Below, piece by piece: positions 1 through 64,000 of a DNA stretch of 64,000 bases (positions within the stretch are counted from its first letter, which is position 1; every line of letters begins with the position of its first letter). The notes beneath the pieces were generated by a model. That model ran no database searches, was not told where the DNA came from, and worked only from the letters and a program-made list of their open reading frames with translations. Both the position numbers and the translations under genes were made by a program. The DNA comes from a phage. The stretch lies in the sequence record PQ374922.1; one strand, 5' to 3'.

Positions 1-3000
1 ATGGCTAATAAACCAACACAGCCTGTTTTCCCTCTCGGTCTGGTGGCTGAAGAGCAGTCTACTTTGGCTGGTGTCGTCAACACGGGTACGATTGAGCATG
101 GACCAGATGCTGTCCTGACTTTACCCGAGGGTAATGCCAGCGCAGGACTCCCGTCTTCCGTTCGCTACAATGCCGACTCCGACGAATTTGAGGGCTTCTA
201 TGAAAATGGTGGATGGTTGCCGCTGGGTGGCGGTGGTATCCGCTGGGAAGTCCTTCCGCATGCCTCTACGACAACGCTCACTGAAGGGCGAGGCTATCTC
301 ATTAATAATACCACAGGGGCATCTACAGTGGTTCTCCCTTCCCCTACGCGTATTGGGGATTCCGTTACTATTTGTGATGCTTATGGGAAATTTGCCACTT
401 ACCCATTGACCGTGTCTCCTTCTGGAAATAATTTGTATGGCTCCACTGAAGACATGGCTATAACAACTGATAACGTATCAGCAACGTTCACTTGGTCTGG
501 ACCTGAACAAGGTTGGATTATTACATCCGGCGTCGGTCTTGGCCAAGGTCGCGTCTACAGTCGTGAAATCTTTACAAAAATTTTGGCGTCTGAAACAAGT
601 ACTGTCGCTCTCAATACCCCACCAACAATCGTGGACGTGTATGCTGACGGAAAACGTCTTGCGGAATCCAAATATTCACTAGATGGGAATGTAATCACTT
701 TCAGCCCTTCTTTGCCAGCCAACACAGAACTTCAGGTGATTGAATATACTCCTATTCAATTGGGTAATGGCGGTGGTTCTAGTTCTTCTACGATTACCTG
801 GGTCTATAATGGGGGTTCAGCGATTGGCGGTGAAACCGAAATCACGTTGGACGTCGTTGTTGATGATGTTCCGGCCATTGATATAAACGGAAGTCGCCAG
901 TATAAAAATCTGGGATTCACATTCGATCCATTAACCAGTAAAATCACTCTTGCGCAAGAACTGGAACCAGAGGATGAAGTTGTTGTGATTATAAATGGGA
1001 CACCAAACATTTATAACCAAATCGATCGTTCTTTACAGGAAGTTGCTCGTGCTGCTAACGTTAAAAATAGTGAAGTAATTCTTAGCACTGATATCACTCA
1101 ATTCTTGAATGACAAGAAAGTTGTTTATGATGTTACCGAACAGAAGGCTTATGGCCTACCTTCTTTGCCAACTAACGTTTGTATTGGTTCAGTATCTAAT
1201 GGTCAGCTTACTTATAATCCAGGCAGCATTACCGTAGATTTGATTCCATTGCCTAACTCCGTCGAACTGTTAAGCAATAATTTGATGTCATCTACAGGGT
1301 CTAGCTTCGTTAAGCATGGGGATAAGACTGTAGGGGAAATCTTGGATACCTTATCCAGTGTTCAACTACACTACTCTTCCTTTGCCTCTCTTACGGAGTT
1401 ACATGACTATATCATTAACAATAACCTTACTAACGTGGATATTATTTTTGATAAGGTATTAACTTTAGGTCCAGGCTCTGGTGGGTTAGGAACTCTGTTT
1501 GTACTCAGTAACATGAAGCACCTTGGTATCCACAACCTGGTTATAGATGACACTCTCCTCTATTCTGGTTCGTTTGATTTAACCCGTGTATTCGACCTTG
1601 CTAACATAGGTAATTTATACATGGAGGTAGATGCTACCAGTACCCTGGAATATGTTGGTGATGATAAAAGGGGGCTAACCCCATTACGTTTAAATGGCTG
1701 CGATAATTTTACGTTTATTGGTAAAACTACACGCTGTTATCAAGGTTATGAATGTACTAATGTAAAAAATCTCCATGCTCGTAGTGTGAATAATGATACT
1801 CGCTATCCACATCTTCTTGGTAATGTTGGTACAGTTGATATCCACACAGTTAATAATGGTTGTCGTCGTGACTTCTTCCTGACGAATAATTGTGCTGGGG
1901 GGAAGATTACAGTTGATGCCGTGGATACACAGCAGGGTACACCAATCAAAATGTACTTCTATAATGGGAACATGGACAACCAAATAAGTAACCTGACAAT
2001 TAATTATAAGTACCGTAGCACAGGTCGTTACACACTTCCGTACCGAGTAGCACCAATATGGTTGGATTGGGGCTGGGACAGCACCATAACGGAGTCTATG
2101 GTTGCTGGGCTGATGCGTAACATAACCATCATTTATGATGTCGTCGGGGGGAATTGGGGGAGTGTTATCGGCACAACAAAGCTGATTGATGAGTCTGTAG
2201 CAGACAACAACCCACGTGGCTATGGCTATTCAAATATTGTGATCACCGGACGCATAGAATTGGGGGGTGGGGACTCCAATAATCACGCATGGTTCTTTAA
2301 CTTCAACTCTAATGATAACTGGGTATCAGGAGATACTATTAATGGGTTTATCTGTCGTGACCTGGTGGTCCGGAAGCTGAATGGTGGTGATGTATACGTC
2401 AACACCAATCAGCTTACAGGTGCAGTGACAAATTATGGAGGAGTTAAATTTGAAGGTGTTAGTGCACCAGAAGCTAAGTTAACAGCTACTGATTACAGTA
2501 AAGTAAAATTTGCTAATTGCACGTTTTCTGATTTTGCATCTTTAGGTGCAGCAACTGATTCAAGCAAATGTGCTACGGGTTCCTTGCTGTTTATTAAAGC
2601 TGCTGGAAACCCAGGAAAATTCAAACTTGGAACGGTTAGTACATATCGTAACGTGAGCCTGTGGACCGTTGATGTTGTCGCTAACTCCCCTCTCTCTGGG
2701 GTATCGTCGGCATGGCATGGGCGTTTACAGGGAACACTGGCGATGGCTACAACTCCAGCAGCAAGCACAATGGAAGGTTCAGTACAAAGCTCGTTCACAA
2801 AAGGAACAGCAGCTACGCCGACTATATCAGTCGATGCTAGTGGTAACGTGTTCCTTAACTTTGATGGATGGGACGCACTAGAGGCTAACGTGGCTGTAAA
2901 TGTTAAAATGCAGTATGACGAATACAGTGGCGGAGGCAACAAAACTGTACGTGGTATGTTAAGCAAAGCTAATGGTGGGTTTAGTCTGAACCTTAGTTAA
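1..3000 (+). CDS. Tailspike protein with long N-terminal extension, shared anchor module and beta-rich C-terminal receptor-binding region; may be 5'-truncated by window edge
   Basis: 999-aa ORF starting at window position 1; internal module SEVILSTDITQFLNDKKVVYDVTEQKAYGLPSLPTNV..QLTYNPGSITVDLIPLP is paralogous to modules in the ORFs at 6468 and 9357; GC-hairpin terminator follows. Confidence 0.8.
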   Translation: MANKPTQPVFPLGLVAEEQSTLAGVVNTGTIEHGPDAVLTLPEGNASAGLPSSVRYNADSDEFEGFYENGGWLPLGGGGIRWEVLPHASTTTLTEGRGYLINNTTGASTVVLPSPTRIGDSVTICDAYGKFATYPLTVSPSGNNLYGSTEDMAITTDNVSATFTWSGPEQGWIITSGVGLGQGRVYSREIFTKILASETSTVALNTPPTIVDVYADGKRLAESKYSLDGNVITFSPSLPANTELQVIEYTPIQLGNGGGSSSSTITWVYNGGSAIGGETEITLDVVVDDVPAIDINGSRQYKNLGFTFDPLTSKITLAQELEPEDEVVVIINGTPNIYNQIDRSLQEVARAANVKNSEVILSTDITQFLNDKKVVYDVTEQKAYGLPSLPTNVCIGSVSNGQLTYNPGSITVDLIPLPNSVELLSNNLMSSTGSSFVKHGDKTVGEILDTLSSVQLHYSSFASLTELHDYIINNNLTNVDIIFDKVLTLGPGSGGLGTLFVLSNMKHLGIHNLVIDDTLLYSGSFDLTRVFDLANIGNLYMEVDATSTLEYVGDDKRGLTPLRLNGCDNFTFIGKTTRCYQGYECTNVKNLHARSVNNDTRYPHLLGNVGTVDIHTVNNGCRRDFFLTNNCAGGKITVDAVDTQQGTPIKMYFYNGNMDNQISNLTINYKYRSTGRYTLPYRVAPIWLDWGWDSTITESMVAGLMRNITIIYDVVGGNWGSVIGTTKLIDESVADNNPRGYGYSNIVITGRIELGGGDSNNHAWFFNFNSNDNWVSGDTINGFICRDLVVRKLNGGDVYVNTNQLTGAVTNYGGVKFEGVSAPEAKLTATDYSKVKFANCTFSDFASLGAATDSSKCATGSLLFIKAAGNPGKFKLGTVSTYRNVSLWTVDVVANSPLSGVSSAWHGRLQGTLAMATTPAASTMEGSVQSSFTKGTAATPTISVDASGNVFLNFDGWDALEANVAVNVKMQYDEYSGGGNKTVRGMLSKANGGFSLNLS

Positions 3001-3004
3001 TAAA

Positions 3005-3030
3005 ATTCCCCTCTTCGGAGGGGATCTTGT
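3005..3030 (+). terminator. Rho-independent terminator-like hairpin (cccctc-ttcg-gagggg) followed by T-rich tract
   Basis: Perfect 6-bp GC stem with UUCG-type loop directly after the stop at 3000. Confidence 0.6.
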
Positions 3031-3063
3031 TATACCTTTGTTCATAAATTTGATTAGTTCAGA

Positions 3064-3074
3064 CTAAATACCCC
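3064..3074 (+). promoter_or_regulatory. Late-promoter-like motif CTAAATACCCC
   Basis: Recurring box about 30 nt upstream of late-gene ATGs; here followed by complementary TATGGGGTA near the RBS. Confidence 0.6.
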
Positions 3075-3103
3075 ATATTGGACATCCTTTATGGGGTATT
3101 ATC

Positions 3104-6100
3104 ATGATTTCTCAATTCAATCAACCACGCGGCTCCACTTCCATAGAAGTTAACAAACAATCTATCGCTCGAAATTTCGGTGTCAAAGAAGACGAAGTCG
3201 TTTATTTCACTGCTGGTATTGATCTCAGTGGATTTAAAGTAATTTATGATGAGTCTACCCAACGGGCCTATTCTCTTCCTTCAGGTATTGTTTCAGGAAC
3301 GACTGCGATAAGTCTGAACGGACAAGCCATCCTCACTCATTCCGCTGGTTCTGTTGACCTCGGAGAATTAGCCGTATCCCGTGAGGAATATGTTACATTG
3401 CCTGGTTCATTTGATACAGGTGTAACTGTTAATTGTAAGAATGAATTAGTTGTCTTTACCGAGGGCAAGTACCGCTGGGATGGTGAATTACCTAAAGAAG
3501 TTCCTGCTGGTTCGACTCCTGAATCGTCTGGCGGCATTGGTGATGGGAAATGGGTCGGTGTTGGGGATGTGGCACTGCGTGGACAGATTTCAGACCCCGA
3601 GGGTGCAACAAAATATCCTGAACTACAAATGGCTCGCTGGCGTGATAATGGCGATCCGCGTGGATGGGGTGTTAAAGGTGATGCTGTACATGATGATACA
3701 GCAGCATTAACGAGCGTATTAAACGACACACCGGTTGGACAAAAGATTAATGGCAATGGGAAGACATATAAGGTCACATCCCTGCCTGACATTAGTAGAT
3801 TCGTCAATACTCGTTTTGTATATGAACGTATTCCTGGTCAGCCGCTTTATTATGCCTCTGAAGAATTTGTTCAGGGTGAGCTGTTCAAAATAACGGACAC
3901 CCCTTATTACAATGCGTGGCCACAAGATAAAGCGTTCGTTTACGACGATGTTATTTACTGTCCGTTCATGGCTAGTGATAGACATGGGGTTAGCAGGCTG
4001 CATGTATCCTGGGTTCGTTCAGGGGATGACGGACAGACCTGGACAACCCCGGAGTGGTTAACCGACCTACATCCTGACTATCCGACAGTTAACTACCACT
4101 GCATGAGTATGGGGGTGATGCGTAATCGTCTCTTTGCGATGATTGAGACCCGTACATTGGCATCTAACGCACTGGTAACCTGTGAGTTGTGGGATCGCCC
4201 CATGTCCCGTAACTACCATCCGACAGGCGGTATCACTAAAGCCGCCAACCAGCCTGTGGCTGTAATTACTATCCCTGAACACGGTCTTTTTGCTGGGGAT
4301 TTTGTTAACTTCTCAAACTCTGGGGTGACTGGAGTTTCAGGGAATATGACTGTAACTTCAGTTATTGACCGCAACACTTTCACAGTTACCACGCCAAATC
4401 AACAGGCGTTTGACCAAAATAATTCTGCCAGCCGTTGGCATATGGGTACATCGTTCCATGAGTCGCCGTGGCGTAAAACCAGCCTTGGGTTAATCCCAAT
4501 GGTGACTGAAGTTCATAGTTTTACCGCCATCAATAATGATTCATTCATGATGGGGTATCACCAAGGTGATGTTGCTCCTCGTGAAGTTGGCATGTTGTAT
4601 TTCCCGGATGCGTTTAATAACCCGGGTTTATACCAAAAACGTCGTATTCCTGCTGATTATGAACCTGATGCGGCAGAGCCTTGCGTTAAATATTTTGATG
4701 GCGTTCTTTATGTCTTAACTCGTGGTACTCGTTCAGATCGTTTGGGGAGTTCGTTGCATCGTAGTCATGATTTGGGCATGACTTGGGAATCACTCAGATT
4801 TCCTAATAATGTTCACCACTCTACGTTGCCGTTCGCTAAAGTCGGTAATGAACTAATCATTTTCGCCACAGAGCGTGCTGATAACGAATGGGAAGCCAAT
4901 GTACCTGATCAACGATACTTTACTTCTTATCCACGAACGTTCTACACGCGAGTGAACCTAGACACCTGGAACCTGGATAATACTCAGTGGGTGAATATCA
5001 CTGACCAGATTTATCAGGGCGGTATTGTCAACTCTGGAGTCGGTGTTGGCTCAGTGGTTGTTAAGGATAGTTATATCTATTACATGTTCGGTGGGGAAGA
5101 CCATCTGAACCCCTGGACATATGGAGATAACTCAGCGAAAGACCCATTCAAATCAGATGGTCATCCCTCAGATTTGTATTGCTACAAAATGAAGATTGGC
5201 CCAGACAATCGTGTTTCCAGGGATTTCAGATATGGTGCTGTACCTGACAGAGCTGTTCCCGTGTTTTTTGATACGAATGGGGTTCGCACTGTCCCTGCGC
5301 CAATGGAATTTACAGGAGATTTGGGTTTAGGTCATGTGACCCTTAGGGCCAGCACCAGTAATAACATTCGCTCTGAAATGCTACTGGAAGGCGAGTATGG
5401 GTTTATTGGGAAATCTGTACCTACTAATAACCCAGCAGGACAGCGCACCATATTTTGCGGTGGAGAAGGAACCAGTTCTTCTACTGGTGCACAGATTACG
5501 CTTTACGGTGCGAATAACACAGCTTCTCGCAGGATAGTTTACAACGGAGCTGAGCACCTGTTCCAGACTGCTGATGTTAAGCCTTATAACGATAACGCTA
5601 TTGCTCTTGGTGGGCCCAGCAACCGTTTCACCACTGCATACCTCGGAAGCAACCCTATTGTTACTTCTAACGGAGAGAAGAAAACGGAGCCGGTAGTTTT
5701 TGATGATGCTTTCCTGGATGCCTGGGGTGACGTTCACTACATCATGTACCAGTGGTTAGATGCTGTTCAACTGAAAGGCAATGAAGCTCGTATTCACTTC
5801 GGGGTTATTGCTCAGCAAATTCGTGATGTATTCATTGCACATGGTCTGATGGACGAAAACAGTACGGATTGTCGTTATGCCGTTCTGTGCTATGACAAGT
5901 ATCCACGGATGACCGATATGGTATTTTCGCACAATGAAATCGTTGAACACACTGACGAGGAGGGTAATGTCACCACCACGGAAGAGCCTGTATTCACTGA
6001 GGTGGTTATTCACGAAGAGGGTGAGGAGTGGGGCGTGCGGCCTGACGGAATTTTCTTTGCTGAAGCTGCTTATCAGCGAAGAAAACTGGAAAGAATCGAA

Positions 6101-6130
6101 GCCAGACTTTCTGCTCTTGAACAGAAGTAA
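3104..6130 (+). CDS. Tailspike protein with sialidase-like beta-propeller (two Asp-box motifs) and C-terminal intramolecular chaperone-like domain
   Basis: 1008 aa; Asp-boxes SGDDGQTW (4019-4042) and SHDLGMTW (4763-4786); N-terminal anchor-like module; acidic C-terminal ~150 aa (about 5680-6130) resembling self-cleaving tail-fibre chaperone domains. Confidence 0.8.
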   Translation: MISQFNQPRGSTSIEVNKQSIARNFGVKEDEVVYFTAGIDLSGFKVIYDESTQRAYSLPSGIVSGTTAISLNGQAILTHSAGSVDLGELAVSREEYVTLPGSFDTGVTVNCKNELVVFTEGKYRWDGELPKEVPAGSTPESSGGIGDGKWVGVGDVALRGQISDPEGATKYPELQMARWRDNGDPRGWGVKGDAVHDDTAALTSVLNDTPVGQKINGNGKTYKVTSLPDISRFVNTRFVYERIPGQPLYYASEEFVQGELFKITDTPYYNAWPQDKAFVYDDVIYCPFMASDRHGVSRLHVSWVRSGDDGQTWTTPEWLTDLHPDYPTVNYHCMSMGVMRNRLFAMIETRTLASNALVTCELWDRPMSRNYHPTGGITKAANQPVAVITIPEHGLFAGDFVNFSNSGVTGVSGNMTVTSVIDRNTFTVTTPNQQAFDQNNSASRWHMGTSFHESPWRKTSLGLIPMVTEVHSFTAINNDSFMMGYHQGDVAPREVGMLYFPDAFNNPGLYQKRRIPADYEPDAAEPCVKYFDGVLYVLTRGTRSDRLGSSLHRSHDLGMTWESLRFPNNVHHSTLPFAKVGNELIIFATERADNEWEANVPDQRYFTSYPRTFYTRVNLDTWNLDNTQWVNITDQIYQGGIVNSGVGVGSVVVKDSYIYYMFGGEDHLNPWTYGDNSAKDPFKSDGHPSDLYCYKMKIGPDNRVSRDFRYGAVPDRAVPVFFDTNGVRTVPAPMEFTGDLGLGHVTLRASTSNNIRSEMLLEGEYGFIGKSVPTNNPAGQRTIFCGGEGTSSSTGAQITLYGANNTASRRIVYNGAEHLFQTADVKPYNDNAIALGGPSNRFTTAYLGSNPIVTSNGEKKTEPVVFDDAFLDAWGDVHYIMYQWLDAVQLKGNEARIHFGVIAQQIRDVFIAHGLMDENSTDCRYAVLCYDKYPRMTDMVFSHNEIVEHTDEEGNVTTTEEPVFTEVVIHEEGEEWGVRPDGIFFAEAAYQRRKLERIEARLSALEQK

Positions 6131-6135
6131 TAAAC

Positions 6136-6166
6136 AAAACCCCGCTTCGGCGGGGTTAGTTTTTAC
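6136..6166 (+). terminator. Rho-independent terminator (aaaccccgcttcggcggggtt + T-tract)
   Basis: 8-bp GC stem, UUCG loop, T-run; same hairpin sequence recurs near 24378 and 31115. Confidence 0.7.
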
Positions 6167-6172
6167 TTATTA

Positions 6173-6430
6173 ATAATACTTTTTATATAGAGTTTACTGT
6201 TTGCATTACCCTTACTGATACAGCAGTTAAGGTAATAGTCTGACCTGATATGTTGAACATACCTAACTGTATACCATCCACCATGAAAGGGTCTGCTGAA
6301 CCTAGTGTGTAAGTAGCTAAAACGTTATCCCTGTTGGCTATATCTACACCCTGAACTTTGGTACTGGCATCTGAACCTACTATTGTAGTTCCATTGGTTC
6401 TCCTTGTTATACCTTTGTTCATAAATTTAT
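6173..6430. repeat. Copy A of ~240-bp intergenic direct repeat
   Basis: About 85% identical to 11305-11525 by eye; carries an intact 79-codon minus-strand ORF. Confidence 0.6.
6183..6422 (-). CDS. Small hypothetical protein (79 aa) encoded inside the repeat element; possibly a relic
   Basis: Intact ORF in copy A only; no convincing RBS; second copy is frameshifted. Confidence 0.25.
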   Translation of the reverse strand: MNKGITRRTNGTTIVGSDASTKVQGVDIANRDNVLATYTLGSADPFMVDGIQLGMFNISGQTITLTAVSVRVMQTVNSI

Positions 6431-6439
6431 TAGTTCAGA

Positions 6440-6450
6440 CTAAATACCCC
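6440..6450 (+). promoter_or_regulatory. Late-promoter-like motif CTAAATACCCC
   Basis: Same box and downstream TATGGGGTA complement as at 3064; leader nearly identical to that of the 3104 gene. Confidence 0.6.
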
Positions 6451-6467
6451 ATATTAGCAAATCCTCT

Positions 6468-8912
6468 ATGGGGTATCTTCAAATGACCAGAAACGTCGAG
6501 AGCATCTTTGGAGCGGTCGTAACAGCTCCGCACCAGATTCCATACACTTACACAGCAACGGGCGGAGAGAAGTTTATCTCCCTCCCTTTCTACCCTGTCA
6601 CGGGTATAGTCACAATCAACGGTGGTATGCAAGTTCCGTTAGACAACTTTGAAATCGATGGAAATACGTTGAATCTCGGGTGTGCATTATCCAAAGGTGA
6701 CGTTGTGTTCTGTCTGTTTGATAAGATTCTGTCTCCAGAAGATTATAAAACCGGGATTCGAATCTATAAGTTTCAGGCTATAGGAGGTGAAACCGAGTTC
6801 ACTCCTGATTACACATCTTATGGAGTCCAATCTCTTTATATCGGTGGTGAGTACAAAACACCCGAAATTGAATATTCCTATGACAGCACGACAGGGAAAG
6901 TGACTTTACAAACTGCGCTGACTGCAGGCGTTTGGGTAGTCGCTGAAATGTCTGTTAAACAACCGAATATCAGTCCGTTGTTTGACCGAAGTATTCAAGA
7001 AATCGCCCGTTCAGCTAATGTAAAAGATTCTGAAGTAATTCTTAGTACTGACACTACGCAATTATTGAATGGTAAAAAGATTGTCTACTCTGTTAGTGAG
7101 CAGAAGTCATATGGTTTACCTGTATTACCAGCGAATGTATATATTCAGTCTGTTAATGCAGGTAAGTTAACATATTCCCCTGGCGAAATTGTTGTTGATC
7201 TACTTCCTGTACCATCTTCAGTAAGAGATGAGCTGACTGCATATAAAGCGGATTTAGCTAGTGATTCCGGTGCAAGTAAGATTGGTATTAAGATTTCTTT
7301 GCCTGGGACAATTTCTCGTACATTGCAGGAACGGGCAGAAGATAGTGTTAGTGTCAAAGATTTTGGTGCAGTGCCTAATCTTACAACAGATAGTACTTAC
7401 GCCATTCAAGCTGCAATTGATGCGACTCCGTCTGGAGGTACTTTAGGTTTCTATGGCGGACCCTATAGGTTTGGTACTGTTACCGTGGACAAACCTATTA
7501 CACTAGTTGGAGATGCAGACTTGCAGTTTGAGTGTATTCGTATCAAAACAAGTAAGTTTCATAGTTTCTTGACAGGGACACTTACTGCTGCGAGATATGA
7601 CAACGCATGTCGTGCATTTCAAATATTGGCCTATGAAGACGGTAGAGACTATGAGGACATCAAGGTACATGGTGCACGTTTCGAGGGTTTCTTCTATAAC
7701 ACAGACTTCCGAGGTCGCTCTTACGATGCGTCAGAAAGCGATCCTACTAACAGAGTAGTTCGTGACACCTCTATTATGGGCTGTACTTCAGTTCAGCCTA
7801 AAGATGGTAAAGATAGAGGCCACTTTCAACACGTAGGTGTGACCAATGCCAAGTGCATAGGTAACTCGACGTATGGTGGCAAGAATGCTACTTCTTATAA
7901 CTTCATTAATGGTAACGGCTCTTTGGTGGTTATTGGTAACTATGACCATGACAATGAATATGGATCCTTAGAGATTGAGAATAACCAGATAAGCTACGGT
8001 GTTGTTACTGGTAATATCTTCCATAAACAGCTATGGATAGATGATACTAGCAACATTAACGTAATAGGTAACACCTGCACGGATAGGATTTTCATTACTG
8101 CACAATCTAACAACTCTGAGAACGTATCAGTAGTAGGAAACAATGTACCTCGCATCTACGTCAGTAAGTTTGGTCAAAGCCCAACAGGTCGTCACCGTAA
8201 CTTGACTATACGTGGCAACCATATCACTGGCAAGGATGTTCCTAACTGTATATTCTTAGATGATTCTATTGATTCCGCTTCTATTGAGGGTAATGATTGT
8301 TATGGTGTGTCTGGTGTTAGAGGTATAGCCATTACTCGCCATTCCGGTGCTAACTATACGGTGCGTCATAATAACTTACATGGCACTAACTTACTCTTTA
8401 GTGGTTCAGGCGGCAAAGTTTATAGTTATGACAACTTTGATGTTGGGGTTGATGAATCCCCTGTTATAAACAGAACTGACGCAATGCACATTGACAACCT
8501 TCTTCGTGTAAATGAAGAATACCTTGATTTGCCAGGAAAGTACCTATACAAATCTAAGTATGCAGGAGAAATTGCACAAGGTGGGTCAGTTACTATTGAG
8601 TTACCTGTATCAACAAGTGGTACTTTGTCTTTCCGTGGTCTTAGTCTGTGGGTTCTTATCCGTAACGTTTCTACAGGAAACTTTTCTTCCTATCGTGTCG
8701 ATGGAAGGCATGCAGTATTTGGCTCCTCTGTTACTGTTAGCTTTGGTGATAAATATGGAGCAGTAGGAGTAAATACTGGCGATATTACTGTTAGTGATGA
8801 TTCCTCCACAGCTAATCTTATTCGTATCAAGGTAATCAATGGGCACGTAGATCAAACAATGCAAGTGACAGTCATACCAGAGGTAACGAGCAGACTTGGG
8901 ACTGAAGAGTGA
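6468..8912 (+). CDS. Tailspike protein, pectate-lyase-like beta-helix type (true start may be ATG at 6483)
   Basis: 814 aa; anchor module SEVILSTDTTQLLNGKKIVYSVSEQKSYGLPVLPANV; VKDFGAV..TDSTYAIQAAIDA beta-helix entry motif. Confidence 0.8.
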   Translation: MGYLQMTRNVESIFGAVVTAPHQIPYTYTATGGEKFISLPFYPVTGIVTINGGMQVPLDNFEIDGNTLNLGCALSKGDVVFCLFDKILSPEDYKTGIRIYKFQAIGGETEFTPDYTSYGVQSLYIGGEYKTPEIEYSYDSTTGKVTLQTALTAGVWVVAEMSVKQPNISPLFDRSIQEIARSANVKDSEVILSTDTTQLLNGKKIVYSVSEQKSYGLPVLPANVYIQSVNAGKLTYSPGEIVVDLLPVPSSVRDELTAYKADLASDSGASKIGIKISLPGTISRTLQERAEDSVSVKDFGAVPNLTTDSTYAIQAAIDATPSGGTLGFYGGPYRFGTVTVDKPITLVGDADLQFECIRIKTSKFHSFLTGTLTAARYDNACRAFQILAYEDGRDYEDIKVHGARFEGFFYNTDFRGRSYDASESDPTNRVVRDTSIMGCTSVQPKDGKDRGHFQHVGVTNAKCIGNSTYGGKNATSYNFINGNGSLVVIGNYDHDNEYGSLEIENNQISYGVVTGNIFHKQLWIDDTSNINVIGNTCTDRIFITAQSNNSENVSVVGNNVPRIYVSKFGQSPTGRHRNLTIRGNHITGKDVPNCIFLDDSIDSASIEGNDCYGVSGVRGIAITRHSGANYTVRHNNLHGTNLLFSGSGGKVYSYDNFDVGVDESPVINRTDAMHIDNLLRVNEEYLDLPGKYLYKSKYAGEIAQGGSVTIELPVSTSGTLSFRGLSLWVLIRNVSTGNFSSYRVDGRHAVFGSSVTVSFGDKYGAVGVNTGDITVSDDSSTANLIRIKVINGHVDQTMQVTVIPEVTSRLGTEE

Positions 8913-9061
8913 TGCCATTAATCAAGTCAGTTAAGCAAAGTGCTGTACGCCGGAACGCAGAAGAACTCATCAAGGAAGAGTGTGACCCTAAGCAGGCTTA
9001 CGCCATTGCTAAGGATGTACAACGTCGTGCAATGAAGAAACCTTCTGTATCTTCTGCGTAA
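8912..9061 (+). CDS. Small hypothetical ORF (49 aa) translationally coupled to the upstream tailspike gene
   Basis: ATG overlaps the upstream stop (TGATG); basic helical-looking product; below the ORF-track size cut-off. Confidence 0.2.
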   Translation: MPLIKSVKQSAVRRNAEELIKEECDPKQAYAIAKDVQRRAMKKPSVSSA

Positions 9062-9356
9062 GCAGGTTAATATCTTAGTGTACACAAGGGCAGACCTATG
9101 ATAGCTCACAGCACACCTATGAGTGCCGCTCTGGAGTCTATGACTTGTTCCCTGACTATCTAGGTTTGCTCTTAGTGTATTCCAAGTATTAATATGAAAG
9201 GTTGGTGTAACATTGTAGGAGGGAATGGATGGTTATTGTATCTAGTAAGAGGAAAAGTCTAGATAAGATAATGCATACTGGCCTACGCTACCGTGTACTT
9301 ACCTAGTTATAAGACCCCGCTGAAGCGAGGTCTTCTAGAAAAACAAAGAGGTTGCT

Positions 9357-11264
9357 ATGAACGAGATGTTCTCTCAAGGTGGTAAAGGCTCTACGGGTAT
9401 TCTTACCAATATACAAGCCATTGCTCGTGCATGTAACGTAGCAGAAGGTAAAGTTATTCTCAGTACGAATACTAATACATTGCTAGATGATAAGACTGTA
9501 CTCTTCGATCGTAATGCTAAGAAGATATGGACTTTACCTACTCTCCCCTCCGGGGCAACCATTGCTAATGTAAATGGTGACCAATTAACCTATAACCCAG
9601 GAGGTATTACCGTTAGTCTACTTCCTGCACCAAATGACATTGCTGTACGAGTTAATGAAGCCATTACAGCAGTATATGACGAACTGGCTTCTAACACTGG
9701 CTCTAGTAAGGTTGGTCACATTACCGGACGTGTTGGTGAAGTTGCTCGCACTGTACAGGCTGCATTAGGTGATTGGGTAAGTCTGAAGGACTTTGGTGCA
9801 GTAGGTGATGGGATTACCGATGACACTGATGCTATTCAGGCTATGGTTGCTTGGGTAAACTCCCGAGCCAAATACTCTGCACCCATTTCTGTTATCTTTC
9901 CTGCTGGTCATTATAAGTACACTACTGGTATAAACTTTACACGCCCTGTAGCAGTATATGGTTTTCAGTCAGCTACTCTGGACTACTCAGGTACAGGTGC
10001 AGCAATGTACTTAGGTGACCCAACTCCAGAAGATGCACCTACTGCTGATAACTTTTATCAGTCTGAATACACTATAGAGGGTCTGCGATTCACTGGTGGT
10101 GTGCAAGCAGGTTTCGGTATTTTCATTAAGTCCTTCGTATTCACACCTAGAATCAGATACTGCATCTTTATGGACTATGGTAACTCTGCAACCTATGACA
10201 TCTATTCTCAGTATGAGAACTGGGATGGAATCATTGAGTGTTGTGAGAAACATACCTACTTCAGTACAGTAGCAACTGGTAGTTTCATAGCTCTCCTTGG
10301 CAAGAAGACTGATGGTAGTGCCTATGATGGTGGTAACTCACGATTTACCATACGTGACTGCTCAATGGGTGCATACGATAACCAAGACTTAGGTTACTTT
10401 GCATATATCAACTCTACATTGTGCCGTGTAATCGGAGGTAACGCACACCACTGTACCGGAGGTATTCTCCTTGGACCAAATGCTCACGGTGCTATTATTG
10501 ATGGATACTACACAGAGGTGAGTACAGCTGTACGACCTTGGATGGTTTCAGTGCTTAGTGACAAGACTAATCCTGCAAACTACCTTTTCCCACAGAGTGT
10601 ACGAATCCGTAACTGTTACATCAACATGCATAGCGAGAAGATAGGGAATAACGGTCGCATCATCGGAATGATGGATGGTAACGTTAAGTTACGTGATTGG
10701 GTAGTAGAGGATATTGCTGTTAGTACATTTGCTAATGGGCAGGTTCTGATTGATATGAACAACCTTGATGAACAGGTTAATAACACCTTTGCGCGAATTA
10801 ATCCTGTATTCATCCCTTATAACTCAGGTGCGGGTGCTAAATTCACTGTTGTCAATAACCCACCATTATCACCAAATGCATGGACATCCTCTGATGTTAT
10901 AGAAGGTACATGGACCCCTTCTGTAGGTGGTAATGCCACTTACAACATTCAGAAGGGTAAGTACCGTAAGGAAGGTCGTAAGGTAACAGTAGAGTTTGAT
11001 ATTCATATCAATACTATTGGTACAGGAAATCAGTCAGCAATTTTAGGTCTGCCTTTTGCGTGTGGTGATTCCACAGGTACAGGTAGTGTAAGCTACTATG
11101 CTGAACTTGCCTTACCTGTTTATGGTTTGTATATCCGAGTAGATGCACTAAGCTCCGATATTACAATCTCTGCATCCACAGCCTCAGCAGCGGGTATCTC
11201 TGGTTCTGTTGCAGCACTGGGGAATAATTCACGAATCATGGGTACATTGGTTTACTTTGTATAA
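9357..11264 (+). CDS. Tailspike protein, pectate-lyase-like beta-helix type
   Basis: 635 aa; N-terminal anchor module KVILSTNTNTLLDDKTVLFDRNAKKIWTLPTLP..QLTYNPGGITVSLLPAP; LKDFGAVGDGITDDTDAIQAMVAW motif; RBS aaagagg. Confidence 0.75.
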   Translation: MNEMFSQGGKGSTGILTNIQAIARACNVAEGKVILSTNTNTLLDDKTVLFDRNAKKIWTLPTLPSGATIANVNGDQLTYNPGGITVSLLPAPNDIAVRVNEAITAVYDELASNTGSSKVGHITGRVGEVARTVQAALGDWVSLKDFGAVGDGITDDTDAIQAMVAWVNSRAKYSAPISVIFPAGHYKYTTGINFTRPVAVYGFQSATLDYSGTGAAMYLGDPTPEDAPTADNFYQSEYTIEGLRFTGGVQAGFGIFIKSFVFTPRIRYCIFMDYGNSATYDIYSQYENWDGIIECCEKHTYFSTVATGSFIALLGKKTDGSAYDGGNSRFTIRDCSMGAYDNQDLGYFAYINSTLCRVIGGNAHHCTGGILLGPNAHGAIIDGYYTEVSTAVRPWMVSVLSDKTNPANYLFPQSVRIRNCYINMHSEKIGNNGRIIGMMDGNVKLRDWVVEDIAVSTFANGQVLIDMNNLDEQVNNTFARINPVFIPYNSGAGAKFTVVNNPPLSPNAWTSSDVIEGTWTPSVGGNATYNIQKGKYRKEGRKVTVEFDIHINTIGTGNQSAILGLPFACGDSTGTGSVSYYAELALPVYGLYIRVDALSSDITISASTASAAGISGSVAALGNNSRIMGTLVYFV

Positions 11265-11280
11265 CGCGTGACATTACTAA

Positions 11281-11310
11281 AAGCCCCCAATTAAGGGGGC
11301 TTTTCTTATA
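11281..11310 (+). terminator. Rho-independent terminator (aagcccccaattaagggggctttt)
   Basis: GC-rich stem plus T-tract after stop at 11264. Confidence 0.65.
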
Positions 11311-11525
11311 TAGAGTTTACCGTTTGCATTACCCTAATTGATACTGCTGTCAGGGTGATTACTTGCCCAGATATATTAAACATACCTAGTTGAATACCAT
11401 CCACCATGAAAAGGGTCAGTTGAACCAAGCGTGTAAGTAGCTAATACATTATCCCTGTTAGCAATGTCCGTTTTATACTAGCGTCTGAACCTACTACTGT
11501 AGTTCCATTGGTTCATCCCATTCTC
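11305..11525. repeat. Copy B of ~240-bp intergenic direct repeat (degenerate; internal ORF disrupted)
   Basis: Alignable by eye to 6173-6430; extra A in the homopolymer breaks the ORF found in copy A. Confidence 0.55.
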
Positions 11526-11635
11526 TTGCTGTACCACCACAAATAGCAGAGGTCTTGAATCCATGACCATAACCACAGAAAGATAATCAAAGACCCTTCG
11601 GACTTATTTCTTTCTATTCCTCGGTTGGTTGTATA

Positions 11636-11646
11636 CTAAATATCTC
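11636..11646 (+). promoter_or_regulatory. Late-promoter-like motif variant CTAAATATCTC
   Basis: About 30 nt upstream of ATG 11677. Confidence 0.45.
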
Positions 11647-11676
11647 TATAATGGCACCTATCGATGGAGCATCAAA

Positions 11677-14600
11677 ATGCAAGAAATGAACCTCAACCGC
11701 CGCCCATATTGGGATGACTGGAATCCAGAGAAGCGTTTTTCGCGCATCCTATTCCGCCCGGCACCTATCAAAGTTCAGACGCGTGAACTGAACCAGATGC
11801 AGACCATCTTCCAGGATCAACTGGAGAAACTTGGCAACCATCTGTTCAAAGACGGATCAATGGTTATCCCCGGCGGCCTGACGATCACCAATACTGCTGT
11901 GTCCATGAAGTTCACTCTGGCTGGTGGTAGTGAGTTCACTGATCTGGAAGGTATCTCCGAACTCTATGTTCTGGGCAAGGACAACAATGCGAAAGCACGC
12001 GTCCTGTCCTTGGAACGTTATCCAGCTGAGCCGGATACAATGTATGCCATCTTAGAGATGACTGAGAGTGGTAGTTCAGACGGTTTCGAAGCTGGCGACA
12101 ACCTATACTTCAACACCTATGACGTGAACGATAACTTCATCCGTGTCGGCTATGGTGTGGCCGATACTGTTGGTGGTTCGATTGTTGCTCGCATGACAAA
12201 GGGTGTTTATTTCGTTCGTGGTATGTTCCTGGATGTTGAACCAGCCACTCTGATCGTAGACAACGCATCGAACTCTACATCTCACCGCATTGGCTTCAAA
12301 GTTACAGAAACAATCGTGACCGAAGCAGAAGATGAAAGTCTGTTCTCCAATGCTCAGGGTACTCCGAACTCTAAAGCCCCTGGTGCGCATCGCCTGCGCG
12401 TCGACCTCGTGTTGTCTCGCTACGGTTATGATGAAGAAGTGGCCGACTTCGTTGAACTGGCGAAGGTGAAAGACGGTCGTGTTCAGTCCATGGTCACCCA
12501 GTCAACGTACAACATCCTCGAAGACGCCATGGCTCAGCGTACCTATGAGACCAACGGGGATTACAACGTCTCTACTCACCAGATCGACCTGCGCGAACAT
12601 CTGAAACAGAACAACAACGGCGGCGTTTACACTCCGGCCGAAGGTGGCGACGAAAGCAAATTCGTGGCGGTTATGAAGCCAGGGATATCCTACGTTCGTG
12701 GTCGTCGTATCGAAAACCTCGGCGAAGAGCTGGTCATAATTGACAAAGCCCGTGACACTGATATCCTGAACAACAACCCTGTGGCTGTTTCGACTGGCAA
12801 CTATCTGGTGTCCAAGAACTCCAAAGGGGTTCCGGTTGTCTCCCGCACAATCCGCTACAAGTTCCTGAACGCATCCAGCGATGTGCAGGCCACCGCCCTG
12901 CTGATTTCGGCAGAGCGCTCTGGTGCTGAATTCCGTCTGTATATGCGCGACCTGGTTGTGACTGGGGACATGGGCACGGTGACCAAAGTCGCTTATGAAG
13001 AAAGCGGCACAACCATGTTCTCTTGTGAACTGGAGTCCAATCAGTTCAGCCAGAGTTCAGCAATTGACCTGATCTTCCCTCTGCCTGTATTTGGTGTGAA
13101 GACTCTAGCACCTACAGGCACCATCGACATCAACTACACTGTCCTGCGGTCAAACAAGATCACGTTGAACGCCGCTGGTGCAGGCTCAATTTCTGCTCCT
13201 CTGGGTTACAGCTTCAGCCCTGAGTTTTCACTGTATTCCGCAGCGAAAGCAGATGGCACTGCAGCTCAGTTTGATATCTCTTCGGGACTGTCCCTGGCTG
13301 GTACTCCGGTTGGTTCAGCACTGCAGATTTCCCTGGGCGCGGGGTACGCCAACCAGTCTATCAACCTGTTGGCATTGATGGTCCGCACCACAGCGACGAT
13401 CAAGACCAAGACTGTTACCGAAGTCACCGAGACTGTGACGTTTACCGCGGCAGCCAGCGCACAACTTGGGAACCATGATGGTTACAAGCTGATCAGCGTG
13501 AAGAACGCAAATGGCGCTGACGTCACCTCTAACTTCACTCTGGACGGCGGTCAGCGTGATGCTGCATACTACCTTTCTAACCTCATATCGTCCACAGGAG
13601 CCATTTCAGGGACGTTCACGGTGGTGTATCAGTATTTCGCTCACAGCTCTGGTGATTTCTTCACAGCGGACTCCTATTCGTCCATCAACTACCCAGACAT
13701 CCCGAACTATGTTTCATCCAGTTCTGGTACTGTGTATGGGTTGGCCGACAGTCTGGACTTCCGTCCCAAGATCACCAGCGGAGCGTCTGACACGGACATG
13801 GTTCGCCCGAACACCGCGATCATCCTAGATGCAGAGTACTATCTGCCTCGTATTGATGCTGTGTATCTGGCAGACAACGGTGTGTTCAACGTTGCTCGTG
13901 GTGTGAGTTCCAACAACCTGGCTTCCCCTGCGATCCCAGACAACGGCATGCGCCTGTATGAATTGATGATCCCACCATACACGGCCAACATTGACGACAT
14001 CCAGATTCGTACTATCGACAACCGCCGCTACACGATGCGCGATATCGGTAAACTGGAGACCCGTATCTCCAATGTCGAATATTACACCTCACTGTCTCAG
14101 CTGGAATCCTCGGCGATGTCACAACAGGTGTTCGATCCAATTACTGGCAACCCGCGCTTCAAGAACGGTATCGCAGCAGACCCGTTCAAAGACTTCCGTC
14201 TGATCGACGATTTGTCTGCAGACTGGGTGGGTTCAATCGACACTGACAATGGTCGCCTGCGTCCGTTTGTTCAGCAGAACGCGATTGACCTGACGCCAGT
14301 CGGTTGGAACAACGTTCAGGATGGCATGGTTGTATGCAACTACACCCGTGAGATCTCTGTCCGCCAGGACTATGCAACCACGACCATCAACGTGAACCCG
14401 TATGCGGTGTTCAACTGGGAAGGTTTCTTGAAGCTGAACCCAACTACTGATTACTGGTTTGAGAACTACTATGTTACTCCACGTGTGATCAACGAAACGA
14501 TCAACACCCGTGGTGCGATCAAAGAAGGTTCTGTGTATGGCACATGGCGTACTGTGTCCGTGTCTGAGCGTGTGTGGGAACCGCATGGTGCAGGTGGTGT

Positions 14601-16515
14601 ATGGTGGGGCTATCGCTACCGCACGACTGTGTCTACCCGTGACGTCACCACGTACACGTACACCGACAAGACGACCACTACCCTGACTGGCGAGCAGATC
14701 GTTGAAACGCAGGTTATCCCATACATGCGCAAAACGAACATCAACTTCGAAGCCACAGGCCTGCGTCCGTTCACTCGTGTGTATCCGTTCTTCTCTGGGC
14801 GTGATGTGAGCGCGTACTGTACCCCAAACGGTGGTGTACTGGGTGGTGCGTTGAATACTGATGCCAACGGCAACATCAAAGGTGTGTTTGCGGTTCCTCA
14901 GAACGAGACTATCAAGTTTAACACGGGTGACAACGTCTTCCGTCTGACTGACAGTCCTGTGGACAGCAAGTCTGCTGATGATACCCTGACCAATGCCGAG
15001 GCTGTTCATAAGTCCTTCGGCAAGAAACAGGGCATCCAGAAGACTTATGTCAACACCCGCGTCCTGGGATACACTGCGACCAAGTCTACGGAAAACAAAA
15101 CAGAGACGGTTGAAGTCGCGAAGTGGAAAGATCCTATCGCCCAGTCCTTCATGGTTGCCACCAATATCGGCGGCGAATACATCGAAGGCATCGAAGTGTT
15201 CTTCTCTACCAAGTCCCGTGATATCCCGATCACTCTGGAAATCCGCGAGATGAGCAATGGTCTGCCAGCGACGACTGTCGTCACTCGTAAGACTCTGAAT
15301 CCATCAGAAGTTTCCATCTCCACAGACTCTTCTGTGCCGACGATGTTCAAGTTTGATTATCCTGTGTATCTGCAGGCGCAAACCGAGTTCGCGATTGTTC
15401 TCTTGGCCAACACTCAGGACTACAACGCATACATCGCAGAGATGGGCAAGAAGAACTTGCTGACCAACGAGTTCATTGCCAAACAGCCGTACACAGGCGT
15501 GTTCTTCACATCTTCAAATGGTACGACCTGGACTCCAAACCAGACTGCCGATATGAAGTTCCGTGTATATCGCTGTAACTTCTCCGCTGGTTCGAACATC
15601 GTGACCTTCGATGCTAAAGTCGGTCCGAAGATCCGCCCTCTGGGTCTGAATACCGTGAAATGTGTCAACGGTTCTTCAACTGTTACTGTGTACGCTCCGG
15701 GGCATGGCCTGACTGCGGGTGAAAGTGTTACTCTGTCTGGGTTGACGGGTGGTTGCGGTTTCACTCCTGAGCAACTGAACGCTCAACACACTGTGACTGA
15801 TGCGACGTTCACGACGTTCAAATTCGTTCTGAGTTCCAACGCCGACTCCGACGGTCAGATTGGTGGTGAAGCGGCTTCTTTCCTAGGCAACTACTTGGTA
15901 GACATGTTCTACGCAAGCGTCACCAATTCAGCCCTAGAAGGATCTGTATTGAAACTGGAATACCGCTATCGCGATGCGACCTCCAACTCATTCTCTGATT
16001 GGGTTGAGTTCGAATCCGATACGGACGTGTCTCTGCCGACGGAAGGTATCTATCGTCAGGTGGGCGACTTCCAGGTTCGTGCAACCATGACTCGCAACGA
16101 GAGTAATGTCTACACGGCTCCAATGATCGACGGTGATGATTTCACTATCATCTTCAACACCTACGGTGTGGATCCGTTTGAAGATGTGTTCAGCTATGTG
16201 ACCAAGGATATCGGATTCGATAACCCTTGCACCACTCTGAAGCAATACTTCGGCGCGATGCTACCTTCTCAGTCTTCAATGACTGTGCAGGTTAAACTTC
16301 TGCGCGCAGGTCAGGAGATGGATAATGTGCCATGGGAAACAGTGACACCGACATCCCCTCTGGTCAATGACGGTTCTACATTCTTCGAATATGAGTATGA
16401 CAAGACTGTAGAAAGCACCAATCCTTTCGTTGGTCTGAAGATCCGCCTGCTGGTCAGAGGCAACCGCACAGCACCGCCGTCATTCAAAGATTTCCGTTTG
16501 ATTGCTCTGGCATAA
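11677..16515 (+). CDS. Large virion structural protein (1612 aa), likely baseplate or tail-fibre associated
   Basis: Long ORF between the tailspike cluster and the neck genes; ORF track begins at TTG 11629, first ATG with RBS (ggag) is 11677; E. coli-like codon usage; function not assignable by eye. Confidence 0.6.
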   Translation: MQEMNLNRRPYWDDWNPEKRFSRILFRPAPIKVQTRELNQMQTIFQDQLEKLGNHLFKDGSMVIPGGLTITNTAVSMKFTLAGGSEFTDLEGISELYVLGKDNNAKARVLSLERYPAEPDTMYAILEMTESGSSDGFEAGDNLYFNTYDVNDNFIRVGYGVADTVGGSIVARMTKGVYFVRGMFLDVEPATLIVDNASNSTSHRIGFKVTETIVTEAEDESLFSNAQGTPNSKAPGAHRLRVDLVLSRYGYDEEVADFVELAKVKDGRVQSMVTQSTYNILEDAMAQRTYETNGDYNVSTHQIDLREHLKQNNNGGVYTPAEGGDESKFVAVMKPGISYVRGRRIENLGEELVIIDKARDTDILNNNPVAVSTGNYLVSKNSKGVPVVSRTIRYKFLNASSDVQATALLISAERSGAEFRLYMRDLVVTGDMGTVTKVAYEESGTTMFSCELESNQFSQSSAIDLIFPLPVFGVKTLAPTGTIDINYTVLRSNKITLNAAGAGSISAPLGYSFSPEFSLYSAAKADGTAAQFDISSGLSLAGTPVGSALQISLGAGYANQSINLLALMVRTTATIKTKTVTEVTETVTFTAAASAQLGNHDGYKLISVKNANGADVTSNFTLDGGQRDAAYYLSNLISSTGAISGTFTVVYQYFAHSSGDFFTADSYSSINYPDIPNYVSSSSGTVYGLADSLDFRPKITSGASDTDMVRPNTAIILDAEYYLPRIDAVYLADNGVFNVARGVSSNNLASPAIPDNGMRLYELMIPPYTANIDDIQIRTIDNRRYTMRDIGKLETRISNVEYYTSLSQLESSAMSQQVFDPITGNPRFKNGIAADPFKDFRLIDDLSADWVGSIDTDNGRLRPFVQQNAIDLTPVGWNNVQDGMVVCNYTREISVRQDYATTTINVNPYAVFNWEGFLKLNPTTDYWFENYYVTPRVINETINTRGAIKEGSVYGTWRTVSVSERVWEPHGAGGVWWGYRYRTTVSTRDVTTYTYTDKTTTTLTGEQIVETQVIPYMRKTNINFEATGLRPFTRVYPFFSGRDVSAYCTPNGGVLGGALNTDANGNIKGVFAVPQNETIKFNTGDNVFRLTDSPVDSKSADDTLTNAEAVHKSFGKKQGIQKTYVNTRVLGYTATKSTENKTETVEVAKWKDPIAQSFMVATNIGGEYIEGIEVFFSTKSRDIPITLEIREMSNGLPATTVVTRKTLNPSEVSISTDSSVPTMFKFDYPVYLQAQTEFAIVLLANTQDYNAYIAEMGKKNLLTNEFIAKQPYTGVFFTSSNGTTWTPNQTADMKFRVYRCNFSAGSNIVTFDAKVGPKIRPLGLNTVKCVNGSSTVTVYAPGHGLTAGESVTLSGLTGGCGFTPEQLNAQHTVTDATFTTFKFVLSSNADSDGQIGGEAASFLGNYLVDMFYASVTNSALEGSVLKLEYRYRDATSNSFSDWVEFESDTDVSLPTEGIYRQVGDFQVRATMTRNESNVYTAPMIDGDDFTIIFNTYGVDPFEDVFSYVTKDIGFDNPCTTLKQYFGAMLPSQSSMTVQVKLLRAGQEMDNVPWETVTPTSPLVNDGSTFFEYEYDKTVESTNPFVGLKIRLLVRGNRTAPPSFKDFRLIALA

Positions 16516-16564
16516 GTAATATTAACAAGGCGGGGTTGCCCCGCCATTAACAGAGGATATTATC

Positions 16565-16813
16565 ATGCGTGGTGTAAAAGTACAAGGGCATGCATCGATG
16601 ATGAGAAGTAGCTCTTGCCCTGGGGCTATCATCTGCACAGACAATGCTGCCGGTTTGGCAGCACTGAACGCTCGTCGAAATCAGGAAGAAAAGGACAAAA
16701 CTATTGCAGCGCAGGCAGCGCAAATAGATCAACTGACAGCGATGGTACAACTCATGGCAGAACACCTCGGGATTGAACTCCCGTCAGGAGGCCAAGATGG
16801 CAACCCAAACTGA
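16565..16813 (+). CDS. Hypothetical protein (82 aa)
   Basis: ATG with RBS agagga; overlaps next gene by 17 nt. Confidence 0.5.
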   Translation: MRGVKVQGHASMMRSSSCPGAIICTDNAAGLAALNARRNQEEKDKTIAAQAAQIDQLTAMVQLMAEHLGIELPSGGQDGNPN

Positions 16814-17135
16814 CACTGTGATCGATGTGAAAGCGATCCTCACCGGGGTGCTGACGGCGACGATAGTCTCTGTTGGCTCGGTTGTTTGGATGATGGGTAA
16901 ATTTGAGAATCGCCTTGATGTGGTTGAGCGTGACTCCAACAAGGTCGACCTAATCCTCACCAAGGTGAACGATATGAATGAGAAGATTGCTGTGTTAAAC
17001 ACAGACGTTAACTACGTCAAGCAGAACGTTGCTGAGTTGAAACTCAATAGCAACAGTCTATCCGACGACGTTCGCACTTTACGTATCACCGTCGCTGATA
17101 TCCAGAGCAACAAGGGGAATGGCAATGGCCGTTAA
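16797..17135 (+). CDS. Hypothetical protein with N-terminal hydrophobic segment and C-terminal coiled coil (112 aa)
   Basis: RBS aggagg before ATG 16797; hydrophobic stretch ILTGVLTATIVSVGSVVWMMG followed by heptad-like repeats. Confidence 0.5.
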   Translation: MATQTDTVIDVKAILTGVLTATIVSVGSVVWMMGKFENRLDVVERDSNKVDLILTKVNDMNEKIAVLNTDVNYVKQNVAELKLNSNSLSDDVRTLRITVADIQSNKGNGNGR

Positions 17136-17877
17136 TTCTATTGTTGATCGTAAAGGATTTATGAATTACATTCTCAAGAAATTGGGGGCACCTGTAATTC
17201 AGATCAACCTTGACCCAACGCAAGTTTCGGATGCTGTAGACGATGCTCTACAGAAGTTTTGGGAGTATCATCGTGATGGCAGTCAGGACGCATTCTTTGT
17301 TCACCAGGTGACTGAAGAAACTATCACCAACGGTTACATCGAATTCCCCAAAGACATCGACGACGTGGTTGAAGTCATCGTTGGCCCTCCGATTGAATCG
17401 ATCGGTAACTGGGCAACCCCTCAATGGCAGATGGCCCAAGCCATGTTGGTACCAAAGGCCGCCCTCGTTTCCATCCGCTTGGTCGACTATGTTTCAATGC
17501 AACAGCGTTTGTCTGACATCACCAGTGTGCTGAACGTGAAGCGCACCTTCGTTTACAAGAAATTCCAGCGCAAACTCTACCCACAATTCGCCCTGATAAA
17601 GGACGAGGTGTTGGCGTTCAAATGCTTCCAGAACATCGACCCAGAGGTTGAGGGTAATGAAGAAGCATGGAATGATATGTGGCTGAAGGCATATGCAACT
17701 GCGTTGGTCAAGCGCCGCTGGGCAGAAGTGCTCAAGAAGGCAAGAGGCATCCGTCTCCCTGGCGGTATCGAGCTGGATGGCGATAGTATGTTCAGTGAGG
17801 CTGAAGCGGAGATCGAGCGTTTAGAGGAAGAATTGCGTACTGGTCAGCAGTACCCTATCGACTTCTACATGGGATAA
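17119..17877 (+). CDS. Neck protein, T4 gp13-like
   Basis: N-terminal ILKKLGAPVIQINLDPTQV and C-terminal LKAYATALVK...RLPGGIELDG match my recollection of T4 gp13; position upstream of gp14/gp15-like genes. Confidence 0.8.
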   Translation: MAMAVNSIVDRKGFMNYILKKLGAPVIQINLDPTQVSDAVDDALQKFWEYHRDGSQDAFFVHQVTEETITNGYIEFPKDIDDVVEVIVGPPIESIGNWATPQWQMAQAMLVPKAALVSIRLVDYVSMQQRLSDITSVLNVKRTFVYKKFQRKLYPQFALIKDEVLAFKCFQNIDPEVEGNEEAWNDMWLKAYATALVKRRWAEVLKKARGIRLPGGIELDGDSMFSEAEAEIERLEEELRTGQQYPIDFYMG

Positions 17878-17879
17878 GG

Positions 17880-17906
17880 AAAGGCGGGATTACCCGCCCT
17901 TCTTTT
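17880..17906. terminator. Hairpin terminator shared by convergent genes (aaggcgggattacccgccctt)
   Basis: GC stem-loop between the plus gene ending 17877 and the minus gene ending 17905. Confidence 0.6.
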
Positions 17907-18117
17907 AGATTTTCAAATCCAGGTTTCCGTTGCCACTACCACGCAGCAGACCGTCTTCTGTCTTGTCTTTGGAGTTCCACCACTCAATGAAGTCTGTGCC
18001 ATCTACTTCTTTCACCAGACCGACGATGTCGTAATCACCACCTCCAATCTTGGCGTCCACACAGATGATTCGGACGCGACGACCGCTGCGAACTTCTTTG
18101 ATGTCTTCCACTTGCAT
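17905..18117 (-). CDS. Small hypothetical protein (70 aa) on the opposite strand inside the late structural operon
   Basis: Good RBS (gagga) 6 nt before the minus-strand ATG; flanked by terminator; product unrecognised. Confidence 0.45.
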   Translation of the reverse strand: MQVEDIKEVRSGRRVRIICVDAKIGGGDYDIVGLVKEVDGTDFIEWWNSKDKTEDGLLRGSGNGNLDLKI

Positions 18118-18146
18118 GAGCTATTCCTCAAAAGAATAAACTTCGA

Positions 18147-18157
18147 CTAAATACCTT
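18147..18157 (+). promoter_or_regulatory. Late-promoter-like motif CTAAATACCTT
   Basis: About 20 nt upstream of ATG 18177; followed by GAGGGTAT complement. Confidence 0.5.
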
Positions 18158-18176
18158 CAAAATTGAGGGTATCGAT

Positions 18177-18827
18177 ATGGCCACTTCTAAATATTTCAAC
18201 GCCACCAATCACCAAGGCACACAGAAGCTGATTGAAGATTTGGTACAGGAAATGATTGAGTTGCGCGGGATAGACATCAAGTATATACCCCGTTCCATCG
18301 TTGAAAAATTTCCTATCACTAACGATGCTAACCACAGATTCGACCAGGCGTTCGACATCGAAGCGTACATGCAGGATTATCAGGGCTTCAACACCCAGAT
18401 GTGGGAGAAGTTTGGGGGTATCCAATTGCAAGACGAAGTGACGTTCTCTATCTCGCGCCGCCGATTTGCCGAGGTGATAGGCAACGGTGTTGGGTTTGAA
18501 CAACAACCTCAGGAAGGTGACCTGATCTATCTACCACTGGCAAACAAGATCTTCAAGGTCAACAACCCGAACAACGATGAAGACTTCATGCAATTTGGCA
18601 AATGGTATACGTTCTCTCTGCCGTGTACGTTGTTCCAGTACGGCAACGAAAACTTCGATACGGGCGTTCCGGAGATCGACGATATCGACAAACGTCTGTC
18701 CATCTTGGACGAAGAGAACGAACCGGACGTGTACAAGGATTCTTCTCTGCAGACCGACAATGCTTTGGCGGATGTGCTTGAGAAGGGGCTTGCAGTAGAC
18801 AAGATGAAGATCGACTTTGGAGAATAA
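18177..18827 (+). CDS. Neck protein, gp14-like (by position)
   Basis: 216 aa; RBS gaggg; lies between gp13-like and gp15-like genes as in T4. Confidence 0.55.
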   Translation: MATSKYFNATNHQGTQKLIEDLVQEMIELRGIDIKYIPRSIVEKFPITNDANHRFDQAFDIEAYMQDYQGFNTQMWEKFGGIQLQDEVTFSISRRRFAEVIGNGVGFEQQPQEGDLIYLPLANKIFKVNNPNNDEDFMQFGKWYTFSLPCTLFQYGNENFDTGVPEIDDIDKRLSILDEENEPDVYKDSSLQTDNALADVLEKGLAVDKMKIDFGE

Positions 18828-18829
18828 TC

Positions 18830-19525
18830 ATGGCCAGACCATTTGAAAATTACTTCTACCATGATTCATTGATGAAATACATCAATCTGTTTGCCACCAT
18901 TATGTCTGATCTGAAGGTGAACACAGAGCGTGGTCTTATGGAAGTCCCATTACACATGGCCATCGGGAGACGCAATGACCTCAACAGGAACGTGCCATCC
19001 AACATGCTCCCATTTGCGACCTTCTCTTTTGGTCAGTTTGAGATCAACAAACAGGTGACGAAGACGTACCACAATCGACAATCGACACCAACAGCAGGGG
19101 CGAAGCAGCGAATCCCCCTGATTATCGATTTTGAGTACAATATCCGAACCAAGAAATTAGTTGAGATGTTACAGGTGCTAGAGCAGGTTTATTCGGTATT
19201 CACTCCCTCTCTAGACTGTGGTATCAAGGACAACGATACACTACAGCAAGACCAGAAGATCAAGATCCAACTGGTCAGCCACCAGATGTCCGATAACTGG
19301 GAAGGGGATGCTTCTGATTCACCACACGTCGACTGCTCCTTCATGTTCCAGCTGAGCGGCTTCATCTACGGGTATGACTATTGGGTGGACAACGAGGGAG
19401 GCGGGGATCCTAACGGGATCAAAGAGATAATTATCGAAATGTCTAATGATTTGAAAACACCGTGGACGGAACTGCCGGAGTGGTTCCGTGTTGACAAAGA
19501 CGGTGTACATCATCCTGGAGATTGA
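18830..19525 (+). CDS. Tail completion and sheath stabiliser protein, gp15-like
   Basis: 231 aa; segment KKLVEMLQVLEQVYSVFTPSL resembles the T4 gp15 region FQIVEQILPYFQP; synteny. Confidence 0.65.
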   Translation: MARPFENYFYHDSLMKYINLFATIMSDLKVNTERGLMEVPLHMAIGRRNDLNRNVPSNMLPFATFSFGQFEINKQVTKTYHNRQSTPTAGAKQRIPLIIDFEYNIRTKKLVEMLQVLEQVYSVFTPSLDCGIKDNDTLQQDQKIKIQLVSHQMSDNWEGDASDSPHVDCSFMFQLSGFIYGYDYWVDNEGGGDPNGIKEIIIEMSNDLKTPWTELPEWFRVDKDGVHHPGD

Positions 19526-19527
19526 TT

Positions 19528-20235
19528 ATGAGTGCTATGTCAGAACGCCTATTATCCACCCTCAGTGCTATCCAAGCGCGGGATGAGGTCGCTCAAGAAG
19601 TCATGGAGAAGACCTCGCCTATGGCCGGAAAAGATTACGATCCGGATACAGGCGAATGGTTGGGTGAAAAGCCTGCGGGGTATGAGCCTGTGGTGTTTCC
19701 TCCTTCATTGGACCCAGAAGAGCTGAAGCCCAAGGAGTCTAAGGTTCCAGACTTCGAAGACACTGATGCCACCACCGACTACAAACGCATCCGTGACACG
19801 ACTTATGCCATGCAGGAAGCCACGATGTTCATGATGGGACAGGCAGCCAAACTTGCGACGACGACTGAAGCACCCCGTGCCTTCACAGTCTTCAAAGAGT
19901 TGGGTGAACTCATGCGCGGTCTGAACAAAGACCTGATGGAGAACCAGAAAACTATCAAGGCGGTCACGGGCGACAGAGAGCCACCTCCTGGAGACGAAAC
20001 AACCGTCGAGGTCACCACGTCCCCTGATGGCACAACCACGGTCAACGTCGGTAAACAGGCCAGGTCTTCCCGTGATCTACTGAAGACCATCGAAGACGCT
20101 CGTAAACGTGCTGAAGAACGTACTGCAGCGAAAGCTGCGTCCAAAGGACCTGAACCCGAAGAAGATGTAATCGACGTTCAGGCCGAGCCGCAGCCGAAGG
20201 AAGAAGGTGAAGACAATGGCGTATCAGAAGCGTGA
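19528..20235 (+). CDS. Terminase small subunit, gp16-like
   Basis: Region APRAFTVFKELGELMRGLNKDLMENQKTIK resembles the T4 gp16 core; lies immediately upstream of the large terminase. Confidence 0.7.
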   Translation: MSAMSERLLSTLSAIQARDEVAQEVMEKTSPMAGKDYDPDTGEWLGEKPAGYEPVVFPPSLDPEELKPKESKVPDFEDTDATTDYKRIRDTTYAMQEATMFMMGQAAKLATTTEAPRAFTVFKELGELMRGLNKDLMENQKTIKAVTGDREPPPGDETTVEVTTSPDGTTTVNVGKQARSSRDLLKTIEDARKRAEERTAAKAASKGPEPEEDVIDVQAEPQPKEEGEDNGVSEA

Positions 20236-22426
20236 TGTAGAATACGCCCCACTCAAGACGGGGTTTAAGACAGAAGACGTCAGACTGCGTATGGACCAAA
20301 CGTTCATGCGCAAGCCGTCTGTGCGTGCTCCTCGTGTGGAGTTGATGCTAACCGACGAACAAGAATCGGAGTTCGTCGAGTGCGCGATGGACGCCCATTA
20401 CTTCGCCGCCAACTACTACAAGATCACGACCATCGATAAAGGCTTCATCCTCTTTGACATGCACGATTACCAGAAGCAGTTGTTCCATGACTTCCAGGAC
20501 TATCGATTCAATGCGGTCGTCCAGGCTCGTCAGTCTGGGAAATGTGTAAAAGGTGACACGCTTGTCACAGTTTACGATACTCTCAGCCAAGAGCAGTTGC
20601 TCCTGACCATAGGGGAGCTTCACAGCCGCTTCGAGGACGTCAATCACGCTGTGCCGCTGAATACCATTGGCAATCATGACAAGTTCGTGGACAGCCGCTT
20701 CGGCAAGCGTTACTTTGTGCAATCCGATAGTGGCTGGGTTCCGGTTATCGCAGCGCATAAGACGAAGAAATATGCGGAATTCGTTATTGTGACTGTTACT
20801 GGGCGGCGAATTAACGTGGCCGACGAACATATATTCTTCACTCCGGAAATGAAGGAGATATTTGCCAAAGACCTGAATGCTGGGTCATACATCATGACGT
20901 CAGAAGGTTCAGAAGAAATCCGTGAGGTTTGGCAGACTGGTGAGACGCATCACATGTATGACCTACAGGTGAAATCTAGTGATCAGCGCTACTACACCAA
21001 CGGCTTCCTCAGCCACAACACGACTGTCGTGGCAGCGTTCCTGCTCTGGTATGCGATGTTCCACTCCGACAAAGAGATCGCAGTACTGGCGAACAAAGAG
21101 AAGCAGGCGATTGAAATCCTAGATCGTATTCGCAAAGCATATCAAGATTTGCCATTCTTCCTCCAACAGGGTTGTGAGAAGTTCGGTTCCACGCTGATCG
21201 AGTTCGAAAACGGATCAAAGATCTACGCCTATGCGACATCTTCCGACTCCATCCGTGGTCGATCTGTATCGCTCCTGTATGTGGACGAAGTGGCGTTCAT
21301 TGAAAACGACTTTGAATTCTGGGAGTCTACATTCCCGGCGATTGCATCTGCAGAGACTTCACGTTGTATTCTGACCAGTACGCCGAAAGGTCAGCGCGGG
21401 TTGTTCTACGACATCGTCACCAAGGCGAACCCAGAACACCCACAATACAACGACTTCAAACTCACAGAGGTCCCATGGTATCGTGTTCCAACGTACACCA
21501 AAGATCCAGACTGGGAATCCAAACAAAGGGCGAAGCTGGGTGATGCACGTTTCGATCAAGAATTTGGCATTAAGTTCCGTGGTTCTGTGGGATCACTGAT
21601 ACCTGCCAAGTGTCTGGACAAGATGACCTCGAAGCTGTATCAGGAGCCGAACGAGTTCACCAAGATTTATCACGACTACGATCCTAAGCGCATCTATATG
21701 GGTATCGCAGATACAGGCAAGGGTGTCGAAGGGGATTATTCTGTGCTGACCATTATCGACATCACAGACTATCCTCACAAGATCGCAGCCAAGTATCGAA
21801 ATAACACGATACCTCCAATGATGTACGCGTACACAATCGCCGATATGGGTGAGAAGTATGGAACGTGCCCGATGCTAGTCGAGACCAACAACGACGTGGG
21901 TGGTCAGGTAATCACAATTCTATACCAGGAAATTGAATATCCAGAGATCATCTTCACCACAACAGATACCAAGGGTACAGGCAAGAGAATCGGTGGTCGC
22001 CGCCCTGAGCCTGGTATCAATACCAACAAGAAGGTGCGCACAAACGGCTGTGCCAACCTGAAAGCCCTGATTGAACGTGAAATGCTGGTGATAGATGACC
22101 AGGACACGATAGATGAACTCAGTACATTCGTATGGACTGGAACAAGGTATGAAGCCGATGATGGTTGTCATGATGACTGTGTAATGCCCCTCGTGTTGTA
22201 TGCATGGGCGGTGAAACAAGAATGGTTTAGTGATCTCACCAATTCAAATATCTCTGTGGACATGAGAGGACGGTTGTCTGCGATGGAAGAATCACAGATG
22301 CTACCATTTGGGGGTATGATGTCGACACCAGATCCTCACTCTGTGGAGAACATCCCAGGGTTCGGTGGAATTCAGGTTTATGATGAACGCTCTGGTATGT
22401 CTATGGAAGAATGGCTGAGACGGTGA
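20216..22426 (+). CDS. Terminase large subunit, gp17-like, interrupted by a mini-intein in the Walker A motif
   Basis: Walker A halves ARQSGK / TTVVAA flank the insert; Walker B LLYVDEVAF; nuclease-region similarity to T4 gp17 (..YHDDLVM.. equivalent CHDDCVM). Confidence 0.9.
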   Translation: MAYQKRDVEYAPLKTGFKTEDVRLRMDQTFMRKPSVRAPRVELMLTDEQESEFVECAMDAHYFAANYYKITTIDKGFILFDMHDYQKQLFHDFQDYRFNAVVQARQSGKCVKGDTLVTVYDTLSQEQLLLTIGELHSRFEDVNHAVPLNTIGNHDKFVDSRFGKRYFVQSDSGWVPVIAAHKTKKYAEFVIVTVTGRRINVADEHIFFTPEMKEIFAKDLNAGSYIMTSEGSEEIREVWQTGETHHMYDLQVKSSDQRYYTNGFLSHNTTVVAAFLLWYAMFHSDKEIAVLANKEKQAIEILDRIRKAYQDLPFFLQQGCEKFGSTLIEFENGSKIYAYATSSDSIRGRSVSLLYVDEVAFIENDFEFWESTFPAIASAETSRCILTSTPKGQRGLFYDIVTKANPEHPQYNDFKLTEVPWYRVPTYTKDPDWESKQRAKLGDARFDQEFGIKFRGSVGSLIPAKCLDKMTSKLYQEPNEFTKIYHDYDPKRIYMGIADTGKGVEGDYSVLTIIDITDYPHKIAAKYRNNTIPPMMYAYTIADMGEKYGTCPMLVETNNDVGGQVITILYQEIEYPEIIFTTTDTKGTGKRIGGRRPEPGINTNKKVRTNGCANLKALIEREMLVIDDQDTIDELSTFVWTGTRYEADDGCHDDCVMPLVLYAWAVKQEWFSDLTNSNISVDMRGRLSAMEESQMLPFGGMMSTPDPHSVENIPGFGGIQVYDERSGMSMEEWLRR
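20543..21019 (+). mobile_element. Mini-intein (159 aa, no homing-endonuclease domain) in the terminase large subunit P-loop
   Basis: Starts with Cys (CVKGDTLV), ends with ..GFLSHN, +1 residue Thr of the GKT Walker A; extein halves join to the canonical SRQxGKT motif. Confidence 0.85.
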
Positions 22427-22429
22427 TCA

Positions 22430-22440
22430 CTAAATATCTT
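22430..22440 (+). promoter_or_regulatory. Late-promoter-like motif variant CTAAATATCTT
   Basis: About 40 nt upstream of the sheath ATG. Confidence 0.45.
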
Positions 22441-22478
22441 TCAAATTGAGCGAAACTCTACAGAGAAGGAATAAGATT

Positions 22479-24374
22479 ATGGCAACTCAAAGCTTCAGCG
22501 TTGCGCCGTCCGTACAGTGGACTGAGCGTGATGCCACGCTTCAGACGTCTCCATCCGTTGTTGTTCAGGGTGCGACTGTCGGCAAATTCCAATGGGGTGA
22601 AGCAGAACTCCCTGTGTTGGTCACTGGTGGCGAAACTGGTCTGGTGAAGAAATTCTTCAAGCCAAACGATGCAACTGCCACCGACTTCTTGGTGATTGCT
22701 GACTTCCTGTCTTACAGCTCTGTTGCATGGGTGACCCGTGTGGTCGGTCCGGCGGCACGCAACGCTGTAACCAAAGGTCAGACTGCAATCCTTATCCGCA
22801 ACAAATTAGACTTCGAAACTGCGTCCCCATCTGCGTCTATTACCTGGACAGGCCGCTATGCTGGCTCCCTGGGTAACGACATTGCTGTGAACATCTGTGA
22901 CGCTGCGCTGTTCCCGACCTGGGAATTCCGTAACAACTTCGCATATGCTCCGCAGGATGGCGAGTACCATATCGCCATCGTTGACAAAGTAGGTCGCATC
23001 ACCGACTCTTCTGGCGCTGTTAGTCAGGTTGATCGTATCTCTGTATCCGGTACGGCCACCGCTGCTGGTTCCATCTCTGTTGCTGGTGAAGCCGTGGCGT
23101 ACACTGACGCTGACACCCCGGCGACTCTGGCGACAAAGATCGGAACTGCGCTGACGTCTCTGTCTAGCGTGTATTCTTCTGTTGTCGTGAAGTCCAACAC
23201 CGTCACCGTCACTCACAAAGCAATCGGTCCTCAGGCTGCGACTGCGATTGTTCCAGACGCGAATGGTCTGACTGCTACCGCTGCCGTCACCACTGTTGGT
23301 GCTTCCGGTACGATCATCGAGAAGTATGAACTAGTGCAGACCGCTCAGGGTTCTAAGAAATCTGATGGATCCAATGCGTACTTCAAAGACGTGATCAACG
23401 GCACCTCAAATTGGGTGTACACCTTCGCCAATACCCTGGCTGCTGGTGTCATTGAACTCGAAGGTGGTGTAGACGATTACACTGGGAACCGTGTTGCGGC
23501 TATCCAGGCACTGAACAACGCCGAAGCGTATGATGCCAAGCCAGTGTTCGGTTTCTGTGAAGAACTGATTGAGCAGCAGGCACTGATCGACCTGTCCACT
23601 GAGCGTAAAGACACAGTGTCCTTTGTGTCTCCTCTTCGCGATACGGTCGTCGGAAACCGTGGCCGTGAGATGGATGATGTTGTGGCCTGGCGTGAAAGCC
23701 TTGTTCGCGACTCCTCCTACTTCTTCATGGATGACAACTGGGCGTATGTGTACGACAAGTACAACGACAAAATGCGTTGGATTCCGGCTTGTGGCGGCAC
23801 CGCAGGTGTTTGGGCGCGAAGCATTGAAATCGCGGGCATCTACAAATCTCCGGCGTTCCACAACCGTGGTAAATACAACAACTATAATCGAATGGCGTGG
23901 TCTGCGTCTTCTGATGAGCGTGCTGTGCTGTATCGCAACCAGATCAACAGCATCGTCACCTTCTCCAACGAAGGCATCGTGTTGTACGGCGACAAGACTG
24001 GCCTGACCCGCCCATCTGCGTTCGACCGCATCAACGTTCGTGGTCTGTTCATTATGGCAGAGCAGAACATCGCAGCCATCGCCAAATACTACCTTGGTGA
24101 GAACAACGATGCATTCACTCGTGGGTTGTTCAGCAACGCTGTCCGCCCATATATCCGCCAGTTGGCCAACATGGGCGCGATCTATGACGGGATGGTGAAG
24201 TGTGACGAGGACAACAACACCGCTGATGTTATCGCAGCCAACACCATGGTCGCGGGCATTTGGCTGAAACCAGAGTACAGCATAAATTGGGTGTATCTTG
24301 ATTTTGCTGCCGTTCGTCCGGACATGGAATTCAGTGAGATCGAATCCGGCGGTGGTATCGTCGCTGCGTCCTAA
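22479..24374 (+). CDS. Tail sheath protein, gp18-like
   Basis: N-terminal GKFQWGEAE and C-terminal PSAFDRINVRGLF...SINWVYLDFAAV match the T4 gp18 pattern; start chosen at ATG with RBS agaagga (ORF track begins at TTG 22446). Confidence 0.9.
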   Translation: MATQSFSVAPSVQWTERDATLQTSPSVVVQGATVGKFQWGEAELPVLVTGGETGLVKKFFKPNDATATDFLVIADFLSYSSVAWVTRVVGPAARNAVTKGQTAILIRNKLDFETASPSASITWTGRYAGSLGNDIAVNICDAALFPTWEFRNNFAYAPQDGEYHIAIVDKVGRITDSSGAVSQVDRISVSGTATAAGSISVAGEAVAYTDADTPATLATKIGTALTSLSSVYSSVVVKSNTVTVTHKAIGPQAATAIVPDANGLTATAAVTTVGASGTIIEKYELVQTAQGSKKSDGSNAYFKDVINGTSNWVYTFANTLAAGVIELEGGVDDYTGNRVAAIQALNNAEAYDAKPVFGFCEELIEQQALIDLSTERKDTVSFVSPLRDTVVGNRGREMDDVVAWRESLVRDSSYFFMDDNWAYVYDKYNDKMRWIPACGGTAGVWARSIEIAGIYKSPAFHNRGKYNNYNRMAWSASSDERAVLYRNQINSIVTFSNEGIVLYGDKTGLTRPSAFDRINVRGLFIMAEQNIAAIAKYYLGENNDAFTRGLFSNAVRPYIRQLANMGAIYDGMVKCDEDNNTADVIAANTMVAGIWLKPEYSINWVYLDFAAVRPDMEFSEIESGGGIVAAS

Positions 24375-24375
24375 A

Positions 24376-24406
24376 AATAAACCCCGCTTCGGCGGGGTTT
24401 TCATTT
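24376..24406. terminator. Bidirectional Rho-independent terminator (aaaccccgcttcggcggggttt)
   Basis: Sits between convergent sheath (+) and GIY-YIG (-) genes; same hairpin sequence as near 6138 and 31115. Confidence 0.7.
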
Positions 24407-25195
24407 CCTCTGTATTGACCACCCAGAAGTATTTGTCCTCTTGGTAGAAGACTTTCTGTATGGTGCTGGGATGGGATTCGGCTTTCTCCCTGCGAGAGCC
24501 ATATTAAAGGTCTCTGAACAAAGTTCCCTTTCCTTGCAAAACTTCAACAGATTCTTAATTTCATATTTCTCTCCATCAGGAGATATCAATATAAATTCTC
24601 GACCTAAGCCAGCATTGACTTTATTTTGAAAAGAAGGGTCAGATCTCAATTTATCCATCGCTTTCTTTAAATTTTTCTTCTTTTCAGGGTCTTTGAAAAC
24701 TTCCTTCAACAACTGCGACTGGGATTTCTTCTTTTCTTCTGTCCAAACCGCTTGTTGAGATGCTGACATCTTCAACCGACTTTCTTCTTTATGAACTGCC
24801 CCGTATTGTTTCGCCACGAATAAAACGCCCCAACCCTCATCGTCAACTGGTTTCATACCGACATATTTTCTGGTGTTAATATCAAAGGCAGCCGCCATAC
24901 CAGATATATCGATTTGTCCTCCTTTGCTGATGTTCATGCCACCCTGACTAATATGGGATTTATGGAGTTCAATGTAATAGATTTCCCTCTCGTTTAAATA
25001 CCCAACGGGACACTCTTCCAATATTTCATAAGAGATGGCTTCTTCGCCGTATTTTCTTATGCAATTGTAGAGATATGCTTTGTTGCCCCTTCGCGCTTCT
25101 TGGATATGTTCCCTGAAGCGTTGTTGAAAGCCGTTCCTTGTTTGCCCGATGTAGGTCTTGTTGTTGATTTTGAGCAGATAAATAATACCAAGCAT
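24401..25195 (-). CDS. GIY-YIG family homing endonuclease (free-standing)
   Basis: N-terminal GIIYLLKINNKTYIGQT..R..EH motif; AT-rich relative to neighbours; inserted antisense between sheath and tube genes. Confidence 0.85.
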   Translation of the reverse strand: MLGIIYLLKINNKTYIGQTRNGFQQRFREHIQEARRGNKAYLYNCIRKYGEEAISYEILEECPVGYLNEREIYYIELHKSHISQGGMNISKGGQIDISGMAAAFDINTRKYVGMKPVDDEGWGVLFVAKQYGAVHKEESRLKMSASQQAVWTEEKKKSQSQLLKEVFKDPEKKKNLKKAMDKLRSDPSFQNKVNAGLGREFILISPDGEKYEIKNLLKFCKERELCSETFNMALAGRKPNPIPAPYRKSSTKRTNTSGWSIQRK

Positions 25196-25237
25196 AATAC
25201 ACCTCCTTGGTGCATTTTACCTGTAATTTCTTCAAGA

Positions 25238-25248
25238 CTAAATACCGA
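25238..25248 (+). promoter_or_regulatory. Late-promoter-like motif CTAAATACCGA
   Basis: About 35 nt upstream of the tube ATG. Confidence 0.5.
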
Positions 25249-25282
25249 ATATGAAACCCATTCTCTATAGGAGAGTAATACA

Positions 25283-25816
25283 ATGGCTACAGTTAATGAA
25301 TTCAGAGCAGCTATGTCACGCGGGGGCGGCGTTCAGCGCCAACACCGTTGGCGTGTGACTGTTAACTTCCCTTCCTTCGTGGCTGGAAGCGATACTATCC
25401 GTGATGTTTCGCTGTTGGCAGTGACCACAAATACCCCAACAGGCCAGCTCGGGGAAATACTCGTCCCATGGGGTGGTCGTGAACTTCCATTCCCAGGCGA
25501 CCGTCGTTTCGAAGCGCTGCCTGTAACGTTTATCAACGTTGTGGACAACGCCCCGTACAACGCATTCGAAGTCTGGCAGCAGTATATCAACGGCAGCAAC
25601 AACAACCGTGCGTCTGCTAACCCAGATGATTATTTCCGTGATGTAATCATGGAACTGCTGGATGCGAATGACAATGTCACCAAGACCTGGACCCTTCAGG
25701 GCACCTGGCCTCAGAACCTCGGTCAGCTGGAACTGGACATGTCTGCAATGGACTCTTATACTCAGTTCACTGTTGACCTGCGTTACTTCCAGGCCATTTC
25801 AGACAAGTCTCTCTAA
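25283..25816 (+). CDS. Tail tube protein, gp19-like
   Basis: C-terminal TWTLQGTWPQNLGQLELDMSAMDSYTQFTVDLRYFQ matches the T4 gp19 pattern GLWPTNVGELQLDWDS..FEVTLALDYW. Confidence 0.85.
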   Translation: MATVNEFRAAMSRGGGVQRQHRWRVTVNFPSFVAGSDTIRDVSLLAVTTNTPTGQLGEILVPWGGRELPFPGDRRFEALPVTFINVVDNAPYNAFEVWQQYINGSNNNRASANPDDYFRDVIMELLDANDNVTKTWTLQGTWPQNLGQLELDMSAMDSYTQFTVDLRYFQAISDKSL

Positions 25817-25836
25817 TGTCCTCAGTGCTGGGGGAT

Positions 25837-25847
25837 CTATATTCCCC
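25837..25847 (+). promoter_or_regulatory. Possible late-promoter variant CTATATTCCCC
   Basis: About 35 nt upstream of portal ATG; weaker match to the recurring box. Confidence 0.3.
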
Positions 25848-25882
25848 CTCACTAATTACAAGAAAATGTTGAGGACTTAATC

Positions 25883-27577
25883 ATGGCATTCGGTAATGGT
25901 GCATTCGGAAATGGGTTCTTCGGCCTGTTCGGTAGAGGCGGCAAAGTAGAAGCGCCGATTGATACTGACAAGATGGTCACGAACCAAGAAGAGAAGTTGC
26001 TTTCAAAAGCGACTGTTGTTGCGCTGGACGATTCTCAGGATGGCTCGATCATCCTCCAGGGCGGCGCGAACACATTCAATTTCGTTGGTGTTGAGAATGA
26101 GTTGCTCAACGTCAAACAGCTGGTCGAAGAGTACCAGTCTATGGCTCAGCAGCCTGAGATTCGTAAAGCTGTGGATATCATTGTCAACGACGTCGTCACT
26201 TGTGAAGAGGAAGAGACTCCTGTAACCATCAACCTGGAAAAGGTAGATGGCATCACAGACGAAGTCAAAGAGAAGATCACTGACGCATTCAAAGAGATCA
26301 TGCATCTCCTTGACTTTGACAACACGGCGTATCAGAAGATCCGCAAATGGTATATTGAAGGCCGTCAGGCATTCCACGTTGTAGTGGACCCGAAGAACAA
26401 GAAAGCGGGTATCGCCAAACTCATCATGATGGACTCACGCTGTATCCGCCCAGTGTACATCGTTCAAAAGGCGATGCGCGACGGTATCGAAGTCATCAAT
26501 GACGTAAAACTTCAATACTACTACAACCCGAACTACAACCGCAACCAATTCACTGGCCAGTCCGGTACGTCTCAGAACTTCCAACCGTCACAGCAAGAGC
26601 TGGTGTTTGATGATGAGAGCATAGTGTATCTGGACAGTGGTGAAGAGCCTCTGGCGAATGGGGTTGTACCAAGCCTGCTGAACCCAGCTATCCGTCCCCT
26701 GAACAACCTTGTTACAACTGAAGATGCAACGGTGATCTATGCGATCACACGTGCTCCTGAGAAGCGAGCGTTCTATCTCGACGTGGGTACGCTGGGTAAG
26801 AAGTCGGCAGAAGAATACATGCAAGCCATGATGGGTAAATTCAAGAACCGTCTGGCGTATGACCGCACCACTGGTAAGGTGGCTGGCAACACTCATTTGA
26901 TGGGTATCGCTGAGGACTACTGGTTACCACGTCGCGAAGGGCAGAACGCAACCGAGATCTCCAACGTAGGCGGTGGCGACCAACTGGGTCAAATGGATCA
27001 TGTGGTATACTTCCGCGAGAAGCTCTACGAGGCTCTGATGATCCCTAAAAGCCGCCTGCAAGAGGAAGGTTCCATCAACATCGGTGGTTCCAATCTTGCT
27101 GAAATCACACAGGAAGAATTGCGCTTCAACAAGTTCTGTGCGAGCCTGCGCCGTCGTTATTCTTCTGGTATCTTCCTGGAACTTCTGCGTCGCCATCTGA
27201 TATTAAAAGGCATTACAGACCAGGCTGACTGGAATGAGAAGATCAAGCCGTTCGTCAAGTTCGAATTCACTTCTGACAGCTTCATCCGTGAACAACAAGA
27301 GAACGAAATCTTGTCGCAGCGTATGGCGGCTCTCGGTCAGATCGAACCATATATCGGCACTCTCTTCTCTATCGATTTTGCTCAACGCAATCTGCTGCGC
27401 ATGTCTGATGAAGACATCAAAGACCAGCAAGAGAAGATCGCGAAAGAGAAGAAAGAAGGCAAATATCCTGAAGTACAGGCAGATGAGTCCGGCGGCTTCG
27501 GCAGCGGGGAAGTCAGTCCACTGAAATTCAGACCTAACGTCATCCCAGCGACTAACCCTCCTGGTGGTGAAGAATAA
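25883..27577 (+). CDS. Portal protein, gp20-like
   Basis: Region TEDATVIYAITRAPEKRAFYLDVGTL...GIAEDYWLPRREGQNATEISNVGGGDQ closely follows the T4 gp20 core. Confidence 0.9.
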   Translation: MAFGNGAFGNGFFGLFGRGGKVEAPIDTDKMVTNQEEKLLSKATVVALDDSQDGSIILQGGANTFNFVGVENELLNVKQLVEEYQSMAQQPEIRKAVDIIVNDVVTCEEEETPVTINLEKVDGITDEVKEKITDAFKEIMHLLDFDNTAYQKIRKWYIEGRQAFHVVVDPKNKKAGIAKLIMMDSRCIRPVYIVQKAMRDGIEVINDVKLQYYYNPNYNRNQFTGQSGTSQNFQPSQQELVFDDESIVYLDSGEEPLANGVVPSLLNPAIRPLNNLVTTEDATVIYAITRAPEKRAFYLDVGTLGKKSAEEYMQAMMGKFKNRLAYDRTTGKVAGNTHLMGIAEDYWLPRREGQNATEISNVGGGDQLGQMDHVVYFREKLYEALMIPKSRLQEEGSINIGGSNLAEITQEELRFNKFCASLRRRYSSGIFLELLRRHLILKGITDQADWNEKIKPFVKFEFTSDSFIREQQENEILSQRMAALGQIEPYIGTLFSIDFAQRNLLRMSDEDIKDQQEKIAKEKKEGKYPEVQADESGGFGSGEVSPLKFRPNVIPATNPPGGEE

Positions 27578-27614
27578 TTCGACTAAGTATAGAAAACATT
27601 TAGAGGATATGAAC

Positions 27615-27785
27615 ATGGCCGCTATCGATCTGGTAAAAGCAATCATCGCTGGTGATACTGATGCCGCTGCTGCTGAATGCGAAATGGAGCTATCCGCTCG
27701 CGCCCAAGAACTGGTCCAGCAGGGTACTGAATATGTCTTGAACTCCCTGAGCCAAGACATGGGTCCTTTCGGCGACGACCAGTAA
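27615..27785 (+). CDS. Small acidic prohead core protein (gp67-like by position)
   Basis: 56 aa from ATG with RBS agagga (ORF track begins at GTG 27564); between portal and prohead protease. Confidence 0.45.
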   Translation: MAAIDLVKAIIAGDTDAAAAECEMELSARAQELVQQGTEYVLNSLSQDMGPFGDDQ

Positions 27786-27797
27786 GAGGAATGTATC

Positions 27798-28103
27798 ATG
27801 GAAATCGAAGAAGTTGCAACGTTCGCTGATTTCCTGGCTTCCCGCATGGATGAGCAGAAAGTCATTGACAAGGTGAACGCAAAAGGCAAACGCCGTCGCC
27901 GTCTGCAGTGTGCTCCTGGTTTCAAACTGTCTGCGGATGGTTCCCGTTGTGAAGTGATGGTCGCCAGTGAGCGCCGTACTCGCAAGCTGGGCAACCGCAA
28001 GGCGATCCGAGCCAAGAAACGCATGGGTATGGGATACCAGCGCAAAATCGAGCGTCGTAAGAAAAAAGCAATGAAGTTCCGTCGTATGATGGGGCTGAGT
28101 TAA
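27798..28103 (+). CDS. Highly basic prohead core or internal protein (gp68-like by position)
   Basis: 101 aa, Arg/Lys-rich C-terminus; RBS agagga. Confidence 0.45.
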   Translation: MEIEEVATFADFLASRMDEQKVIDKVNAKGKRRRRLQCAPGFKLSADGSRCEVMVASERRTRKLGNRKAIRAKKRMGMGYQRKIERRKKKAMKFRRMMGLS

Positions 28104-28110
28104 GGAGCGA

Positions 28111-28779
28111 ATGATGAAACTGTTGCGTGAGATCACTGCGATAGGGAAAGACCTTCAGATTGGTGAAGCGGCCACGGCTACTGGCGGCAAGGCCATGTAC
28201 ATCGAAGGTCCATTCGTGATGTGTAACCAGGTGAACCGTAATGGTCGCAACTACGATCTCCAAAAGGTGGGTATCCCTGCTGTCGAAGCATACGACAAAG
28301 AGTATATCCAGGATCGTCGTGCAATCGGTGAACTCAAGCATCCGGATTATCCTTTCCCCGATATCGAACACGCTGCACTCAAAACCGAATCTTTGCGCTG
28401 GGAAGGCACCAACGCTATCGGTCGAGCGCGGATCCTGAATACACCGAAAGGTCAGATCATTCGTGCTCTGGCTGAAGCAGACTTCAACCTGGCCGTGTCT
28501 ACACGTGGCCTTGGTGAGACCAAGTCAGTGAACGGCTATGATGACGTTCAACCCGGCTTTATGCTCACTGCTGTTGATGCAGTCGACCGTCCTTCTGGAC
28601 AAGTTTGTTATGTAAAGGCTGTGAGCGAATCTGTGGAATGGCAGCTTGATGAATCTTCAGGAATTTGGGTTCCTAAGGACATTAAGGGGCATGTGGTCGA
28701 TTCATTGGTGAAAACCAATATTCAGTTAGAAGACGACTTCCTGCGCCGCCTCGATATCGCATTGAAACATCTGGGCTGA
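28111..28779 (+). CDS. Prohead core protein and protease, gp21-like
   Basis: Motifs AMYIEGPFVMCNQVNRNGRNY, AIGELKHPDYP, GRARIL, LAVSTRGLGE match the T4 gp21 pattern. Confidence 0.85.
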   Translation: MMKLLREITAIGKDLQIGEAATATGGKAMYIEGPFVMCNQVNRNGRNYDLQKVGIPAVEAYDKEYIQDRRAIGELKHPDYPFPDIEHAALKTESLRWEGTNAIGRARILNTPKGQIIRALAEADFNLAVSTRGLGETKSVNGYDDVQPGFMLTAVDAVDRPSGQVCYVKAVSESVEWQLDESSGIWVPKDIKGHVVDSLVKTNIQLEDDFLRRLDIALKHLG

Positions 28780-28790
28780 ATTCAGCCTCA

Positions 28791-28800
28791 CTAAATACTG
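28791..28800 (+). promoter_or_regulatory. Late-promoter-like motif CTAAATACTG
   Basis: About 25 nt upstream of scaffold ATG; preceded by palindrome gggctgaattcagccc. Confidence 0.45.
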
Positions 28801-28824
28801 AAAATCGTTCAGAAGGAAACAATC

Positions 28825-29676
28825 ATGAAACCTGAATTGCAAAAACTGTTTGAGGGCGTTAACGGCCTCAGCACCGACTTCTTGGATAAAGTGTCTGGTC
28901 TGCTGGAATCTAAAGTAGAAGCCGCTCGCCTGACCGCTATTCAAGAAACCGAAAACGCTGCCAATATTGAGCGCCTGCGTCTGGTTGAAGCTCATCAGGC
29001 TGAGATTGCTCAGCTGAAAGAGTCTCACTTGATGGAAATCGCGACGAAAGTCGATGGCTTCCTGAATGCTGTTGTAGAAGAGTGGGCTAACAAGAACGCT
29101 CCTGCAATCGATGCTCAGATCAAACGTGAAGCGGCTGAAAACCTGCTGACTGGCCTGACTGGTGTTCTGAAAGAAGCTGGTATTAACTTTGCCACCGACG
29201 AAAACGGCCAGATCGCTGCGTTGACTGCCCGCCTGGCCGAAGCAGAACAACGCGCTGCGGCTGCTGAAAGCGAAAACCGTCAAATCAAAGAAGCCGCGAA
29301 TGCGACTCTGCGTGACTCTGTGATCGCCCGTATCTGTGAAGGTATGGTCGATACCAAGAAAGCAACGGTTGTCAATCTGCTGGAAGCGGTGCAGTTCACC
29401 ACCGAAAGCGAATTCGCTTCCCGCGTACACACCTTCCGCAACCTGGTAGAAGGTAAGTCCGTGAAGAAAGAAGGCGATGACGATGACGATGACTTCCAGG
29501 ACAAAGTCGGCGGAAAAGACGGCGATGACGACAACAAAGATGTTAAAGCCGAAGGCAAAAAGCCTAAGAAAGAAGGCGATGAAGATGACGATGAAGATGA
29601 AACAGACAAAGAGCTGAAAGAATCTATCAAGCGTCAGTTGGCCGACTATAATCGTCGCTTCGGCATCAACGGCTAA
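28825..29676 (+). CDS. Prohead scaffolding protein, gp22-like
   Basis: Ala/Glu-rich coiled-coil protein with acidic poly-D/E C-terminal tract; position between protease and capsid genes. Confidence 0.7.
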   Translation: MKPELQKLFEGVNGLSTDFLDKVSGLLESKVEAARLTAIQETENAANIERLRLVEAHQAEIAQLKESHLMEIATKVDGFLNAVVEEWANKNAPAIDAQIKREAAENLLTGLTGVLKEAGINFATDENGQIAALTARLAEAEQRAAAAESENRQIKEAANATLRDSVIARICEGMVDTKKATVVNLLEAVQFTTESEFASRVHTFRNLVEGKSVKKEGDDDDDDFQDKVGGKDGDDDNKDVKAEGKKPKKEGDEDDDEDETDKELKESIKRQLADYNRRFGING

Positions 29677-29766
29677 TTTAGCAGCCACAGCCCTCGAAAG
29701 GGGGCTTGATTTTGAACTACTAAGTAATTTCAACTTAACTGAATATCAATGTAAGGAATGACCATC

Positions 29767-31089
29767 ATGGCTAAGAAACTTGTTACCGAACAAATGCGCG
29801 AGCAGTGGCTGCCAGTTCTTCAGAAAGAATCTGAAAGCATCCAGCCGCTTTCTGCCGAAAACGTTGCCGTCCGTCTGCTGCAAAACCAGGCTGAGTGGAA
29901 CGCCAAAAACCTGGGCGAATCCGACGCTCCTGGCTCCGTGAACGCCTCTGTGGGCAAATGGCAGCCAGTCCTGATCGACATGGCCAAACGTCTGGCTCCG
30001 GTCAACATCGCGATGGACTTCTTCGGCGTTCAGCCGCTGTCTGGTCCTGACGGTCAGATCTTCGCACTGCGTGCTCGCCAGGGTGTTGCAGACGGCTCCA
30101 ACACTACCCAGTCCCGCGCTGAGCTGTTCATGAACGAAGCCAACTCCGGTTACTCCGGTGACGATACTGCACAGGCTGGCGACCCATCTGGCTTCTCCCA
30201 GACTGAGATCGAAGGTTCCGGCGCTGCTACCACCACCATCGGTAAAGGCATGTCAACCTCCGACGCTGAACTGCTGGGCACCACCACCAACCCATGGGCA
30301 CGTGTTGGTATCACCGTTCAGAAAGCAACCGTGACTGCGAAGTCTCGCGGCCTGTACGCTGACTACAGCCACGAACTGCGCCAGGACATGATGGCGATCC
30401 ACGGCGAAGACGTTGACAGCATCCTGTCCGACGTGATGGTAACTGAAATTCAGGCAGAGATGAACCGTGAGTTTATCCGCACCATGAACTTCAGCGCAGT
30501 ACGCTTCAAAAAATTCGGCACCAACGGTATCGTAGACATCTCCACTGACATCTCCGGTCGTTGGGCGCTGGAAAAATGGAAGTACATGACTTTCATGCTG
30601 GAAGTTGAAGCGAACGGCATCGGTGTTGACACCCGTCGTGGTAAAGGCAACCGTGTTCTGTGTTCTCCGAACGTAGCATCCGCTCTGGCGATGTCCGGCA
30701 TGCTGGATTATGCTCCGGCGCTGCAGGAAAACACCAAGCTGGCGATTGATCCGACTGGCCAGACCTTCGCTGGTGTGCTGTCTAACGGTATGCGTGTCTA
30801 CATCGACCCGTATGCAGTAGCAGAATACATCACCCTGGCATACAAAGGCGCAACCGCGCTGGACGCTGGTATCTTCTTCGCACCGTATGTACCGCTGGAA
30901 ATGTACCGCACCCAGGGTGAAACCACCTTCGCACCACGTATGGCATTCAAGACCCGCTACGGGATTTGTGCTAACCCATTCGTTCAGATCCCAGCGAACC
31001 AGGATCCACAGGTCTATGTGACTGCGGATGGTATCGCCAAGGACACCAACGTGTACTTCCGTAAAGGGCTGATCAAAGGCCTGTTCTAA
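29767..31089 (+). CDS. Major capsid protein, gp23-like
   Basis: N-terminal FFGVQPLSGPDGQIFALRA and C-terminal GIFFAPYVPLE...FKTRYGICANPF match the T4 gp23 pattern; start chosen at second ATG for RBS spacing. Confidence 0.9.
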   Translation: MAKKLVTEQMREQWLPVLQKESESIQPLSAENVAVRLLQNQAEWNAKNLGESDAPGSVNASVGKWQPVLIDMAKRLAPVNIAMDFFGVQPLSGPDGQIFALRARQGVADGSNTTQSRAELFMNEANSGYSGDDTAQAGDPSGFSQTEIEGSGAATTTIGKGMSTSDAELLGTTTNPWARVGITVQKATVTAKSRGLYADYSHELRQDMMAIHGEDVDSILSDVMVTEIQAEMNREFIRTMNFSAVRFKKFGTNGIVDISTDISGRWALEKWKYMTFMLEVEANGIGVDTRRGKGNRVLCSPNVASALAMSGMLDYAPALQENTKLAIDPTGQTFAGVLSNGMRVYIDPYAVAEYITLAYKGATALDAGIFFAPYVPLEMYRTQGETTFAPRMAFKTRYGICANPFVQIPANQDPQVYVTADGIAKDTNVYFRKGLIKGLF

Positions 31090-31112
31090 TCGAACAGTTG
31101 TCCTTAACCCTG

Positions 31113-31140
31113 ACAAACCCCGCTTCGGCGGGGTTTTTAT
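31113..31140 (+). terminator. Rho-independent terminator (aaaccccgcttcggcggggttttt)
   Basis: Strong hairpin plus T-tract after the capsid gene. Confidence 0.75.
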
Positions 31141-31193
31141 TTGTTCATATTATCGAACAGGTTATACTAGATACCATATGGAGGAGAATAATT

Positions 31194-32666
31194 ATGTATC
31201 AGGTAATCTGTAGTGTCTGCCATGAACAGTTCAAAGCATCCAGGAAAGATAAGAAATTTTGTTCAGATGCTTGCAAGACCTTCGCATCGAACACCCTAAA
31301 GAACCTCCCGGAAGGTTTCCTTGAAGCAGTGAATGAATTGTCTGACGAGGAATCATATCGCCAATTTTTCTACAAATATATGTTCACCAAGAACAACAAA
31401 TTGGATATCCAAAAATGCAAATCTGAACTGCTTATGAAGCACATCAATGTAGACCTTTTAGTGTTCGCCAATACCCACAACACCCTACAAGATTTGGCTT
31501 GTAAAGTCACAGCTTGGCTGTACAATAGAACCGTGAAAATATGCCCGGTGTGTTCCAAGGAAACCAACTTTTATATCAATAATAAAGATTACAGAACATA
31601 TTGTTCTGAAGAATGTTATCAGGTTTCTATGTGTAAAGGTGGGATTGGTCGGAAAGCCATAGAGAATTCGAATATATCCAAATACGGAAGCTGCTCCACA
31701 CTACAATTACCTGGTGTGAGGGAGAAGGCGTTGGCAACGTTACAAGAACGTTATGGTGTTGACAACCCTATGAAAAATTCGAACATACTAAAACGTGCGT
31801 TGTTCAGCAATGGTTCTATCAGGAACAAGAAATCTTCTTATGAAAAGGAAATATCCGAGTTTCTCACCTCAATGGGAGTTGTAAACACTGTTTCTGATTA
31901 CAGTATATTATCCGGTAAACAACTGGATATCTATTGCCCTGAACACAAATTGGCGATTGAATTTAATGGCCTGTACTGGCATTCAGAAGTTTTTAAAGAG
32001 AAACATTATCACCTGGAAAAGACTGAAATATGTGAAACTCAGGGTATCCAGTTGATCCACATCTGGGAAGATGAATGGGTTGAGAAACAGGAAGTGGTAA
32101 AATCTCTTCTGAAAGCTAAACTTGGAATTAAAACGCCTGCGTCATATGCTCGCCAACACAAAGTCGTTTGGGGAAATATAAGCGGCTTGAGGGAGTTTTT
32201 AGACAACCACCACATACAAGGTTCCGTTTCTTCCACCCACCATTTGTCGTTAATTGACAAGAGTGGGGCCATACAAGCCGTGATGCTATTCACTAAAAGG
32301 AAAGATGGCCTGGAATTAGTCAGATTTGCCTCTAATGATTGCCACGGGGCATTCAGTAAACTTCTTTCACACTTCAGAAGAAAATTTACCGGCACCAAAA
32401 TCTATTCCTTTGGGGATAGGTGTGTTGTAAGCAGGTTGTCCAACATTTACCTATCCCACGGATTCGTAGAAGAGGAAGTACAGAAGCCAGACTACAAATA
32501 TCACAAGCCTGGCACATTTATGCGTGAGCACAAATTCGGTTTCAGAAAAGGTTCATTTGCTCGCATGGGGTATGACGTAGAAGGCAAAACAGAAAGCCAA
32601 TTAGCAACCGAAGCCGGGTTGGTCAGGATTTGGAATTGTGGACTGATCAAATATGTCTTGAACTAA
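31194..32666 (+). CDS. Zinc-ribbon protein with Vsr/DUF559-like endonuclease motif; putative homing-endonuclease-like selfish gene
   Basis: Two CxxC...CxxxC ribbons (CSVCHEQ..FCSDAC; CPVCSKE..YCSEEC); nuclease-like AIEFNGLYWHSE...IHIWEDEW; AT-rich; RBS ggaggag. Confidence 0.6.
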   Translation: MYQVICSVCHEQFKASRKDKKFCSDACKTFASNTLKNLPEGFLEAVNELSDEESYRQFFYKYMFTKNNKLDIQKCKSELLMKHINVDLLVFANTHNTLQDLACKVTAWLYNRTVKICPVCSKETNFYINNKDYRTYCSEECYQVSMCKGGIGRKAIENSNISKYGSCSTLQLPGVREKALATLQERYGVDNPMKNSNILKRALFSNGSIRNKKSSYEKEISEFLTSMGVVNTVSDYSILSGKQLDIYCPEHKLAIEFNGLYWHSEVFKEKHYHLEKTEICETQGIQLIHIWEDEWVEKQEVVKSLLKAKLGIKTPASYARQHKVVWGNISGLREFLDNHHIQGSVSSTHHLSLIDKSGAIQAVMLFTKRKDGLELVRFASNDCHGAFSKLLSHFRRKFTGTKIYSFGDRCVVSRLSNIYLSHGFVEEEVQKPDYKYHKPGTFMREHKFGFRKGSFARMGYDVEGKTESQLATEAGLVRIWNCGLIKYVLN

Positions 32667-32674
32667 AAGAACAT

Positions 32675-32700
32675 TTCAATAACGGGGCGAAAGGTATCAT
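32675..32700 (+). promoter_or_regulatory. Candidate middle-type promoter: TTCAATAA box, 12-nt spacer, TATCAT
   Basis: Recurring TTCAATAA-N12-TAnnnT arrangement about 30 nt upstream of ATG 32730. Confidence 0.4.
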
Positions 32701-32729
32701 TACCCTCTCTATTAATCGAGGAAATCGCA

Positions 32730-32930
32730 ATGAGCCTGAAAGAAGATTCTGTAAACACCACAGTCGCCAACTCCACCTTCCGTGAGTGGCACGACGTATT
32801 ATGTAAAGTCGCGAAAAGCCAGGGTGGTTCAGCCGCCGACGCCGACGCCTGGCGTGATGACTACGAAGCGGGCAAGACACCTCGCCAGTCTTGGGAAGAT
32901 GAATGGGGTTGGGAAGAACAAGAAGGATAA
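32730..32930 (+). CDS. Small acidic Trp-rich hypothetical protein (66 aa)
   Basis: RBS gaggaaa; product unrecognised. Confidence 0.45.
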   Translation: MSLKEDSVNTTVANSTFREWHDVLCKVAKSQGGSAADADAWRDDYEAGKTPRQSWEDEWGWEEQEG

Positions 32931-32935
32931 CAGTT

Positions 32936-32961
32936 TTCAATAACGGGGTGAGAGGTATTAT
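32936..32961 (+). promoter_or_regulatory. Candidate middle-type promoter: TTCAATAA box, 12-nt spacer, TATTAT, with the -10 inside a hairpin
   Basis: Same box arrangement; arms acgggg and ccccgt flank the TATTAT. Confidence 0.4.
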
Positions 32962-32990
32962 TGCCCCGTCTACTATCCGAGGGTTGTACC

Positions 32991-33215
32991 ATGTACTTGA
33001 AAAAGATCGTGAAGAAGCCGAAAGCCGGTGTTGCCGAGGTGCGCCTCATCGAGGTTTACGTTGATTCTTGTAACAATGAGCAGTGTTACTTCATGGTCGA
33101 CACGATGGTGTATGTGCCAGCCTCTCACCTGAACCGTGATTTCGTCACAACCGAAAATGTCGTCCGCTGGGAGATTGCAACGCAGTCCGATATCGACGAA
33201 CACAACATTCTTTGA
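32991..33215 (+). CDS. Hypothetical protein (74 aa)
   Basis: First ATG in frame with RBS gaggg; ORF track begins at TTG 32961. Confidence 0.45.
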   Translation: MYLKKIVKKPKAGVAEVRLIEVYVDSCNNEQCYFMVDTMVYVPASHLNRDFVTTENVVRWEIATQSDIDEHNIL

Positions 33216-33232
33216 AAGGAAGGATCTATATC

Positions 33233-33676
33233 ATGTGTAACAAGAATTTCATTTTCATTAGTCCCGCCAAGAAACAGTTCTTCCGTAGCTCCGTTGGGGA
33301 CAAGGTGGAAGGTTTCCGTAAATTCAAAGATTATCGCCTGGCATGTGGTGATGTTGATTTTCAGAGTTTCGACAATGATCGCCAGGATTTGAACGATGAG
33401 GGTTGGACAGAAGTTCCATCCCCTCAGTATATCCATATCAAGCTGTACTACATGAAGGACAGCGGGAAGTATTATTCTGAAGGTGAACTCGTCCTCAATC
33501 GTGGAGAGGCTGAAGCTGAACCTGCTAAGTCCTGGATGGACACTATGGATAAAATCCGATATCTACTCGACTCAGGCAATTTGCCCGGTTTGGTTAAAGG
33601 TGCCCGGTACGAGGTCTTCGTGACCGGAGAAGGGCATCCAGGTGGTTATCCACAACTGTTCCGCATTAACAACTGA
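33233..33676 (+). CDS. Hypothetical protein (147 aa)
   Basis: RBS aaaggaagga; ORF track begins at TTG 33212. Confidence 0.5.
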   Translation: MCNKNFIFISPAKKQFFRSSVGDKVEGFRKFKDYRLACGDVDFQSFDNDRQDLNDEGWTEVPSPQYIHIKLYYMKDSGKYYSEGELVLNRGEAEAEPAKSWMDTMDKIRYLLDSGNLPGLVKGARYEVFVTGEGHPGGYPQLFRINN

Positions 33677-33684
33677 GGTTAAAC

Positions 33685-33921
33685 ATGATTATCAAAAAGA
33701 TCGGCGCAAGTCCTCTCACTGGTACTATATTCCAGGGCAGGTTGAACACCAAAACCAGCATGTGGGTTGGTGAGAAGACCGACGTGACAGATGACTGCGT
33801 GGCAGCTGTAGCTGAACACTTGCGTCACATCAAGAAAGACTATTGCTTCCCAACGACGGATGGTAAGTTTCTGGTGCTGAGCGCCGAGGTTCACGACACC
33901 CTTCCTGATCGCTTCAAATAA
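33685..33921 (+). CDS. Hypothetical protein (78 aa)
   Basis: RBS gagg; followed by hairpin acgggg...ccccgt. Confidence 0.5.
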   Translation: MIIKKIGASPLTGTIFQGRLNTKTSMWVGEKTDVTDDCVAAVAEHLRHIKKDYCFPTTDGKFLVLSAEVHDTLPDRFK

Positions 33922-34123
33922 ATTTTAAATTTATTCAATAAACGGGGTTTAATTCTTCAATAAACCCCGTATACTTCATTCCATAAGCAGCACAACACTG
34001 ACTCTGAAATGAAGGGACTATCACCAATCTCGTTACAAAGTAACATTGCAGCAATTTGTTCTAAACCTTTGAACAGGGTATGTTAACCGCATACCCTATC
34101 CCCTACAAATAGAGGACTTTACC

Positions 34124-34468
34124 ATGGCAGCAGACACCAAACTGAACAAATCCGTGGAGATCCCCCACATCGTCAAATTCGAAAAGCCGAGTGAGCGCAA
34201 GCCACGCAAAACGCGCCGCCTGGTCACCAAGCTGGATCTTCTGAAACAGAAGTTCGGCGACCACAGCGTGTTCACTCGCATTCGAAATGCAATAAAGGAA
34301 GGGCGAACTGAGCTGGAGCTATATCGACCGAACGGTTCGACACGCGCGTATCAGACCACTGACGGCTTACTGGAACTGATCCGCCTGAGCGGGATGACGA
34401 TCGAACCGCGTTCGTCAGGCACTCCTCTGTGCTCCCTGTACGTAATCGGCAATCTTGGGGCGCTGTGA
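34124..34468 (+). CDS. Hypothetical basic protein (114 aa)
   Basis: RBS agagga; Lys/Arg-rich N-terminal half. Confidence 0.5.
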   Translation: MAADTKLNKSVEIPHIVKFEKPSERKPRKTRRLVTKLDLLKQKFGDHSVFTRIRNAIKEGRTELELYRPNGSTRAYQTTDGLLELIRLSGMTIEPRSSGTPLCSLYVIGNLGAL

Positions 34469-34473
34469 GTTCT

Positions 34474-34896
34474 ATGAAGAAGTATATCGTTCTCATTACG
34501 GGTTCCCGCTCAATCACCGAGCGGGATAAGGTATTCGCCAAGCTGGACGAACTCCTCGATCCTCATGAGGTCTATACACTGATTGAGGGTGAAGCCTCTG
34601 GTGTGGACAAGATTTGCCGTGACTGGGCTGAAATCAATTATGTTCATATCACTCCTATGCCAATACCTCCGAGCTATTATGAAAAGTATGGGAAAGGGAT
34701 GGGCAACAAACGCAATCAGGACATGTTAGACAAGGCATTGGATCTCGTCAGGCAGACCAAGCTGGAAGTGTATCCGATTGCGATGTGGGATGGTTCGTCC
34801 ACTGGCACCCTGGACATGATCAACCGTTGCAAGAAAGCTGGCCTCCCTGTGGATATCACTCTAATGGGTAAGCCGAAGACCAAGCGCCTTTTGTAA
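34474..34896 (+). CDS. SLOG/LOG-like (Rossmann-fold, DUF2493-like) nucleotide-binding protein
   Basis: YIVLITGSR...EGEASGVDK...WDGSSTGTLDMI motifs typical of LOG/SLOG nucleotide-processing domains. Confidence 0.5.
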   Translation: MKKYIVLITGSRSITERDKVFAKLDELLDPHEVYTLIEGEASGVDKICRDWAEINYVHITPMPIPPSYYEKYGKGMGNKRNQDMLDKALDLVRQTKLEVYPIAMWDGSSTGTLDMINRCKKAGLPVDITLMGKPKTKRLL

Positions 34897-34937
34897 CATA
34901 TCATAAATAATTTGAGTATACACAGCGGAGATACATC

Positions 34938-35108
34938 ATGTTTGTCGTCATCAATCTGTTCTGTTACATCTTCACGGCGTACTTCTTGGGCGCGGTAGGG
35001 ATTGAGACCTACAATGACCTGAAGGATGGGGAATACGCCAACCGAATGGTTTATGTCAAGAAGTTTGTTCGTAAGTTCTGGTCCAACTTCGTTTACAAAC
35101 TACCATGA
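34938..35108 (+). CDS. Small hydrophobic protein (56 aa, one predicted TM helix)
   Basis: ATG preceded by ggag; below ORF-track cut-off; MFVVINLFCYIFTAYFLGAVG hydrophobic N-terminus. Confidence 0.35.
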   Translation: MFVVINLFCYIFTAYFLGAVGIETYNDLKDGEYANRMVYVKKFVRKFWSNFVYKLP

Positions 35109-35111
35109 TCC

Positions 35112-35122
35112 CTAAATACCCC
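35112..35122 (+). promoter_or_regulatory. Late-promoter-like motif CTAAATACCCC with complementary ATGGGGGTAT hairpin arm
   Basis: Exact box about 25 nt upstream of ATG 35147. Confidence 0.55.
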
Positions 35123-35146
35123 CATCATCCATGGGGGTATTTTCTT

Positions 35147-35875
35147 ATGAACACACAGATCTATGACGCCCTATCACAGGGCAACGCCTTTACCAATCCT
35201 CTCCCGTCCCTCAGCAGCGCCTCACAGGGGTTAATCACCAGTGGTAAGGCGACTACAGCGTCACTGGCTAACACCGGAAATGCGCAGATTCAGGAAGCGC
35301 TGACGGCAGGTGGGTTGACTACAGCCAAACTCAACGAATCTACAGCAATGTTCAACTCAGCCAACAACAGCATCACTACTTTGAACAACTATGGCGACCA
35401 GTCAGTGAACGAGGCATATTCCCGCATCGGTACATCTGTGTCGTATAAGTCCGCCCTGAAGTCTATAGGTCGAGAACCGAACAACTGTGATCTGATCAAT
35501 AATGCATTTGGGGTTATTCAGAACCTCGGCAAACAGTGGATCAACACCATGCAAAGTGTTCTCACAACTATCACAAACAAGATGAATGAGCTGGCTGAGT
35601 TGGTAGCTCAGGGTGTCAGTGCTGGTCTTGATGCTATTCGGGCACTGGCTGCTGAAGTTACTCAAGCCATCGACACTGCTGTCGCATCAGTAGCCTCTAT
35701 TGCTCAGGACATCACGAACGGTATTGCAGCAGAGTTAGCCCATATCCAAGACATGGTTGGTAAGTGTCTTAACTTCTCTTTTGCCAACGTGATCTCAGAG
35801 TGGGCGAAAGATATCTGCGCCGGAGGTGTCATCAACAGCATTGGTTCCGATAATCTGAAGAACGCGCTGAAGTAA
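35147..35875 (+). CDS. Ser/Thr/Asn/Ala-rich hypothetical late protein (243 aa), possibly virion-associated
   Basis: Late-promoter box directly upstream; low-complexity alpha-helical-looking sequence; start chosen downstream of the promoter box (ORF track ATG 35105 overlaps the box). Confidence 0.5.
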   Translation: MNTQIYDALSQGNAFTNPLPSLSSASQGLITSGKATTASLANTGNAQIQEALTAGGLTTAKLNESTAMFNSANNSITTLNNYGDQSVNEAYSRIGTSVSYKSALKSIGREPNNCDLINNAFGVIQNLGKQWINTMQSVLTTITNKMNELAELVAQGVSAGLDAIRALAAEVTQAIDTAVASVASIAQDITNGIAAELAHIQDMVGKCLNFSFANVISEWAKDICAGGVINSIGSDNLKNALK

Positions 35876-36283
35876 TCAGTGCTCCCGCGCCGGAAGAACT
35901 CCCACTGGTTCGATGCCATCCAACAGCAGGGAGTTCACACCCACATTACTCAGTCTGATCAAGATCGTTCCCCCTGGGTTAACTTCAAAGATACTCATCC
36001 CATTTCCAACCGCGTCGTTGTTAACGAACACACCCTGAGTTGCGATTCGTACTGGTTTATCTGAGTCATTCATGATCTTGAACGTCACGATTATATCTGA
36101 TGTTGTATCCAGTCGCCCAACCATGTGTTGCTTCAGCTTGGCATGGAATGATGGATTAAAAGTGATAATGATGCTGTTATTCTGAGAGTAATAAATACTT
36201 GCTGATAGGTATGGAATCTTCCCTTCATCGCCATGCCGCAGGAGAGGAATTGTGGTCTTCCAGTATGGCTTGAGGGTGCTCAT
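35876..36283 (-). CDS. Hypothetical protein on minus strand (about 135 aa; start uncertain)
   Basis: Only the C-terminal part of the 271-codon antisense ORF looks protein-like; convergent with the gene ending 35875; weak RBS. Confidence 0.3.
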   Translation of the reverse strand: MSTLKPYWKTTIPLLRHGDEGKIPYLSASIYYSQNNSIIITFNPSFHAKLKQHMVGRLDTTSDIIVTFKIMNDSDKPVRIATQGVFVNNDAVGNGMSIFEVNPGGTILIRLSNVGVNSLLLDGIEPVGVLPAREH

Positions 36284-36554
36284 GTTCTCATCAAAGCAAC
36301 CTAAAGGTACGAGCTTCTGGAAGGGCTGGAACTCTTGCACGATGATGTCCAGCATACCCTTGTTACAAGTGGGAACGCTGGCCGACAACGTCACAGGTAC
36401 AGTGCGCACTTCTGGGTTCCAGAGTTCGGAAACAGAAATTATTGGCGTGACAAAGATGCGACAGCTCGTAAACAAGAGCATCGAGCATGCCAACAACAAT
36501 CTACTGATCCCGCGCATCAGGGTCACAAAATATCTCCACAGCAAAGGTGCTATT

Positions 36555-37067
36555 ATGTCCAACGTACAATTTAAGAACGAAAACCCTAATTTCGCGGCGT
36601 CCGATAAGTGGCGTCTGACTATCGGAGACCTTGTACTCCTAACCCGTAACATCCACGACTTCAGTATACCAGGGGTGTACTCCGAAGGCATCGATGGTCC
36701 GTCTCCTGGTGACGTGTTGGTTTCTATACCTTCAGAGCGTTTAACCTATGATCCCGTCGTATTTACTTTCGTTATAGACGAGGACTGGAAATCATGGTTA
36801 CAGATCCACCAATGGATTACCAGCAACGTCGGCAAGGATTTGCCTGTCAGCAAGGACATTACCATTGAATTGCTGGATAACCTCAACCGACCGATTGGCC
36901 TCACTCTCGTGCTGGAGGAAGCCCGCCCGACTGCTTTGGACAACGTACTGGTGGACGTAGACGCAGCTGTACCTCAGCTGGTGACGACAGTGACCTTCAA
37001 GTTCCAACAGCTGGTTCCACTATCTGGTGGGAAGGCGATTGATTCTAATCCGCGAAATGCGGTATAA
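36555..37067 (+). CDS. Tail-tube-fold paralogue (gp19-like), possibly a baseplate tube component such as gp48/gp54
   Basis: C-terminal ITIELLDNLNRPIGLTLVLEEARPTALDNVLVDVDAAVPQLVTTVTFKFQ aligns by eye with the tube protein at 25283; start chosen at ATG 36555. Confidence 0.6.
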   Translation: MSNVQFKNENPNFAASDKWRLTIGDLVLLTRNIHDFSIPGVYSEGIDGPSPGDVLVSIPSERLTYDPVVFTFVIDEDWKSWLQIHQWITSNVGKDLPVSKDITIELLDNLNRPIGLTLVLEEARPTALDNVLVDVDAAVPQLVTTVTFKFQQLVPLSGGKAIDSNPRNAV

Positions 37068-37097
37068 TTCTATGACATTGACAAGCTGGGATATTTT

Positions 37098-37550
37098 ATG
37101 AAAGAACAACTACAGACAATGGCTACCGAGGACATCATGAACGAACTGGAGCCGCTGATCACAGTGGACCCAGAAGACATGAACCTTGACCAGATCTCAC
37201 TGAAAATCGGGCGCTCTTGGATGGCTGTACAGCGGCATTATCTGCGCGAGGGGCGTTATCTTGAATTTCTCAACGGGCGCTTCCGCCAGATCGATCTCTA
37301 TCTGCGCCGCTACTATGCAGGGGAGTTACCCCCTAACATCTACGCAGAGCGCCCCCTGAAGGTTCGCCCCCTGAAGTCTGACCTAGATACATGGGTCAAA
37401 GCAGACGATGACTATGTGGAGTTGTCTGTTCTGTTACAAGAACAAAAAGCAAAAGTCAAGTTCATAGAGACTTGTTTGGATCGCCTGAACAAACTGGGAT
37501 ACGAAGTGAAAAATGCTATTGAGTGGAGAAAATATATTGATGGTGTATAA
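37098..37550 (+). CDS. uvsY: Recombination mediator, UvsY-like
   Basis: 150 aa; segment YYAGELPPNIYAERPLKVRPLKSDLDTWVKADDDYVELSVLLQE resembles the T4 UvsY core; lies two genes upstream of uvsW as in T4. Confidence 0.65.
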   Translation: MKEQLQTMATEDIMNELEPLITVDPEDMNLDQISLKIGRSWMAVQRHYLREGRYLEFLNGRFRQIDLYLRRYYAGELPPNIYAERPLKVRPLKSDLDTWVKADDDYVELSVLLQEQKAKVKFIETCLDRLNKLGYEVKNAIEWRKYIDGV

Positions 37551-37565
37551 CGAGGATCACACATA

Positions 37566-38312
37566 ATGGCATCCCTCCAAGATCTACGCAAGCTGAACGA
37601 CTTCGAAAACCGTCATTACACATTCCAGCAATACGAACTTCCTTACAAGGAACTGGAGTGTGTTACGACGGAGAATGGTCGTCATTACGTTTCACCGTCT
37701 GGTGTAAAACTGACATCCGTCACGACTATGCTGGGACGCACTGGAGATCATGAATGGCTTGAGTCTTGGAGGAAGAAGCTGGGCGCAGAGGCCGCTGACC
37801 TTGAGACCATGCGCTGTGCTGACCGAGGGGAGAAGCTGCACCTTGCGTGTGAACTGTATCTAAAGAACCGCCCAATGAAAGAAGTGTTGGAAGCGGCTGG
37901 CGAATACATGTTCATGTTCAAGCAGCTGTTCCCTTACCTGAACAAGATGACAAAGATCTATGCTCAGGAGATCCCATTATATAGCGAGGTGCTTGGTCTT
38001 GCAGGTCGTGTAGACCTTATCGGGGTTTATGAGGGTAAACCTGCTGTCATCGACTTCAAGACATCGAACACCATGAAGACGCGGGGCATGATCGAGGATT
38101 ACAGTATCCAGCTATGCTTATATTCGGTCATGTTCCAGCAGATGTTCGGCGTCAAGATCACCCGCCTCATCAACGTGATCGCCAACGAGTCTTCCCCTCT
38201 ACCAACCGTCATTGAGTTCAACCGTGATGACATTCTGACAAAGATGTTTGAGCGTGTTCGTCTGTATCATCGCATGGATAAAGAACAAAACGGAGTCTGG
38301 CCGGATCACTAA
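37566..38312 (+). CDS. PD-(D/E)xK superfamily nuclease (exonuclease-like)
   Basis: Motifs GRVDLIGVY (Asp) and PAVIDFKTS (D-x-K) in beta-strand context. Confidence 0.55.
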   Translation: MASLQDLRKLNDFENRHYTFQQYELPYKELECVTTENGRHYVSPSGVKLTSVTTMLGRTGDHEWLESWRKKLGAEAADLETMRCADRGEKLHLACELYLKNRPMKEVLEAAGEYMFMFKQLFPYLNKMTKIYAQEIPLYSEVLGLAGRVDLIGVYEGKPAVIDFKTSNTMKTRGMIEDYSIQLCLYSVMFQQMFGVKITRLINVIANESSPLPTVIEFNRDDILTKMFERVRLYHRMDKEQNGVWPDH

Positions 38313-38319
38313 ATACCCC
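38309..38319 (+). promoter_or_regulatory. Late-promoter-like motif CTAAATACCCC upstream of uvsW
   Basis: Exact box 22 nt upstream of ATG 38341, overlapping the upstream stop codon. Confidence 0.55.
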
Positions 38320-38340
38320 ATAATCCTTGGGAGATTTTGT

Positions 38341-39849
38341 ATGGTAGACATTCAGATTGTTAAGGTTAACGAAGTCCGCATGCGTTGCATCGCAGATCTT
38401 TCTATCAGGGAAGAACTTAATGACTACTTCAAATTCGAAGACCCGAACTTCGTTCCCAACCCCTTTTCTAAATGGGACGGGGTTGTCCGCCTATTTACCA
38501 AGTCATCTGGTCTAATCGATATCGGTCTGCTGTTTGAGGTATTTAAGTTCTGTAAGAACAACGGATACACCATTGAACTGGATCCGGCACTGAAGTACAT
38601 TCAGGACATCCCAGATGAAGAAATCCGTGACTTCATCGACAGTCTGCATCCAAAGATCCGCACCGAAAATCACGAATATATCGATGCCGAGACTCGTGAC
38701 TACCAGTACGACACCATCGCCAAGGCTATGCGTCAAACCAGATGCGTCTGTGAACTGGCTACGAGTGCCGGTAAGTCCTTTATTCTGTATGTCATGGCGC
38801 GGTACTACAGGCGGCGCAGAGAAGCTCTCGAAAGTCCTCTGAAGACGCTTATCGTGGTGCCGTCAATCCACCTAGTCACTCAGCTGTACGACAACTTCGA
38901 AGAGTATGCACATGGCAGTGATTGGAAGCCCGTTGTTAACACCCAGCTGATTTTTGAGGGCGCGACAAAGGATATCAGCAAACCAATCGTCATCAGTACA
39001 TGGCAAGGCATTCAAGACCAGCCGAAGGAATGGTTCCACCAGTTCGGTGATATCGTGGTGGATGAAGTGCACACCTCCAAGTCTGAGAAACTGTCTTACA
39101 TCCTAAACAACTGCATCTATGCCGACCAGCGCCTGGGGGTTACAGGTACGCTGGCGAATACCAAAGTTGCCGGGCTTCAGGTGGTGGCTCACTTCGGGGC
39201 GTACCATAAGATCATCACGGCTCGCGATCTTATCAATCTCGGGTACGCCACTGACATCAAAGTGAAGATGATCCAGCTGAAGCACACTCCGGCGGATGCT
39301 GTTGGTCTGGACGGGGATTATTCCAAGGAAATAGAATACCTTATCACACACCAGTCCCGCAACGAACTGATCGCCAAGATGGCACTGAATCTGAAAGGAA
39401 ACGTGGCCATCATGTTCGAACGTATTGATGGTCACATGATGGTCGTGTATGATATGCTGAGCGCGGTCAAGCCCAACGTGTTTGTCATCAACGGGGAAGT
39501 AAAGATCGAAGACCGCCGCCGCATACAGAAAGCGATGGAGGATGGAGAGGACATCACCCTGTTGGCATCATACGGGACAATGCAGCAGGGAGTGTCGATC
39601 AAGAAGCTACACCACCTTGTACTGGCACACCCGAGCAAGTCATATATCCGCGTCATACAGACATTGGGTCGTCTGATGCGTCAGCACTCCTCTAAGGACG
39701 TCGCGTGGATATGGGACTTAGTGGATGATGCATCGTACAACGCCAGCACGAACCACGCTCTTAGGCACTCTCACGAGCGTTACAAGTTTTACCTGGCAGA
39801 GCGCCACCCTGTGGAGTTCATGAAGGTGGCGCTGGGTAATCACGATTAA
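38341..39849 (+). CDS. uvsW: UvsW-like SF2 DNA/RNA helicase
   Basis: Walker A ELATSAGKS, DEVH box, VISTWQGIQDQPKEWFHQFG, C-terminal LASYGTMQQGVSIKKLHHLVLAHPSKS all matching the T4 UvsW pattern. Confidence 0.9.
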   Translation: MVDIQIVKVNEVRMRCIADLSIREELNDYFKFEDPNFVPNPFSKWDGVVRLFTKSSGLIDIGLLFEVFKFCKNNGYTIELDPALKYIQDIPDEEIRDFIDSLHPKIRTENHEYIDAETRDYQYDTIAKAMRQTRCVCELATSAGKSFILYVMARYYRRRREALESPLKTLIVVPSIHLVTQLYDNFEEYAHGSDWKPVVNTQLIFEGATKDISKPIVISTWQGIQDQPKEWFHQFGDIVVDEVHTSKSEKLSYILNNCIYADQRLGVTGTLANTKVAGLQVVAHFGAYHKIITARDLINLGYATDIKVKMIQLKHTPADAVGLDGDYSKEIEYLITHQSRNELIAKMALNLKGNVAIMFERIDGHMMVVYDMLSAVKPNVFVINGEVKIEDRRRIQKAMEDGEDITLLASYGTMQQGVSIKKLHHLVLAHPSKSYIRVIQTLGRLMRQHSSKDVAWIWDLVDDASYNASTNHALRHSHERYKFYLAERHPVEFMKVALGNHD

Positions 39850-40217
39850 TCTTGATTCACATAGGCGGGGGTGGCCTCGCCTTCATCAGTTACTACACCG
39901 AACAATTTGTCCAGAGAAGCCAGACATTGTGCGTTCAGGTGTTCACTGATCGTATCCTTCAGCATTTGTTCGCTGTTCAATTGGAATGGCAGAACCTTCG
40001 CTTCGATGCCGTTATCAAACGTCACAACGCCAACATACAGACCAACTTTCAGGCCTGTCATCAAGCCAAGGGGGACAAATCGCGGCTCCGATGGTAAGTT
40101 CTTGTCTGACGCCAGCTGTGTCAGATAAACTGGGGTGCCTGTGATAAATTGACCTGTGGTGAGGTTGGCGTCTGGCTTACTACACCCGACTGCGTATAAT
40201 CCTACGAACTGTTTCAT
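39846..40217 (-). CDS. Hypothetical protein (123 aa), possibly exported or lipid-anchored
   Basis: Minus strand, convergent with uvsW; N-terminus MKQFVGLYAVGCSK is weakly signal or lipobox-like. Confidence 0.45.
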   Translation of the reverse strand: MKQFVGLYAVGCSKPDANLTTGQFITGTPVYLTQLASDKNLPSEPRFVPLGLMTGLKVGLYVGVVTFDNGIEAKVLPFQLNSEQMLKDTISEHLNAQCLASLDKLFGVVTDEGEATPAYVNQD

Positions 40218-40404
40218 ATATTACTCTCGTGTGTTGGTTAACATGACATACATATTATTTCGCGTGCATGTTTAGACCAAATAAATTATTTTTGTTGTTG
40301 AATAAAAACTGCTTTCTTGTTGAACAATGGCGTGGTATTATACGAGTTGTGAGCGTTAGCGAACAACGAGTATTTGTTTTATGAGCGAAGCGAATAGGAT
40401 TAAT

Positions 40405-40445
40405 AAAAGTTATTATCTTTAATAAGGTTATTATCTTTAATAAAG
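40405..40445. repeat. Tandem duplication of an 18-nt AT-rich unit (gttattatctttaataag, two copies) in a 360-bp AT-rich intergenic region
   Basis: Direct tandem copies followed by palindrome aaatgccgaaggcattt; region 40218-40577 separates divergent genes. Confidence 0.5.
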
Positions 40446-40577
40446 TCCATAAATGCCGAAGGCATTTATTAATAACGCGTAGCGCAATTTGCCACTTGTT
40501 CTATAAGCAAAACACAGCGATACTAGATTTCGTCAAACATGACTTGAACCACCACTATATTTTGAGGATACATACAA

Positions 40578-41246
40578 ATGCAAGAGATCACTCTCTCCGA
40601 ACGTACACTTCAGTTGCTGGCCAACTTTGAGACCATCAACCCATCTATCGTTCTGACACCGGGCAAGATGCTGCGCAGTATTAATGATTCTTCTACTGTG
40701 ATCGCCGTGGCGCAGATCGAAGAAGACTTCCCGTTTGAGTTCCCGATTCTGGACCTGACCAAACTTCTGGCCATCCAGCGCCTACCTTCCTTCAAAGGTG
40801 CCAAAGCCGAATTCCATCAGGACTACATCCTGTTGAAAGGTGAAAGTTCTCAGCTGCAATTCTGGCGTTCTGCTAAAGAACTCACGGTTGTCCCGGCTGA
40901 TACTATCGAACTGCCGTCTGTTGACTTTGAAGCGATCATCACTCCAGAGAAGATGAAAGAACTGACCCGCGCCTGTTCTACCCTCGGACATAAGACTGTG
41001 CGCCTGGTTGCTCAGGGTGGCAAAACTCGCCTGGTTGCAACCACCACTACCCTGGACAACTCCAACAACTACACTGTTGAGCTGGGTGAAACCGCGCTGC
41101 CGGACTTCGTAATGCCGCTGGATGTTGCCAACCTGAAAATGATCGAAGGCAACTACACTCTGCGTGCCTGTGCTGATCTACAGATGGTGAACTTCCAATC
41201 ATCCGACGCGACGATCAATTACTTCGTCGGCGCACAGATTGAGTAA
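40578..41246 (+). CDS. Sliding clamp, gp45-like
   Basis: N-terminal TLQLLANFETINPSIVL matches T4 gp45 TTALLKNFATINSGIML; RBS gagga; optimal-codon-rich. Confidence 0.9.
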   Translation: MQEITLSERTLQLLANFETINPSIVLTPGKMLRSINDSSTVIAVAQIEEDFPFEFPILDLTKLLAIQRLPSFKGAKAEFHQDYILLKGESSQLQFWRSAKELTVVPADTIELPSVDFEAIITPEKMKELTRACSTLGHKTVRLVAQGGKTRLVATTTTLDNSNNYTVELGETALPDFVMPLDVANLKMIEGNYTLRACADLQMVNFQSSDATINYFVGAQIE

Positions 41247-41262
41247 TCAATCTCCAGCCTGA

Positions 41263-41300
41263 TGCTATAATGTGTGGGCGGGGCGTTCCCCGCCTATTTG
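41263..41300 (+). promoter_or_regulatory. Extended -10 promoter-like element (TGcTATAAT) followed by GC hairpin ggcgggg-cgtt-ccccgcc
   Basis: Between gp45 stop and gp44 start; the hairpin may be a 5'-UTR structure or a terminator. Confidence 0.4.
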
Positions 41301-41327
41301 AAATGATTCTTCTACACGAGGCTGAAA

Positions 41328-42317
41328 ATGTCTAATATCACAATTGTAAAAGACCAGTATGCATGGGAAAACCGCTTCCGCCCTGACAACCTGGACGAGA
41401 TTATCATCCCTCAAGACGTCCGCGCTAAAATCCATGGCTACATCACCAGCGGCAACGGCAACATCCCGTCTATGCTGTTCTACTCCCCTCAGCCTGGTAC
41501 TGGCAAGACTACCTCCGCCCTGGCCGTGTGTAACGAGATCGGTTGTAAGCAACCACTGATGATCAACGCATCCCTGGACAACAGCATCGACGTTATCCGT
41601 GACCGCGTGATTCAGTACTCTACTGGTGTGAGCGTATTCGGTGGTCGCAAAGTCGTTATCCTCGACGAAGTAGAGCGTCTGTCTATGGCGGCACAGGAGT
41701 CGCTGAAGGGTATTGTGGAGAAGGTCTCCAAGAACTGTTCATTCATCCTGACCACCAACGCCAAGCAACGTGTGAACGAACCTCTGCGCTCTCGTTGCCG
41801 TGAAATCGACTTTATCTGGAATGAGACCGAGGCTGATGAGGTCAAACTTCAGTTCATGCGCCGCTGTGCTGAAATCCTTCGCTGCGAAGGTGTTGAGTAT
41901 GACCCTCCTGTGTTGGCTGCTATTGTCAAGCGCCATTTCCCTGATAACCGCCGCATCATGGGTGTTCTACAGGATAACGTCACCACTTACGGCAAGATCG
42001 ACGAACGTGCACTGGCTGTGTTAAAATCGGCCGATATGGGCATGTTGGTGAATATGTTGAAGGATAATGACTGGGCTGGGATGAAGCAGTGGGTGACCGA
42101 CAACCAGAACTATATCACTGAAGACTTCTATTCCCGCTTCTTCCAGTTCTGTGTACCACAGGATAAAGAGAAGCAAATGTTGGTTCAGAATGAGTCTATC
42201 CCTGATCTGGTATGTGTATGTGGTCAGTCTCAGATTGAACACCGTCAAGTCGGCGATGTCTGGCTGCATGCTGTGTTTTTCCTGACCAATGTCATGCTCA
42301 ACATCAAGTGGAAGTGA
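41328..42317 (+). CDS. Clamp loader large subunit, gp44-like AAA+ ATPase
   Basis: Walker A PQPGTGKTTSA, Walker B ILDEVE, sensor region; follows gp45 as in T4. Confidence 0.85.
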   Translation: MSNITIVKDQYAWENRFRPDNLDEIIIPQDVRAKIHGYITSGNGNIPSMLFYSPQPGTGKTTSALAVCNEIGCKQPLMINASLDNSIDVIRDRVIQYSTGVSVFGGRKVVILDEVERLSMAAQESLKGIVEKVSKNCSFILTTNAKQRVNEPLRSRCREIDFIWNETEADEVKLQFMRRCAEILRCEGVEYDPPVLAAIVKRHFPDNRRIMGVLQDNVTTYGKIDERALAVLKSADMGMLVNMLKDNDWAGMKQWVTDNQNYITEDFYSRFFQFCVPQDKEKQMLVQNESIPDLVCVCGQSQIEHRQVGDVWLHAVFFLTNVMLNIKWK

Positions 42318-42321
42318 TATT

Positions 42322-42744
42322 ATGGCCGCCCTTGGATTGTTCGATTACCTGGCTGCTCTGAACAGCAGCAAAGAAAACCTTTTGCGGTCTGATGACCCAG
42401 AAGTGTTGAAAGGATTCGACCCGTTTATGACGCGGCGTGGTTTAGCTCAGAGCAAAGACACTCTAGTGGCTGCGCAACAGATGAATAAGCTACATGCTAT
42501 CACTCCATGGATGCAATGGTCATATGCCTTTTACACCATTCCGGCTCGGAAACGCTACGACAAATGGTCTAAGAAAGGTCCGATTGATCCTGACGTGAAG
42601 TTACTCTCAGAGTACTTCTACATCAGCATGGAGAAGGCATCGGAGTACGTCCGTTTCTTGCCGAAGGAAGTCCTGGCCGAGATACGCGAGAAGATGAGAC
42701 GCACTGAGCTGAACGCCAAAGCGAAACCGCGCAAGGCTAAGTAG
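42322..42744 (+). CDS. Clamp loader small subunit, gp62-like
   Basis: ARKRYDKWSK resembles T4 gp62 RGKRYGKWAK; position after gp44. Confidence 0.7.
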   Translation: MAALGLFDYLAALNSSKENLLRSDDPEVLKGFDPFMTRRGLAQSKDTLVAAQQMNKLHAITPWMQWSYAFYTIPARKRYDKWSKKGPIDPDVKLLSEYFYISMEKASEYVRFLPKEVLAEIREKMRRTELNAKAKPRKAK

Positions 42745-42773
42745 TTCAAACTATTGTAAAAGGGGAATGAGTC

Positions 42774-43238
42774 ATGGCGCGTAATACGCTAGACATATTG
42801 AATATTTCAGCAGTCAACGATGAGGCCAGCATCGTTGATTGTATGGTTGAAGTTCAATTGAACCAAGATCGGCCAGGTATATTCCTGGGGATCAAGGAAA
42901 CACTGAGTCGAATTGGGGTAAACACGCGCCAAGAGCCGAATACTCTGTATCAGACTTGCCATATTCTTCATAAGTGTGGTAAGTATTATATCGTCCACTT
43001 CAAGCATCTATTTATGCTGGACGGGCATTATAACGGATTTAACCGCGAAGATGTCCTGAGGATGAACCGAATCATCAAGCTGCTGGAGCAGTGGAACATG
43101 GTGAAGGTCATTCATCCTGAGCAGGTCACTGAAGCAGCCGATATGTCTCGCATTAAAGTGGTTAAACACGATCAGGTTCCTGAATGGAAACTGGTTCCAA
43201 AATACATCATCCGGCCTACGAAGGCAAAAAGCGAATAA
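42774..43238 (+). CDS. regA: Translational repressor RegA
   Basis: IKETLSRIGVNTRQEPNTLYQTCHILHKCGKYYIVHFKHLFMLDG and PEWKLVPKYII closely match T4 RegA. Confidence 0.9.
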   Translation: MARNTLDILNISAVNDEASIVDCMVEVQLNQDRPGIFLGIKETLSRIGVNTRQEPNTLYQTCHILHKCGKYYIVHFKHLFMLDGHYNGFNREDVLRMNRIIKLLEQWNMVKVIHPEQVTEAADMSRIKVVKHDQVPEWKLVPKYIIRPTKAKSE

Positions 43239-43254
43239 CTGGAGTCGCTAAATC

Positions 43255-44127
43255 ATGACAACTACATTTTCCAAGAACGTGAATCTGAATCTGGCTTTCG
43301 GTAATGCAAAGGGCGACGTCACATCGCCCGACTTTGGTAAGATCCGCAATCAGGCGAAACTGGTGCTGGAAGAAACCCGTGAACTGCTGGAAGCGGCGTA
43401 TTTCGACCACGAGGTGAAAATTGAGTTCACTGCATCTCCGCGAGTCCTGAAAGAACCCGTTGTTGTCGACATCAAAGACATTATGCGCCAGATCATGGAT
43501 GCTCAGGGCGACATCACAACAGTCAACGACGGCGTGGCTCATATTGCTGGTTTCGACGGTGACGAATGCCTACAGCGCGTGTATGCCTCTAACATGAGCA
43601 AGTTCATCCGTAATGAAGGTGAAGTTGTGCCAGCACTGGATTACTACTACAACAAAGGATTCCCACGCGAAAGTCTACGCATCGAAGGGGAATTCCCTCA
43701 GGCGTGCATCAAAGTGGTAGACACCATCACCGTCGACGGCAAAGAATACCCGGCTGGCAAGTTCCTGAAGAACATGGCAACCTTCAAAGAGCCTGACTTC
43801 TCTGATATGTTGACCGCCGAGCCTAAGCGCCAGATCACCGAAATCATTCTGACAGGTACGGCTACCCCAGGTCGACTCGGATGCAACGAACACGCTGGTG
43901 TTGCCTACGCACCGTTCGATTTTATTGACGAGATCGTGGGATACACCAAGATGGGCTTCCAGGCGTTCTCTGGCGAAACAGTCGAGAGCTACATTCCCGT
44001 GTTTGTTTTCAATGAAGACAACTTCCCAACTCTACCGTTGATCTGGGGTGAATGGAAAGCCAACGTCCGTATCTATGTGGCCAGCCCAGTGCAATCATCT
44101 ATCACCCAACTGACCCGTATCGATTAA
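43255..44127 (+). CDS. Hypothetical protein (290 aa), possibly with MazG-like NTP pyrophosphohydrolase-type N-terminal helix pair
   Basis: KLVLEETRELLEAAYFDHE resembles the EExxE metal-binding helix of all-alpha NTP pyrophosphatases; weak. Confidence 0.45.
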   Translation: MTTTFSKNVNLNLAFGNAKGDVTSPDFGKIRNQAKLVLEETRELLEAAYFDHEVKIEFTASPRVLKEPVVVDIKDIMRQIMDAQGDITTVNDGVAHIAGFDGDECLQRVYASNMSKFIRNEGEVVPALDYYYNKGFPRESLRIEGEFPQACIKVVDTITVDGKEYPAGKFLKNMATFKEPDFSDMLTAEPKRQITEIILTGTATPGRLGCNEHAGVAYAPFDFIDEIVGYTKMGFQAFSGETVESYIPVFVFNEDNFPTLPLIWGEWKANVRIYVASPVQSSITQLTRID

Positions 44128-44148
44128 GATATACAGTTGTTCACTAAA

Positions 44149-44176
44149 CAACAGAGGCTATAATGGCCTCTGTTTT
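44149..44176 (+). terminator. Hairpin terminator (cagaggc-tataatg-gcctctg + T-tract) with TATAAT in the loop
   Basis: 7-bp stem plus T-run after stop at 44127. Confidence 0.6.
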
Positions 44177-44195
44177 CGTATTCTAAGAGGATACC

Positions 44196-45416
44196 ATGAA
44201 AGATAAAGCCCTGGACGTCCCGTACTGCGGTGTCCGTGAAGAAAAGATAAAGTCGGCCAAACCGGTTCTCAGTCCGACCCATACCTGCCTGTCTTACGAA
44301 TGGATGCGCGATCGTTATCAGATCCACGTCAAGAAGGACGTCCAGCGCCTTCCTGCTCCTTGGACTGATAATCCCATATTACGGCAGGTCAAGTTCTGTA
44401 ACGTCCGGAGAGAGCACGACAGGCAGTCTCTCAACCTGATCAACAACATCGTCAACAACGATGCTCTGGGTATGGCCGACAAGATGTTCAACTGCGTGTT
44501 GTTCCGCATGTTCAACCTCTGGGATCCAATCCAGGCTATCGGCGGCGCGATGACGATCAAAGAATTCGCCGAGATCAACCTCGATGCAACCCGCGAACGA
44601 CTTAAGAAGTTCGAGGCCGACGGCGGTAAGGTATTCACCAATGCCTTCAACACGGGCGGCCTGAAACAATGCCTGGCTTTCCCTGAGATGGTTGTCAACC
44701 ACAAGGAGCAGCGCTTCGGTGGGATGATGGTGAATCTGATCTGTAAAGATGGTTCAACCCAGAACATGGATTATAAAGAAGCCAAGGCGATAGCCGAAGC
44801 AGAACCGGACTTCTACACCATCGAAGGTTGGGAACCGTACATGCCAATGCGTGTCATCCGCTCCCTGAAGGCATTCGTCAACAAGTATCCAAATTACTTC
44901 CATGACCTGCTGCGCCTTGGTACTCCTTTGGAAGTATACCAGCGCATGTACGACGACATCGAAGGGCTTGGTCCATTCCTGGCCTATCAGATCTGGGTAG
45001 ACTTCACTTACATTCCTGAATATCCTTTCAGTGAGAACCACTTCACGGTTGCTGGACCAGGCTGTCGCGCAGGGATCGACCTGATGTTCCAGGACAAAGA
45101 TGGCATGACGCATGAAGAATGCATCTTCTGGTTGCGGGACAATCAGGACGCGGTTTATGGCCCTCTTGGGTATAACAGGGAAGAATTTTGGTCTGCGGAA
45201 GAGCCTTGGGATCAGTGTATGAATGTGATGAGCATCGAGAATATGGCATGTGAATTGTCGAAATATACTCGTTGTGTAGAGGCCATACAGCAAGGTAAAA
45301 AACCGCGCGGGAAGGTTGGATATGACGGCGGTGGGGAATACAAAAAGCGCTGTGATGAAGTCGTGCTCAAACGTGGTTCCGTCAATTTGCTGGACCGTTT
45401 GAAGAAACCTGAATAA
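44196..45416 (+). CDS. Hypothetical protein (406 aa)
   Basis: RBS aagagga; no recognisable motif by eye. Confidence 0.55.
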   Translation: MKDKALDVPYCGVREEKIKSAKPVLSPTHTCLSYEWMRDRYQIHVKKDVQRLPAPWTDNPILRQVKFCNVRREHDRQSLNLINNIVNNDALGMADKMFNCVLFRMFNLWDPIQAIGGAMTIKEFAEINLDATRERLKKFEADGGKVFTNAFNTGGLKQCLAFPEMVVNHKEQRFGGMMVNLICKDGSTQNMDYKEAKAIAEAEPDFYTIEGWEPYMPMRVIRSLKAFVNKYPNYFHDLLRLGTPLEVYQRMYDDIEGLGPFLAYQIWVDFTYIPEYPFSENHFTVAGPGCRAGIDLMFQDKDGMTHEECIFWLRDNQDAVYGPLGYNREEFWSAEEPWDQCMNVMSIENMACELSKYTRCVEAIQQGKKPRGKVGYDGGGEYKKRCDEVVLKRGSVNLLDRLKKPE

Positions 45417-45436
45417 AGATTCCCTTTACTTCGTTC

Positions 45437-45462
45437 TTCAATAACTCAATCCAGCGTATATT
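45437..45462 (+). promoter_or_regulatory. Candidate middle-type promoter: TTCAATAA box, 12-nt spacer, TATATT
   Basis: Same arrangement as at 32675 and 32936; about 70 nt upstream of ATG 45531 with a GC hairpin in the leader. Confidence 0.4.
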
Positions 45463-45530
45463 GACCTCACTTAAACGAAGCGCCCTGGCAAACGGGGCGC
45501 ACATTTGAACTGAAACAGGAAGATTACACC

Positions 45531-47549
45531 ATGTCAGATTTTAAGCCCTTCGCAGTAGCTGTCAACAATAACGTGCTGGCCATGTCAGCAACTGGTCTGT
45601 TCATGACCAACATCGATAAAGATGCTCTGTGGGATCTGTATCTGTCTTCTTTCCCTGCTGGCACTAACCCGCTTTATCGTGAGCGTACCGAGCACGACTG
45701 TACCTGCTGCAAACAATTCATCCGTAACATCGGCGGTGTAGTCACCATCGACTCCGATCTGAACGTGATCTCTATCTGGGATAACATTCAGCTGGGTAAC
45801 GAATACGACGTTGTCGCTGCGGCGCTGTCAGCATATGTTAAGCAGCACGCAATCGTCGACGTGTACTTCAACGACACCAAGAAAGTTGGTGTTGAATCGA
45901 ATCACGAAATGAAAGACGGTATTGTCCGCACCTACAACCACTTCCACACCGACCTGCTGGGCAGCTATGTTCTGCGGGCAGATACCATCGCTTCTAAGAA
46001 GGGTGAAATCCGCCAGGCGATTGAAGTGTTTGAGCGCGGCCTGCGTGAACTGTCTCTGGAATCGGCTGAAATCGTTCTGGAATTGATCGACCAGAATTCT
46101 CTGTATCGCGGTGAAGAGCACAAAGCGGCAGTGCAGGCGTTCGTGGTGAACAAGACCCTGTACGAACAAACTGCAGAAGAGAAACGCGCTCTGTGGGCTT
46201 GGCGCACTGGCTACCGTGCAAACGGTCATACCCCTCACGGCATTCGTAATACCGTGATTGGCTCTCTGCTGGTAGACCTCAATGAAGGCCGGGATCTGGA
46301 AACCGCCGTGAAGTCCTTTGAAGCCAAAGTCGCTCCGACGAACTACAAGCGCCCAACCGCGCTGGTCACGAAATCCATGATTGAAAACGCGCAGAAAGAA
46401 GTCGAAGCGCTGGGTCTGACTGATTCACTGGGTCGCCGTTATGCCGTGTATGACGATCTGACCATCAACAACGTTCTGTTCGCCGACCTAGCAGCTCAGA
46501 AGAAGATGGACCCGTTTGCTCAGCTGGCGTCTGAAGTGAAGACTCCGACCAAGTCCCTGGACAAGGTTGAAGAGATCACGATCGACGACTTCCTGACCAA
46601 CGTGTTGCCAAAGGCGCATTCCCTGGAAGTGCTGGTCGAAAACTCTCACATTGGCAACCTGATGTCCCTGATCGCTCCGGCCACCGCAGGCGCTCCTAAC
46701 CTGTTCAAGTGGAACAACGGCTTCAGCTGGTCGTACAATGGCGAAGTGGCCGACTCCATCAAAGAGCGCGTGAAGACCGCAGGCGGCAATGTCGACAGCT
46801 TCCTCCGTGTGTCACTGGCTTGGCATAACAACGACGACCTGGATCTGAGCCTGAACGATCCTCTTCACAACCACGTGTATTATCACAACCGTCGTTCGAC
46901 AACTGGCGCAACTCTAGACATCGACATGAACGGTATGGACGGCATTGATCCAAACCGCCGTCCGGTGGAGAACATCTTCTTCAGCGATGAACGCAAGCTG
47001 CGTGATGGTCTGTACGAGTTCTATGTCACTAACTTCAGCCAGCGTGAAACCTGTGATATGGGCTTCGAAATCGAAGTTGAATACAAAGGCCAGACCAAGC
47101 GTTTTTCGCATCCTGGCCTGAAGCACAAAGATCGCACTCTGGCTGTTGTGATTGATGTCCGCGCTGGACAAGTGGTAGACATCCGTTCTACCCTGAAAGA
47201 CGACGCTCGCTCTCAGGAAATCTGGGGCATCAAGACCTCCGTCTTCCAGAAGGTACAGCTGGTTCTGAACTCACCAAACCATTGGGACGGCGAGCAGACT
47301 GGCAACAAGCACGTGTTCTTCATCCTGGAAGGTTGTGCTAACCCTGTCGGCACCCGTGGTTTCTATAACGAATATCTGAAGCCGGAACTTGATAAACACC
47401 GCAAGGTTTTTGAAATGTTAGGTGGTAAGATTAAAGTACAGCCAAGCACTGAGCAGCTGTCCGGTCTGGGCTTCTCTACCACCCAACGCAACCACGTGTT
47501 CGTGAAGGTGAGCGGTTCGTTCAACCGCACTGTGAAAGTTGTGTTCTAA
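45531..47549 (+). CDS. Large hypothetical protein (672 aa); weak ADP-ribosyltransferase-like signature in the C-terminal half
   Basis: RBS aggaag; R...STT...EIE spacing loosely reminiscent of R-S-E ADP-ribosyltransferases; not confirmed. Confidence 0.5.
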   Translation: MSDFKPFAVAVNNNVLAMSATGLFMTNIDKDALWDLYLSSFPAGTNPLYRERTEHDCTCCKQFIRNIGGVVTIDSDLNVISIWDNIQLGNEYDVVAAALSAYVKQHAIVDVYFNDTKKVGVESNHEMKDGIVRTYNHFHTDLLGSYVLRADTIASKKGEIRQAIEVFERGLRELSLESAEIVLELIDQNSLYRGEEHKAAVQAFVVNKTLYEQTAEEKRALWAWRTGYRANGHTPHGIRNTVIGSLLVDLNEGRDLETAVKSFEAKVAPTNYKRPTALVTKSMIENAQKEVEALGLTDSLGRRYAVYDDLTINNVLFADLAAQKKMDPFAQLASEVKTPTKSLDKVEEITIDDFLTNVLPKAHSLEVLVENSHIGNLMSLIAPATAGAPNLFKWNNGFSWSYNGEVADSIKERVKTAGGNVDSFLRVSLAWHNNDDLDLSLNDPLHNHVYYHNRRSTTGATLDIDMNGMDGIDPNRRPVENIFFSDERKLRDGLYEFYVTNFSQRETCDMGFEIEVEYKGQTKRFSHPGLKHKDRTLAVVIDVRAGQVVDIRSTLKDDARSQEIWGIKTSVFQKVQLVLNSPNHWDGEQTGNKHVFFILEGCANPVGTRGFYNEYLKPELDKHRKVFEMLGGKIKVQPSTEQLSGLGFSTTQRNHVFVKVSGSFNRTVKVVF

Positions 47550-47593
47550 ACCTGATTTGAAATTGTAACCCATTCATCATTGAGGATAGTAAA

Positions 47594-47965
47594 ATGTTTG
47601 ATAAAGCAACCCGTATGAAACTGCGCTTCGAGTCTAACAAAGGTCTGCTGTCTGTTGAGCAGGTCTGGGACCTGAGCCTGACTGCCCTGAACGAAATGGC
47701 GAAAGGTCTGAGCCGTCAGGTGAAAGCAGCAGAAACCGATGAAGAAGATTTCATTGGTACCAAAAGCAACGTTGACTCCGAACTGCAGCTGCGCTTCGAC
47801 GTTGTCAAGCACATCATCGGCGTTAAGCTGAAAGAACGTGACGACAGCAGAGAAGCGGCAGAGCGTAAGGCGAACAACCAGGTTATCCTGGAGCTGATCC
47901 AGCGTAAGAAACAGCAAGAGCTGGAAAGCAAATCTGTTGAAGAACTGGAAGCGCTGCTGAAATAA
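47594..47965 (+). CDS. Hypothetical protein (123 aa)
   Basis: RBS gaggata; charged helical-looking protein. Confidence 0.5.
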   Translation: MFDKATRMKLRFESNKGLLSVEQVWDLSLTALNEMAKGLSRQVKAAETDEEDFIGTKSNVDSELQLRFDVVKHIIGVKLKERDDSREAAERKANNQVILELIQRKKQQELESKSVEELEALLK

Positions 47966-47985
47966 CCCTGTTGGCCTCGGCCTGA

Positions 47986-48014
47986 GCAACCCCGCCATGT
48001 GCGGGGTTTCTTTT
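47986..48014 (+). terminator. Rho-independent terminator (aaccccgccatgtgcggggtttctttt)
   Basis: GC stem plus T-tract after stop at 47965. Confidence 0.65.
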
Positions 48015-48025
48015 GGACAAAGAAT

Positions 48026-48436
48026 ATGAAACTTGTCATCTGTGATTACTGCGGCCTCCTAGCCGAATTCGTCGGTGGTGATGTTCTCTACCCTCATCGC
48101 CCTGACCTCCGCAATCTGAAGTTCTGGGTTTGTACCCCATGTGATGCCCGTGTCGGTTGCCATGCCCATGGCGACGGCAGACAACCTCTGGGAAGGATGG
48201 CGAATGCCGCTCTCCGTGCCGAGAAGCAAAAAGCCCATAGATCGTTTGACCCATTATGGAAAGGCGGAGAGAGGAGCAGGAGCGACGCTTACAGTTGGCT
48301 GGCGCATAAGCTGGGGATAAAGAAGCGTGAGTGTCATATTGGCTTGTTCGATATCGACATGTGCCGTAAAGTAGTTGTTGTCTGTCAACAATACGAGGCA
48401 CATATCAATGTCAAAGGAAATACAAGAAGCGTTTGA
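48026..48436 (+). CDS. Zinc-ribbon hypothetical protein (136 aa)
   Basis: CDYC...CTPC cysteine pairs; ORF track begins upstream at 47999. Confidence 0.5.
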   Translation: MKLVICDYCGLLAEFVGGDVLYPHRPDLRNLKFWVCTPCDARVGCHAHGDGRQPLGRMANAALRAEKQKAHRSFDPLWKGGERSRSDAYSWLAHKLGIKKRECHIGLFDIDMCRKVVVVCQQYEAHINVKGNTRSV

Positions 48437-48713
48437 GAATCTAACTCAGGCGCTCACCAACTGCAACCGTCTCAACTATTGCAACGACCCATTGCAAAAG
48501 CTGAAGTCCCTGGTAGAATCAGAACTGGCTAAACTGGCCGAATACAACGCCATCCAAGAAGACGTGGCGTTCATGTCGGACACGGTCGTAGACACCCTTC
48601 CGCGCGAAGTGTACAATGTCTTGGACCGCATCGCAAAGGTGGGTTTCCGTGAACCACAAGACGCCAAACCCACCCCCGAAATTCTTACATCCATCGTTGA
48701 CTCGTTTAAGTGA
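48408..48713 (+). CDS. Hypothetical protein (101 aa)
   Basis: Internal ATG with RBS gagg, overlapping the end of the previous gene. Confidence 0.4.
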   Translation: MSKEIQEAFENLTQALTNCNRLNYCNDPLQKLKSLVESELAKLAEYNAIQEDVAFMSDTVVDTLPREVYNVLDRIAKVGFREPQDAKPTPEILTSIVDSFK

Positions 48714-48720
48714 GACCACC

Positions 48721-48954
48721 ATGTCTAAAGAGATTATCTTTACCGGGGCGGCGCTTGACACCATGTATGCCCTGTACAATCGTGGTCCACTGAGCATTGG
48801 CGATATCCCGTCTAAGTCAGGTCTGGACTTCCTGTTGCGACATAAGCTGGTTGTGGCTGTGGTAGTCAGGGGTGAAACGCAATACGCCGGGTCGATGGCC
48901 ATGGCTTCCCACTACAAACGTCAGACATGGAAGGGCGCTTCCTCCAAATCCTGA
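48721..48954 (+). CDS. Hypothetical protein (77 aa)
   Basis: ATG 8 nt after the previous stop. Confidence 0.4.
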   Translation: MSKEIIFTGAALDTMYALYNRGPLSIGDIPSKSGLDFLLRHKLVVAVVVRGETQYAGSMAMASHYKRQTWKGASSKS

Positions 48955-49025
48955 GTTTGTCAAAACCTTTTCAATATCAATAACGTCCAGCGTAAATGCT
49001 GGGCGTTTCAATTTGTGCATCACAG

Positions 49026-49031
49026 TATAAT
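49026..49031 (+). promoter_or_regulatory. Sigma70-like -10 hexamer TATAAT upstream of the Prs-like/Nampt-like pair
   Basis: Perfect TATAAT about 30 nt upstream of ATG 49063; upstream region also holds overlapping TTCAATA-like boxes. Confidence 0.4.
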
Positions 49032-49062
49032 ACGGCTGTACAATACACCATGAGGCTACATT

Positions 49063-49917
49063 ATGTTTCGTTTGAAATTGAACGACCAAGATGTGTTCTA
49101 CAAACACTTCACCTTCCCAGGTGGTGAGGAACATATCAAGATTCAAAAGTCTGGTATCCCTATCGGCCACGTTCAGAACGTGGCGATTGATGCTCACATC
49201 AAATCATCGGCTGACTTCATTGAGCTGGCGCTTCTGGTAAACGCCGTTCGTGGTCTGGGTAACGTGGACCGTCTGACGACATTCCATGCGTATATCCCTT
49301 ACTTCCCGTATGCTCGCCAGGACCGCCATTGTGACTTCGGTGAGCCTCTGTCTGTGAAGTGGGCGGCTGAGTTCATCAATAGCATGAACTTTGACCGCGT
49401 GGCGATCAAAGATCCTCACAGCCATGTTGTGTCTTCTCTGATCAACAACGTCCATGTTGTCCCGCAAGATTACATCGTGCGTCAGTATCTGGGCTGGTTC
49501 ATCCGTGGGAACAACGCTGTGTTGGTAGCCCCTGACGGCGGCGCGGCTAAGAAGACCGAAGCCCTCAGTCTGTCGTTGGACGGTGTTCCTGTTGTCTACG
49601 GTCACAAGAACCGTGACACCAAGACTGGTGAGATCATTGGGGTGAGTATTACGAACCCTGAACTGATCAAAGACCGCTATCTGGTGGTGGTCGATGATAT
49701 CTGCGACGGTGGGCGCACGTTCGTTGAGTTAGGCAAAGAGCTTCAGAAGCACAAGCCTAAGCACATGACGCTCTTCGTTACCCATGGCATCTTCAGCAAA
49801 GGTCTCTCTGTTTTCGACGGGATCTATGATGCTGTGTATGCCGACACTGTCTGGTGGGAGAACATCACCGCCGACGGGCTTCCTTTCAAAACTGAAAATA
49901 CAGGACGTGTAAAATGA
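49063..49917 (+). CDS. Ribose-phosphate pyrophosphokinase-family protein (Prs-like; candidate ADP-ribose pyrophosphate synthetase of NARP1)
   Basis: 284 aa; phosphoribosyl-binding loop LVVVDDICDGGRT (diverges from canonical DTGGT); RBS gagg. Confidence 0.8.
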   Translation: MFRLKLNDQDVFYKHFTFPGGEEHIKIQKSGIPIGHVQNVAIDAHIKSSADFIELALLVNAVRGLGNVDRLTTFHAYIPYFPYARQDRHCDFGEPLSVKWAAEFINSMNFDRVAIKDPHSHVVSSLINNVHVVPQDYIVRQYLGWFIRGNNAVLVAPDGGAAKKTEALSLSLDGVPVVYGHKNRDTKTGEIIGVSITNPELIKDRYLVVVDDICDGGRTFVELGKELQKHKPKHMTLFVTHGIFSKGLSVFDGIYDAVYADTVWWENITADGLPFKTENTGRVK

Positions 49918-51578
49918 GCATGCGCCACTTAGACCCAATCCATGCGATCGACTTCTACAAATCGGGGCACATCTATCAGTTCCCTGAAGGCAGTGAGCTG
50001 GTGTTCTCCAACGGAACTCCGCGCTCTAACAAACTGTTCAACTCTCACCTGCCGAAGAACGGCGTGGTGGTCTGGGGCATCCAGGGCTTCATGACCTGGT
50101 TCCACGAACTGTTTGACGAAGCATTCTTCCAGCGCCCGAAGGCCAAGGTGCTGAAGAAGTATGCCCGTCGCATGAACAAAGTCCTGGGTCCAGGCCGCGT
50201 CGGCACAGAGCATATTGAAGCCCTGCATGACCTCGGCTACCTGCCTATCGAAGTCCGTGCGCTGCCTGAAGGCACCATGTGTCCGTATGGCGTTCCGGTG
50301 TATGTGATGTTCAATACCCTGCCGGAGTTCTACTGGCTGACCAACTATCTGGAGACTGTGTTCAGCTCTGAGATCTGGAAGCCGATGACGAACGCCACCA
50401 TAGCTCTGCATTACAAGGCACTGATGGTGAAAGCTGCCCTCGCTACGGGAGTATCACCAGACCATTGGTTCATCGACTACCAAGGTCACGACTTCTCCTT
50501 CCGTGGTATGAGCGGGTGGCATGACGCCGCGTCTTCCGGTTCCGGTCATCTGGTGTTCTTCAAAGGCACCGACACCAACCCTGCCCTGGACTTCGTAGAA
50601 GAGTATTATGGCGCAGACATCGACGAAGACTATGTCGTTGCTGGGTCGGTTGCCGCAACGGAACATGCGGTGATGTGTATGGGCACGAAGGATGGTGAAT
50701 TCGAAACCTTCCGCCGCCTGGTGCAGGACGTGTATCCTGATGGCATCGTCAGCATCGTGTCTGATGCGTGGGATTACTGGCAGGTCATCGACGACTATCT
50801 GCCTCGCCTGAAAGACATTATCATGGCGCGCAATGGTAAAGTCGTGATCCGCCCCGACTCGGGCGACCCTGTACACATCGTCGGCGGCTACCGCATCGAG
50901 GGGTTCAAAGACCGCGCTACGCTGAACATCAGCGGCGTGTCTAGCAGCACCGAAGTTATCCACATCGAAGAGACGAACACCTATCACCTGATCACAGGCG
51001 AAGGCACGATCAACTCTCTGATGGCAGATGACCGTAATATCATCAGCCGTTCAGAAGCGGTCGGCTCTATCCAGCGCCTGTGGGAGATCTTTGGTGGCAC
51101 CCAGACTGAAACTGGGCACTTCCTGTTGGATGAGCACATCGGCCTGATCTACGGTGATTCTATCACCCTGGCGCGTGAAGACCAGATCTTTAGCCGTCTG
51201 GCTGACCGGAACTTCGCTTCCATCAACGTGGTGTTCGGTATCGGTTCCTACACCTACCAGATGAACACCCGTGACAGTACTGGCACAGCAGTGAAAGCCA
51301 CGGCTGGTAAAGTGAACGGTGAATTCCGTGAGATCTTCAAAGAGCCGAAGACCGATAAAGGCGGGACTAAAAAGTCTGCGCGTGGTTTCCTTAAAGTCAT
51401 TAAAGACCCTCAGGGTAAACTAGTGTTGGTTGACGGTATCACTTTTGATCAGGTGCAAGACGCCGACAACCAGCACCAGCTGGTGTATCGTGATGGCGAG
51501 TTCTTCAATACTCAAACACTGGAAGATGCGCGTGTTCGTGCTGCTCCTCTGGTGACGGAACTGGCATCACAAATCTGA
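49914..51578 (+). CDS. Nicotinamide phosphoribosyltransferase-family protein (Nampt/NadV-like; candidate nicotinamide ADP-ribose transferase of NARP1)
   Basis: 554 aa; DFYKSGH and RPDSGDP hallmarks of the Nampt family; start overlaps upstream stop (ATGA). Confidence 0.85.
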   Translation: MSMRHLDPIHAIDFYKSGHIYQFPEGSELVFSNGTPRSNKLFNSHLPKNGVVVWGIQGFMTWFHELFDEAFFQRPKAKVLKKYARRMNKVLGPGRVGTEHIEALHDLGYLPIEVRALPEGTMCPYGVPVYVMFNTLPEFYWLTNYLETVFSSEIWKPMTNATIALHYKALMVKAALATGVSPDHWFIDYQGHDFSFRGMSGWHDAASSGSGHLVFFKGTDTNPALDFVEEYYGADIDEDYVVAGSVAATEHAVMCMGTKDGEFETFRRLVQDVYPDGIVSIVSDAWDYWQVIDDYLPRLKDIIMARNGKVVIRPDSGDPVHIVGGYRIEGFKDRATLNISGVSSSTEVIHIEETNTYHLITGEGTINSLMADDRNIISRSEAVGSIQRLWEIFGGTQTETGHFLLDEHIGLIYGDSITLAREDQIFSRLADRNFASINVVFGIGSYTYQMNTRDSTGTAVKATAGKVNGEFREIFKEPKTDKGGTKKSARGFLKVIKDPQGKLVLVDGITFDQVQDADNQHQLVYRDGEFFNTQTLEDARVRAAPLVTELASQI

Positions 51579-51585
51579 TAACCGA

Positions 51586-51610
51586 AGGGGAGGCAACTCC
51601 CCTGTTTTGA
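51586..51610 (+). terminator. Rho-independent terminator (aggggaggcaactcccctgtttt)
   Basis: GC stem plus T-tract after stop at 51578. Confidence 0.65.
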
Positions 51611-51680
51611 GGGAAACCTGATGTCTGTGAAGACCGTTATTAAATCCCAACAGGGCTTCGTCTCTGTTAAGTGAGATCAA

Positions 51681-51896
51681 ATGATACTGAAAGAATGTTT
51701 TACCGACCTGAAGGCGACGTCTGAAAGTATTCCGGCTTGCATTCAGAACTATGCTCCAAAGGATGTGCTCTTGGCTCAGCTGGAGCAGTCTCGTGAATTT
51801 ATCAACAATATGCTGGACTCTGTAAAGACGCGCATCGAAGCCGCTGATGAGTCTGAACTTAACCCTTACGCACAAGGCGAAGAAAACAATGATTGA
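51681..51896 (+). CDS. Small hypothetical protein (71 aa)
   Basis: Weak RBS; overlaps the start of the vWA gene by 8 nt. Confidence 0.35.
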   Translation: MILKECFTDLKATSESIPACIQNYAPKDVLLAQLEQSREFINNMLDSVKTRIEAADESELNPYAQGEENND

Positions 51897-54090
51897 ATCA
51901 TTAGAATTTAAGAATGCGGTTGCGACTGCTGCCCCGTCCAACCATGTAATCGTTGTAGACATTTCCGGCTCTATGTACCGTGCGCTCCCTGAAGTCCGCA
52001 AGCACCTGAAGGAGAACCTGCCATCCCTGGTGAAACCGGAAGACACTGTGAGTGTTCTATACTTCTCATCCAAAGGCGACTTTGGTACTGTGTTCGCTGG
52101 CCGTCAGATCAATGCAGCATCCGACCTGAGCGAAATCAACAATCTGATTGACCGCTTCCTGAAACCGTCTGGTTGCACTGGCTTTGTTGAGCCGTTGAAA
52201 CTGGCGATGGACACTGCTCGTGGCCTGAAGAAGCCTGGCTATGTCAACAACCTGGCGTTCATGACTGACGGGTATGACAACTGCTGGCGTACCAACGAAA
52301 TTCTACTGGTTGCTGAGACCCTGCCATTTGCTTTCGATAACATTACATTTATTGAATATGGCTGGTACTGTAACCGCGAACTGCTGGCGCAGATGGCCGA
52401 ACGCTCTGGTGCTACTCACGTGTTTGCCGAAGGTCAGACCGAATACCAGACCGAACTGGAAAACGTGCTGAAGTCATCAGTGCCGAAGGTGAAAGTTGAT
52501 GTCCCAGTCATCTACACCCATGCCATCTACGTCGAAAACGGTGTGGCAACAGTACTGGCGGTGCAGGACGATGACTCTCACCCGGTCGGCTATGTGAGCA
52601 TCCCTGAGAGCATCACCAAGCTGTGGGTTGTAAACCCTAACATGATCGACCAGCTTGATGCGCTGGCGGATATCCAGGCGGCATACGTGCTGGCGTTCTA
52701 CGGCGTACACATCATGGACGCGGACCTGGTGTGGGCTGCACTGAAGAAAACGGGTGACGTTCGCTTCATCAAACAGTACAGCAACTGCTTCACCAAGCAG
52801 GACTACTCCAACATCAAGAACGATCTGGTTCAGGCGATTGTTGACGACCAGCTGCGCGGCGTTGACGGTATTGACTATGACCTGGTTCCGGCTGAAGATG
52901 CGACCACCGTCGTTGATGTGCTGACGTACCTGGCTGAAGCTGGTGTGCCTGTTGCTACCAAGCATCCGATGTTCTCCTATAAGAGCATCGGGCGCGGTAC
53001 TGTGCAGAAAACCGACGACACCGAAGACAAGCTGGCAGAACAGATCGCGAATGCTCAGTCCAAAGAAGAGCGTAAAGCCCTGGCTCTCAAGCTGGCAGAA
53101 CACGAAGAGTGGAACCCGACGTTCGAACCTACCAACGACCTGGGTGTTGTGCCAATCAGCGATTTGGTCTATAACTCCGAGCGCCCGAACATCAGTGTGC
53201 GTACAATTCAACACGGTACTGTGGCTGTGCCTGAATTCGCACAGAAGAAGTTTGGCCTGCCTGAAGAACTGGACACTTTCCAGTGGCGCAACTACACCAT
53301 CGTCAAAGACGGCATCATCAACGTGAAGACTCTGCCGTTCAAGGCTGATATCGAAGTTGTACAGAAGCTGATCGAAATGGGCGTCCACGTGTTTGGTGGT
53401 CCGGAAGTGTTCATCCTGAACCTGGAAAGCGTACCACTGGTCAACCGCGCCATGGTCAAGAACATCAGTGCTGCTCAGTTCTTTGCGGATAATGTCCGTT
53501 TGGAAGCCCTGAAAGGCAAGCAGAAGGTGCTGAAGTTCTATCGAGACGCCCTGGTTGGTAAGGGTAACGCCAAAGGCCTGGCAGTACAGTACGGTGCTGA
53601 GGCGGCCGAGTTCCTGTCCTCCTACGGTATCCGCGATTACGGCTTCTCACCGAAGACTGAGACCAAAGAGTCTACCGACTTCTACATGAGCCGTGAGCTG
53701 AACGTTAAGATCGCCGGGGCGTCTTCACTACCGAGCATCGCGGCAGTACAGAAGAAGATCGCAGAGAATAAGAAACTCAATGCTGGTGACTTGTTTATCG
53801 CCAATGCTCTGAAAGAGTACGAAGCATTCGTGAAGTCTCCTATGATCACTGCCGTGCCTGAAGCCTTACAGAAACAGCTGATCGAAAACTGGATCGACGC
53901 TGCTGCCAAGGCGGCCATCACCGAAGTCCGTGCCCTGAACAAGACACTGTCTAAAGTGGTGTATGGTATCGTTGCTGGCCACGGCTGGTTCACCGACCTC
54001 GACCTGGAAGAGTCCACCATGGAAGTTGAAGTGGATGGCGTGAAGTACAAGGTCACTGCCGAACTGACAGAGAAAGAAATCAAAATCTAA
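51889..54090 (+). CDS. von Willebrand factor type A (vWA) domain protein (733 aa)
   Basis: N-terminal MIDAS-like VIVVDISGSMY (DxSxS); long C-terminal region unrecognised; start chosen at second in-frame ATG. Confidence 0.6.
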   Translation: MIESLEFKNAVATAAPSNHVIVVDISGSMYRALPEVRKHLKENLPSLVKPEDTVSVLYFSSKGDFGTVFAGRQINAASDLSEINNLIDRFLKPSGCTGFVEPLKLAMDTARGLKKPGYVNNLAFMTDGYDNCWRTNEILLVAETLPFAFDNITFIEYGWYCNRELLAQMAERSGATHVFAEGQTEYQTELENVLKSSVPKVKVDVPVIYTHAIYVENGVATVLAVQDDDSHPVGYVSIPESITKLWVVNPNMIDQLDALADIQAAYVLAFYGVHIMDADLVWAALKKTGDVRFIKQYSNCFTKQDYSNIKNDLVQAIVDDQLRGVDGIDYDLVPAEDATTVVDVLTYLAEAGVPVATKHPMFSYKSIGRGTVQKTDDTEDKLAEQIANAQSKEERKALALKLAEHEEWNPTFEPTNDLGVVPISDLVYNSERPNISVRTIQHGTVAVPEFAQKKFGLPEELDTFQWRNYTIVKDGIINVKTLPFKADIEVVQKLIEMGVHVFGGPEVFILNLESVPLVNRAMVKNISAAQFFADNVRLEALKGKQKVLKFYRDALVGKGNAKGLAVQYGAEAAEFLSSYGIRDYGFSPKTETKESTDFYMSRELNVKIAGASSLPSIAAVQKKIAENKKLNAGDLFIANALKEYEAFVKSPMITAVPEALQKQLIENWIDAAAKAAITEVRALNKTLSKVVYGIVAGHGWFTDLDLEESTMEVEVDGVKYKVTAELTEKEIKI

Positions 54091-54096
54091 TCCAAC

Positions 54097-54121
54097 GGGC
54101 GGGGCAACCCGCCTTTCTTTG
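54097..54121 (+). terminator. Terminator-like hairpin (ggcggg-gcaa-cccgcc + T-tract)
   Basis: After stop at 54090. Confidence 0.6.
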
Positions 54122-54132
54122 GGAGAAGTAGC

Positions 54133-54456
54133 ATGAGCAGTAAACCAACATATGTTGAAGTCATGCGTCATCTGGCTCAGTACGCCACTGACAATCTGAA
54201 TATGGATCTGTGGCGTGACGATGACAAGCGCAAATTGCTGGACGACGTGGCATCTCAGAACGAGGACGCCCTGGACAAGCTGGCTGGCCTCCGTACCAAG
54301 AAAGACCTCGGCGGTGATGAACTGGATGCCATCGAAATTGTAATGGAACTAGAAGAAGAGTTCAACGTCGAAATCGACGACGGTTGGCTGGGTAGTAAAG
54401 GTGATGACCCGACCATGGGTGAACTCGCTGAACTCGTGGTTGCCCTGCGCAAATAA
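54133..54456 (+). CDS. Acyl carrier protein-like protein with Glu replacing the phosphopantetheine-attachment Ser
   Basis: KDLGGDELDAIEIVMELEEEFNVEI aligns with the E. coli ACP core [25 protein letters not shown]; residue 63 (54319-54321) is GAA/Glu where ACP has Ser. Confidence 0.65.
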   Translation: MSSKPTYVEVMRHLAQYATDNLNMDLWRDDDKRKLLDDVASQNEDALDKLAGLRTKKDLGGDELDAIEIVMELEEEFNVEIDDGWLGSKGDDPTMGELAELVVALRK

Positions 54457-54460
54457 CAGA

Positions 54461-54490
54461 AGCCCCCAACAAACGTTGGGGATTTTTACT
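54461..54490 (+). terminator. Rho-independent terminator (cccccaac-aaac-gttggggg + T-tract)
   Basis: 8-bp stem plus T-run after stop at 54456. Confidence 0.65.
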
Positions 54491-54564
54491 TTTAGGGGTT
54501 TACTTCCTCTAAGGAATGTCCTATTATTCAATAACTGGCGAACGATGGCGTTCACCAGATTGAG

Positions 54565-54819
54565 ATGAAGGATTACATTATGAAACTGCCTGGTTACGTT
54601 GACATCTATGCCCGCCTCGATAAAGACGGCAATCTGAAAGCCAAAGAATTGACGCACATGATTATCAAGTACGGCGTCGACACTGTGGTCGAAGTTGAAA
54701 ACGAACAAGTTAAAGGTGAGTATGTCAAAATTAAAGGGTGTGGCCTCAGAACAAACCCGACTTACTTTGTGGGAGTTCACCTTGACACAGGTAAAGAAGT
54801 CGTGGAGATGGTGGCATAA
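54565..54819 (+). CDS. Hypothetical protein (79-84 aa; start 54565 or 54580)
   Basis: Second ATG has better RBS (aagga). Confidence 0.45.
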   Translation: MKDYIMKLPGYVDIYARLDKDGNLKAKELTHMIIKYGVDTVVEVENEQVKGEYVKIKGCGLRTNPTYFVGVHLDTGKEVVEMVA

Positions 54820-55064
54820 TGTCAAATAAGAACAAGATGGTAGAAACCTCAGTAGAGATTGATCGCAATTGGGGATTGCTCCGCGCTAAAGGGTTCCGCC
54901 GTGTGTATGCGACCAAAGAAGTCTACGCACAGCGTCGTGACGTTATCATCAGCAAGAAAGGCAAAGAGTGGGTTGCTGAAGAAGTTGATGTCGAGACAGG
55001 CATCGTGGGAAAGGTAAAGGCCAAGGCCGCGATCCTCTTCGCTCTTCTGAAGCACATCAGTTAA
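54819..55064 (+). CDS. Hypothetical protein (81 aa)
   Basis: TAATG stop-start overlap with the upstream gene. Confidence 0.45.
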   Translation: MSNKNKMVETSVEIDRNWGLLRAKGFRRVYATKEVYAQRRDVIISKKGKEWVAEEVDVETGIVGKVKAKAAILFALLKHIS

Positions 55065-55123
55065 TTCTATAACTTTGGGCGGGGTATGATTACCCCGTCT
55101 ATTTGAAACCAAGAGACTATATC

Positions 55124-55498
55124 ATGAAAAAGTTAATCCTCGCTGTTGCCCTGCTGGGCGCTTCCTTTGCTGCTGTTTCCGCCCCTCCTGTCATCACCGG
55201 AGTGTCTACCAACGGTGTTTATGCTTTCAAGGCGTATGGCCAAGACCTCGTTCTGTATAAGAACGGGAAGATGATTGAGCGCTGCGTATCAGACGACGTG
55301 AATCGTGGGATCGACAATCAGGGCAGCCCATACGTCCTGGACATCTATTCCTGCTCTAACGGGACGAAGTCCTTTGGCGTCAAGACCTTTGGCAACGTCG
55401 CCGACGGTGGCTGGGGCTTCATGTTCGAAACCCGCAACCACCACCCGGTCAAGACCATGCAAGAAGAGTTCTTGATCTCTGTCGGGGGTACGTTATGA
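55124..55498 (+). CDS. Exported protein with cleavable signal peptide (124 aa precursor)
   Basis: MKKLILAVALLGASFAAVSA followed by PP; two Cys in mature part; ORF track begins at TTG 55103. Confidence 0.55.
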   Translation: MKKLILAVALLGASFAAVSAPPVITGVSTNGVYAFKAYGQDLVLYKNGKMIERCVSDDVNRGIDNQGSPYVLDIYSCSNGTKSFGVKTFGNVADGGWGFMFETRNHHPVKTMQEEFLISVGGTL

Positions 55499-55782
55499 CA
55501 CCATCAGAGAGAAGTTCTATCAAGGAGATGATCAGAGACAAGGCGTGTGTTGACCATACTCAGTCAGAGAACATCTTGCGCCTGATGGTAATAAAGAACG
55601 ATATCGATAACAGCCGATTCCAATCAGCGCTCTACGGGCTTCTCGAGTTCGTTCTCCGCCAGGCTGATCTTGGTCCTGTCGGTACTCTTGATGATCTAAC
55701 CAAGCTGTTGAACACGGGCGGGGAAACTTTCGACGCCGCTCGTATCCTGATTGACGGTAGACCTGAAGAAGACGAGGTATAA
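55495..55782 (+). CDS. Hypothetical protein (95 aa)
   Basis: ATGA overlap with upstream stop. Confidence 0.45.
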   Translation: MTPSERSSIKEMIRDKACVDHTQSENILRLMVIKNDIDNSRFQSALYGLLEFVLRQADLGPVGTLDDLTKLLNTGGETFDAARILIDGRPEEDEV

Positions 55783-55942
55783 TTTGGATAAAGAATTGGT
55801 TTGGGAAATTGTGAAGGGTGTCCTAGTAATAATCGCGGTGGTTTTCATCTTGGGTGGGAACTTCTTCTATTGGTTATTCCGATCCGACCAGAAACGTCGC
55901 GAACGCAAGGAGAAAGAGAGAAAGGATCGATGGATGCGCTAA
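55751..55942 (+). CDS. Possible tiny membrane protein (non-ATG start, position uncertain)
   Basis: Hydrophobic segment VLVIIAVVFILGGNFFYWLF followed by a basic tail; no in-frame ATG before the hydrophobic segment. Confidence 0.2.
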   Translation: MTVDLKKTRYNLDKELVWEIVKGVLVIIAVVFILGGNFFYWLFRSDQKRRERKEKERKDRWMR

Positions 55943-55974
55943 CTAAGGGATAACCCTATATCCCGAGGTGTGTC

Positions 55975-56424
55975 ATGTTCCTTACATCTTTTATTGACTG
56001 GTTGAACATCATTAACGGCCTGAGGATTCCTGTTGGGAACCTCGGGCTTTCGCGTTCTTCTATGCCACAAATCGATGCCGACAAACAAGAAGATTTTCAC
56101 AAATATCTTGAAGACAACGGCGTGTCCATAGATGCTGTACAAGTGCCCATCAAAATGCTTCGTCTCACCCAGAACGAAATCAACAAGATGAAGGTCTGGA
56201 AGATCATGAAGAACATCAGAAATAAGAAACCTATGGGTCGAGTTTGGGTGTCTTCTGACAATTACGTTGTTGACGGTTCTCACCGATTTGTCGCTGCGTT
56301 GAACATGGACGGCAAACAGCGCATGAAGGTCTACAAAGTTGATTTGCCAGCGATGGAATTTGTTAAACTCGCTAAACAGTTTCAGGGTGTGCGATACAGA
56401 ACGGTCAGCGATACTCGTTTCTGA
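55975..56424 (+). CDS. ParB/sulfiredoxin-like nuclease-domain protein
   Basis: 149 aa; VVDGSHRFVAAL resembles the ParB N-terminal DGxHR motif; RBS gagg. Confidence 0.55.
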   Translation: MFLTSFIDWLNIINGLRIPVGNLGLSRSSMPQIDADKQEDFHKYLEDNGVSIDAVQVPIKMLRLTQNEINKMKVWKIMKNIRNKKPMGRVWVSSDNYVVDGSHRFVAALNMDGKQRMKVYKVDLPAMEFVKLAKQFQGVRYRTVSDTRF

Positions 56425-56503
56425 ATACGATAGTTTATTGAATCCCTTTACTCATCATGGTGAGCCGCCTATCATTTCATCCAATGAAATAAGGAGAATC
56501 ACC

Positions 56504-57190
56504 ATGAAACGTTTAATCCTCGGGGTTGTGCTGGCTGGTCTGGCATTACCCGCCGCTGCCAAGCTGAACTCCACAGGTGATAAACTGTGGTCCGACCTTT
56601 CCTATTGTGCTGGGTTCTCCCAGGCGGTTGCCATCGACAAGTCTGGTTCCATAGAGAACTTCGCTGAACTCTGGAACACAGGCAACGTCTCCACTGCTGT
56701 CATCAATGCCGGAATTGAGTTCAACCGTTACAAACAGGGAGCCTATAACCTCAAAGGCTACCTCAATGACGACGAATTTAACCGTGGAGGCATGGAGGCT
56801 GGCGATTTGATCATGACTGGGCGTATGGGCACCCAAGGCCGAATGACCGTAAGACAGTGCCGTTCGCTCCCTTCTCCGGCATTACAGAAGGGTGTGCAGG
56901 TTGGTCGCCGCCACCTGAACCTTATCAACGATGGCAACCAGTGCATCAAAGTATTCGAATACAGCGCTACGCAGACCTCTGATCGCGTCCTGAAGAAGGA
57001 ATGGCGCACCCGCGCTCTTGGTCTCAGAGCCTGGCTGGTTGAGAACGATTATTACTTTGAAGACAGGGTTCAGAACGGTCTGAAAGACCTGGCCACGAAT
57101 CTGAGCGTGAACCTTGATGATCCCCGCATGTCGCGCGAACTCCAGCAGACTCGTGTTGACTGCGACAATATGATGAAGGAGAACGAGTGA
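56504..57190 (+). CDS. Exported protein with signal peptide (228 aa precursor)
   Basis: MKRLILGVVLAGLALPAAA followed by K; RBS aaggaga; ORF track begins upstream at 56339. Confidence 0.55.
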   Translation: MKRLILGVVLAGLALPAAAKLNSTGDKLWSDLSYCAGFSQAVAIDKSGSIENFAELWNTGNVSTAVINAGIEFNRYKQGAYNLKGYLNDDEFNRGGMEAGDLIMTGRMGTQGRMTVRQCRSLPSPALQKGVQVGRRHLNLINDGNQCIKVFEYSATQTSDRVLKKEWRTRALGLRAWLVENDYYFEDRVQNGLKDLATNLSVNLDDPRMSRELQQTRVDCDNMMKENE

Positions 57191-57516
57191 TGAAATGTAA
57201 AATCCTGCTCTTGTTGGTACTGATAGCCGGGTGTGTAAATGCCGCGCCACCGTCTAAACTGAACACATGTGTGGCATGGATGGAGACGTATCAGCAGTTC
57301 CACCCAGATGACAAAGACACATCTATCCTCCTGTCCGACTTCGAGGGGGAGCTGAAGCGCCTTGATCTGTTCAGTGTTGATCAGATAGAGAATGCGCTGG
57401 ATCTTCCCATGATGCTGACTGCGGCTGACAACAGTACACAAACGAAGAAAGACCTGATGTATTGCCGGGGGATTGCCCAGGACTTTGTCGGATTTCAAAA
57501 TAAAGTTTCGGGTTAA
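57190..57516 (+). CDS. Predicted lipoprotein (108 aa precursor)
   Basis: Signal MKCKILLLLVLIAGC with lipobox LIAGC; start overlaps upstream stop. Confidence 0.6.
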   Translation: MKCKILLLLVLIAGCVNAAPPSKLNTCVAWMETYQQFHPDDKDTSILLSDFEGELKRLDLFSVDQIENALDLPMMLTAADNSTQTKKDLMYCRGIAQDFVGFQNKVSG

Positions 57517-57555
57517 AATTTAGCCCTACAATGTGAACTGAAGGAATACACTGTG

Positions 57556-58422
57556 ATGCTCCTGACCAAAACAATCGCTGCGGCGATTATCGAAAAGAAT
57601 AAGGCTTTTGCCCCCAACGCAGCCAAAGTTATGTTGGTACACGAAGACGCTCGCGTGATCTTCGCCGAGAAGTTCGAGATGGGCGCGAAGTTCTGGTATG
57701 CCGACAACTTGCGTGAGAGCAAACTTCAGGGTATCATCCACAAACTGACTCTGGTCGCCAAGCGTAATGACCAGGGTGACTGGGTCGGCGTTTCTGACTT
57801 CAGTACGAAGATCACCCCAAAGGCTCCGCTTTCTCGTCAAGAGCGCATTCTGGAAGCCCAGGAAAAGCTGCGTGCGGCTCGGAGTACCCCAAAGGCGAAA
57901 CCAGATGCAAGCCCTGTCATCAAGCCAGCGGTTGTTCCTAAGTCCAAATACCTCCCGCCCGTGAGTCAAAAGGCTGTGGAGCAATTGGTCGAGAAGCGCA
58001 AGGGTGACGTTGTGATGAAGTCTGACTCTTCAGTGGAGCCGTTCAAGCCGGATCCAGCAGAAGTACAGGCGCTGGCAGAAAAGGTAAAGAATTCACAATT
58101 CATTTCCTTGCGTGAACTTGAACCGCCTACTCGCCGTCGTGTCGCCAACGAGCTGTTTGTGTCGTTCAGGTCGGATGGCAAGATCGTCCTGTGCAAAGCC
58201 CTGCGCGATGCAATCCCTTGGACAACTCTGAACATGATGGTCACTCGCGACTTCAAGCGTTTTGGTATCATGCAAGGCAAGGACTACAACGTCAACCAGA
58301 GCGGGACTTATGTTAATCGCGCCATGTGTGACAAACTGACCTTCCCAGAAGATACCGGAACGATCCGTGTCGTTCTGAACTGGGACGACAAGCTGAACAT
58401 GTATGTTGGCGATTTCCAATAA
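57556..58422 (+). CDS. Hypothetical protein (288 aa)
   Basis: RBS aaggaa; Lys/Pro-rich central linker. Confidence 0.5.
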   Translation: MLLTKTIAAAIIEKNKAFAPNAAKVMLVHEDARVIFAEKFEMGAKFWYADNLRESKLQGIIHKLTLVAKRNDQGDWVGVSDFSTKITPKAPLSRQERILEAQEKLRAARSTPKAKPDASPVIKPAVVPKSKYLPPVSQKAVEQLVEKRKGDVVMKSDSSVEPFKPDPAEVQALAEKVKNSQFISLRELEPPTRRRVANELFVSFRSDGKIVLCKALRDAIPWTTLNMMVTRDFKRFGIMQGKDYNVNQSGTYVNRAMCDKLTFPEDTGTIRVVLNWDDKLNMYVGDFQ

Positions 58423-58478
58423 TCAATAACCTCGGGCGGCTTATCATAAAGCTGCCCTTTCATTTGAGTGACTATATC

Positions 58479-58940
58479 ATGGAAAAACTTTATTCTATTA
58501 TCGTCGGTCCTGATCCTGACGGATTATTCTTCGCCCCGTTGTCTTATATTGCCCACGCCCGTATCGGTAGCCATTACGCATATTGCACACGTGGCCACGA
58601 CGGTTCCAATATCCTCCATTATAGCCGCCTGAACGATTTCCTGGCACTTCAACCAGAAGATGTTGTGTTGGCGCGTCGCGTGTTCATCGACTTCAACGCG
58701 ATGCACAACAACGAAATCGACGCTCGCTATCATGCCATGCGTTCTATGGAAGGGGGAGACTGCATTTATCGTATCGACCATTTTAGTGAGTTTACCCAAT
58801 CTATTGATTGGTTCGTTTCAGAAAAGACGTTGGGTGAAAGAATCGTCACAACTCCGTGGGCACATGCGGACAACTTCGTGTGTCTACCGATGCGTACAAA
58901 GAAGTCGACAATCTGTGCAACAAGTTCCGCATCTCGGTGA
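58479..58940 (+). CDS. Hypothetical protein (153 aa)
   Basis: First ATG in frame (ORF track begins at TTG 58464); 3' end overlaps the next ORF in another frame. Confidence 0.45.
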   Translation: MEKLYSIIVGPDPDGLFFAPLSYIAHARIGSHYAYCTRGHDGSNILHYSRLNDFLALQPEDVVLARRVFIDFNAMHNNEIDARYHAMRSMEGGDCIYRIDHFSEFTQSIDWFVSEKTLGERIVTTPWAHADNFVCLPMRTKKSTICATSSASR

Positions 58941-59140
58941 CCTGTAATCAAGACCTGGGCGAAGAGATACAATGGACAGCTGAGTCTCCTCATTTCAGTG
59001 GCCTGGTGATGACGGCCGAAACCCGTTCCCGTGCTGTTGTCCAGTTAGTACTCTGGGCGTTCTACCAGCGCACCCCGTTCTCATACATGGGACAGAAAGA
59101 GATTGATGAACTCCTGAAGTCTCACGCGGTGGAGGTATGA
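58856..59140 (+). CDS. Hypothetical ORF overlapping the 3' end of the previous gene (possible frameshift continuation or separate gene)
   Basis: Protein-like translation in the +1 frame relative to 58479-58940; no RBS before ATG 58856. Confidence 0.3.
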   Translation: MGTCGQLRVSTDAYKEVDNLCNKFRISVTCNQDLGEEIQWTAESPHFSGLVMTAETRSRAVVQLVLWAFYQRTPFSYMGQKEIDELLKSHAVEV

Positions 59141-59141
59141 C

Positions 59142-59420
59142 ATGGCTGGTGTATGGTGTGATGTCTTGCTGGTTCGTTACAGCGTAAATGGGAGCACGCA
59201 AGTGTGTTCTGCTTTCTATCCGGTCCCGTTCTCTTCCGGTGGCCTGACGGTTCAGCGAGTTCTCAATATTGAGGCAGAACTGAACAAAAAGTCTTTTGGT
59301 GTACAAGTCCTGGGGTACGATCTTCTGAATGAAATGATGGTTGAAGAAGACAAAGTTGAGACTGTCATTGGTCGTCAGGAGATGGAATCGTTAATCTCCA
59401 AATCGGAGGTCAAATCATGA
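59142..59420 (+). CDS. Hypothetical protein (92 aa)
   Basis: RBS ggaggt. Confidence 0.45.
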   Translation: MAGVWCDVLLVRYSVNGSTQVCSAFYPVPFSSGGLTVQRVLNIEAELNKKSFGVQVLGYDLLNEMMVEEDKVETVIGRQEMESLISKSEVKS

Positions 59421-59668
59421 GTCCCAACATGGCAATAATCTGGGTTGGTGAATCGTCAATGCGTTGTCCTCACAAGACGATCACCTTCTTGGACGATGAG
59501 CGCCTGGCCGAACAACGGGTTGAAGTCCGCGAAATGCAGGTTTCTTCAAAGGCGGTGAACGTTCCTGTGACTAATATTCAGACTTTTAAGCCTTGCGTTA
59601 GAGTGATTTGTGAACGCTGTGGATGTTATGGCACGATGACGACTGAAGACGTGGCGAAAGGCTATTAA
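59417..59668 (+). CDS. Hypothetical Cys-containing protein (83 aa)
   Basis: ATGA overlap; CxxC pair near C-terminus. Confidence 0.45.
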   Translation: MSPNMAIIWVGESSMRCPHKTITFLDDERLAEQRVEVREMQVSSKAVNVPVTNIQTFKPCVRVICERCGCYGTMTTEDVAKGY

Positions 59669-59688
59669 TTCCGCTTTATTCAATAAAA

Positions 59689-59714
59689 TTTGTTAGTTAA
59701 ACTGTAGTCCTCTT
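59689..59714 (+). promoter_or_regulatory. Candidate middle-type promoter: TTCAATAA box, about 12-nt spacer, TAAACT
   Basis: About 45 nt upstream of the HU-like gene ATG. Confidence 0.35.
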
Positions 59715-59758
59715 GTAGTGAACATGAAAGTAAACATTAACCCAACGGAGAAATCCAG

Positions 59759-60037
59759 ATGAATCGTACTGAATTTGTTGCCCACATTGCTTCGACCCAG
59801 AATATCACCAAAGGCGAAGCGGAGAAAGTAGTGGCATCCTTTATCGACGGTGTTAAAACTGCAGTTGCTGCAGGCGCATCTGTACAGCTGGTCGGCTTCG
59901 GTGCGTTCGAAGTGAAACACCAAGAAGCGCGTGAAGGCCGCAACCCTCTGAACGGCCAGACTATTCAGATCGCGGCGAAAAACGTTGTGAAATTCAAAGT
60001 GGGCGAAGGTCTGAAGAACGCTGCCAACGGCAAGTAA
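59759..60037 (+). CDS. HU/IHF-family histone-like DNA-binding protein
   Basis: 92 aa; GFGAFEVKHQEAREGRNPLNGQTIQIAAKNVVKFKVGEGLK is the classic HU arm and body. Confidence 0.85.
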   Translation: MNRTEFVAHIASTQNITKGEAEKVVASFIDGVKTAVAAGASVQLVGFGAFEVKHQEAREGRNPLNGQTIQIAAKNVVKFKVGEGLKNAANGK

Positions 60038-60085
60038 TTCTATCTGACGCGCGGCCAGGCTCTGCAATCAGGGCATGGCAAAAGA

Positions 60086-60118
60086 GAAAGCCGGAGTACA
60101 ATGCTCCGGCTTTTTCGT
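60086..60118 (+). terminator. Rho-independent terminator (aagccggag-tacaatg-ctccggctt + T-tract)
   Basis: 9-bp stem plus T-run after the HU-like gene. Confidence 0.7.
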
Positions 60119-60165
60119 TCTTGGGGATCGGGTAAACTATAGGCGAATCCCATAGGAGGAAGAAA

Positions 60166-61884
60166 GTGACAGCATTCAACCAATATACCAAGGCGCTTGA
60201 CGGCGTCGGACCAGTCAGCATAGACCGCATCAAGTCTCTTGCCACTGAGTTCTTCCCGTATGACACCGCCAACCCCGGCCAGATGGAATGCATCGTTGAA
60301 GCCATTGATGCCCTTGTGAATAAGAAATTCAAACACGTGATCATCGAGGCTCCGACTGGTGTGGGTAAATCCCTCATCGGCACTACCATCCATAACGTGC
60401 TTCGCCATTTGGTTCTTGAGCACAACCCGTATGGTCAGTTCCGCACGTCTATCACGACGCCGACCAAAGGTTTACAGGATCAGTATGCAGCAGAGAAAGC
60501 CGTGACGATAGACATCCTGAAGGGCAAGAAGAACTACCGTTGCCACATCAGTCCCGACCTATACTACAACGCCATTCAGTGCCGTATGGCATGCCGTGAT
60601 GGCCACTGTAGTAAGAATCGTTGCCCATATGTTCAGGCGCGTAGACAGTGGACCGACGTCTCCTCCCTGCGCTGCACCAACGCCGCCATGATGGTGGAGA
60701 TGTGTACGACGATTTGTATGAAGCCGGAAAACCGTGCCGATATGCTGATCCTTGACGAGTGTCATAAGATGCCCTCTACGCTCCTAGAGCATACTATCAT
60801 GGAATACAACATAAAGGCTGTGGAAGGGTTGCTTACGATCCCCGAGGGAGTGCCTATCGTGGAGACCATCAAGGATATCATCATCCGCACAGATAACTAT
60901 GAATTGGGCAAGCTGTATTCCCTGTCTGGTGAGATGCATGCGATATTTGATGAACTGCACGGCAAGGTTGAAGCCCTGTTGGAAACTCTTGAGGAACTGG
61001 TAGAGGACGAGCGCCTGACTGAAGCCCAGGTGATGAAGCTGTCTGATATTATTGATACTCTTCACAACCTCAGCGACTACTGTGGTATCATGGGGCAGAC
61101 CAACGCCAGCACTTTCATCGTACAGGAGAAGGACAAGGGTATGATTCAGTTCAAGCCTGTCATCGCCTCTGATGTATCCCAGTTCGGCCTGTTCCGCAAG
61201 GGTGACTACCACGTTCACATGTCGGCTACCATTTGCGGGATTGACTCGTACGCCCGGTCACTGGGTATCCGCGAGGGTGAGTACCACAAGATACAGATCG
61301 GCAACCCTATCCCGATTGAGAACCGGAAAGTCAACTACATGCCCATCATGAAGATGACAGCGAACATGGGTGACTACGAGATGAAGAAGCTGGCTGAATA
61401 CGTGGATGAAATTATCGCGTTCCACCCTGGGCAGTCTGGCATCATTCACACAGTCAGTTATGACCGCGCCCTGGCTCTACAAAAGTTCAGTAAGTACCGG
61501 AATATGATTCACGTTCCTCGTACTCGTAAGGCTCTGATGGACATCATGGAACACGCGTTCAGGACGAAGACACCTTGTGTCATCGCCAGTCCGTCCATGG
61601 AAGAGGGGTATGACTTCAAAGGCGATTATAGTCGATTTCAGATCTTGATCAAGGTGCCATATGATTACCTTGGTGATCCTCTGGTGGCCCACGTCAACAG
61701 TGTGGACCCATCGGCGTACTTCAGGATGGCGGTACTGCGTATCGTTCAGATGTGTGGGCGTTCGGTCAGGGGCGTGAATGACTGGGCTGCGACGTACATC
61801 CTTGATTCTTCTTTTGAATCACTGATGATGCGCAACCCAGAGTTCTTCCCCGCTTGGTTCACTGATGCCGTGTTTGAGGTTTAG
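60166..61884 (+). CDS. DinG/XPD-family Fe-S helicase (SF2)
   Basis: GTG start with RBS aggagga; Walker A EAPTGVGKS, DECH box, Cys cluster CH..C..C..C between motifs. Confidence 0.8.
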   Translation: MTAFNQYTKALDGVGPVSIDRIKSLATEFFPYDTANPGQMECIVEAIDALVNKKFKHVIIEAPTGVGKSLIGTTIHNVLRHLVLEHNPYGQFRTSITTPTKGLQDQYAAEKAVTIDILKGKKNYRCHISPDLYYNAIQCRMACRDGHCSKNRCPYVQARRQWTDVSSLRCTNAAMMVEMCTTICMKPENRADMLILDECHKMPSTLLEHTIMEYNIKAVEGLLTIPEGVPIVETIKDIIIRTDNYELGKLYSLSGEMHAIFDELHGKVEALLETLEELVEDERLTEAQVMKLSDIIDTLHNLSDYCGIMGQTNASTFIVQEKDKGMIQFKPVIASDVSQFGLFRKGDYHVHMSATICGIDSYARSLGIREGEYHKIQIGNPIPIENRKVNYMPIMKMTANMGDYEMKKLAEYVDEIIAFHPGQSGIIHTVSYDRALALQKFSKYRNMIHVPRTRKALMDIMEHAFRTKTPCVIASPSMEEGYDFKGDYSRFQILIKVPYDYLGDPLVAHVNSVDPSAYFRMAVLRIVQMCGRSVRGVNDWAATYILDSSFESLMMRNPEFFPAWFTDAVFEV

Positions 61885-62648
61885 TAACCCGCAACGAAGG
61901 ACAGATGGCACTTGACATTCGGTTCCAACGACGTCACAGAAACCGTCATATTGTCCGTATCTTGGCTGAAGTCAATGGTGGCGAGAGGTTTGGTCTGAAT
62001 ATGGTTGTATACACTGTAGATCAGATCCTCGCCACGATACCCTACCTTCCCGTCTGTGTCTTGCCAATGACCCAGTGTCTCATCGTAGACATGCACTCTG
62101 AACTCGATCATATGGAAGAGTGCCTTGGGGATGTCCTTGAGTACGCTGGTGCCAACCACGGGAATCTCTATGCTGGAATCATTAGAGTTCCCTTCATAGA
62201 CCGAAGCCCATGCAAAGGTAGGATCACCCCCAGCAACAGGGGTTCGCTTCCAGTATTGGAATTCTGGGTTGCCTGAAGCGTTCTTCTGAAGTAGAATGAC
62301 CTCACCACCTTTGAAGTTCGAGGTATCGATGTCGCCTCGCTGAAGTTCATCTGCTGGAGATCCAATAAATTTCCAGCCTTCGCGATCCAGTAAAGACTTA
62401 TAATAGTCGGTGAACACGTTGCTGTCTTCTGCATCGTTGATGGCATCTTTGAGACCTTGGCCTGTCACCATCTCGTTGAGCTTCAACCACATGTTCTTGA
62501 CAGCAGAAGCTGCTGCGACTTGTCCAGCAGTCCCACCTGCAGCATAATCATAGATGATATCTTCTGACTTGATAGCATCATAGATAGAGAGGAGCAATTG
62601 CTCAATCTGCGGGGCGGTGAGACTGAAACGATATGCGCGGGGTGCCAT
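61881..62648 (-). CDS. Hypothetical protein (256 aa) divergent from the RNase H gene
   Basis: Strong RBS (agaggaa) before minus-strand ATG 62648; stop overlaps the DinG-like stop; product unrecognised. Confidence 0.5.
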   Translation of the reverse strand: MAPRAYRFSLTAPQIEQLLLSIYDAIKSEDIIYDYAAGGTAGQVAAASAVKNMWLKLNEMVTGQGLKDAINDAEDSNVFTDYYKSLLDREGWKFIGSPADELQRGDIDTSNFKGGEVILLQKNASGNPEFQYWKRTPVAGGDPTFAWASVYEGNSNDSSIEIPVVGTSVLKDIPKALFHMIEFRVHVYDETLGHWQDTDGKVGYRGEDLIYSVYNHIQTKPLATIDFSQDTDNMTVSVTSLEPNVKCHLSFVAGY

Positions 62649-62693
62649 AGTTTCATTCCTCTTTCTATAAAACCAGTTTGGGATATTTATATC

Positions 62694-63221
62694 ATGATAG
62701 AAATTTATTCTGACGGGGGTTCTAACCCGAAGACCAACCAGGCCGCAGGCTGGGCATTTGTCATCAGGCCAATAACGGGTATGCAATGGAAGGTGTTCTT
62801 CGGTCATCTACCTCCCCCGTCCACTAACAATATCGCCGAGTTGTTGGGTGTGACCAACGCATTGAAGCTACTGTGGGCATTCTCAGGAAAGGGTGAGCGC
62901 AGAATACCAAAGGCAACAATTTGGTCTGACAGCCAATATGCCATCAAGAGTGTCACCGAATGGCGAACGAAGTGGGAGTATCAGGGTTTCCCAGAAAAGA
63001 ACGTTGAACTCATCAAAGATCTGTTCAGAATCTATGATCTCGTTTGTTCAATTTGTGATGTTGAACTAAAATGGGTTAAGGGTCATGCGGGACACGAAGG
63101 CAACGAACTTGCCGATGACTGGGCTACAGCAGCCAAAAACGACAGCAACTTCCTGATTGAGAATGACAAGATCTCGGTGAAGAAGGTTGTTGGATCTTTT
63201 GATGAATTTATCGGTATCTGA
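62694..63221 (+). CDS. rnh: Ribonuclease H (RNase HI family)
   Basis: MIEIYSDGGS...WAFVI; IWSDSQYAI; KWVKGHAGHEGNELADDWA catalytic motifs. Confidence 0.8.
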   Translation: MIEIYSDGGSNPKTNQAAGWAFVIRPITGMQWKVFFGHLPPPSTNNIAELLGVTNALKLLWAFSGKGERRIPKATIWSDSQYAIKSVTEWRTKWEYQGFPEKNVELIKDLFRIYDLVCSICDVELKWVKGHAGHEGNELADDWATAAKNDSNFLIENDKISVKKVVGSFDEFIGI

Positions 63222-63232
63222 GGACTATCATA

Positions 63233-64000
63233 ATGGGAATGAACTTCGTGGACAGAGGGGAGAATGTCGTCAAATATTTCACGGACGAAGACAACGAGCG
63301 TGTCATTAGTATCCTTCGTGATTGGATCCCTGCTCGCAAGAAAGCACTTGCTGAGGGCACCAGGCTTCCAAAGATCCCCAACTATGTTGCTCTGCAGGTC
63401 CAGCGCATCATCACCAAGATGAGTACCCGCTACAACTATCGCGATTATCCCTTCCGTGAAGACATGGTCTCTGAAGCAATAGTCAACATCTTGCGCTACC
63501 TCCACACATTTGACGTCGAACACATTGGAAAGAAAGGGAAGATCAACTTCTTCTCTTGGGTGACCATGTGTGCTGATCGATCATTCGCTCGTAAACTGAA
63601 TATCGAAGAAGAGCACACGTACATTAAATTGCGCTCATTTGAAGAGGCGGGTGGGTTCGCAGGCCTGGCAGACGATCCCGACTTCCAACAAGAGGTCTTT
63701 GTTGATGCTACAGGAATTGGCATGGACTTCCGTGAACGTATCGGCAACTTTGAGAACAAAAAGGACGCTCAAAGGCAGAAGGAGCGAGAGAAGGTGGAGG
63801 CAGCTCGTCTCGCAGAATCGAATAAAAAGATTGCGAAAGGCATACTTCAATACATGGCGCAGGCTAAGAATACGGTAACAGCGCAGGCCGAAGACAATTC
63901 AGATCAAGACTTCGGCAAAACCCAATTCAATCTGGAAGATGATATCTGTGCGATGGAACCAGATTGGGAAGCCCTCAAACAAAGATTAGAAGAACGGGAG
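63233..64000 (+). CDS. gp55-like late-transcription sigma factor (3' end beyond window)
   Basis: No stop before window end; helix pattern FSWVTMCADRSFARKLNIEEEH resembles the T4 gp55 region ITQACFNAFVQRIKKERKE. Confidence 0.65.
   Translation, partial: MGMNFVDRGENVVKYFTDEDNERVISILRDWIPARKKALAEGTRLPKIPNYVALQVQRIITKMSTRYNYRDYPFREDMVSEAIVNILRYLHTFDVEHIGKKGKINFFSWVTMCADRSFARKLNIEEEHTYIKLRSFEEAGGFAGLADDPDFQQEVFVDATGIGMDFRERIGNFENKKDAQRQKEREKVEAARLAESNKKIAKGILQYMAQAKNTVTAQAEDNSDQDFGKTQFNLEDDICAMEPDWEALKQRLEERE

Follow-up and report, generated by a model that had tools for sequence, protein, structure and literature searches.

A central hub protein in the lipid metabolism of bacteria, acyl carrier protein (ACP) also has many clients outside metabolism. 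The bacterial type II protein, AcpP, has an acidic four-helix fold; in E. coli it accounts for 0.25% of soluble protein, placing it among the most abundant proteins of the cell (PMC3896788), and its residues D35, E41, E47 and E48 form ion pairs with AcpS (bioRxiv 10.1101/2025.01.28.635281). In Plasmodium falciparum the modified serine of mACP is replaced by Phe; this protein is phosphopantetheine-independent, and the Phe sits in the interface with Isd11, a LYR protein of the Fe-S cluster machinery (eLife 2021, PMC8547962). Apo-ACP or unmodifiable ACP strongly inhibits both glycerol-3-phosphate acyltransferase and the growth of E. coli, according to the part of PMC3896788 that cites Keating, Carey and Cronan (1995). 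Phages also encode ACPs that keep the serine (Ser-type), among them Vibrio phage ICP1 ORF97, Vibrio phage eugene VPLG_00009 and PHROG 5934. These are small proteins with an ACP fold and a similar helix II.

A further described pairing concerns vWA domains, in which the metal of the MIDAS is completed by a Glu or Asp of the ligand. Integrin I domains, anthrax toxin receptors and the MIDAS of Rea1, whose ligand is a Glu in the UBL of Ytm1 or Rsa4, belong to this group.

Here we analyze a locus within a 64,000-nucleotide stretch of DNA (the window; PQ374922.1) from a Vi01-like phage of the Ackermannviridae, which encodes an ACP-like protein, hereafter pseudo-ACP, next to a vWA protein. Pseudo-ACP shares with AcpP the four-helix fold, the acidity, a near-identical helix II and a conserved I/D in loop II. 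It is, however, only ~27% identical to AcpP, has Glu or Asp in place of the serine so that no phosphopantetheine or acyl cargo is possible, adds a loop I insertion and a motif in loop 85-94, and is encoded with no FAS, PKS or PPTase genes nearby. As in mACP, which is functional, the modified serine has been lost while the protein and the acidic contacts of helix II have been kept; unlike mACP, whose substitution is to Phe, whose partner is a LYR protein and whose setting is a eukaryotic organelle, pseudo-ACP carries Glu/Asp and belongs to a lytic phage. The apo-ACP and unmodifiable ACP mutants of E. coli, which are ACP-shaped, lack the prosthetic group and still bind ACP clients, offer a functional model for a decoy, but they are laboratory or transient forms of a host protein, whereas pseudo-ACP is diverged, phage-encoded and acidic rather than neutral at the replaced position. 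The Ser-type phage ACPs differ from it in keeping DSLD, in being presumably pantetheinylatable and in not lying beside a vWA gene. Finally, the locus resembles the MIDAS-ligand pairs in that an intact DxSxS...T...D domain adjoins a small protein with an invariant exposed carboxylate; unlike those pairs, the vWA family here occurs without pseudo-ACP in other phages.

Results

A conserved ACP-like gene of the Ackermannviridae

The original prediction of an ACP-like gene with a 107-aa product was borne out: the ORF is present as described (Table 1), and the product matches Pfam PP-binding (PF00550) at 26.7 bits against a cut-off of 20.8 and PHROG 4154, 'acyl carrier protein', at 2.6e-57. Its HMMER matches among PDB sequences are ACPs without exception, and a profile of the family retrieved 85 ACP sequences from the PDB at E<=1e-3, the top one at 3.6e-8. 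Structure prediction, which had been proposed as a check, likewise gave the ACP fold. The AF2 model, of moderate confidence (pLDDT 73.5) and low confidence at the loop I insertion, is a four-helix ACP bundle; its significant Foldseek matches in the PDB are all ACPs (TM 0.6-0.78, normalised to the target), and the BFVD model of the phage ViI ACP agrees with it (TM 0.88).

The gene is real and under purifying selection, with a dN/dS of 0.31 relative to phage EspM4VN. Homologues were found in 279 phage records, essentially all of them from Ackermannviridae, and essentially all Ackermannviridae have the gene. We found no literature on Ser-less phage ACPs and no paper remarking on the loss of the serine. 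Mass spectrometry of the phage Sajous1 virion proteome yielded one peptide each for the ACP-like and vWA proteins (PMC10892097); single peptides fit traces rather than structural proteins, and a role as a virion component was rejected.

Table 1. Positions of the features at the pseudo-ACP locus within the window
Feature	Position	Strand	Basis
vWA protein, 733 aa, candidate partner	51889..54090	+	homologues start at Met15
MIDAS motif D38-I-S40-G-S42 of the vWA domain	51958..51972	+	invariant in homologues
GC-rich terminator-like hairpin in the 42-nt spacer from vWA stop to ACP-like start	54097..54114	+	terminator-like scan
Shine-Dalgarno-like GGGAGAA, 5 nt 5' of the ATG	54121..54127	+	read from sequence
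Pseudo-ACP gene, ATG start, 107-aa product	54133..54456	+	ORF, Pfam PP-binding, PHROG 4154, PDB and Foldseek matches
Variable loop I insertion, ~25 residues (residues 24-47), absent from canonical ACPs	54202..54273	+	alignments
Helix II 'recognition helix', residues 62-77, DELDAIEIVMELEEEF	54316..54363	+	family alignments
GAA codon, Glu63, at the DSL-serine position (4'-phosphopantetheine carrier in true ACPs)	54319..54321	+	sequence and alignments
Intrinsic-terminator-like hairpin, then ATTTTT, just 3' of the stop codon	54464..54481	+	scan; also in EspM4VN

An acidic residue replaces the phosphopantetheine-bearing serine throughout the family

Glu63 stands in place of the DSL serine, as had been read from the GAA codon of this one genome, and the replacement by Glu or Asp extends across the family. 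In HMMER alignments Glu63 pairs with the DSL serine of solved ACPs, for example where the query segment running from kdlgg to veidd is aligned with PfACP, and helix II of the AF2 model (63-77) begins with it. All 34 aligned homologues have Glu or Asp at position 63, and none has Ser. The same holds for distant relatives of 33-50% identity, for Serratia phage 3M, for Erwinia phage phiEa2809 and for 22 IMG/VR contigs from Ackermannviridae. The rule of Glu/Asp and never Ser holds in six genera (Agtrevirus, Kuttervirus, Limestonevirus, Taipeivirus, Miltonvirus and Nezavisimistyvirus-type), and the core D-[ED]-L-D-x-I-E-x-x-M-x-L-E is kept though overall identity drops to ~20%. Whichever Ser codon is taken as the starting point, at least two base changes are required to reach GAA. 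Judged from these sequences, the Glu63 substitution is no chance feature of a single genome.

A carrier loaded unconventionally by a phage or host enzyme, either on another residue or on the Glu/Asp carboxylate itself, could in principle serve a pathway such as phage DNA or lipid modification. The name 'acyl carrier protein', which records often give to the gene and which is the only one used in published mentions (PMC10892097, PMC3220722), would agree with such a role, as would the Ser-type ACPs that phages such as ICP1 and eugene do encode (at least 420 matches in IMG/VR). Against it, when all Ser, Thr, Cys and Lys residues were tabulated, no other Ser proved to be conserved anywhere in the pseudo-ACP family. 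Thr94, considered as an alternative acceptor, was rejected as a mere helix N-cap that is lost in distant members. To our knowledge, all known phosphopantetheinyl transferases modify the helix II serine only. Pseudo-ACP also misses every cut-off of the NCBIfam ACP equivalogs (TIGR00517 and relatives), its best score of 35.8 bits lying far under the cut-off of 70.45. The annotation of the 27-kb syntenic region of EspM4VN, a part of that genome, lists neither a PPTase nor a synthase, ligase or other enzyme that depends on ACP, and no second, canonical ACP-like gene was found within the window. Because the serine is replaced by Glu/Asp family-wide and no alternative conserved Ser is present, a carrier role is very unlikely; pseudo-ACP almost certainly acts as a binding protein instead.

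Helix II retains the docking residues of AcpP while the remainder of the protein diverges

Five residues of helix II do not vary at all (D62, L64, D65, E68 and E74), and four more hardly do (M71, L73, E75 and E76), E75 being at least 90% conserved. Counted from the two sequences, 12 of its 16 residues are identical to those of E. coli AcpP D35-F50. Pseudo-ACP retains counterparts of all of AcpP D35, E41 and E47/E48, namely D62, E68, E74 and E75, and acidic residues occupy the positions of AcpP D35, D38, E41, E47 and E48. Since the acidic helix II is the surface with which every ACP docks, we read pseudo-ACP as a docking module. Helix II is also the most conserved part of all ACPs, however, and its conservation would be expected even if the partner were a phage protein.

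Outside helix II, pseudo-ACP evolves fast. The loop I insertion is hypervariable and exists in two alternative versions among otherwise near-identical phages, and loop 85-94 carries the family motif W-x-G-x(3)-D-D-P-T. Overall the protein is strongly acidic, with a net charge of -14 and a pI of 4.3, and resembles AcpP in this respect. Such properties could also belong to an acidic helical protein whose role involves no mimicry toward ACP partners, for instance a small scaffold, or a nucleic-acid mimic that blocks a DNA-binding or defence protein of the host. The ACP fold would then be mere raw material, and the Glu/Asp would mainly stabilise the cofactor-free fold through cation binding. Fast evolution and a hypervariable loop insertion are common in host-interaction genes, and the genomic setting offers a further point in favour of this explanation. 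The immediate neighbours identified by Pfam and NCBIfam are the vWA protein, NAMPT-like and Prs-like proteins and small unknowns, and they include a probable anti-defence pair, NARP1-like Prs/Adps and NAMPT/Namat homologues, 2.5 kb upstream of the ACP-like gene. In some relatives, however, the NARP1-like genes are not adjacent; PADLOC models gave no significant match, and the paper that catalogues anti-defence genes and those on NARP mention neither ACP nor vWA. Moreover, the strongest constraint falls on exactly the residues with which ACPs dock to their partners and not on a generic acidic surface. We therefore consider a role unconnected with ACP partners improbable. One element of it bears on the decoy interpretation as well: ACPs have a known divalent-cation site, metal site A, beside residue 36, and by strengthening it the carboxylate might merely stabilise the apo fold, which counts against a decoy.

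The ACP-like gene is linked to a vWA gene with an invariant MIDAS

The ACP-like gene does lie directly after the gene for a 733-aa vWA protein, as originally predicted, with a 42-nt spacer between them; the length of 733 aa is counted from Met15, whereas the ORF encodes 747 aa from the first ATG at 51847. The vWA protein consists of an N-terminal vWA domain and a beta-sandwich, followed by ~450 residues of unassigned fold. It combines the vWA fold with a complete MIDAS (DxSxS...T...D). Five residues form this site, D38, S40, S42, T111 and D141, and none of them varies among 75 vWA homologues whose identity falls as low as 35%. In the Ackermannviridae loci examined, the ACP-like gene is immediately 3' of the vWA gene save in Miltonvirus, where it is ~0.9 kb downstream; in Serratia phage 3M three ORFs intervene, and in phiEa2809 the ACP-like gene beside the vWA gene is an unannotated ORF. 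The pairing persists in loci whose upstream genes differ.

The gene had also been described as bounded by terminators on both sides. Hairpins do flank it, and the downstream one has the form of an intrinsic terminator, but the upstream one may be no full terminator but an intercistronic hairpin, because a U-tract is often absent and no promoter precedes the ACP start. Its equivalents in nine related phages differ in stem sequence and keep the structure, several of them without a U-tract, and no promoter-like site was found in the 42-nt spacer between the vWA stop codon and the ACP-like start. A spacer that carries a conserved hairpin and lacks a promoter-like site indicates that the vWA and ACP-like genes are probably co-transcribed.

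Given this arrangement, pseudo-ACP could be a subunit or adaptor dedicated to the 733-aa vWA protein; Glu63, with its exposed carboxylate at the tip of helix II, would complete the metal coordination of the MIDAS, with a role early or midway in infection. The invariance of the MIDAS argues that the site is functional and needs an acidic ligand, and the substituted residue of pseudo-ACP is always acidic and lies where the ACP fold is most exposed and faces its partners. Linkage throughout the family, probably on one transcript, fits a vWA partner rather than a host decoy. However, 504 phage records contain the vWA family with its MIDAS equally invariant, among them those of RB43-like and Klebsiella Straboviridae and of Shewanella phage Thanatos-1, whereas only 279 have the ACP-like gene, so that pseudo-ACP cannot generally be the MIDAS ligand. 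In RB43 and Thanatos-1 there is no ACP-like ORF within 2.5 kb of the vWA gene; the ORFs downstream of it (205 aa and 156 aa) were considered as ACP-like candidates and rejected, having no ACP motif and no significant Pfam match. The two genes thus do not co-occur wherever either is found, and their linkage is constant only within the Ackermannviridae. Adjacency in a single family, interrupted by three ORFs in phage 3M, may be inherited synteny. Because the region is syntenic in the family and each gene occurs alone elsewhere, adjacency is weak evidence for a complex, and we regard a dedicated vWA subunit as possible but rather unlikely.

Serine-less ACP homologues occur in other phages and in bacteria

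ACP-like proteins with a Ser-to-acidic change recur in unrelated phages and in bacteria, a wider distribution than the original prediction had assumed. At least 19 viral contigs unrelated to this family encode Glu/Asp-type proteins and have no homologue of the vWA protein within 6 kb, a finding that speaks against the vWA subunit. No neighbour family is common to the 19 non-Ackermannviridae Glu-type contigs, so no partner is pointed to. The lack of a shared neighbour or a vWA gene argues that the function does not depend on a dedicated partner from the phage. The nearest relatives of these unrelated Glu/Asp types are Ser-type phage ACPs, and the Ser-to-acidic change has therefore probably arisen repeatedly.

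Ala, Thr, Gly, Asn and Gln at the serine position were sought by direct DNA-pattern scans. Among Ser-less phage ACP-like proteins, acidic types are spread over many lineages, but nearly all Ala/Thr types belong to a single family; negative charge itself thus appears to be selected. Bacteria also encode ACP-like proteins of the acidic type with no vWA gene nearby. These domains stand in quite different contexts, some of them behind the signal peptides of predicted lipoproteins, which suggests that the domain can serve functions unrelated to ACP clients and lends some weight to a role without partner mimicry.

Discussion

From the conservation of the docking surface and the loss of the acceptor serine, we infer that binding is the function of pseudo-ACP, and we likewise infer the identity of its target and the role of its carboxylate. 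Our preferred explanation, held tentatively, is that pseudo-ACP may bind a host AcpP client through helix II and act as a decoy or inhibitor of an ACP-dependent process. The original interpretation, in which an unmodifiable phage ACP could be a decoy for ACP partners or a subunit of another complex, is in this sense partly supported. A host ACP client is the likelier target than the vWA neighbour, which is its main rival.

In our reading, pseudo-ACP descends from a type II acyl carrier protein and has lost the ability to carry; selection has kept the ACP scaffold and, above all, helix II. In the mechanism that we propose as the most likely, the target would be a host protein that normally recognises AcpP; enzymes of fatty-acid, phospholipid or lipid A synthesis are examples, as are AcpS and other AcpP clients. 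This target would be contacted through the face of helix II. The Glu/Asp side chain could replace the negative charge of the pantetheine phosphate, or it could ligate an active-site metal. The outcome would be a non-productive, non-acylatable complex in which the ACP-dependent host process is blocked. AcpP is so abundant that simple competition would call for very high expression or a much higher affinity.

A broader and distinctly speculative reading, which we think improbable as a whole, is that Ser-to-Glu/Asp pseudo-ACPs form a recurrent, convergent class of phage effectors. In these proteins the carboxylate would act as a phosphate mimic or as a ligand to an active-site or MIDAS metal, locking the protein onto a host protein that recognises ACP, or else onto the vWA machine that the phage encodes beside NAD+-reconstitution genes, and an ACP-dependent host process or defence would thereby be shut down or redirected during infection. 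Pseudo-ACP would be a new kind of host-takeover protein, and a cofactor-free phage ACP with its docking helix would provide a natural probe or inhibitor of the ACP hub. The Ackermannviridae are widely used as therapy and biocontrol phages against Salmonella, E. coli, Klebsiella and Dickeya. The routine annotation of their gene as 'acyl carrier protein' is misleading, because pseudo-ACP cannot be a carrier. The recurrence of such proteins in phages and among bacterial proteins points to a use of the ACP fold that is phosphopantetheine-independent and has gone unrecognised.

A divergent ACP-fold protein with glutamate at the attachment position

The region 51800-55100 matched 202 phage records by megablast, headed by Escherichia phages YX22, RPN242, LHE287 and AV101 (~96% identity) and followed by Enterobacter phage EspM4VN (Agtrevirus) and then by Kuttervirus, Limestonevirus and Taipeivirus phages, which places the window in a Vi01-like phage of the family Ackermannviridae. 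The syntenic order in EspM4VN is sliding clamp, clamp loader, RegA, MazG and, further on, ribose-phosphate pyrophosphokinase, nicotinamide phosphoribosyltransferase, a small ORF, the vWA protein, 'acyl carrier protein', small ORFs, denV and, beyond these, spanin and helicase. A Prs-like ribose-phosphate pyrophosphokinase homologue (284 aa, under every NCBIfam cut-off) and a 554-aa NAMPT-family protein, with a 4-nt overlap, are encoded shortly before the vWA and ACP-like genes in the window and in phage locus L015, and not in loci L005 and L007; the presence of NAMPT and RPPK varies within Agtrevirus phages (Ackermannviridae review).

The 107-aa product scored 26.7 bits against Pfam PP-binding (gathering score 20.8), with a weak match to PP-binding_2, and matched PHROG 4154 'acyl carrier protein' at 2.6e-57. 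A phmmer search of the PDB returned only ACPs (Plasmodium apicoplast ACP, 2e-6; B. subtilis ACP, 4e-6; E. coli AcpP, 1e-4), whose DSL serine pairs with Glu63 in the alignments, and a profile of 34 homologues gave the same outcome, up to 3.6e-8. An AlphaFold2 model built from these homologues, of moderate confidence (pLDDT 73.5), contains helices I (7-21), II (63-77), III (83-88) and IV (95-105), along with two additional short helices inside an expanded loop I; the start of helix II is exactly at Glu63. All credible Foldseek matches in the PDB were ACPs (target-normalised TM up to 0.78), and our model overlays the phage ViI homologue's independent model from BFVD with a TM of 0.88. The original prediction of an ACP fold with glutamate in place of the attachment serine was thus borne out by homology searches, alignment and structure prediction alike. 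All scores lay far beneath the NCBIfam ACP equivalog cut-offs, and the product is therefore a divergent ACP-fold protein rather than an AcpP orthologue.

Coordinates of the features discussed (plain positions refer to the window; L-handles denote compared phage loci)
Feature	Position	Strand	Basis or remark
Prs-like and NAMPT-family genes	49063-51578	+	
71-aa ORF	51681-51896	+	
vWA family member, window	51847-54090	+	
vWA family member, RB43 ORF119c	L008:2495-4714		
vWA family member, Thanatos-1 TH1_124	L011:2501-4654		
Spacer containing a hairpin (stem 6-8 bp)	54088-54135		equivalents in L001, L002, L004-L007, L010, L015
Ribosome-binding site GGGAGAA	54121-54127	+	sequence of window
ACP-like ORF, 107 aa	54133-54456	+	ORF confirmed
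Variable loop I insertion, residues 24-47	54202-54273	+	alignments
GAA codon, Glu63	54319-54321	+	sequence; opposite DSL serine in alignments
Divergent Glu-type ACP-like ORF of phiEa2809, 99 aa	L010:4810-5109		HMM E=1e-8, motif HFAMDELDYIEFIM
Ser-type homologue, Vibrio phage ICP1_2006_E ORF97	L017:4938-5258		'hypothetical protein'
Ser-type homologue, Vibrio phage eugene VPLG_00009	L018:2447-2746		'hypothetical protein'

Loss of the serine and retention of helix II across the family

Of the 34 aligned homologues (56-96% identity), 32 have Glu and 2 have Asp at position 63, and all keep G60, G61, D62, L64, D65, I67, E68 and E74. An HMMER scan of 1.8 billion representative proteins added full-length relatives of 33-50% identity, all with D-E-L-D or D-D-L-D/S, and 22 Ackermannviridae contigs of IMG/VR carry only Glu or Asp, Asp being the usual residue of one 105-aa Kuttervirus type. 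The Miltonvirus homologue (Serratia phage 3M gp097) and the 99-aa ORF of Erwinia phage phiEa2809 both read DELD, with overall identities to the window protein of only 17-33% in two alignments. The phiEa2809 ORF (NC_027340) is unannotated; it lies directly after the vWA gene, between NW77_086 and NW77_085, in a 440-bp gap of the public annotation. The dN/dS of the ACP-like gene against EspM4VN is 0.31, and one peptide of a homologue was found in the Sajous1 proteome (PMC10892097). With Glu or Asp in every homologue checked and no other serine conserved across the family, the proposal that this protein cannot be phosphopantetheinylated stands as strongly as sequence evidence allows, and an unconventional carrier role appears highly improbable.

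The sole family-wide invariant block is D62-[E/D]63-L64-D65-x-I-E68-x-x-M71-x-L-E74, together with I81 and D83. The block corresponds to helix II, the universal 'recognition helix' of ACPs, which shares 12 of 16 residues with E. coli AcpP D35-F50 by our count; over a slightly longer stretch 17 of 26 match. AcpS recognition in vivo needs each of EcACP D35, E41 and E47/E48 (2025 preprint, 10.1101/2025.01.28.635281), and the equivalents of all are kept in the ACP-like protein, which is also as acidic as AcpP (pI 4.3, net charge -14). Other roles open to an acidic protein are considered unlikely.

Outside helix II the protein evolves rapidly; between the window and phage contig L002 the ACP-like protein is 44% identical and the vWA protein 74%. 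The loop I insertion exists in two forms among phages that hardly differ otherwise. It is a mosaic in which the unrelated sequences …MDLWRDDDKRKLLDDVASQNE… and …LEVSDEDKSSIKGIVDAEVVIN… are flanked by nearly identical ACP sequence, which suggests recombination or diversifying selection.

Recurrence of the acidic replacement in other phages and in bacteria

Scanning IMG/VR with the pattern D[ED]LDx[IV]ExxM yielded 41 confirmed ACP-like proteins, 19 of them on non-Ackermannviridae viral contigs of 22-350 kb. None of these 19 has a vWA homologue within 6 kb, and no neighbour family is common to their contigs. The corresponding DSLDx[IV]ExxM scan gave more than 600 stretches, at least 420 of them confirmed Ser-type; acidic types are thus a minority (less than ~10%) of phage ACP-like proteins with this helix. 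The closest relatives of the non-Ackermannviridae acidic types are mostly Ser-type phage ACPs (43-60% identity) and not one another, suggesting that the Ser-to-acidic change was repeated, although short sequences and a larger Ser set call for caution. With an extended DNA pattern, 37 confirmed Glu/Asp types were recovered, in diverse sequence contexts, and 20 confirmed Ala/Thr types, ~18 of which form one nearly identical 79-aa family, so that a carboxylate is the favoured replacement among Ser-less phage ACP-like proteins. The 79-aa protein, in which Ala replaces the serine (EDLKGDALDAIELVMRLE), occurs on ~18 small viral contigs (L144-L166, IMG/VR, 4-15 kb) from related metagenomes and represents another type of viral ACP-like protein lacking Ser, distinct from the acidic ones.

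The same pattern returned 95 stretches (73 confirmed) from 185,579 bacterial and archaeal genomes, many in Planctomycetota, Cyanobacteria and Bacteroidota and often in longer proteins, so the acidic-type domain has uses in cells too, apparently without pantetheine. Several of these domains sit behind lipoprotein-type signal peptides; these would be exported ACP folds that could never meet cytoplasmic phosphopantetheinyl transferase. Such domains often come after an N-terminal signal peptide bearing a lipobox-like Cys, as in the Planctomycetota and Myxococcus loci L279, L295, L215 and L265 (for example …LSTAAGCDGG…, …VFVLGCDTSK…).

Linkage to the vWA gene

The vWA protein (720-790 aa) belongs to a conserved full-length family with an invariant MIDAS, common to Ackermannviridae and several T4-like Straboviridae lineages; some records call it a tail protein, and its C-terminal ~450 residues matched no solved structure. 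Its homologues begin at the equivalent of Met15 (MIESLEFK), so 51889 is the likelier start and 51847, the first in-frame ATG, overlapped by a 71-aa ORF, is probably unused.

The ACP-like gene lies directly 3' of the vWA gene in every Ackermannviridae locus examined, save that in Miltonvirus it follows after ~0.9 kb. The 40-58 nt spacer contains a GC-rich hairpin whose stem sequence varies between phages while pairing is kept. No promoter-like site was found in the spacer and the U-tract after the hairpin is missing in several phages, so the two genes are probably co-transcribed. The terminator originally placed before the ACP-like gene has the look of a conserved RNA element between cistrons, perhaps a partial terminator, a stabiliser or a processing site, more than of a plain terminator.

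By tblastn the vWA protein matched 504 phage records, including RB43-like, Klebsiella and Cronobacter Straboviridae and Shewanella phage Thanatos-1, and the ACP-like protein 279, essentially all Ackermannviridae; the divergent 3M protein as query brought in nothing further but Ser-type ACPs, from ICP1-like and other phages. ICP1 ORF97, which like eugene VPLG_00009 carries DSLD, lies ~4 kb from that phage's CRISPR-Cas cas1 gene. No ACP-like ORF was found within 2.5 kb of the vWA gene in RB43 or Thanatos-1 and acidic types occur elsewhere without vWA, so the pairing is a trait of the family Ackermannviridae rather than a system that requires both genes.

In the integrin, anthrax-receptor and Rea1 systems, a carboxylate from the ligand completes the MIDAS site. 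The vWA neighbour might thus be the partner, its invariant MIDAS being encoded beside a protein whose exposed carboxylate is likewise invariant; the MIDAS is, however, just as invariant in phages without the ACP-like gene, and we regard this as rather unlikely.

Possible partners of the pseudo-ACP

An ACP scaffold combined with a lost acceptor serine, a selected carboxylate in its very place and a selected docking helix suggests a protein that would bind something as ACP does, yet deliver nothing. Because acidic types occur in unrelated phages without a common phage partner, we favour a host target, and host ACP clients are a plausible partner, if short of a probable one; the extreme abundance of AcpP speaks against them. 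At such clients the Glu/Asp might stand in for the pantetheine phosphate, clamped by basic residues; alternatively, it could be a ligand for the Mg2+ of AcpS. Arg6 touches phosphate oxygens in the human Isd11-ACP complex (PMC8547962), and cofactor-free ACP is established as a strong inhibitor of glycerol-3-phosphate acyltransferase and E. coli growth (PMC3896788, citing Keating et al. 1995). The closest documented precedent is Plasmodium mitochondrial ACP, in which a Ser-to-Phe change made a new Isd11 contact and turned the protein into a subunit that is essential yet free of pantetheine (PMC8547962).

In published genomes the gene goes under 'acyl carrier protein', a name taken from its Pfam clan (PMC3220722; PMC10892097), neither the ACP-like nor the vWA protein comes up in a 2024 review on the biology of the Ackermannviridae (PMC11721090), and a full-text literature search found no description of Ser-less phage ACPs. 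The ACP fold is already known, as is the concept of an ACP that works without pantetheine; what appears to be new is that such a protein occurs in phages, that the replacement is consistently acidic and recurs, and that there is linkage to a MIDAS protein. The pseudo-ACP is a clean, testable oddity within a well-studied phage family, with a candidate function.

Follow-up and report, generated by a model that had tools for sequence, protein, structure and literature searches.

The region between positions 55124 and 57516 of the window, by which we mean the whole 64,000-nucleotide stretch analysed here, raises the question of what a phage does with the proteins that it sends to the cell envelope. 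The phage is a Vi01-like member of the Ackermannviridae (Aglimvirinae) that infects E. coli and is about 98% identical to PC3, YX22 and A221. A sequence-only reading had seen here a module of three consecutive exported proteins (P1, P2 and P3), the last a lipoprotein, as a candidate for envelope-directed action or superinfection exclusion. The three open reading frames, starting at 55124, 56504 and 57190, are indeed present on the plus strand as it described; however, they are not consecutive, as three further genes on the same strand intervene between P1 and P2.

The first of these genes (55495-55782; PHROG 4458) encodes a 95-aa protein that lacks an export signal; the gene begins in an ATGA overlap with the end of P1, and its conservation differs between genera. 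Next comes an accessory 52-aa single-pass membrane protein with a Lys/Arg-rich C-terminal tail (~55784-55942, the start being taken from the PC3 and Maynard annotation; PHROG 14464, 'membrane protein'), whose transmembrane segment has a 19-residue Kyte-Doolittle (KD) mean of 2.66 and whose gene is found at 8 of the 21 IMG/VR loci. The third gene (55975-56424; PHROG 2859) encodes a 149-aa cytoplasmic protein with a weak match to a ParB-like domain. It is the invariable upstream neighbour of P2 and P3, present at all loci with 62-100% identity.

P1 itself (55124-55498; 124 aa, PHROG 5474) is predicted to be secreted, with a signal peptide spanning residues 1 to about 19 or 20 and a mature part of about 104 aa that carries two invariant cysteines (C54 and C77). 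At the AVSA↓PP site, proline would occupy position +1, which signal peptidase I disfavours, so cleavage is more likely one residue earlier (S19↓A20) or at A16↓A17. The gene occurs in 105 phage records (P2 and P3 in about 280) and at 10 of the 21 IMG/VR loci, and it was not found in Vi01, Kevin or Bue1. A single three-gene module is therefore not supported; P1, accessory and three genes away from P2, is best read as a separate, independent secreted protein.

Export was called for all three proteins from rules and conservation. Each N-terminus has a basic n-region, a hydrophobic core of 10-12 residues (12-residue KD means of 2.6, 2.9 and 3.4 for P1, P2 and P3, respectively) and small residues at positions -3 and -1, bearing out the classical signal peptides that had been described. 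When the 64 kb window was scanned in six frames, two further matches coincided with annotated genes, one for a DUF7424 lipoprotein (35876-36526) and one for a type II membrane protein (~16797-17135), and by this measure the predicted export signals of P1-P3 are more than chance would give. They are also retained in all orthologs despite sequence drift. P2 and P3 do not appear in the published table of proteins of the CsCl-purified Sajous1 virion. Together with the invariant cysteine pairs, the conserved signal peptides and this absence make the predicted export of the three proteins to the cell envelope well supported.

P2 (56504-57190; 228 aa, PHROG 4260) and P3 (57190-57516; 108 aa, PHROG 3843) form a much tighter unit. 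The earlier proposal that they are translationally coupled agrees with the TGATG stop/start overlap, in which the A of the P2 stop codon TGA (57188-57190) is shared with the P3 ATG (57190), and with a Shine-Dalgarno sequence AAGGAG (57176-57181, plus strand) inside the 3' end of P2, 8 nt upstream of the overlap. The window shows an overlap of 1 nt, and the 11 loci where both coordinates were read all show one of 1-4 nt. With the ParB-like gene, P2 and P3 make a triad in every enterobacterial Ackermannviridae phage examined, and from this distribution we consider them core genes of the Enterobacterales-infecting Ackermannviridae. P3 is found in 282 phage records; with an identity threshold of 60%, the replicative helicase is found in 281. 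The pair is conserved above this helicase: P2 is 94% identical to its Vi01 counterpart, compared with the 83-84% that the helicase reaches in other Kuttervirus phages. Purifying selection on P2 and P3 is strong, with dN/dS of 0.025-0.078 for the mature parts; the signal peptide of P3, by comparison, has a dN of 0.45-0.8.

The pair is also confined to one family. Relatives amounted to 10 representatives among 1.84 billion proteins, all 21 IMG/VR loci lie on Ackermannviridae contigs of 150-160 kb, and no relative outside the Ackermannviridae was found in either collection, nor any host or plasmid copy in bacteria, plasmids or E. coli genomes. Pfam, NCBIfam and PADLOC gave no match for P1-P3, and profiles built from shallow and from diverse alignments of each protein found nothing among PDB sequences. 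About 280 sequenced Vi01-like phages carry P2 and P3, many of them candidates for therapy or biocontrol.

Public resources offer one explanation for the pair, a two-component spanin that would bridge the periplasm and fuse both membranes at the last step of lysis. The pair of phage Marshall, 97-98% identical to that of the window, is entered in SpaninDB as SIS/SOS, PHROG 3843 is named 'Rz-like spanin', and many GenBank and RefSeq records follow with i- and o-spanin labels, 'i-spanin' being used for P2 in some of them. The arrangement does recall the separated-gene spanins (lambda Rz/Rz1; T4 PseT.3/PseT.2): adjacent, overlapping genes, the first encoding a hydrophobic N-terminus and the second, in the window, a lipobox protein. 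Furthermore, a search of the rest of the window and of 60-156 kb of the near-identical PC3 genome revealed no canonical pair. Nevertheless, the sequence-only reading had stated that none of the three proteins resembles a spanin, and at the level of features it was right, although the orthologs bear the annotation.

An i-spanin is a type II inner-membrane protein whose N-terminal transmembrane domain is not cleaved. In P2, the hydrophobic core extends for only 12 residues and is followed by proline and an invariant A-x-A↓K, giving a signal peptide of residues 1-19 (56504-56560) that would be cut at LPAAA↓K to leave a periplasmic mature part of 209 aa with a pI of 6.8. A17 and A19 never change, while the 12-residue h-region is variable, and in 10 diverse homologs the uncharged run is 11-17 residues long. 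Over 19 residues, the KD mean reaches at most 1.84, compared with 2.63 for what we take to be the lambda Rz sequence. Judged by these rules, P2 starts with a cleavable signal peptide instead of a membrane anchor. Nor is its periplasmic domain dominated by coiled coil, as SpaninDB itself assigns the Marshall protein 0 coiled-coil segments, with 35% helix and 12% strand in its tables. The AlphaFold2 model of P2, built from a 16-sequence alignment, has a pLDDT of 34. C35 and C220 occur in every form of P2 read, and C119 and C147 in all full-length forms. The protein is extremely conserved over phages of Salmonella, E. coli, Klebsiella and Dickeya, and is shortened to 134-165 aa in Miltonvirus and Nezavisimistyvirus, another departure from the separated-gene spanins.

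P3 is closer to an o-spanin in the window, and only there and in near relatives. Its lipobox (I12-A13-G14-C15; Cys codon 57232-57234) passes the lipobox scan, and the valine at +2 fits sorting to the outer membrane, in line with the spanin label. The lipoprotein claim of the sequence-only reading thus stands for the clade of the window but does not extend to the family: a lipobox is present in 5 of 35 full-length clusters at 90% identity (absent from 30) and at 3 of 21 IMG/VR loci (absent from 18). P3 orthologs of Vi01 and of Limestone-, Taipei-, Milton- and Nezavisimistyvirus have plain signal peptides, those of Vi01, PP35, Magnus, Kevin, Bue1 and two metagenomic lineages being Cys-free with an AxA site, and one variant, 91% identical, replaces AGC with AGS. 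Downstream of the lipobox, the window protein retains a second site of the signal peptidase I type (V-N-A18↓A19-P). The lipid anchor therefore looks like a recent add-on in the clade of the window, as far as these comparisons indicate.

The mature part of P3 differs from an o-spanin as well. Instead of a short proline-rich domain with little secondary structure, it comprises about 90 aa with a pI of 4.4 and 4.4% Pro, and AlphaFold2 models it with a pLDDT of 79.7 as a helical bundle of four or five helices, a model for which no fold match was found. Two cysteines, C27 and C92, are invariant. The 56% helix that SpaninDB gives for the Marshall counterpart is an outlier among the SOS-class (separated-architecture) o-spanins shown there. 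The prediction for P3 is thus an acidic four-helix bundle with disulfide bonding, not a proline-rich tether.

The pair lies in a block of replication genes (clamp loader, RegA, helicase, RNase H and gp55-like). A candidate late-promoter motif, CTAAATAcc, occurs 10 times in the window, all within 3-38 kb, and 9 of the 10 copies, in the region of the morphogenesis genes, precede a nearby ATG; no copy lies close to P1-P3. The T4 late motif TATAAATA was not enriched, scans for sigma-70 promoters and terminators gave background levels, and the literature searched held no transcriptome paper for the Vi01-like family. Their position in the replication block and the lack of the candidate late motif make it likely that P2 and P3 are expressed before the late phase.

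The reading we prefer, to which we assign a probability of about 0.35, is that P2 and P3 are a coupled pair of Sec-exported, disulfide-bonded periplasmic proteins, probably forming a complex, with a blocking role against secondary infection or lysis from without. Mechanistically, both proteins, most likely made in equal amounts, would be processed by signal peptidase and would act together in the periplasm; that they bind each other is suggested by the coupling of their genes. In the clade of the window, where the signal peptide of P3 has been remodelled into a lipobox, the complex would probably sit on the inner face of the outer membrane; alternatively, the VNA↓AP site would release P3 in soluble form, as in other genera. 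The target bound by the complex would be periplasmic and highly conserved, either a component of the phage tail or its lysozyme or a component of the Enterobacterales envelope, and blocking this target may protect the infected cell from secondary infection and from lysis from without. T4 Sp and Imm and T5 Llp give comparable protection to the infected cell.

No homology to these proteins was detected. P1, P2 and P3 gave no sequence match to T4 Sp, T4 Imm, T5 Llp or any PADLOC model, and the P3 model, the only one compared, gave no fold match to Sp, Imm or Llp. T4 Spackle (Sp, gp61.3) is a small helical periplasmic protein with a signal peptide, from a phage with a tail lysozyme to which ours is alike, and its gene lies among replication genes, as P2 and P3 do here; yet it acts as one protein and not as two coupled ones. 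T5 Llp and Cor resemble the P3 of the window in being small phage-encoded outer-membrane lipoproteins, and P3 could likewise mask an envelope component. They differ in that the P3 anchor is not conserved and a partner protein is present, and the primary receptors of the window family are polysaccharides, far more variable than P2 and P3.

Exclusion genes known so far tend to be variable and accessory. Few proteins of the region are as conserved as P2, and this suits a core function in the lytic cycle better than exclusion.

A possible, though doubtful, alternative is that the complex takes over the host envelope or counters a defence, by inhibiting or redirecting a conserved periplasmic enzyme or an envelope stress or defence pathway of the Enterobacterales. 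The placement of the genes outside the late region is consistent with this, and the conservation of P2 across phages of four host genera fits a target common to those hosts. The pair is moreover limited to phages of Enterobacterales and missing from the Vibrio relative K471, which keeps the ParB-like and helicase genes, and the P3 search detected no Vibrio phage record; however, this absence may be mere divergence. Searches of bacteria, plasmids and E. coli genomes gave no homolog to suggest a target, and the lack of a PADLOC match also weighs against counter-defence.

We regard as unlikely a lysis accessory that needs no anchor, in which soluble P2-P3 would act after the endolysin to weaken the outer membrane or the connections between it and peptidoglycan. 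About 13% of the genomes in the spanin survey (15% in the phiKT preprint) have no identifiable spanin, and these genomes imply that another route must exist, such as phiKT gp28. The Ackermannviridae are without a recognised spanin, the same gap that phiKT presents, core genes conserved above the helicase would suit an essential lytic step, and an outer-membrane anchor gained in one clade would suit a target in that membrane. Nonetheless, gp28 is described as a cationic antimicrobial peptide, while P2 (209 aa mature) and P3 (90 aa) are larger, Sec-exported and neutral or acidic, and neither is cationic or amphipathic like a disruptin. The annotated holin and endolysin genes are not nearby, the late-promoter-like motif is missing, and K471 has neither P2-P3 nor a canonical lipoprotein spanin in the 75% of its genome scanned (13-131 kb), so the two do not show a complementary distribution. 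The stronger proposal, that P2 and P3 are a soluble, disulfide-bonded periplasmic heterocomplex for outer-membrane disruption or lysis completion that need not reach across both membranes, a third mechanistic class beside spanins and disruptins with the anchor secondary in one clade, is rather more doubtful.

It is similarly improbable that the pair is a periplasmic regulator of the phage cell-wall enzymes or of lysis timing, acting as an antiholin-like sensor or by inhibiting endolysin that is exported too early. In T4, lysis is under the control of the periplasmic protein RI; the present phages resemble T4 and carry rIIA/rIIB and an rI.-1-like gene, and P3 is small, periplasmic and, as modelled, helical. 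On the other hand, neither P2 nor P3 matches RI or the periplasmic domain of holin T in sequence, nor does the P3 model in fold, and the annotated holin of the family, at 53-56 aa, has no periplasmic domain to bind. We also rejected a direct analogy with T4 holin T and antiholin RI, since P2 lacks a cytoplasmic N-terminus and a true transmembrane domain and the analogy has no fold support.

Very unlikely, finally, is the spanin: in lipobox-free phages the pair has no membrane anchor at all and yet is under strong purifying selection, the SpaninDB values for Marshall are atypical for both spanin classes, the SpaninDB paper lists Vi01, Maynard, SFP10, CBA120, PhaxI, ECML-4 and AG3 as spanin-less, and on its predicted features P2-P3 is not a spanin, the label failing on the properties that define the class. 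The label goes back to a 2013 student annotation of Marshall, made without experimental basis, and spread through SpaninDB and the PHROGs; the literature searched held no lambda Rz/Rz1 complementation or outer-membrane disruption experiment on P2 or P3. If it is wrong, the family is left without a known route through the outer membrane and with a strongly conserved putative periplasmic complex, and either outcome would be informative, as a new exclusion or envelope system or as a new lysis mechanism.

Around the pair, other lineages carry further genes for exported proteins: a Band_7 lipoprotein, another signal-peptide protein and, in Bue1, a gene annotated 'lipoprotein'. The 'superinfection exclusion protein' annotated nearby in Vi01 was discarded as a clue, being a P22 gp17-like cytoplasmic protein (PHROG 1510); no match to it was found at 59.1-59.7 kb of the window. 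Direct reading of the intergenic sequence between P1 and the 81-aa gene that precedes it revealed a stem-loop, GCGGGGTA-tgat-TACCCCGT (55079-55098, plus strand), passed over by the terminator scan because its T-run is short and possibly a weak terminator or an RNA-stability element.

Three exported-protein genes lie on the + strand where the sequence-only reading had placed them: P1 (55124-55498, 124 aa; N-terminus MKKLILAVALLGASFAAVSA-PP), P2 (56504-57190, 228 aa; MKRLILGVVLAGLALPAAA-KL) and P3 (57190-57516, 108 aa; MKCKILLLLVLIAGC-VNA-AP). Each begins, as proposed, with a signal peptide made of a basic n-region, a strongly hydrophobic core of 10-12 residues and small residues at -3/-1, and the suggested coupling of the second and third genes is borne out by one base common to the P2 stop and the P3 start (TGATG), with AAGGAG 8 nt upstream. 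The genes are not consecutive, however, since three genes separate P1 from P2. One encodes 95 aa and is ATGA-coupled to P1, another (55784-55942, +) a 52-aa membrane protein that has a single transmembrane helix and the Lys/Arg-rich tail RSDQKRRERKEKERKDRWMR, and the third (55975-56424, +) a 149-aa protein with a ParB-like domain. The 52-aa protein has a holin- or Imm-like shape, and only 8 of the 21 related loci carry its gene. The three-gene module was the wrong framing of a largely correct observation: P1 is a secreted protein apart from the other two, encoded by an accessory gene. Signal peptidase I does not accept Pro at +1, the residue found there at the P1 candidate site AVSA/PP (slashes mark cleavage); cleavage is therefore more likely at S19/A20 or A16/A17.

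Megablast with positions 54000-59000 matched 247 phage records, the best being Escherichia phages YX22, A221, PC3 and PH4 (about 98% identity, 150-156 kb), which are classified in Ackermannviridae, Aglimvirinae. Across phage records we counted 282 with P3, 271 with full-length P2, 281 with the neighbouring helicase (at least 60% identity) and 105 with P1. The order ParB-like gene, P2, P3 is kept in 7/7 reference loci and 21/21 IMG/VR loci, and P2 and P3 overlap by 1-4 nt in each of the 11 loci for which gene coordinates were available. The ParB-like protein (62-100% identity) always directly precedes the pair across all loci carrying it; the related Vibrio phage K471 keeps this gene directly upstream of the helicase and lacks P2-P3. 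P2 is 94% identical to its Vi01 counterpart and 84% to that of Magnus, while the helicase shows 83-84% identity to other Kuttervirus phages (EP75, aagejoakim, FEC14, SS9). Mature regions gave dN/dS values of 0.035-0.078 for P2 and 0.025 for P3 (against PP35), and the P3 signal peptide a dN of 0.45-0.8. With 10 representatives in 1.84 billion proteins and no copies found in E. coli genomes or plasmids, the family appears, from these searches, tiny and phage-only. P2 and P3 are a coupled, exported, disulfide-bonded and strongly constrained pair, core to the enterobacterial Ackermannviridae.

As far as cleavage rules and conservation can show, P2 is a cleaved periplasmic protein. This follows from the invariance of A17 and A19 in 16 close homologs, in which the hydrophobic core varies; from the -3/-1 site that ends the N-terminal signal in all distant homologs (...STANA/G in Kevin, ...PVHA/R in Bue1, ...SAWS/E and ...HASA/A in two metagenomic lineages); from the short uncharged N-terminal run of 11-17 residues; and from low hydropathy, the best 19-residue window scoring 1.84 against 2.66 for the neighbouring 52-aa membrane protein and 2.63 for lambda Rz. 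Miltonvirus and Nezavisimistyvirus carry at the P2 position a protein of 134-165 aa which retains the N-terminal domain (motifs S-Y-C-A-G-F and G-G-M-x-G-D-x-x-M-x-G) and the C-terminal Cys and lacks residues ~117-203, suggesting that these may be an insertion that forms a subdomain and has a Cys pair of its own.

The claim that the last protein is a lipoprotein holds for the window's clade and fails elsewhere, the lipobox being a local variant; in the window's own P3 it reads I-A-G-C15, followed by Val at +2. Its Cys is not conserved across orthologs, as seen in Vi01 (MRNIIFLLFFSMLASFQVMA/TP), PP35 (Limestonevirus, ...GYVAGAYA/AP), Magnus (Taipeivirus, ...WASNALA/VP), Kevin (Miltonvirus, ...TGAAQA/AG) and Bue1 (Nezavisimistyvirus, ...TVTASA/QP), and the signal peptides of two divergent metagenomic lineages are also Cys-free. 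Of the 35 full-length clusters at 90% identity only 5 (48/202 member sequences) have a lipobox, as do only 3 of 21 IMG/VR loci, and every one belongs to the clade immediately around the window; one variant, 91% identical, has AGS in place of AGC. The lipid anchor is a clade-specific gain, and the VNA/AP site retained four residues past the Cys in the window's P3 is ancestral. Mature P3 is acidic (pI 4.4, 4% Pro), with invariant C27 and C92 and a conserved C-x-A-W-x-x-T-Y-x-x-x-H face, and is predicted to fold as a helical bundle (AlphaFold2: pLDDT 79.7, pTM 0.68). The pair is maintained also where neither partner is membrane-anchored, and in those phages a membrane-spanning, membrane-fusing complex is impossible.

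Databases nevertheless label the pair as spanins. PHROGs assigns P3 to phrog_3843, 'Rz-like spanin', and P1 and P2 to unknown-function families; RefSeq and many GenBank records call P3 'Rz-like spanin' or 'o-spanin' and P2 'i-spanin', names also used in a 2024 comparative paper. Kongari et al. 2018 (PMC6139136) enter the Marshall pair, 97-98% identical to P2/P3, in their supplementary tables as a 'separated' i-/o-spanin with no coiled coil and a helix content of 35% (P2) and 56% (P3), values that are atypical. The same work lists Vi01, Maynard, SFP10, CBA120, PhaxI, ECML-4, AG3, SJ2, SJ3 and RC-2014 as spanin-less, and several of these also have the gene pair. Given this conflict, a Marshall genome announcement that reports no lysis experiment, and the Maynard annotators' wording of just 'conserved hypothetical lipoprotein', the label is a propagated, putative annotation. 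The chief value of the analysis lies in correcting this widely propagated annotation and in raising, for a phage family without a known outer-membrane disruption system, a question that can be tested sharply.

Regarding timing, P1-P3 sit inside a long + strand block encoding a vWFA protein, an acyl carrier protein, an HU-like protein, a helicase, RNase H, a gp55-like late sigma factor and gp46/47-like nucleases. The motif CTAAATAcc occurs 10 times (4.7 expected), always on the + strand and only from 3064 to 38309; for nine copies an ATG of the morphogenesis-gene region (3-38 kb) follows within ~60 nt, often with a short hairpin after the motif, and no copy lies at 38-64 kb. These sites are candidate late promoters, and a similar motif has reportedly been put forward for late transcription in this phage group. 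P1-P3 proteins are absent from the main table of virion proteins published for CsCl-purified Sajous1. In divergent Ackermannviridae, genes for exported proteins seem to accumulate just downstream of P3: a 69-aa two-TMD protein and a Band_7/SPFH lipoprotein in metagenomic lineage L010 (7028-8028), a 110-aa signal-peptide protein in lineage L011 (2745-3077), and in Bue1 a 259-aa 'lipoprotein' by annotation only (L008, 3954-4733).

P2 and P3 would form a periplasmic complex, produced before the late phase, that would bind a conserved target. Among its possible functions we rank first, at a probability of roughly 0.3, a protective or exclusion role. Four points place it there and make exclusion a plausible idea: location in the periplasm, a non-late gene context, the precedents of T4 Sp/Imm and T5 Llp, and the gathering of exported-protein genes around the pair in other lineages. 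The unusually high conservation argues for a core lytic-cycle role and keeps three other readings alive: takeover of the host envelope, a weaker possibility; an anchor-independent outer-membrane or lysis function, which we consider doubtful; and control of lysis timing, doubtful to the same degree. A classical spanin, as the labels have it, is the least likely reading and quite improbable, the P2 signal being cleavable by rules and conservation and the P3 lipobox confined to one clade.

Scanning all six frames of the window for export signals gave two other matches at annotated genes. The first is a 216-aa lipobox protein (35876-36526, -) with a full-length DUF7424 match (E 4e-57), orthologous to Maynard_69 ('conserved hypothetical lipoprotein'), whose gene adjoins that for the tail tube; besides P3, the window has no other lipoprotein candidate. 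The second is a 112-aa type II membrane protein (~16797-17135, +; PHROG 3961, a family of unknown function), with a transmembrane segment at ~aa 13-34 followed by a coiled-coil-like region and weak Pfam matches to LPP, XhlA and other coiled coils. It is anatomically nearer an i-spanin than P2, and no lipoprotein gene adjoins it or lies within it. A lipobox scan of all reading frames of the window and of PC3 at 60-156 kb yielded just P3, the DUF7424 protein and PC3_000177 (28727-29068, -, of the PC3 locus, outside the window; 113 aa, lipoprotein-like N-terminus MKLNKILLVCALAFSTTAC), the third candidate of the genome, which adjoins DNA polymerase genes. None of the three adjoins a type II membrane-protein gene within that scope, in agreement with the 'spanin-less' listing of the family.

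Positions 1-12000 have a GC content of 0.42-0.47, versus 0.48-0.53 across the remaining window. The PHROG 5426 gene, a single 220-aa CDS in PC3, appears at 58464-59140 (+) as two ORFs of 158 and 94 aa, split by a net -1 frameshift near 58870, and is either a pseudogene or the product of a sequencing error.
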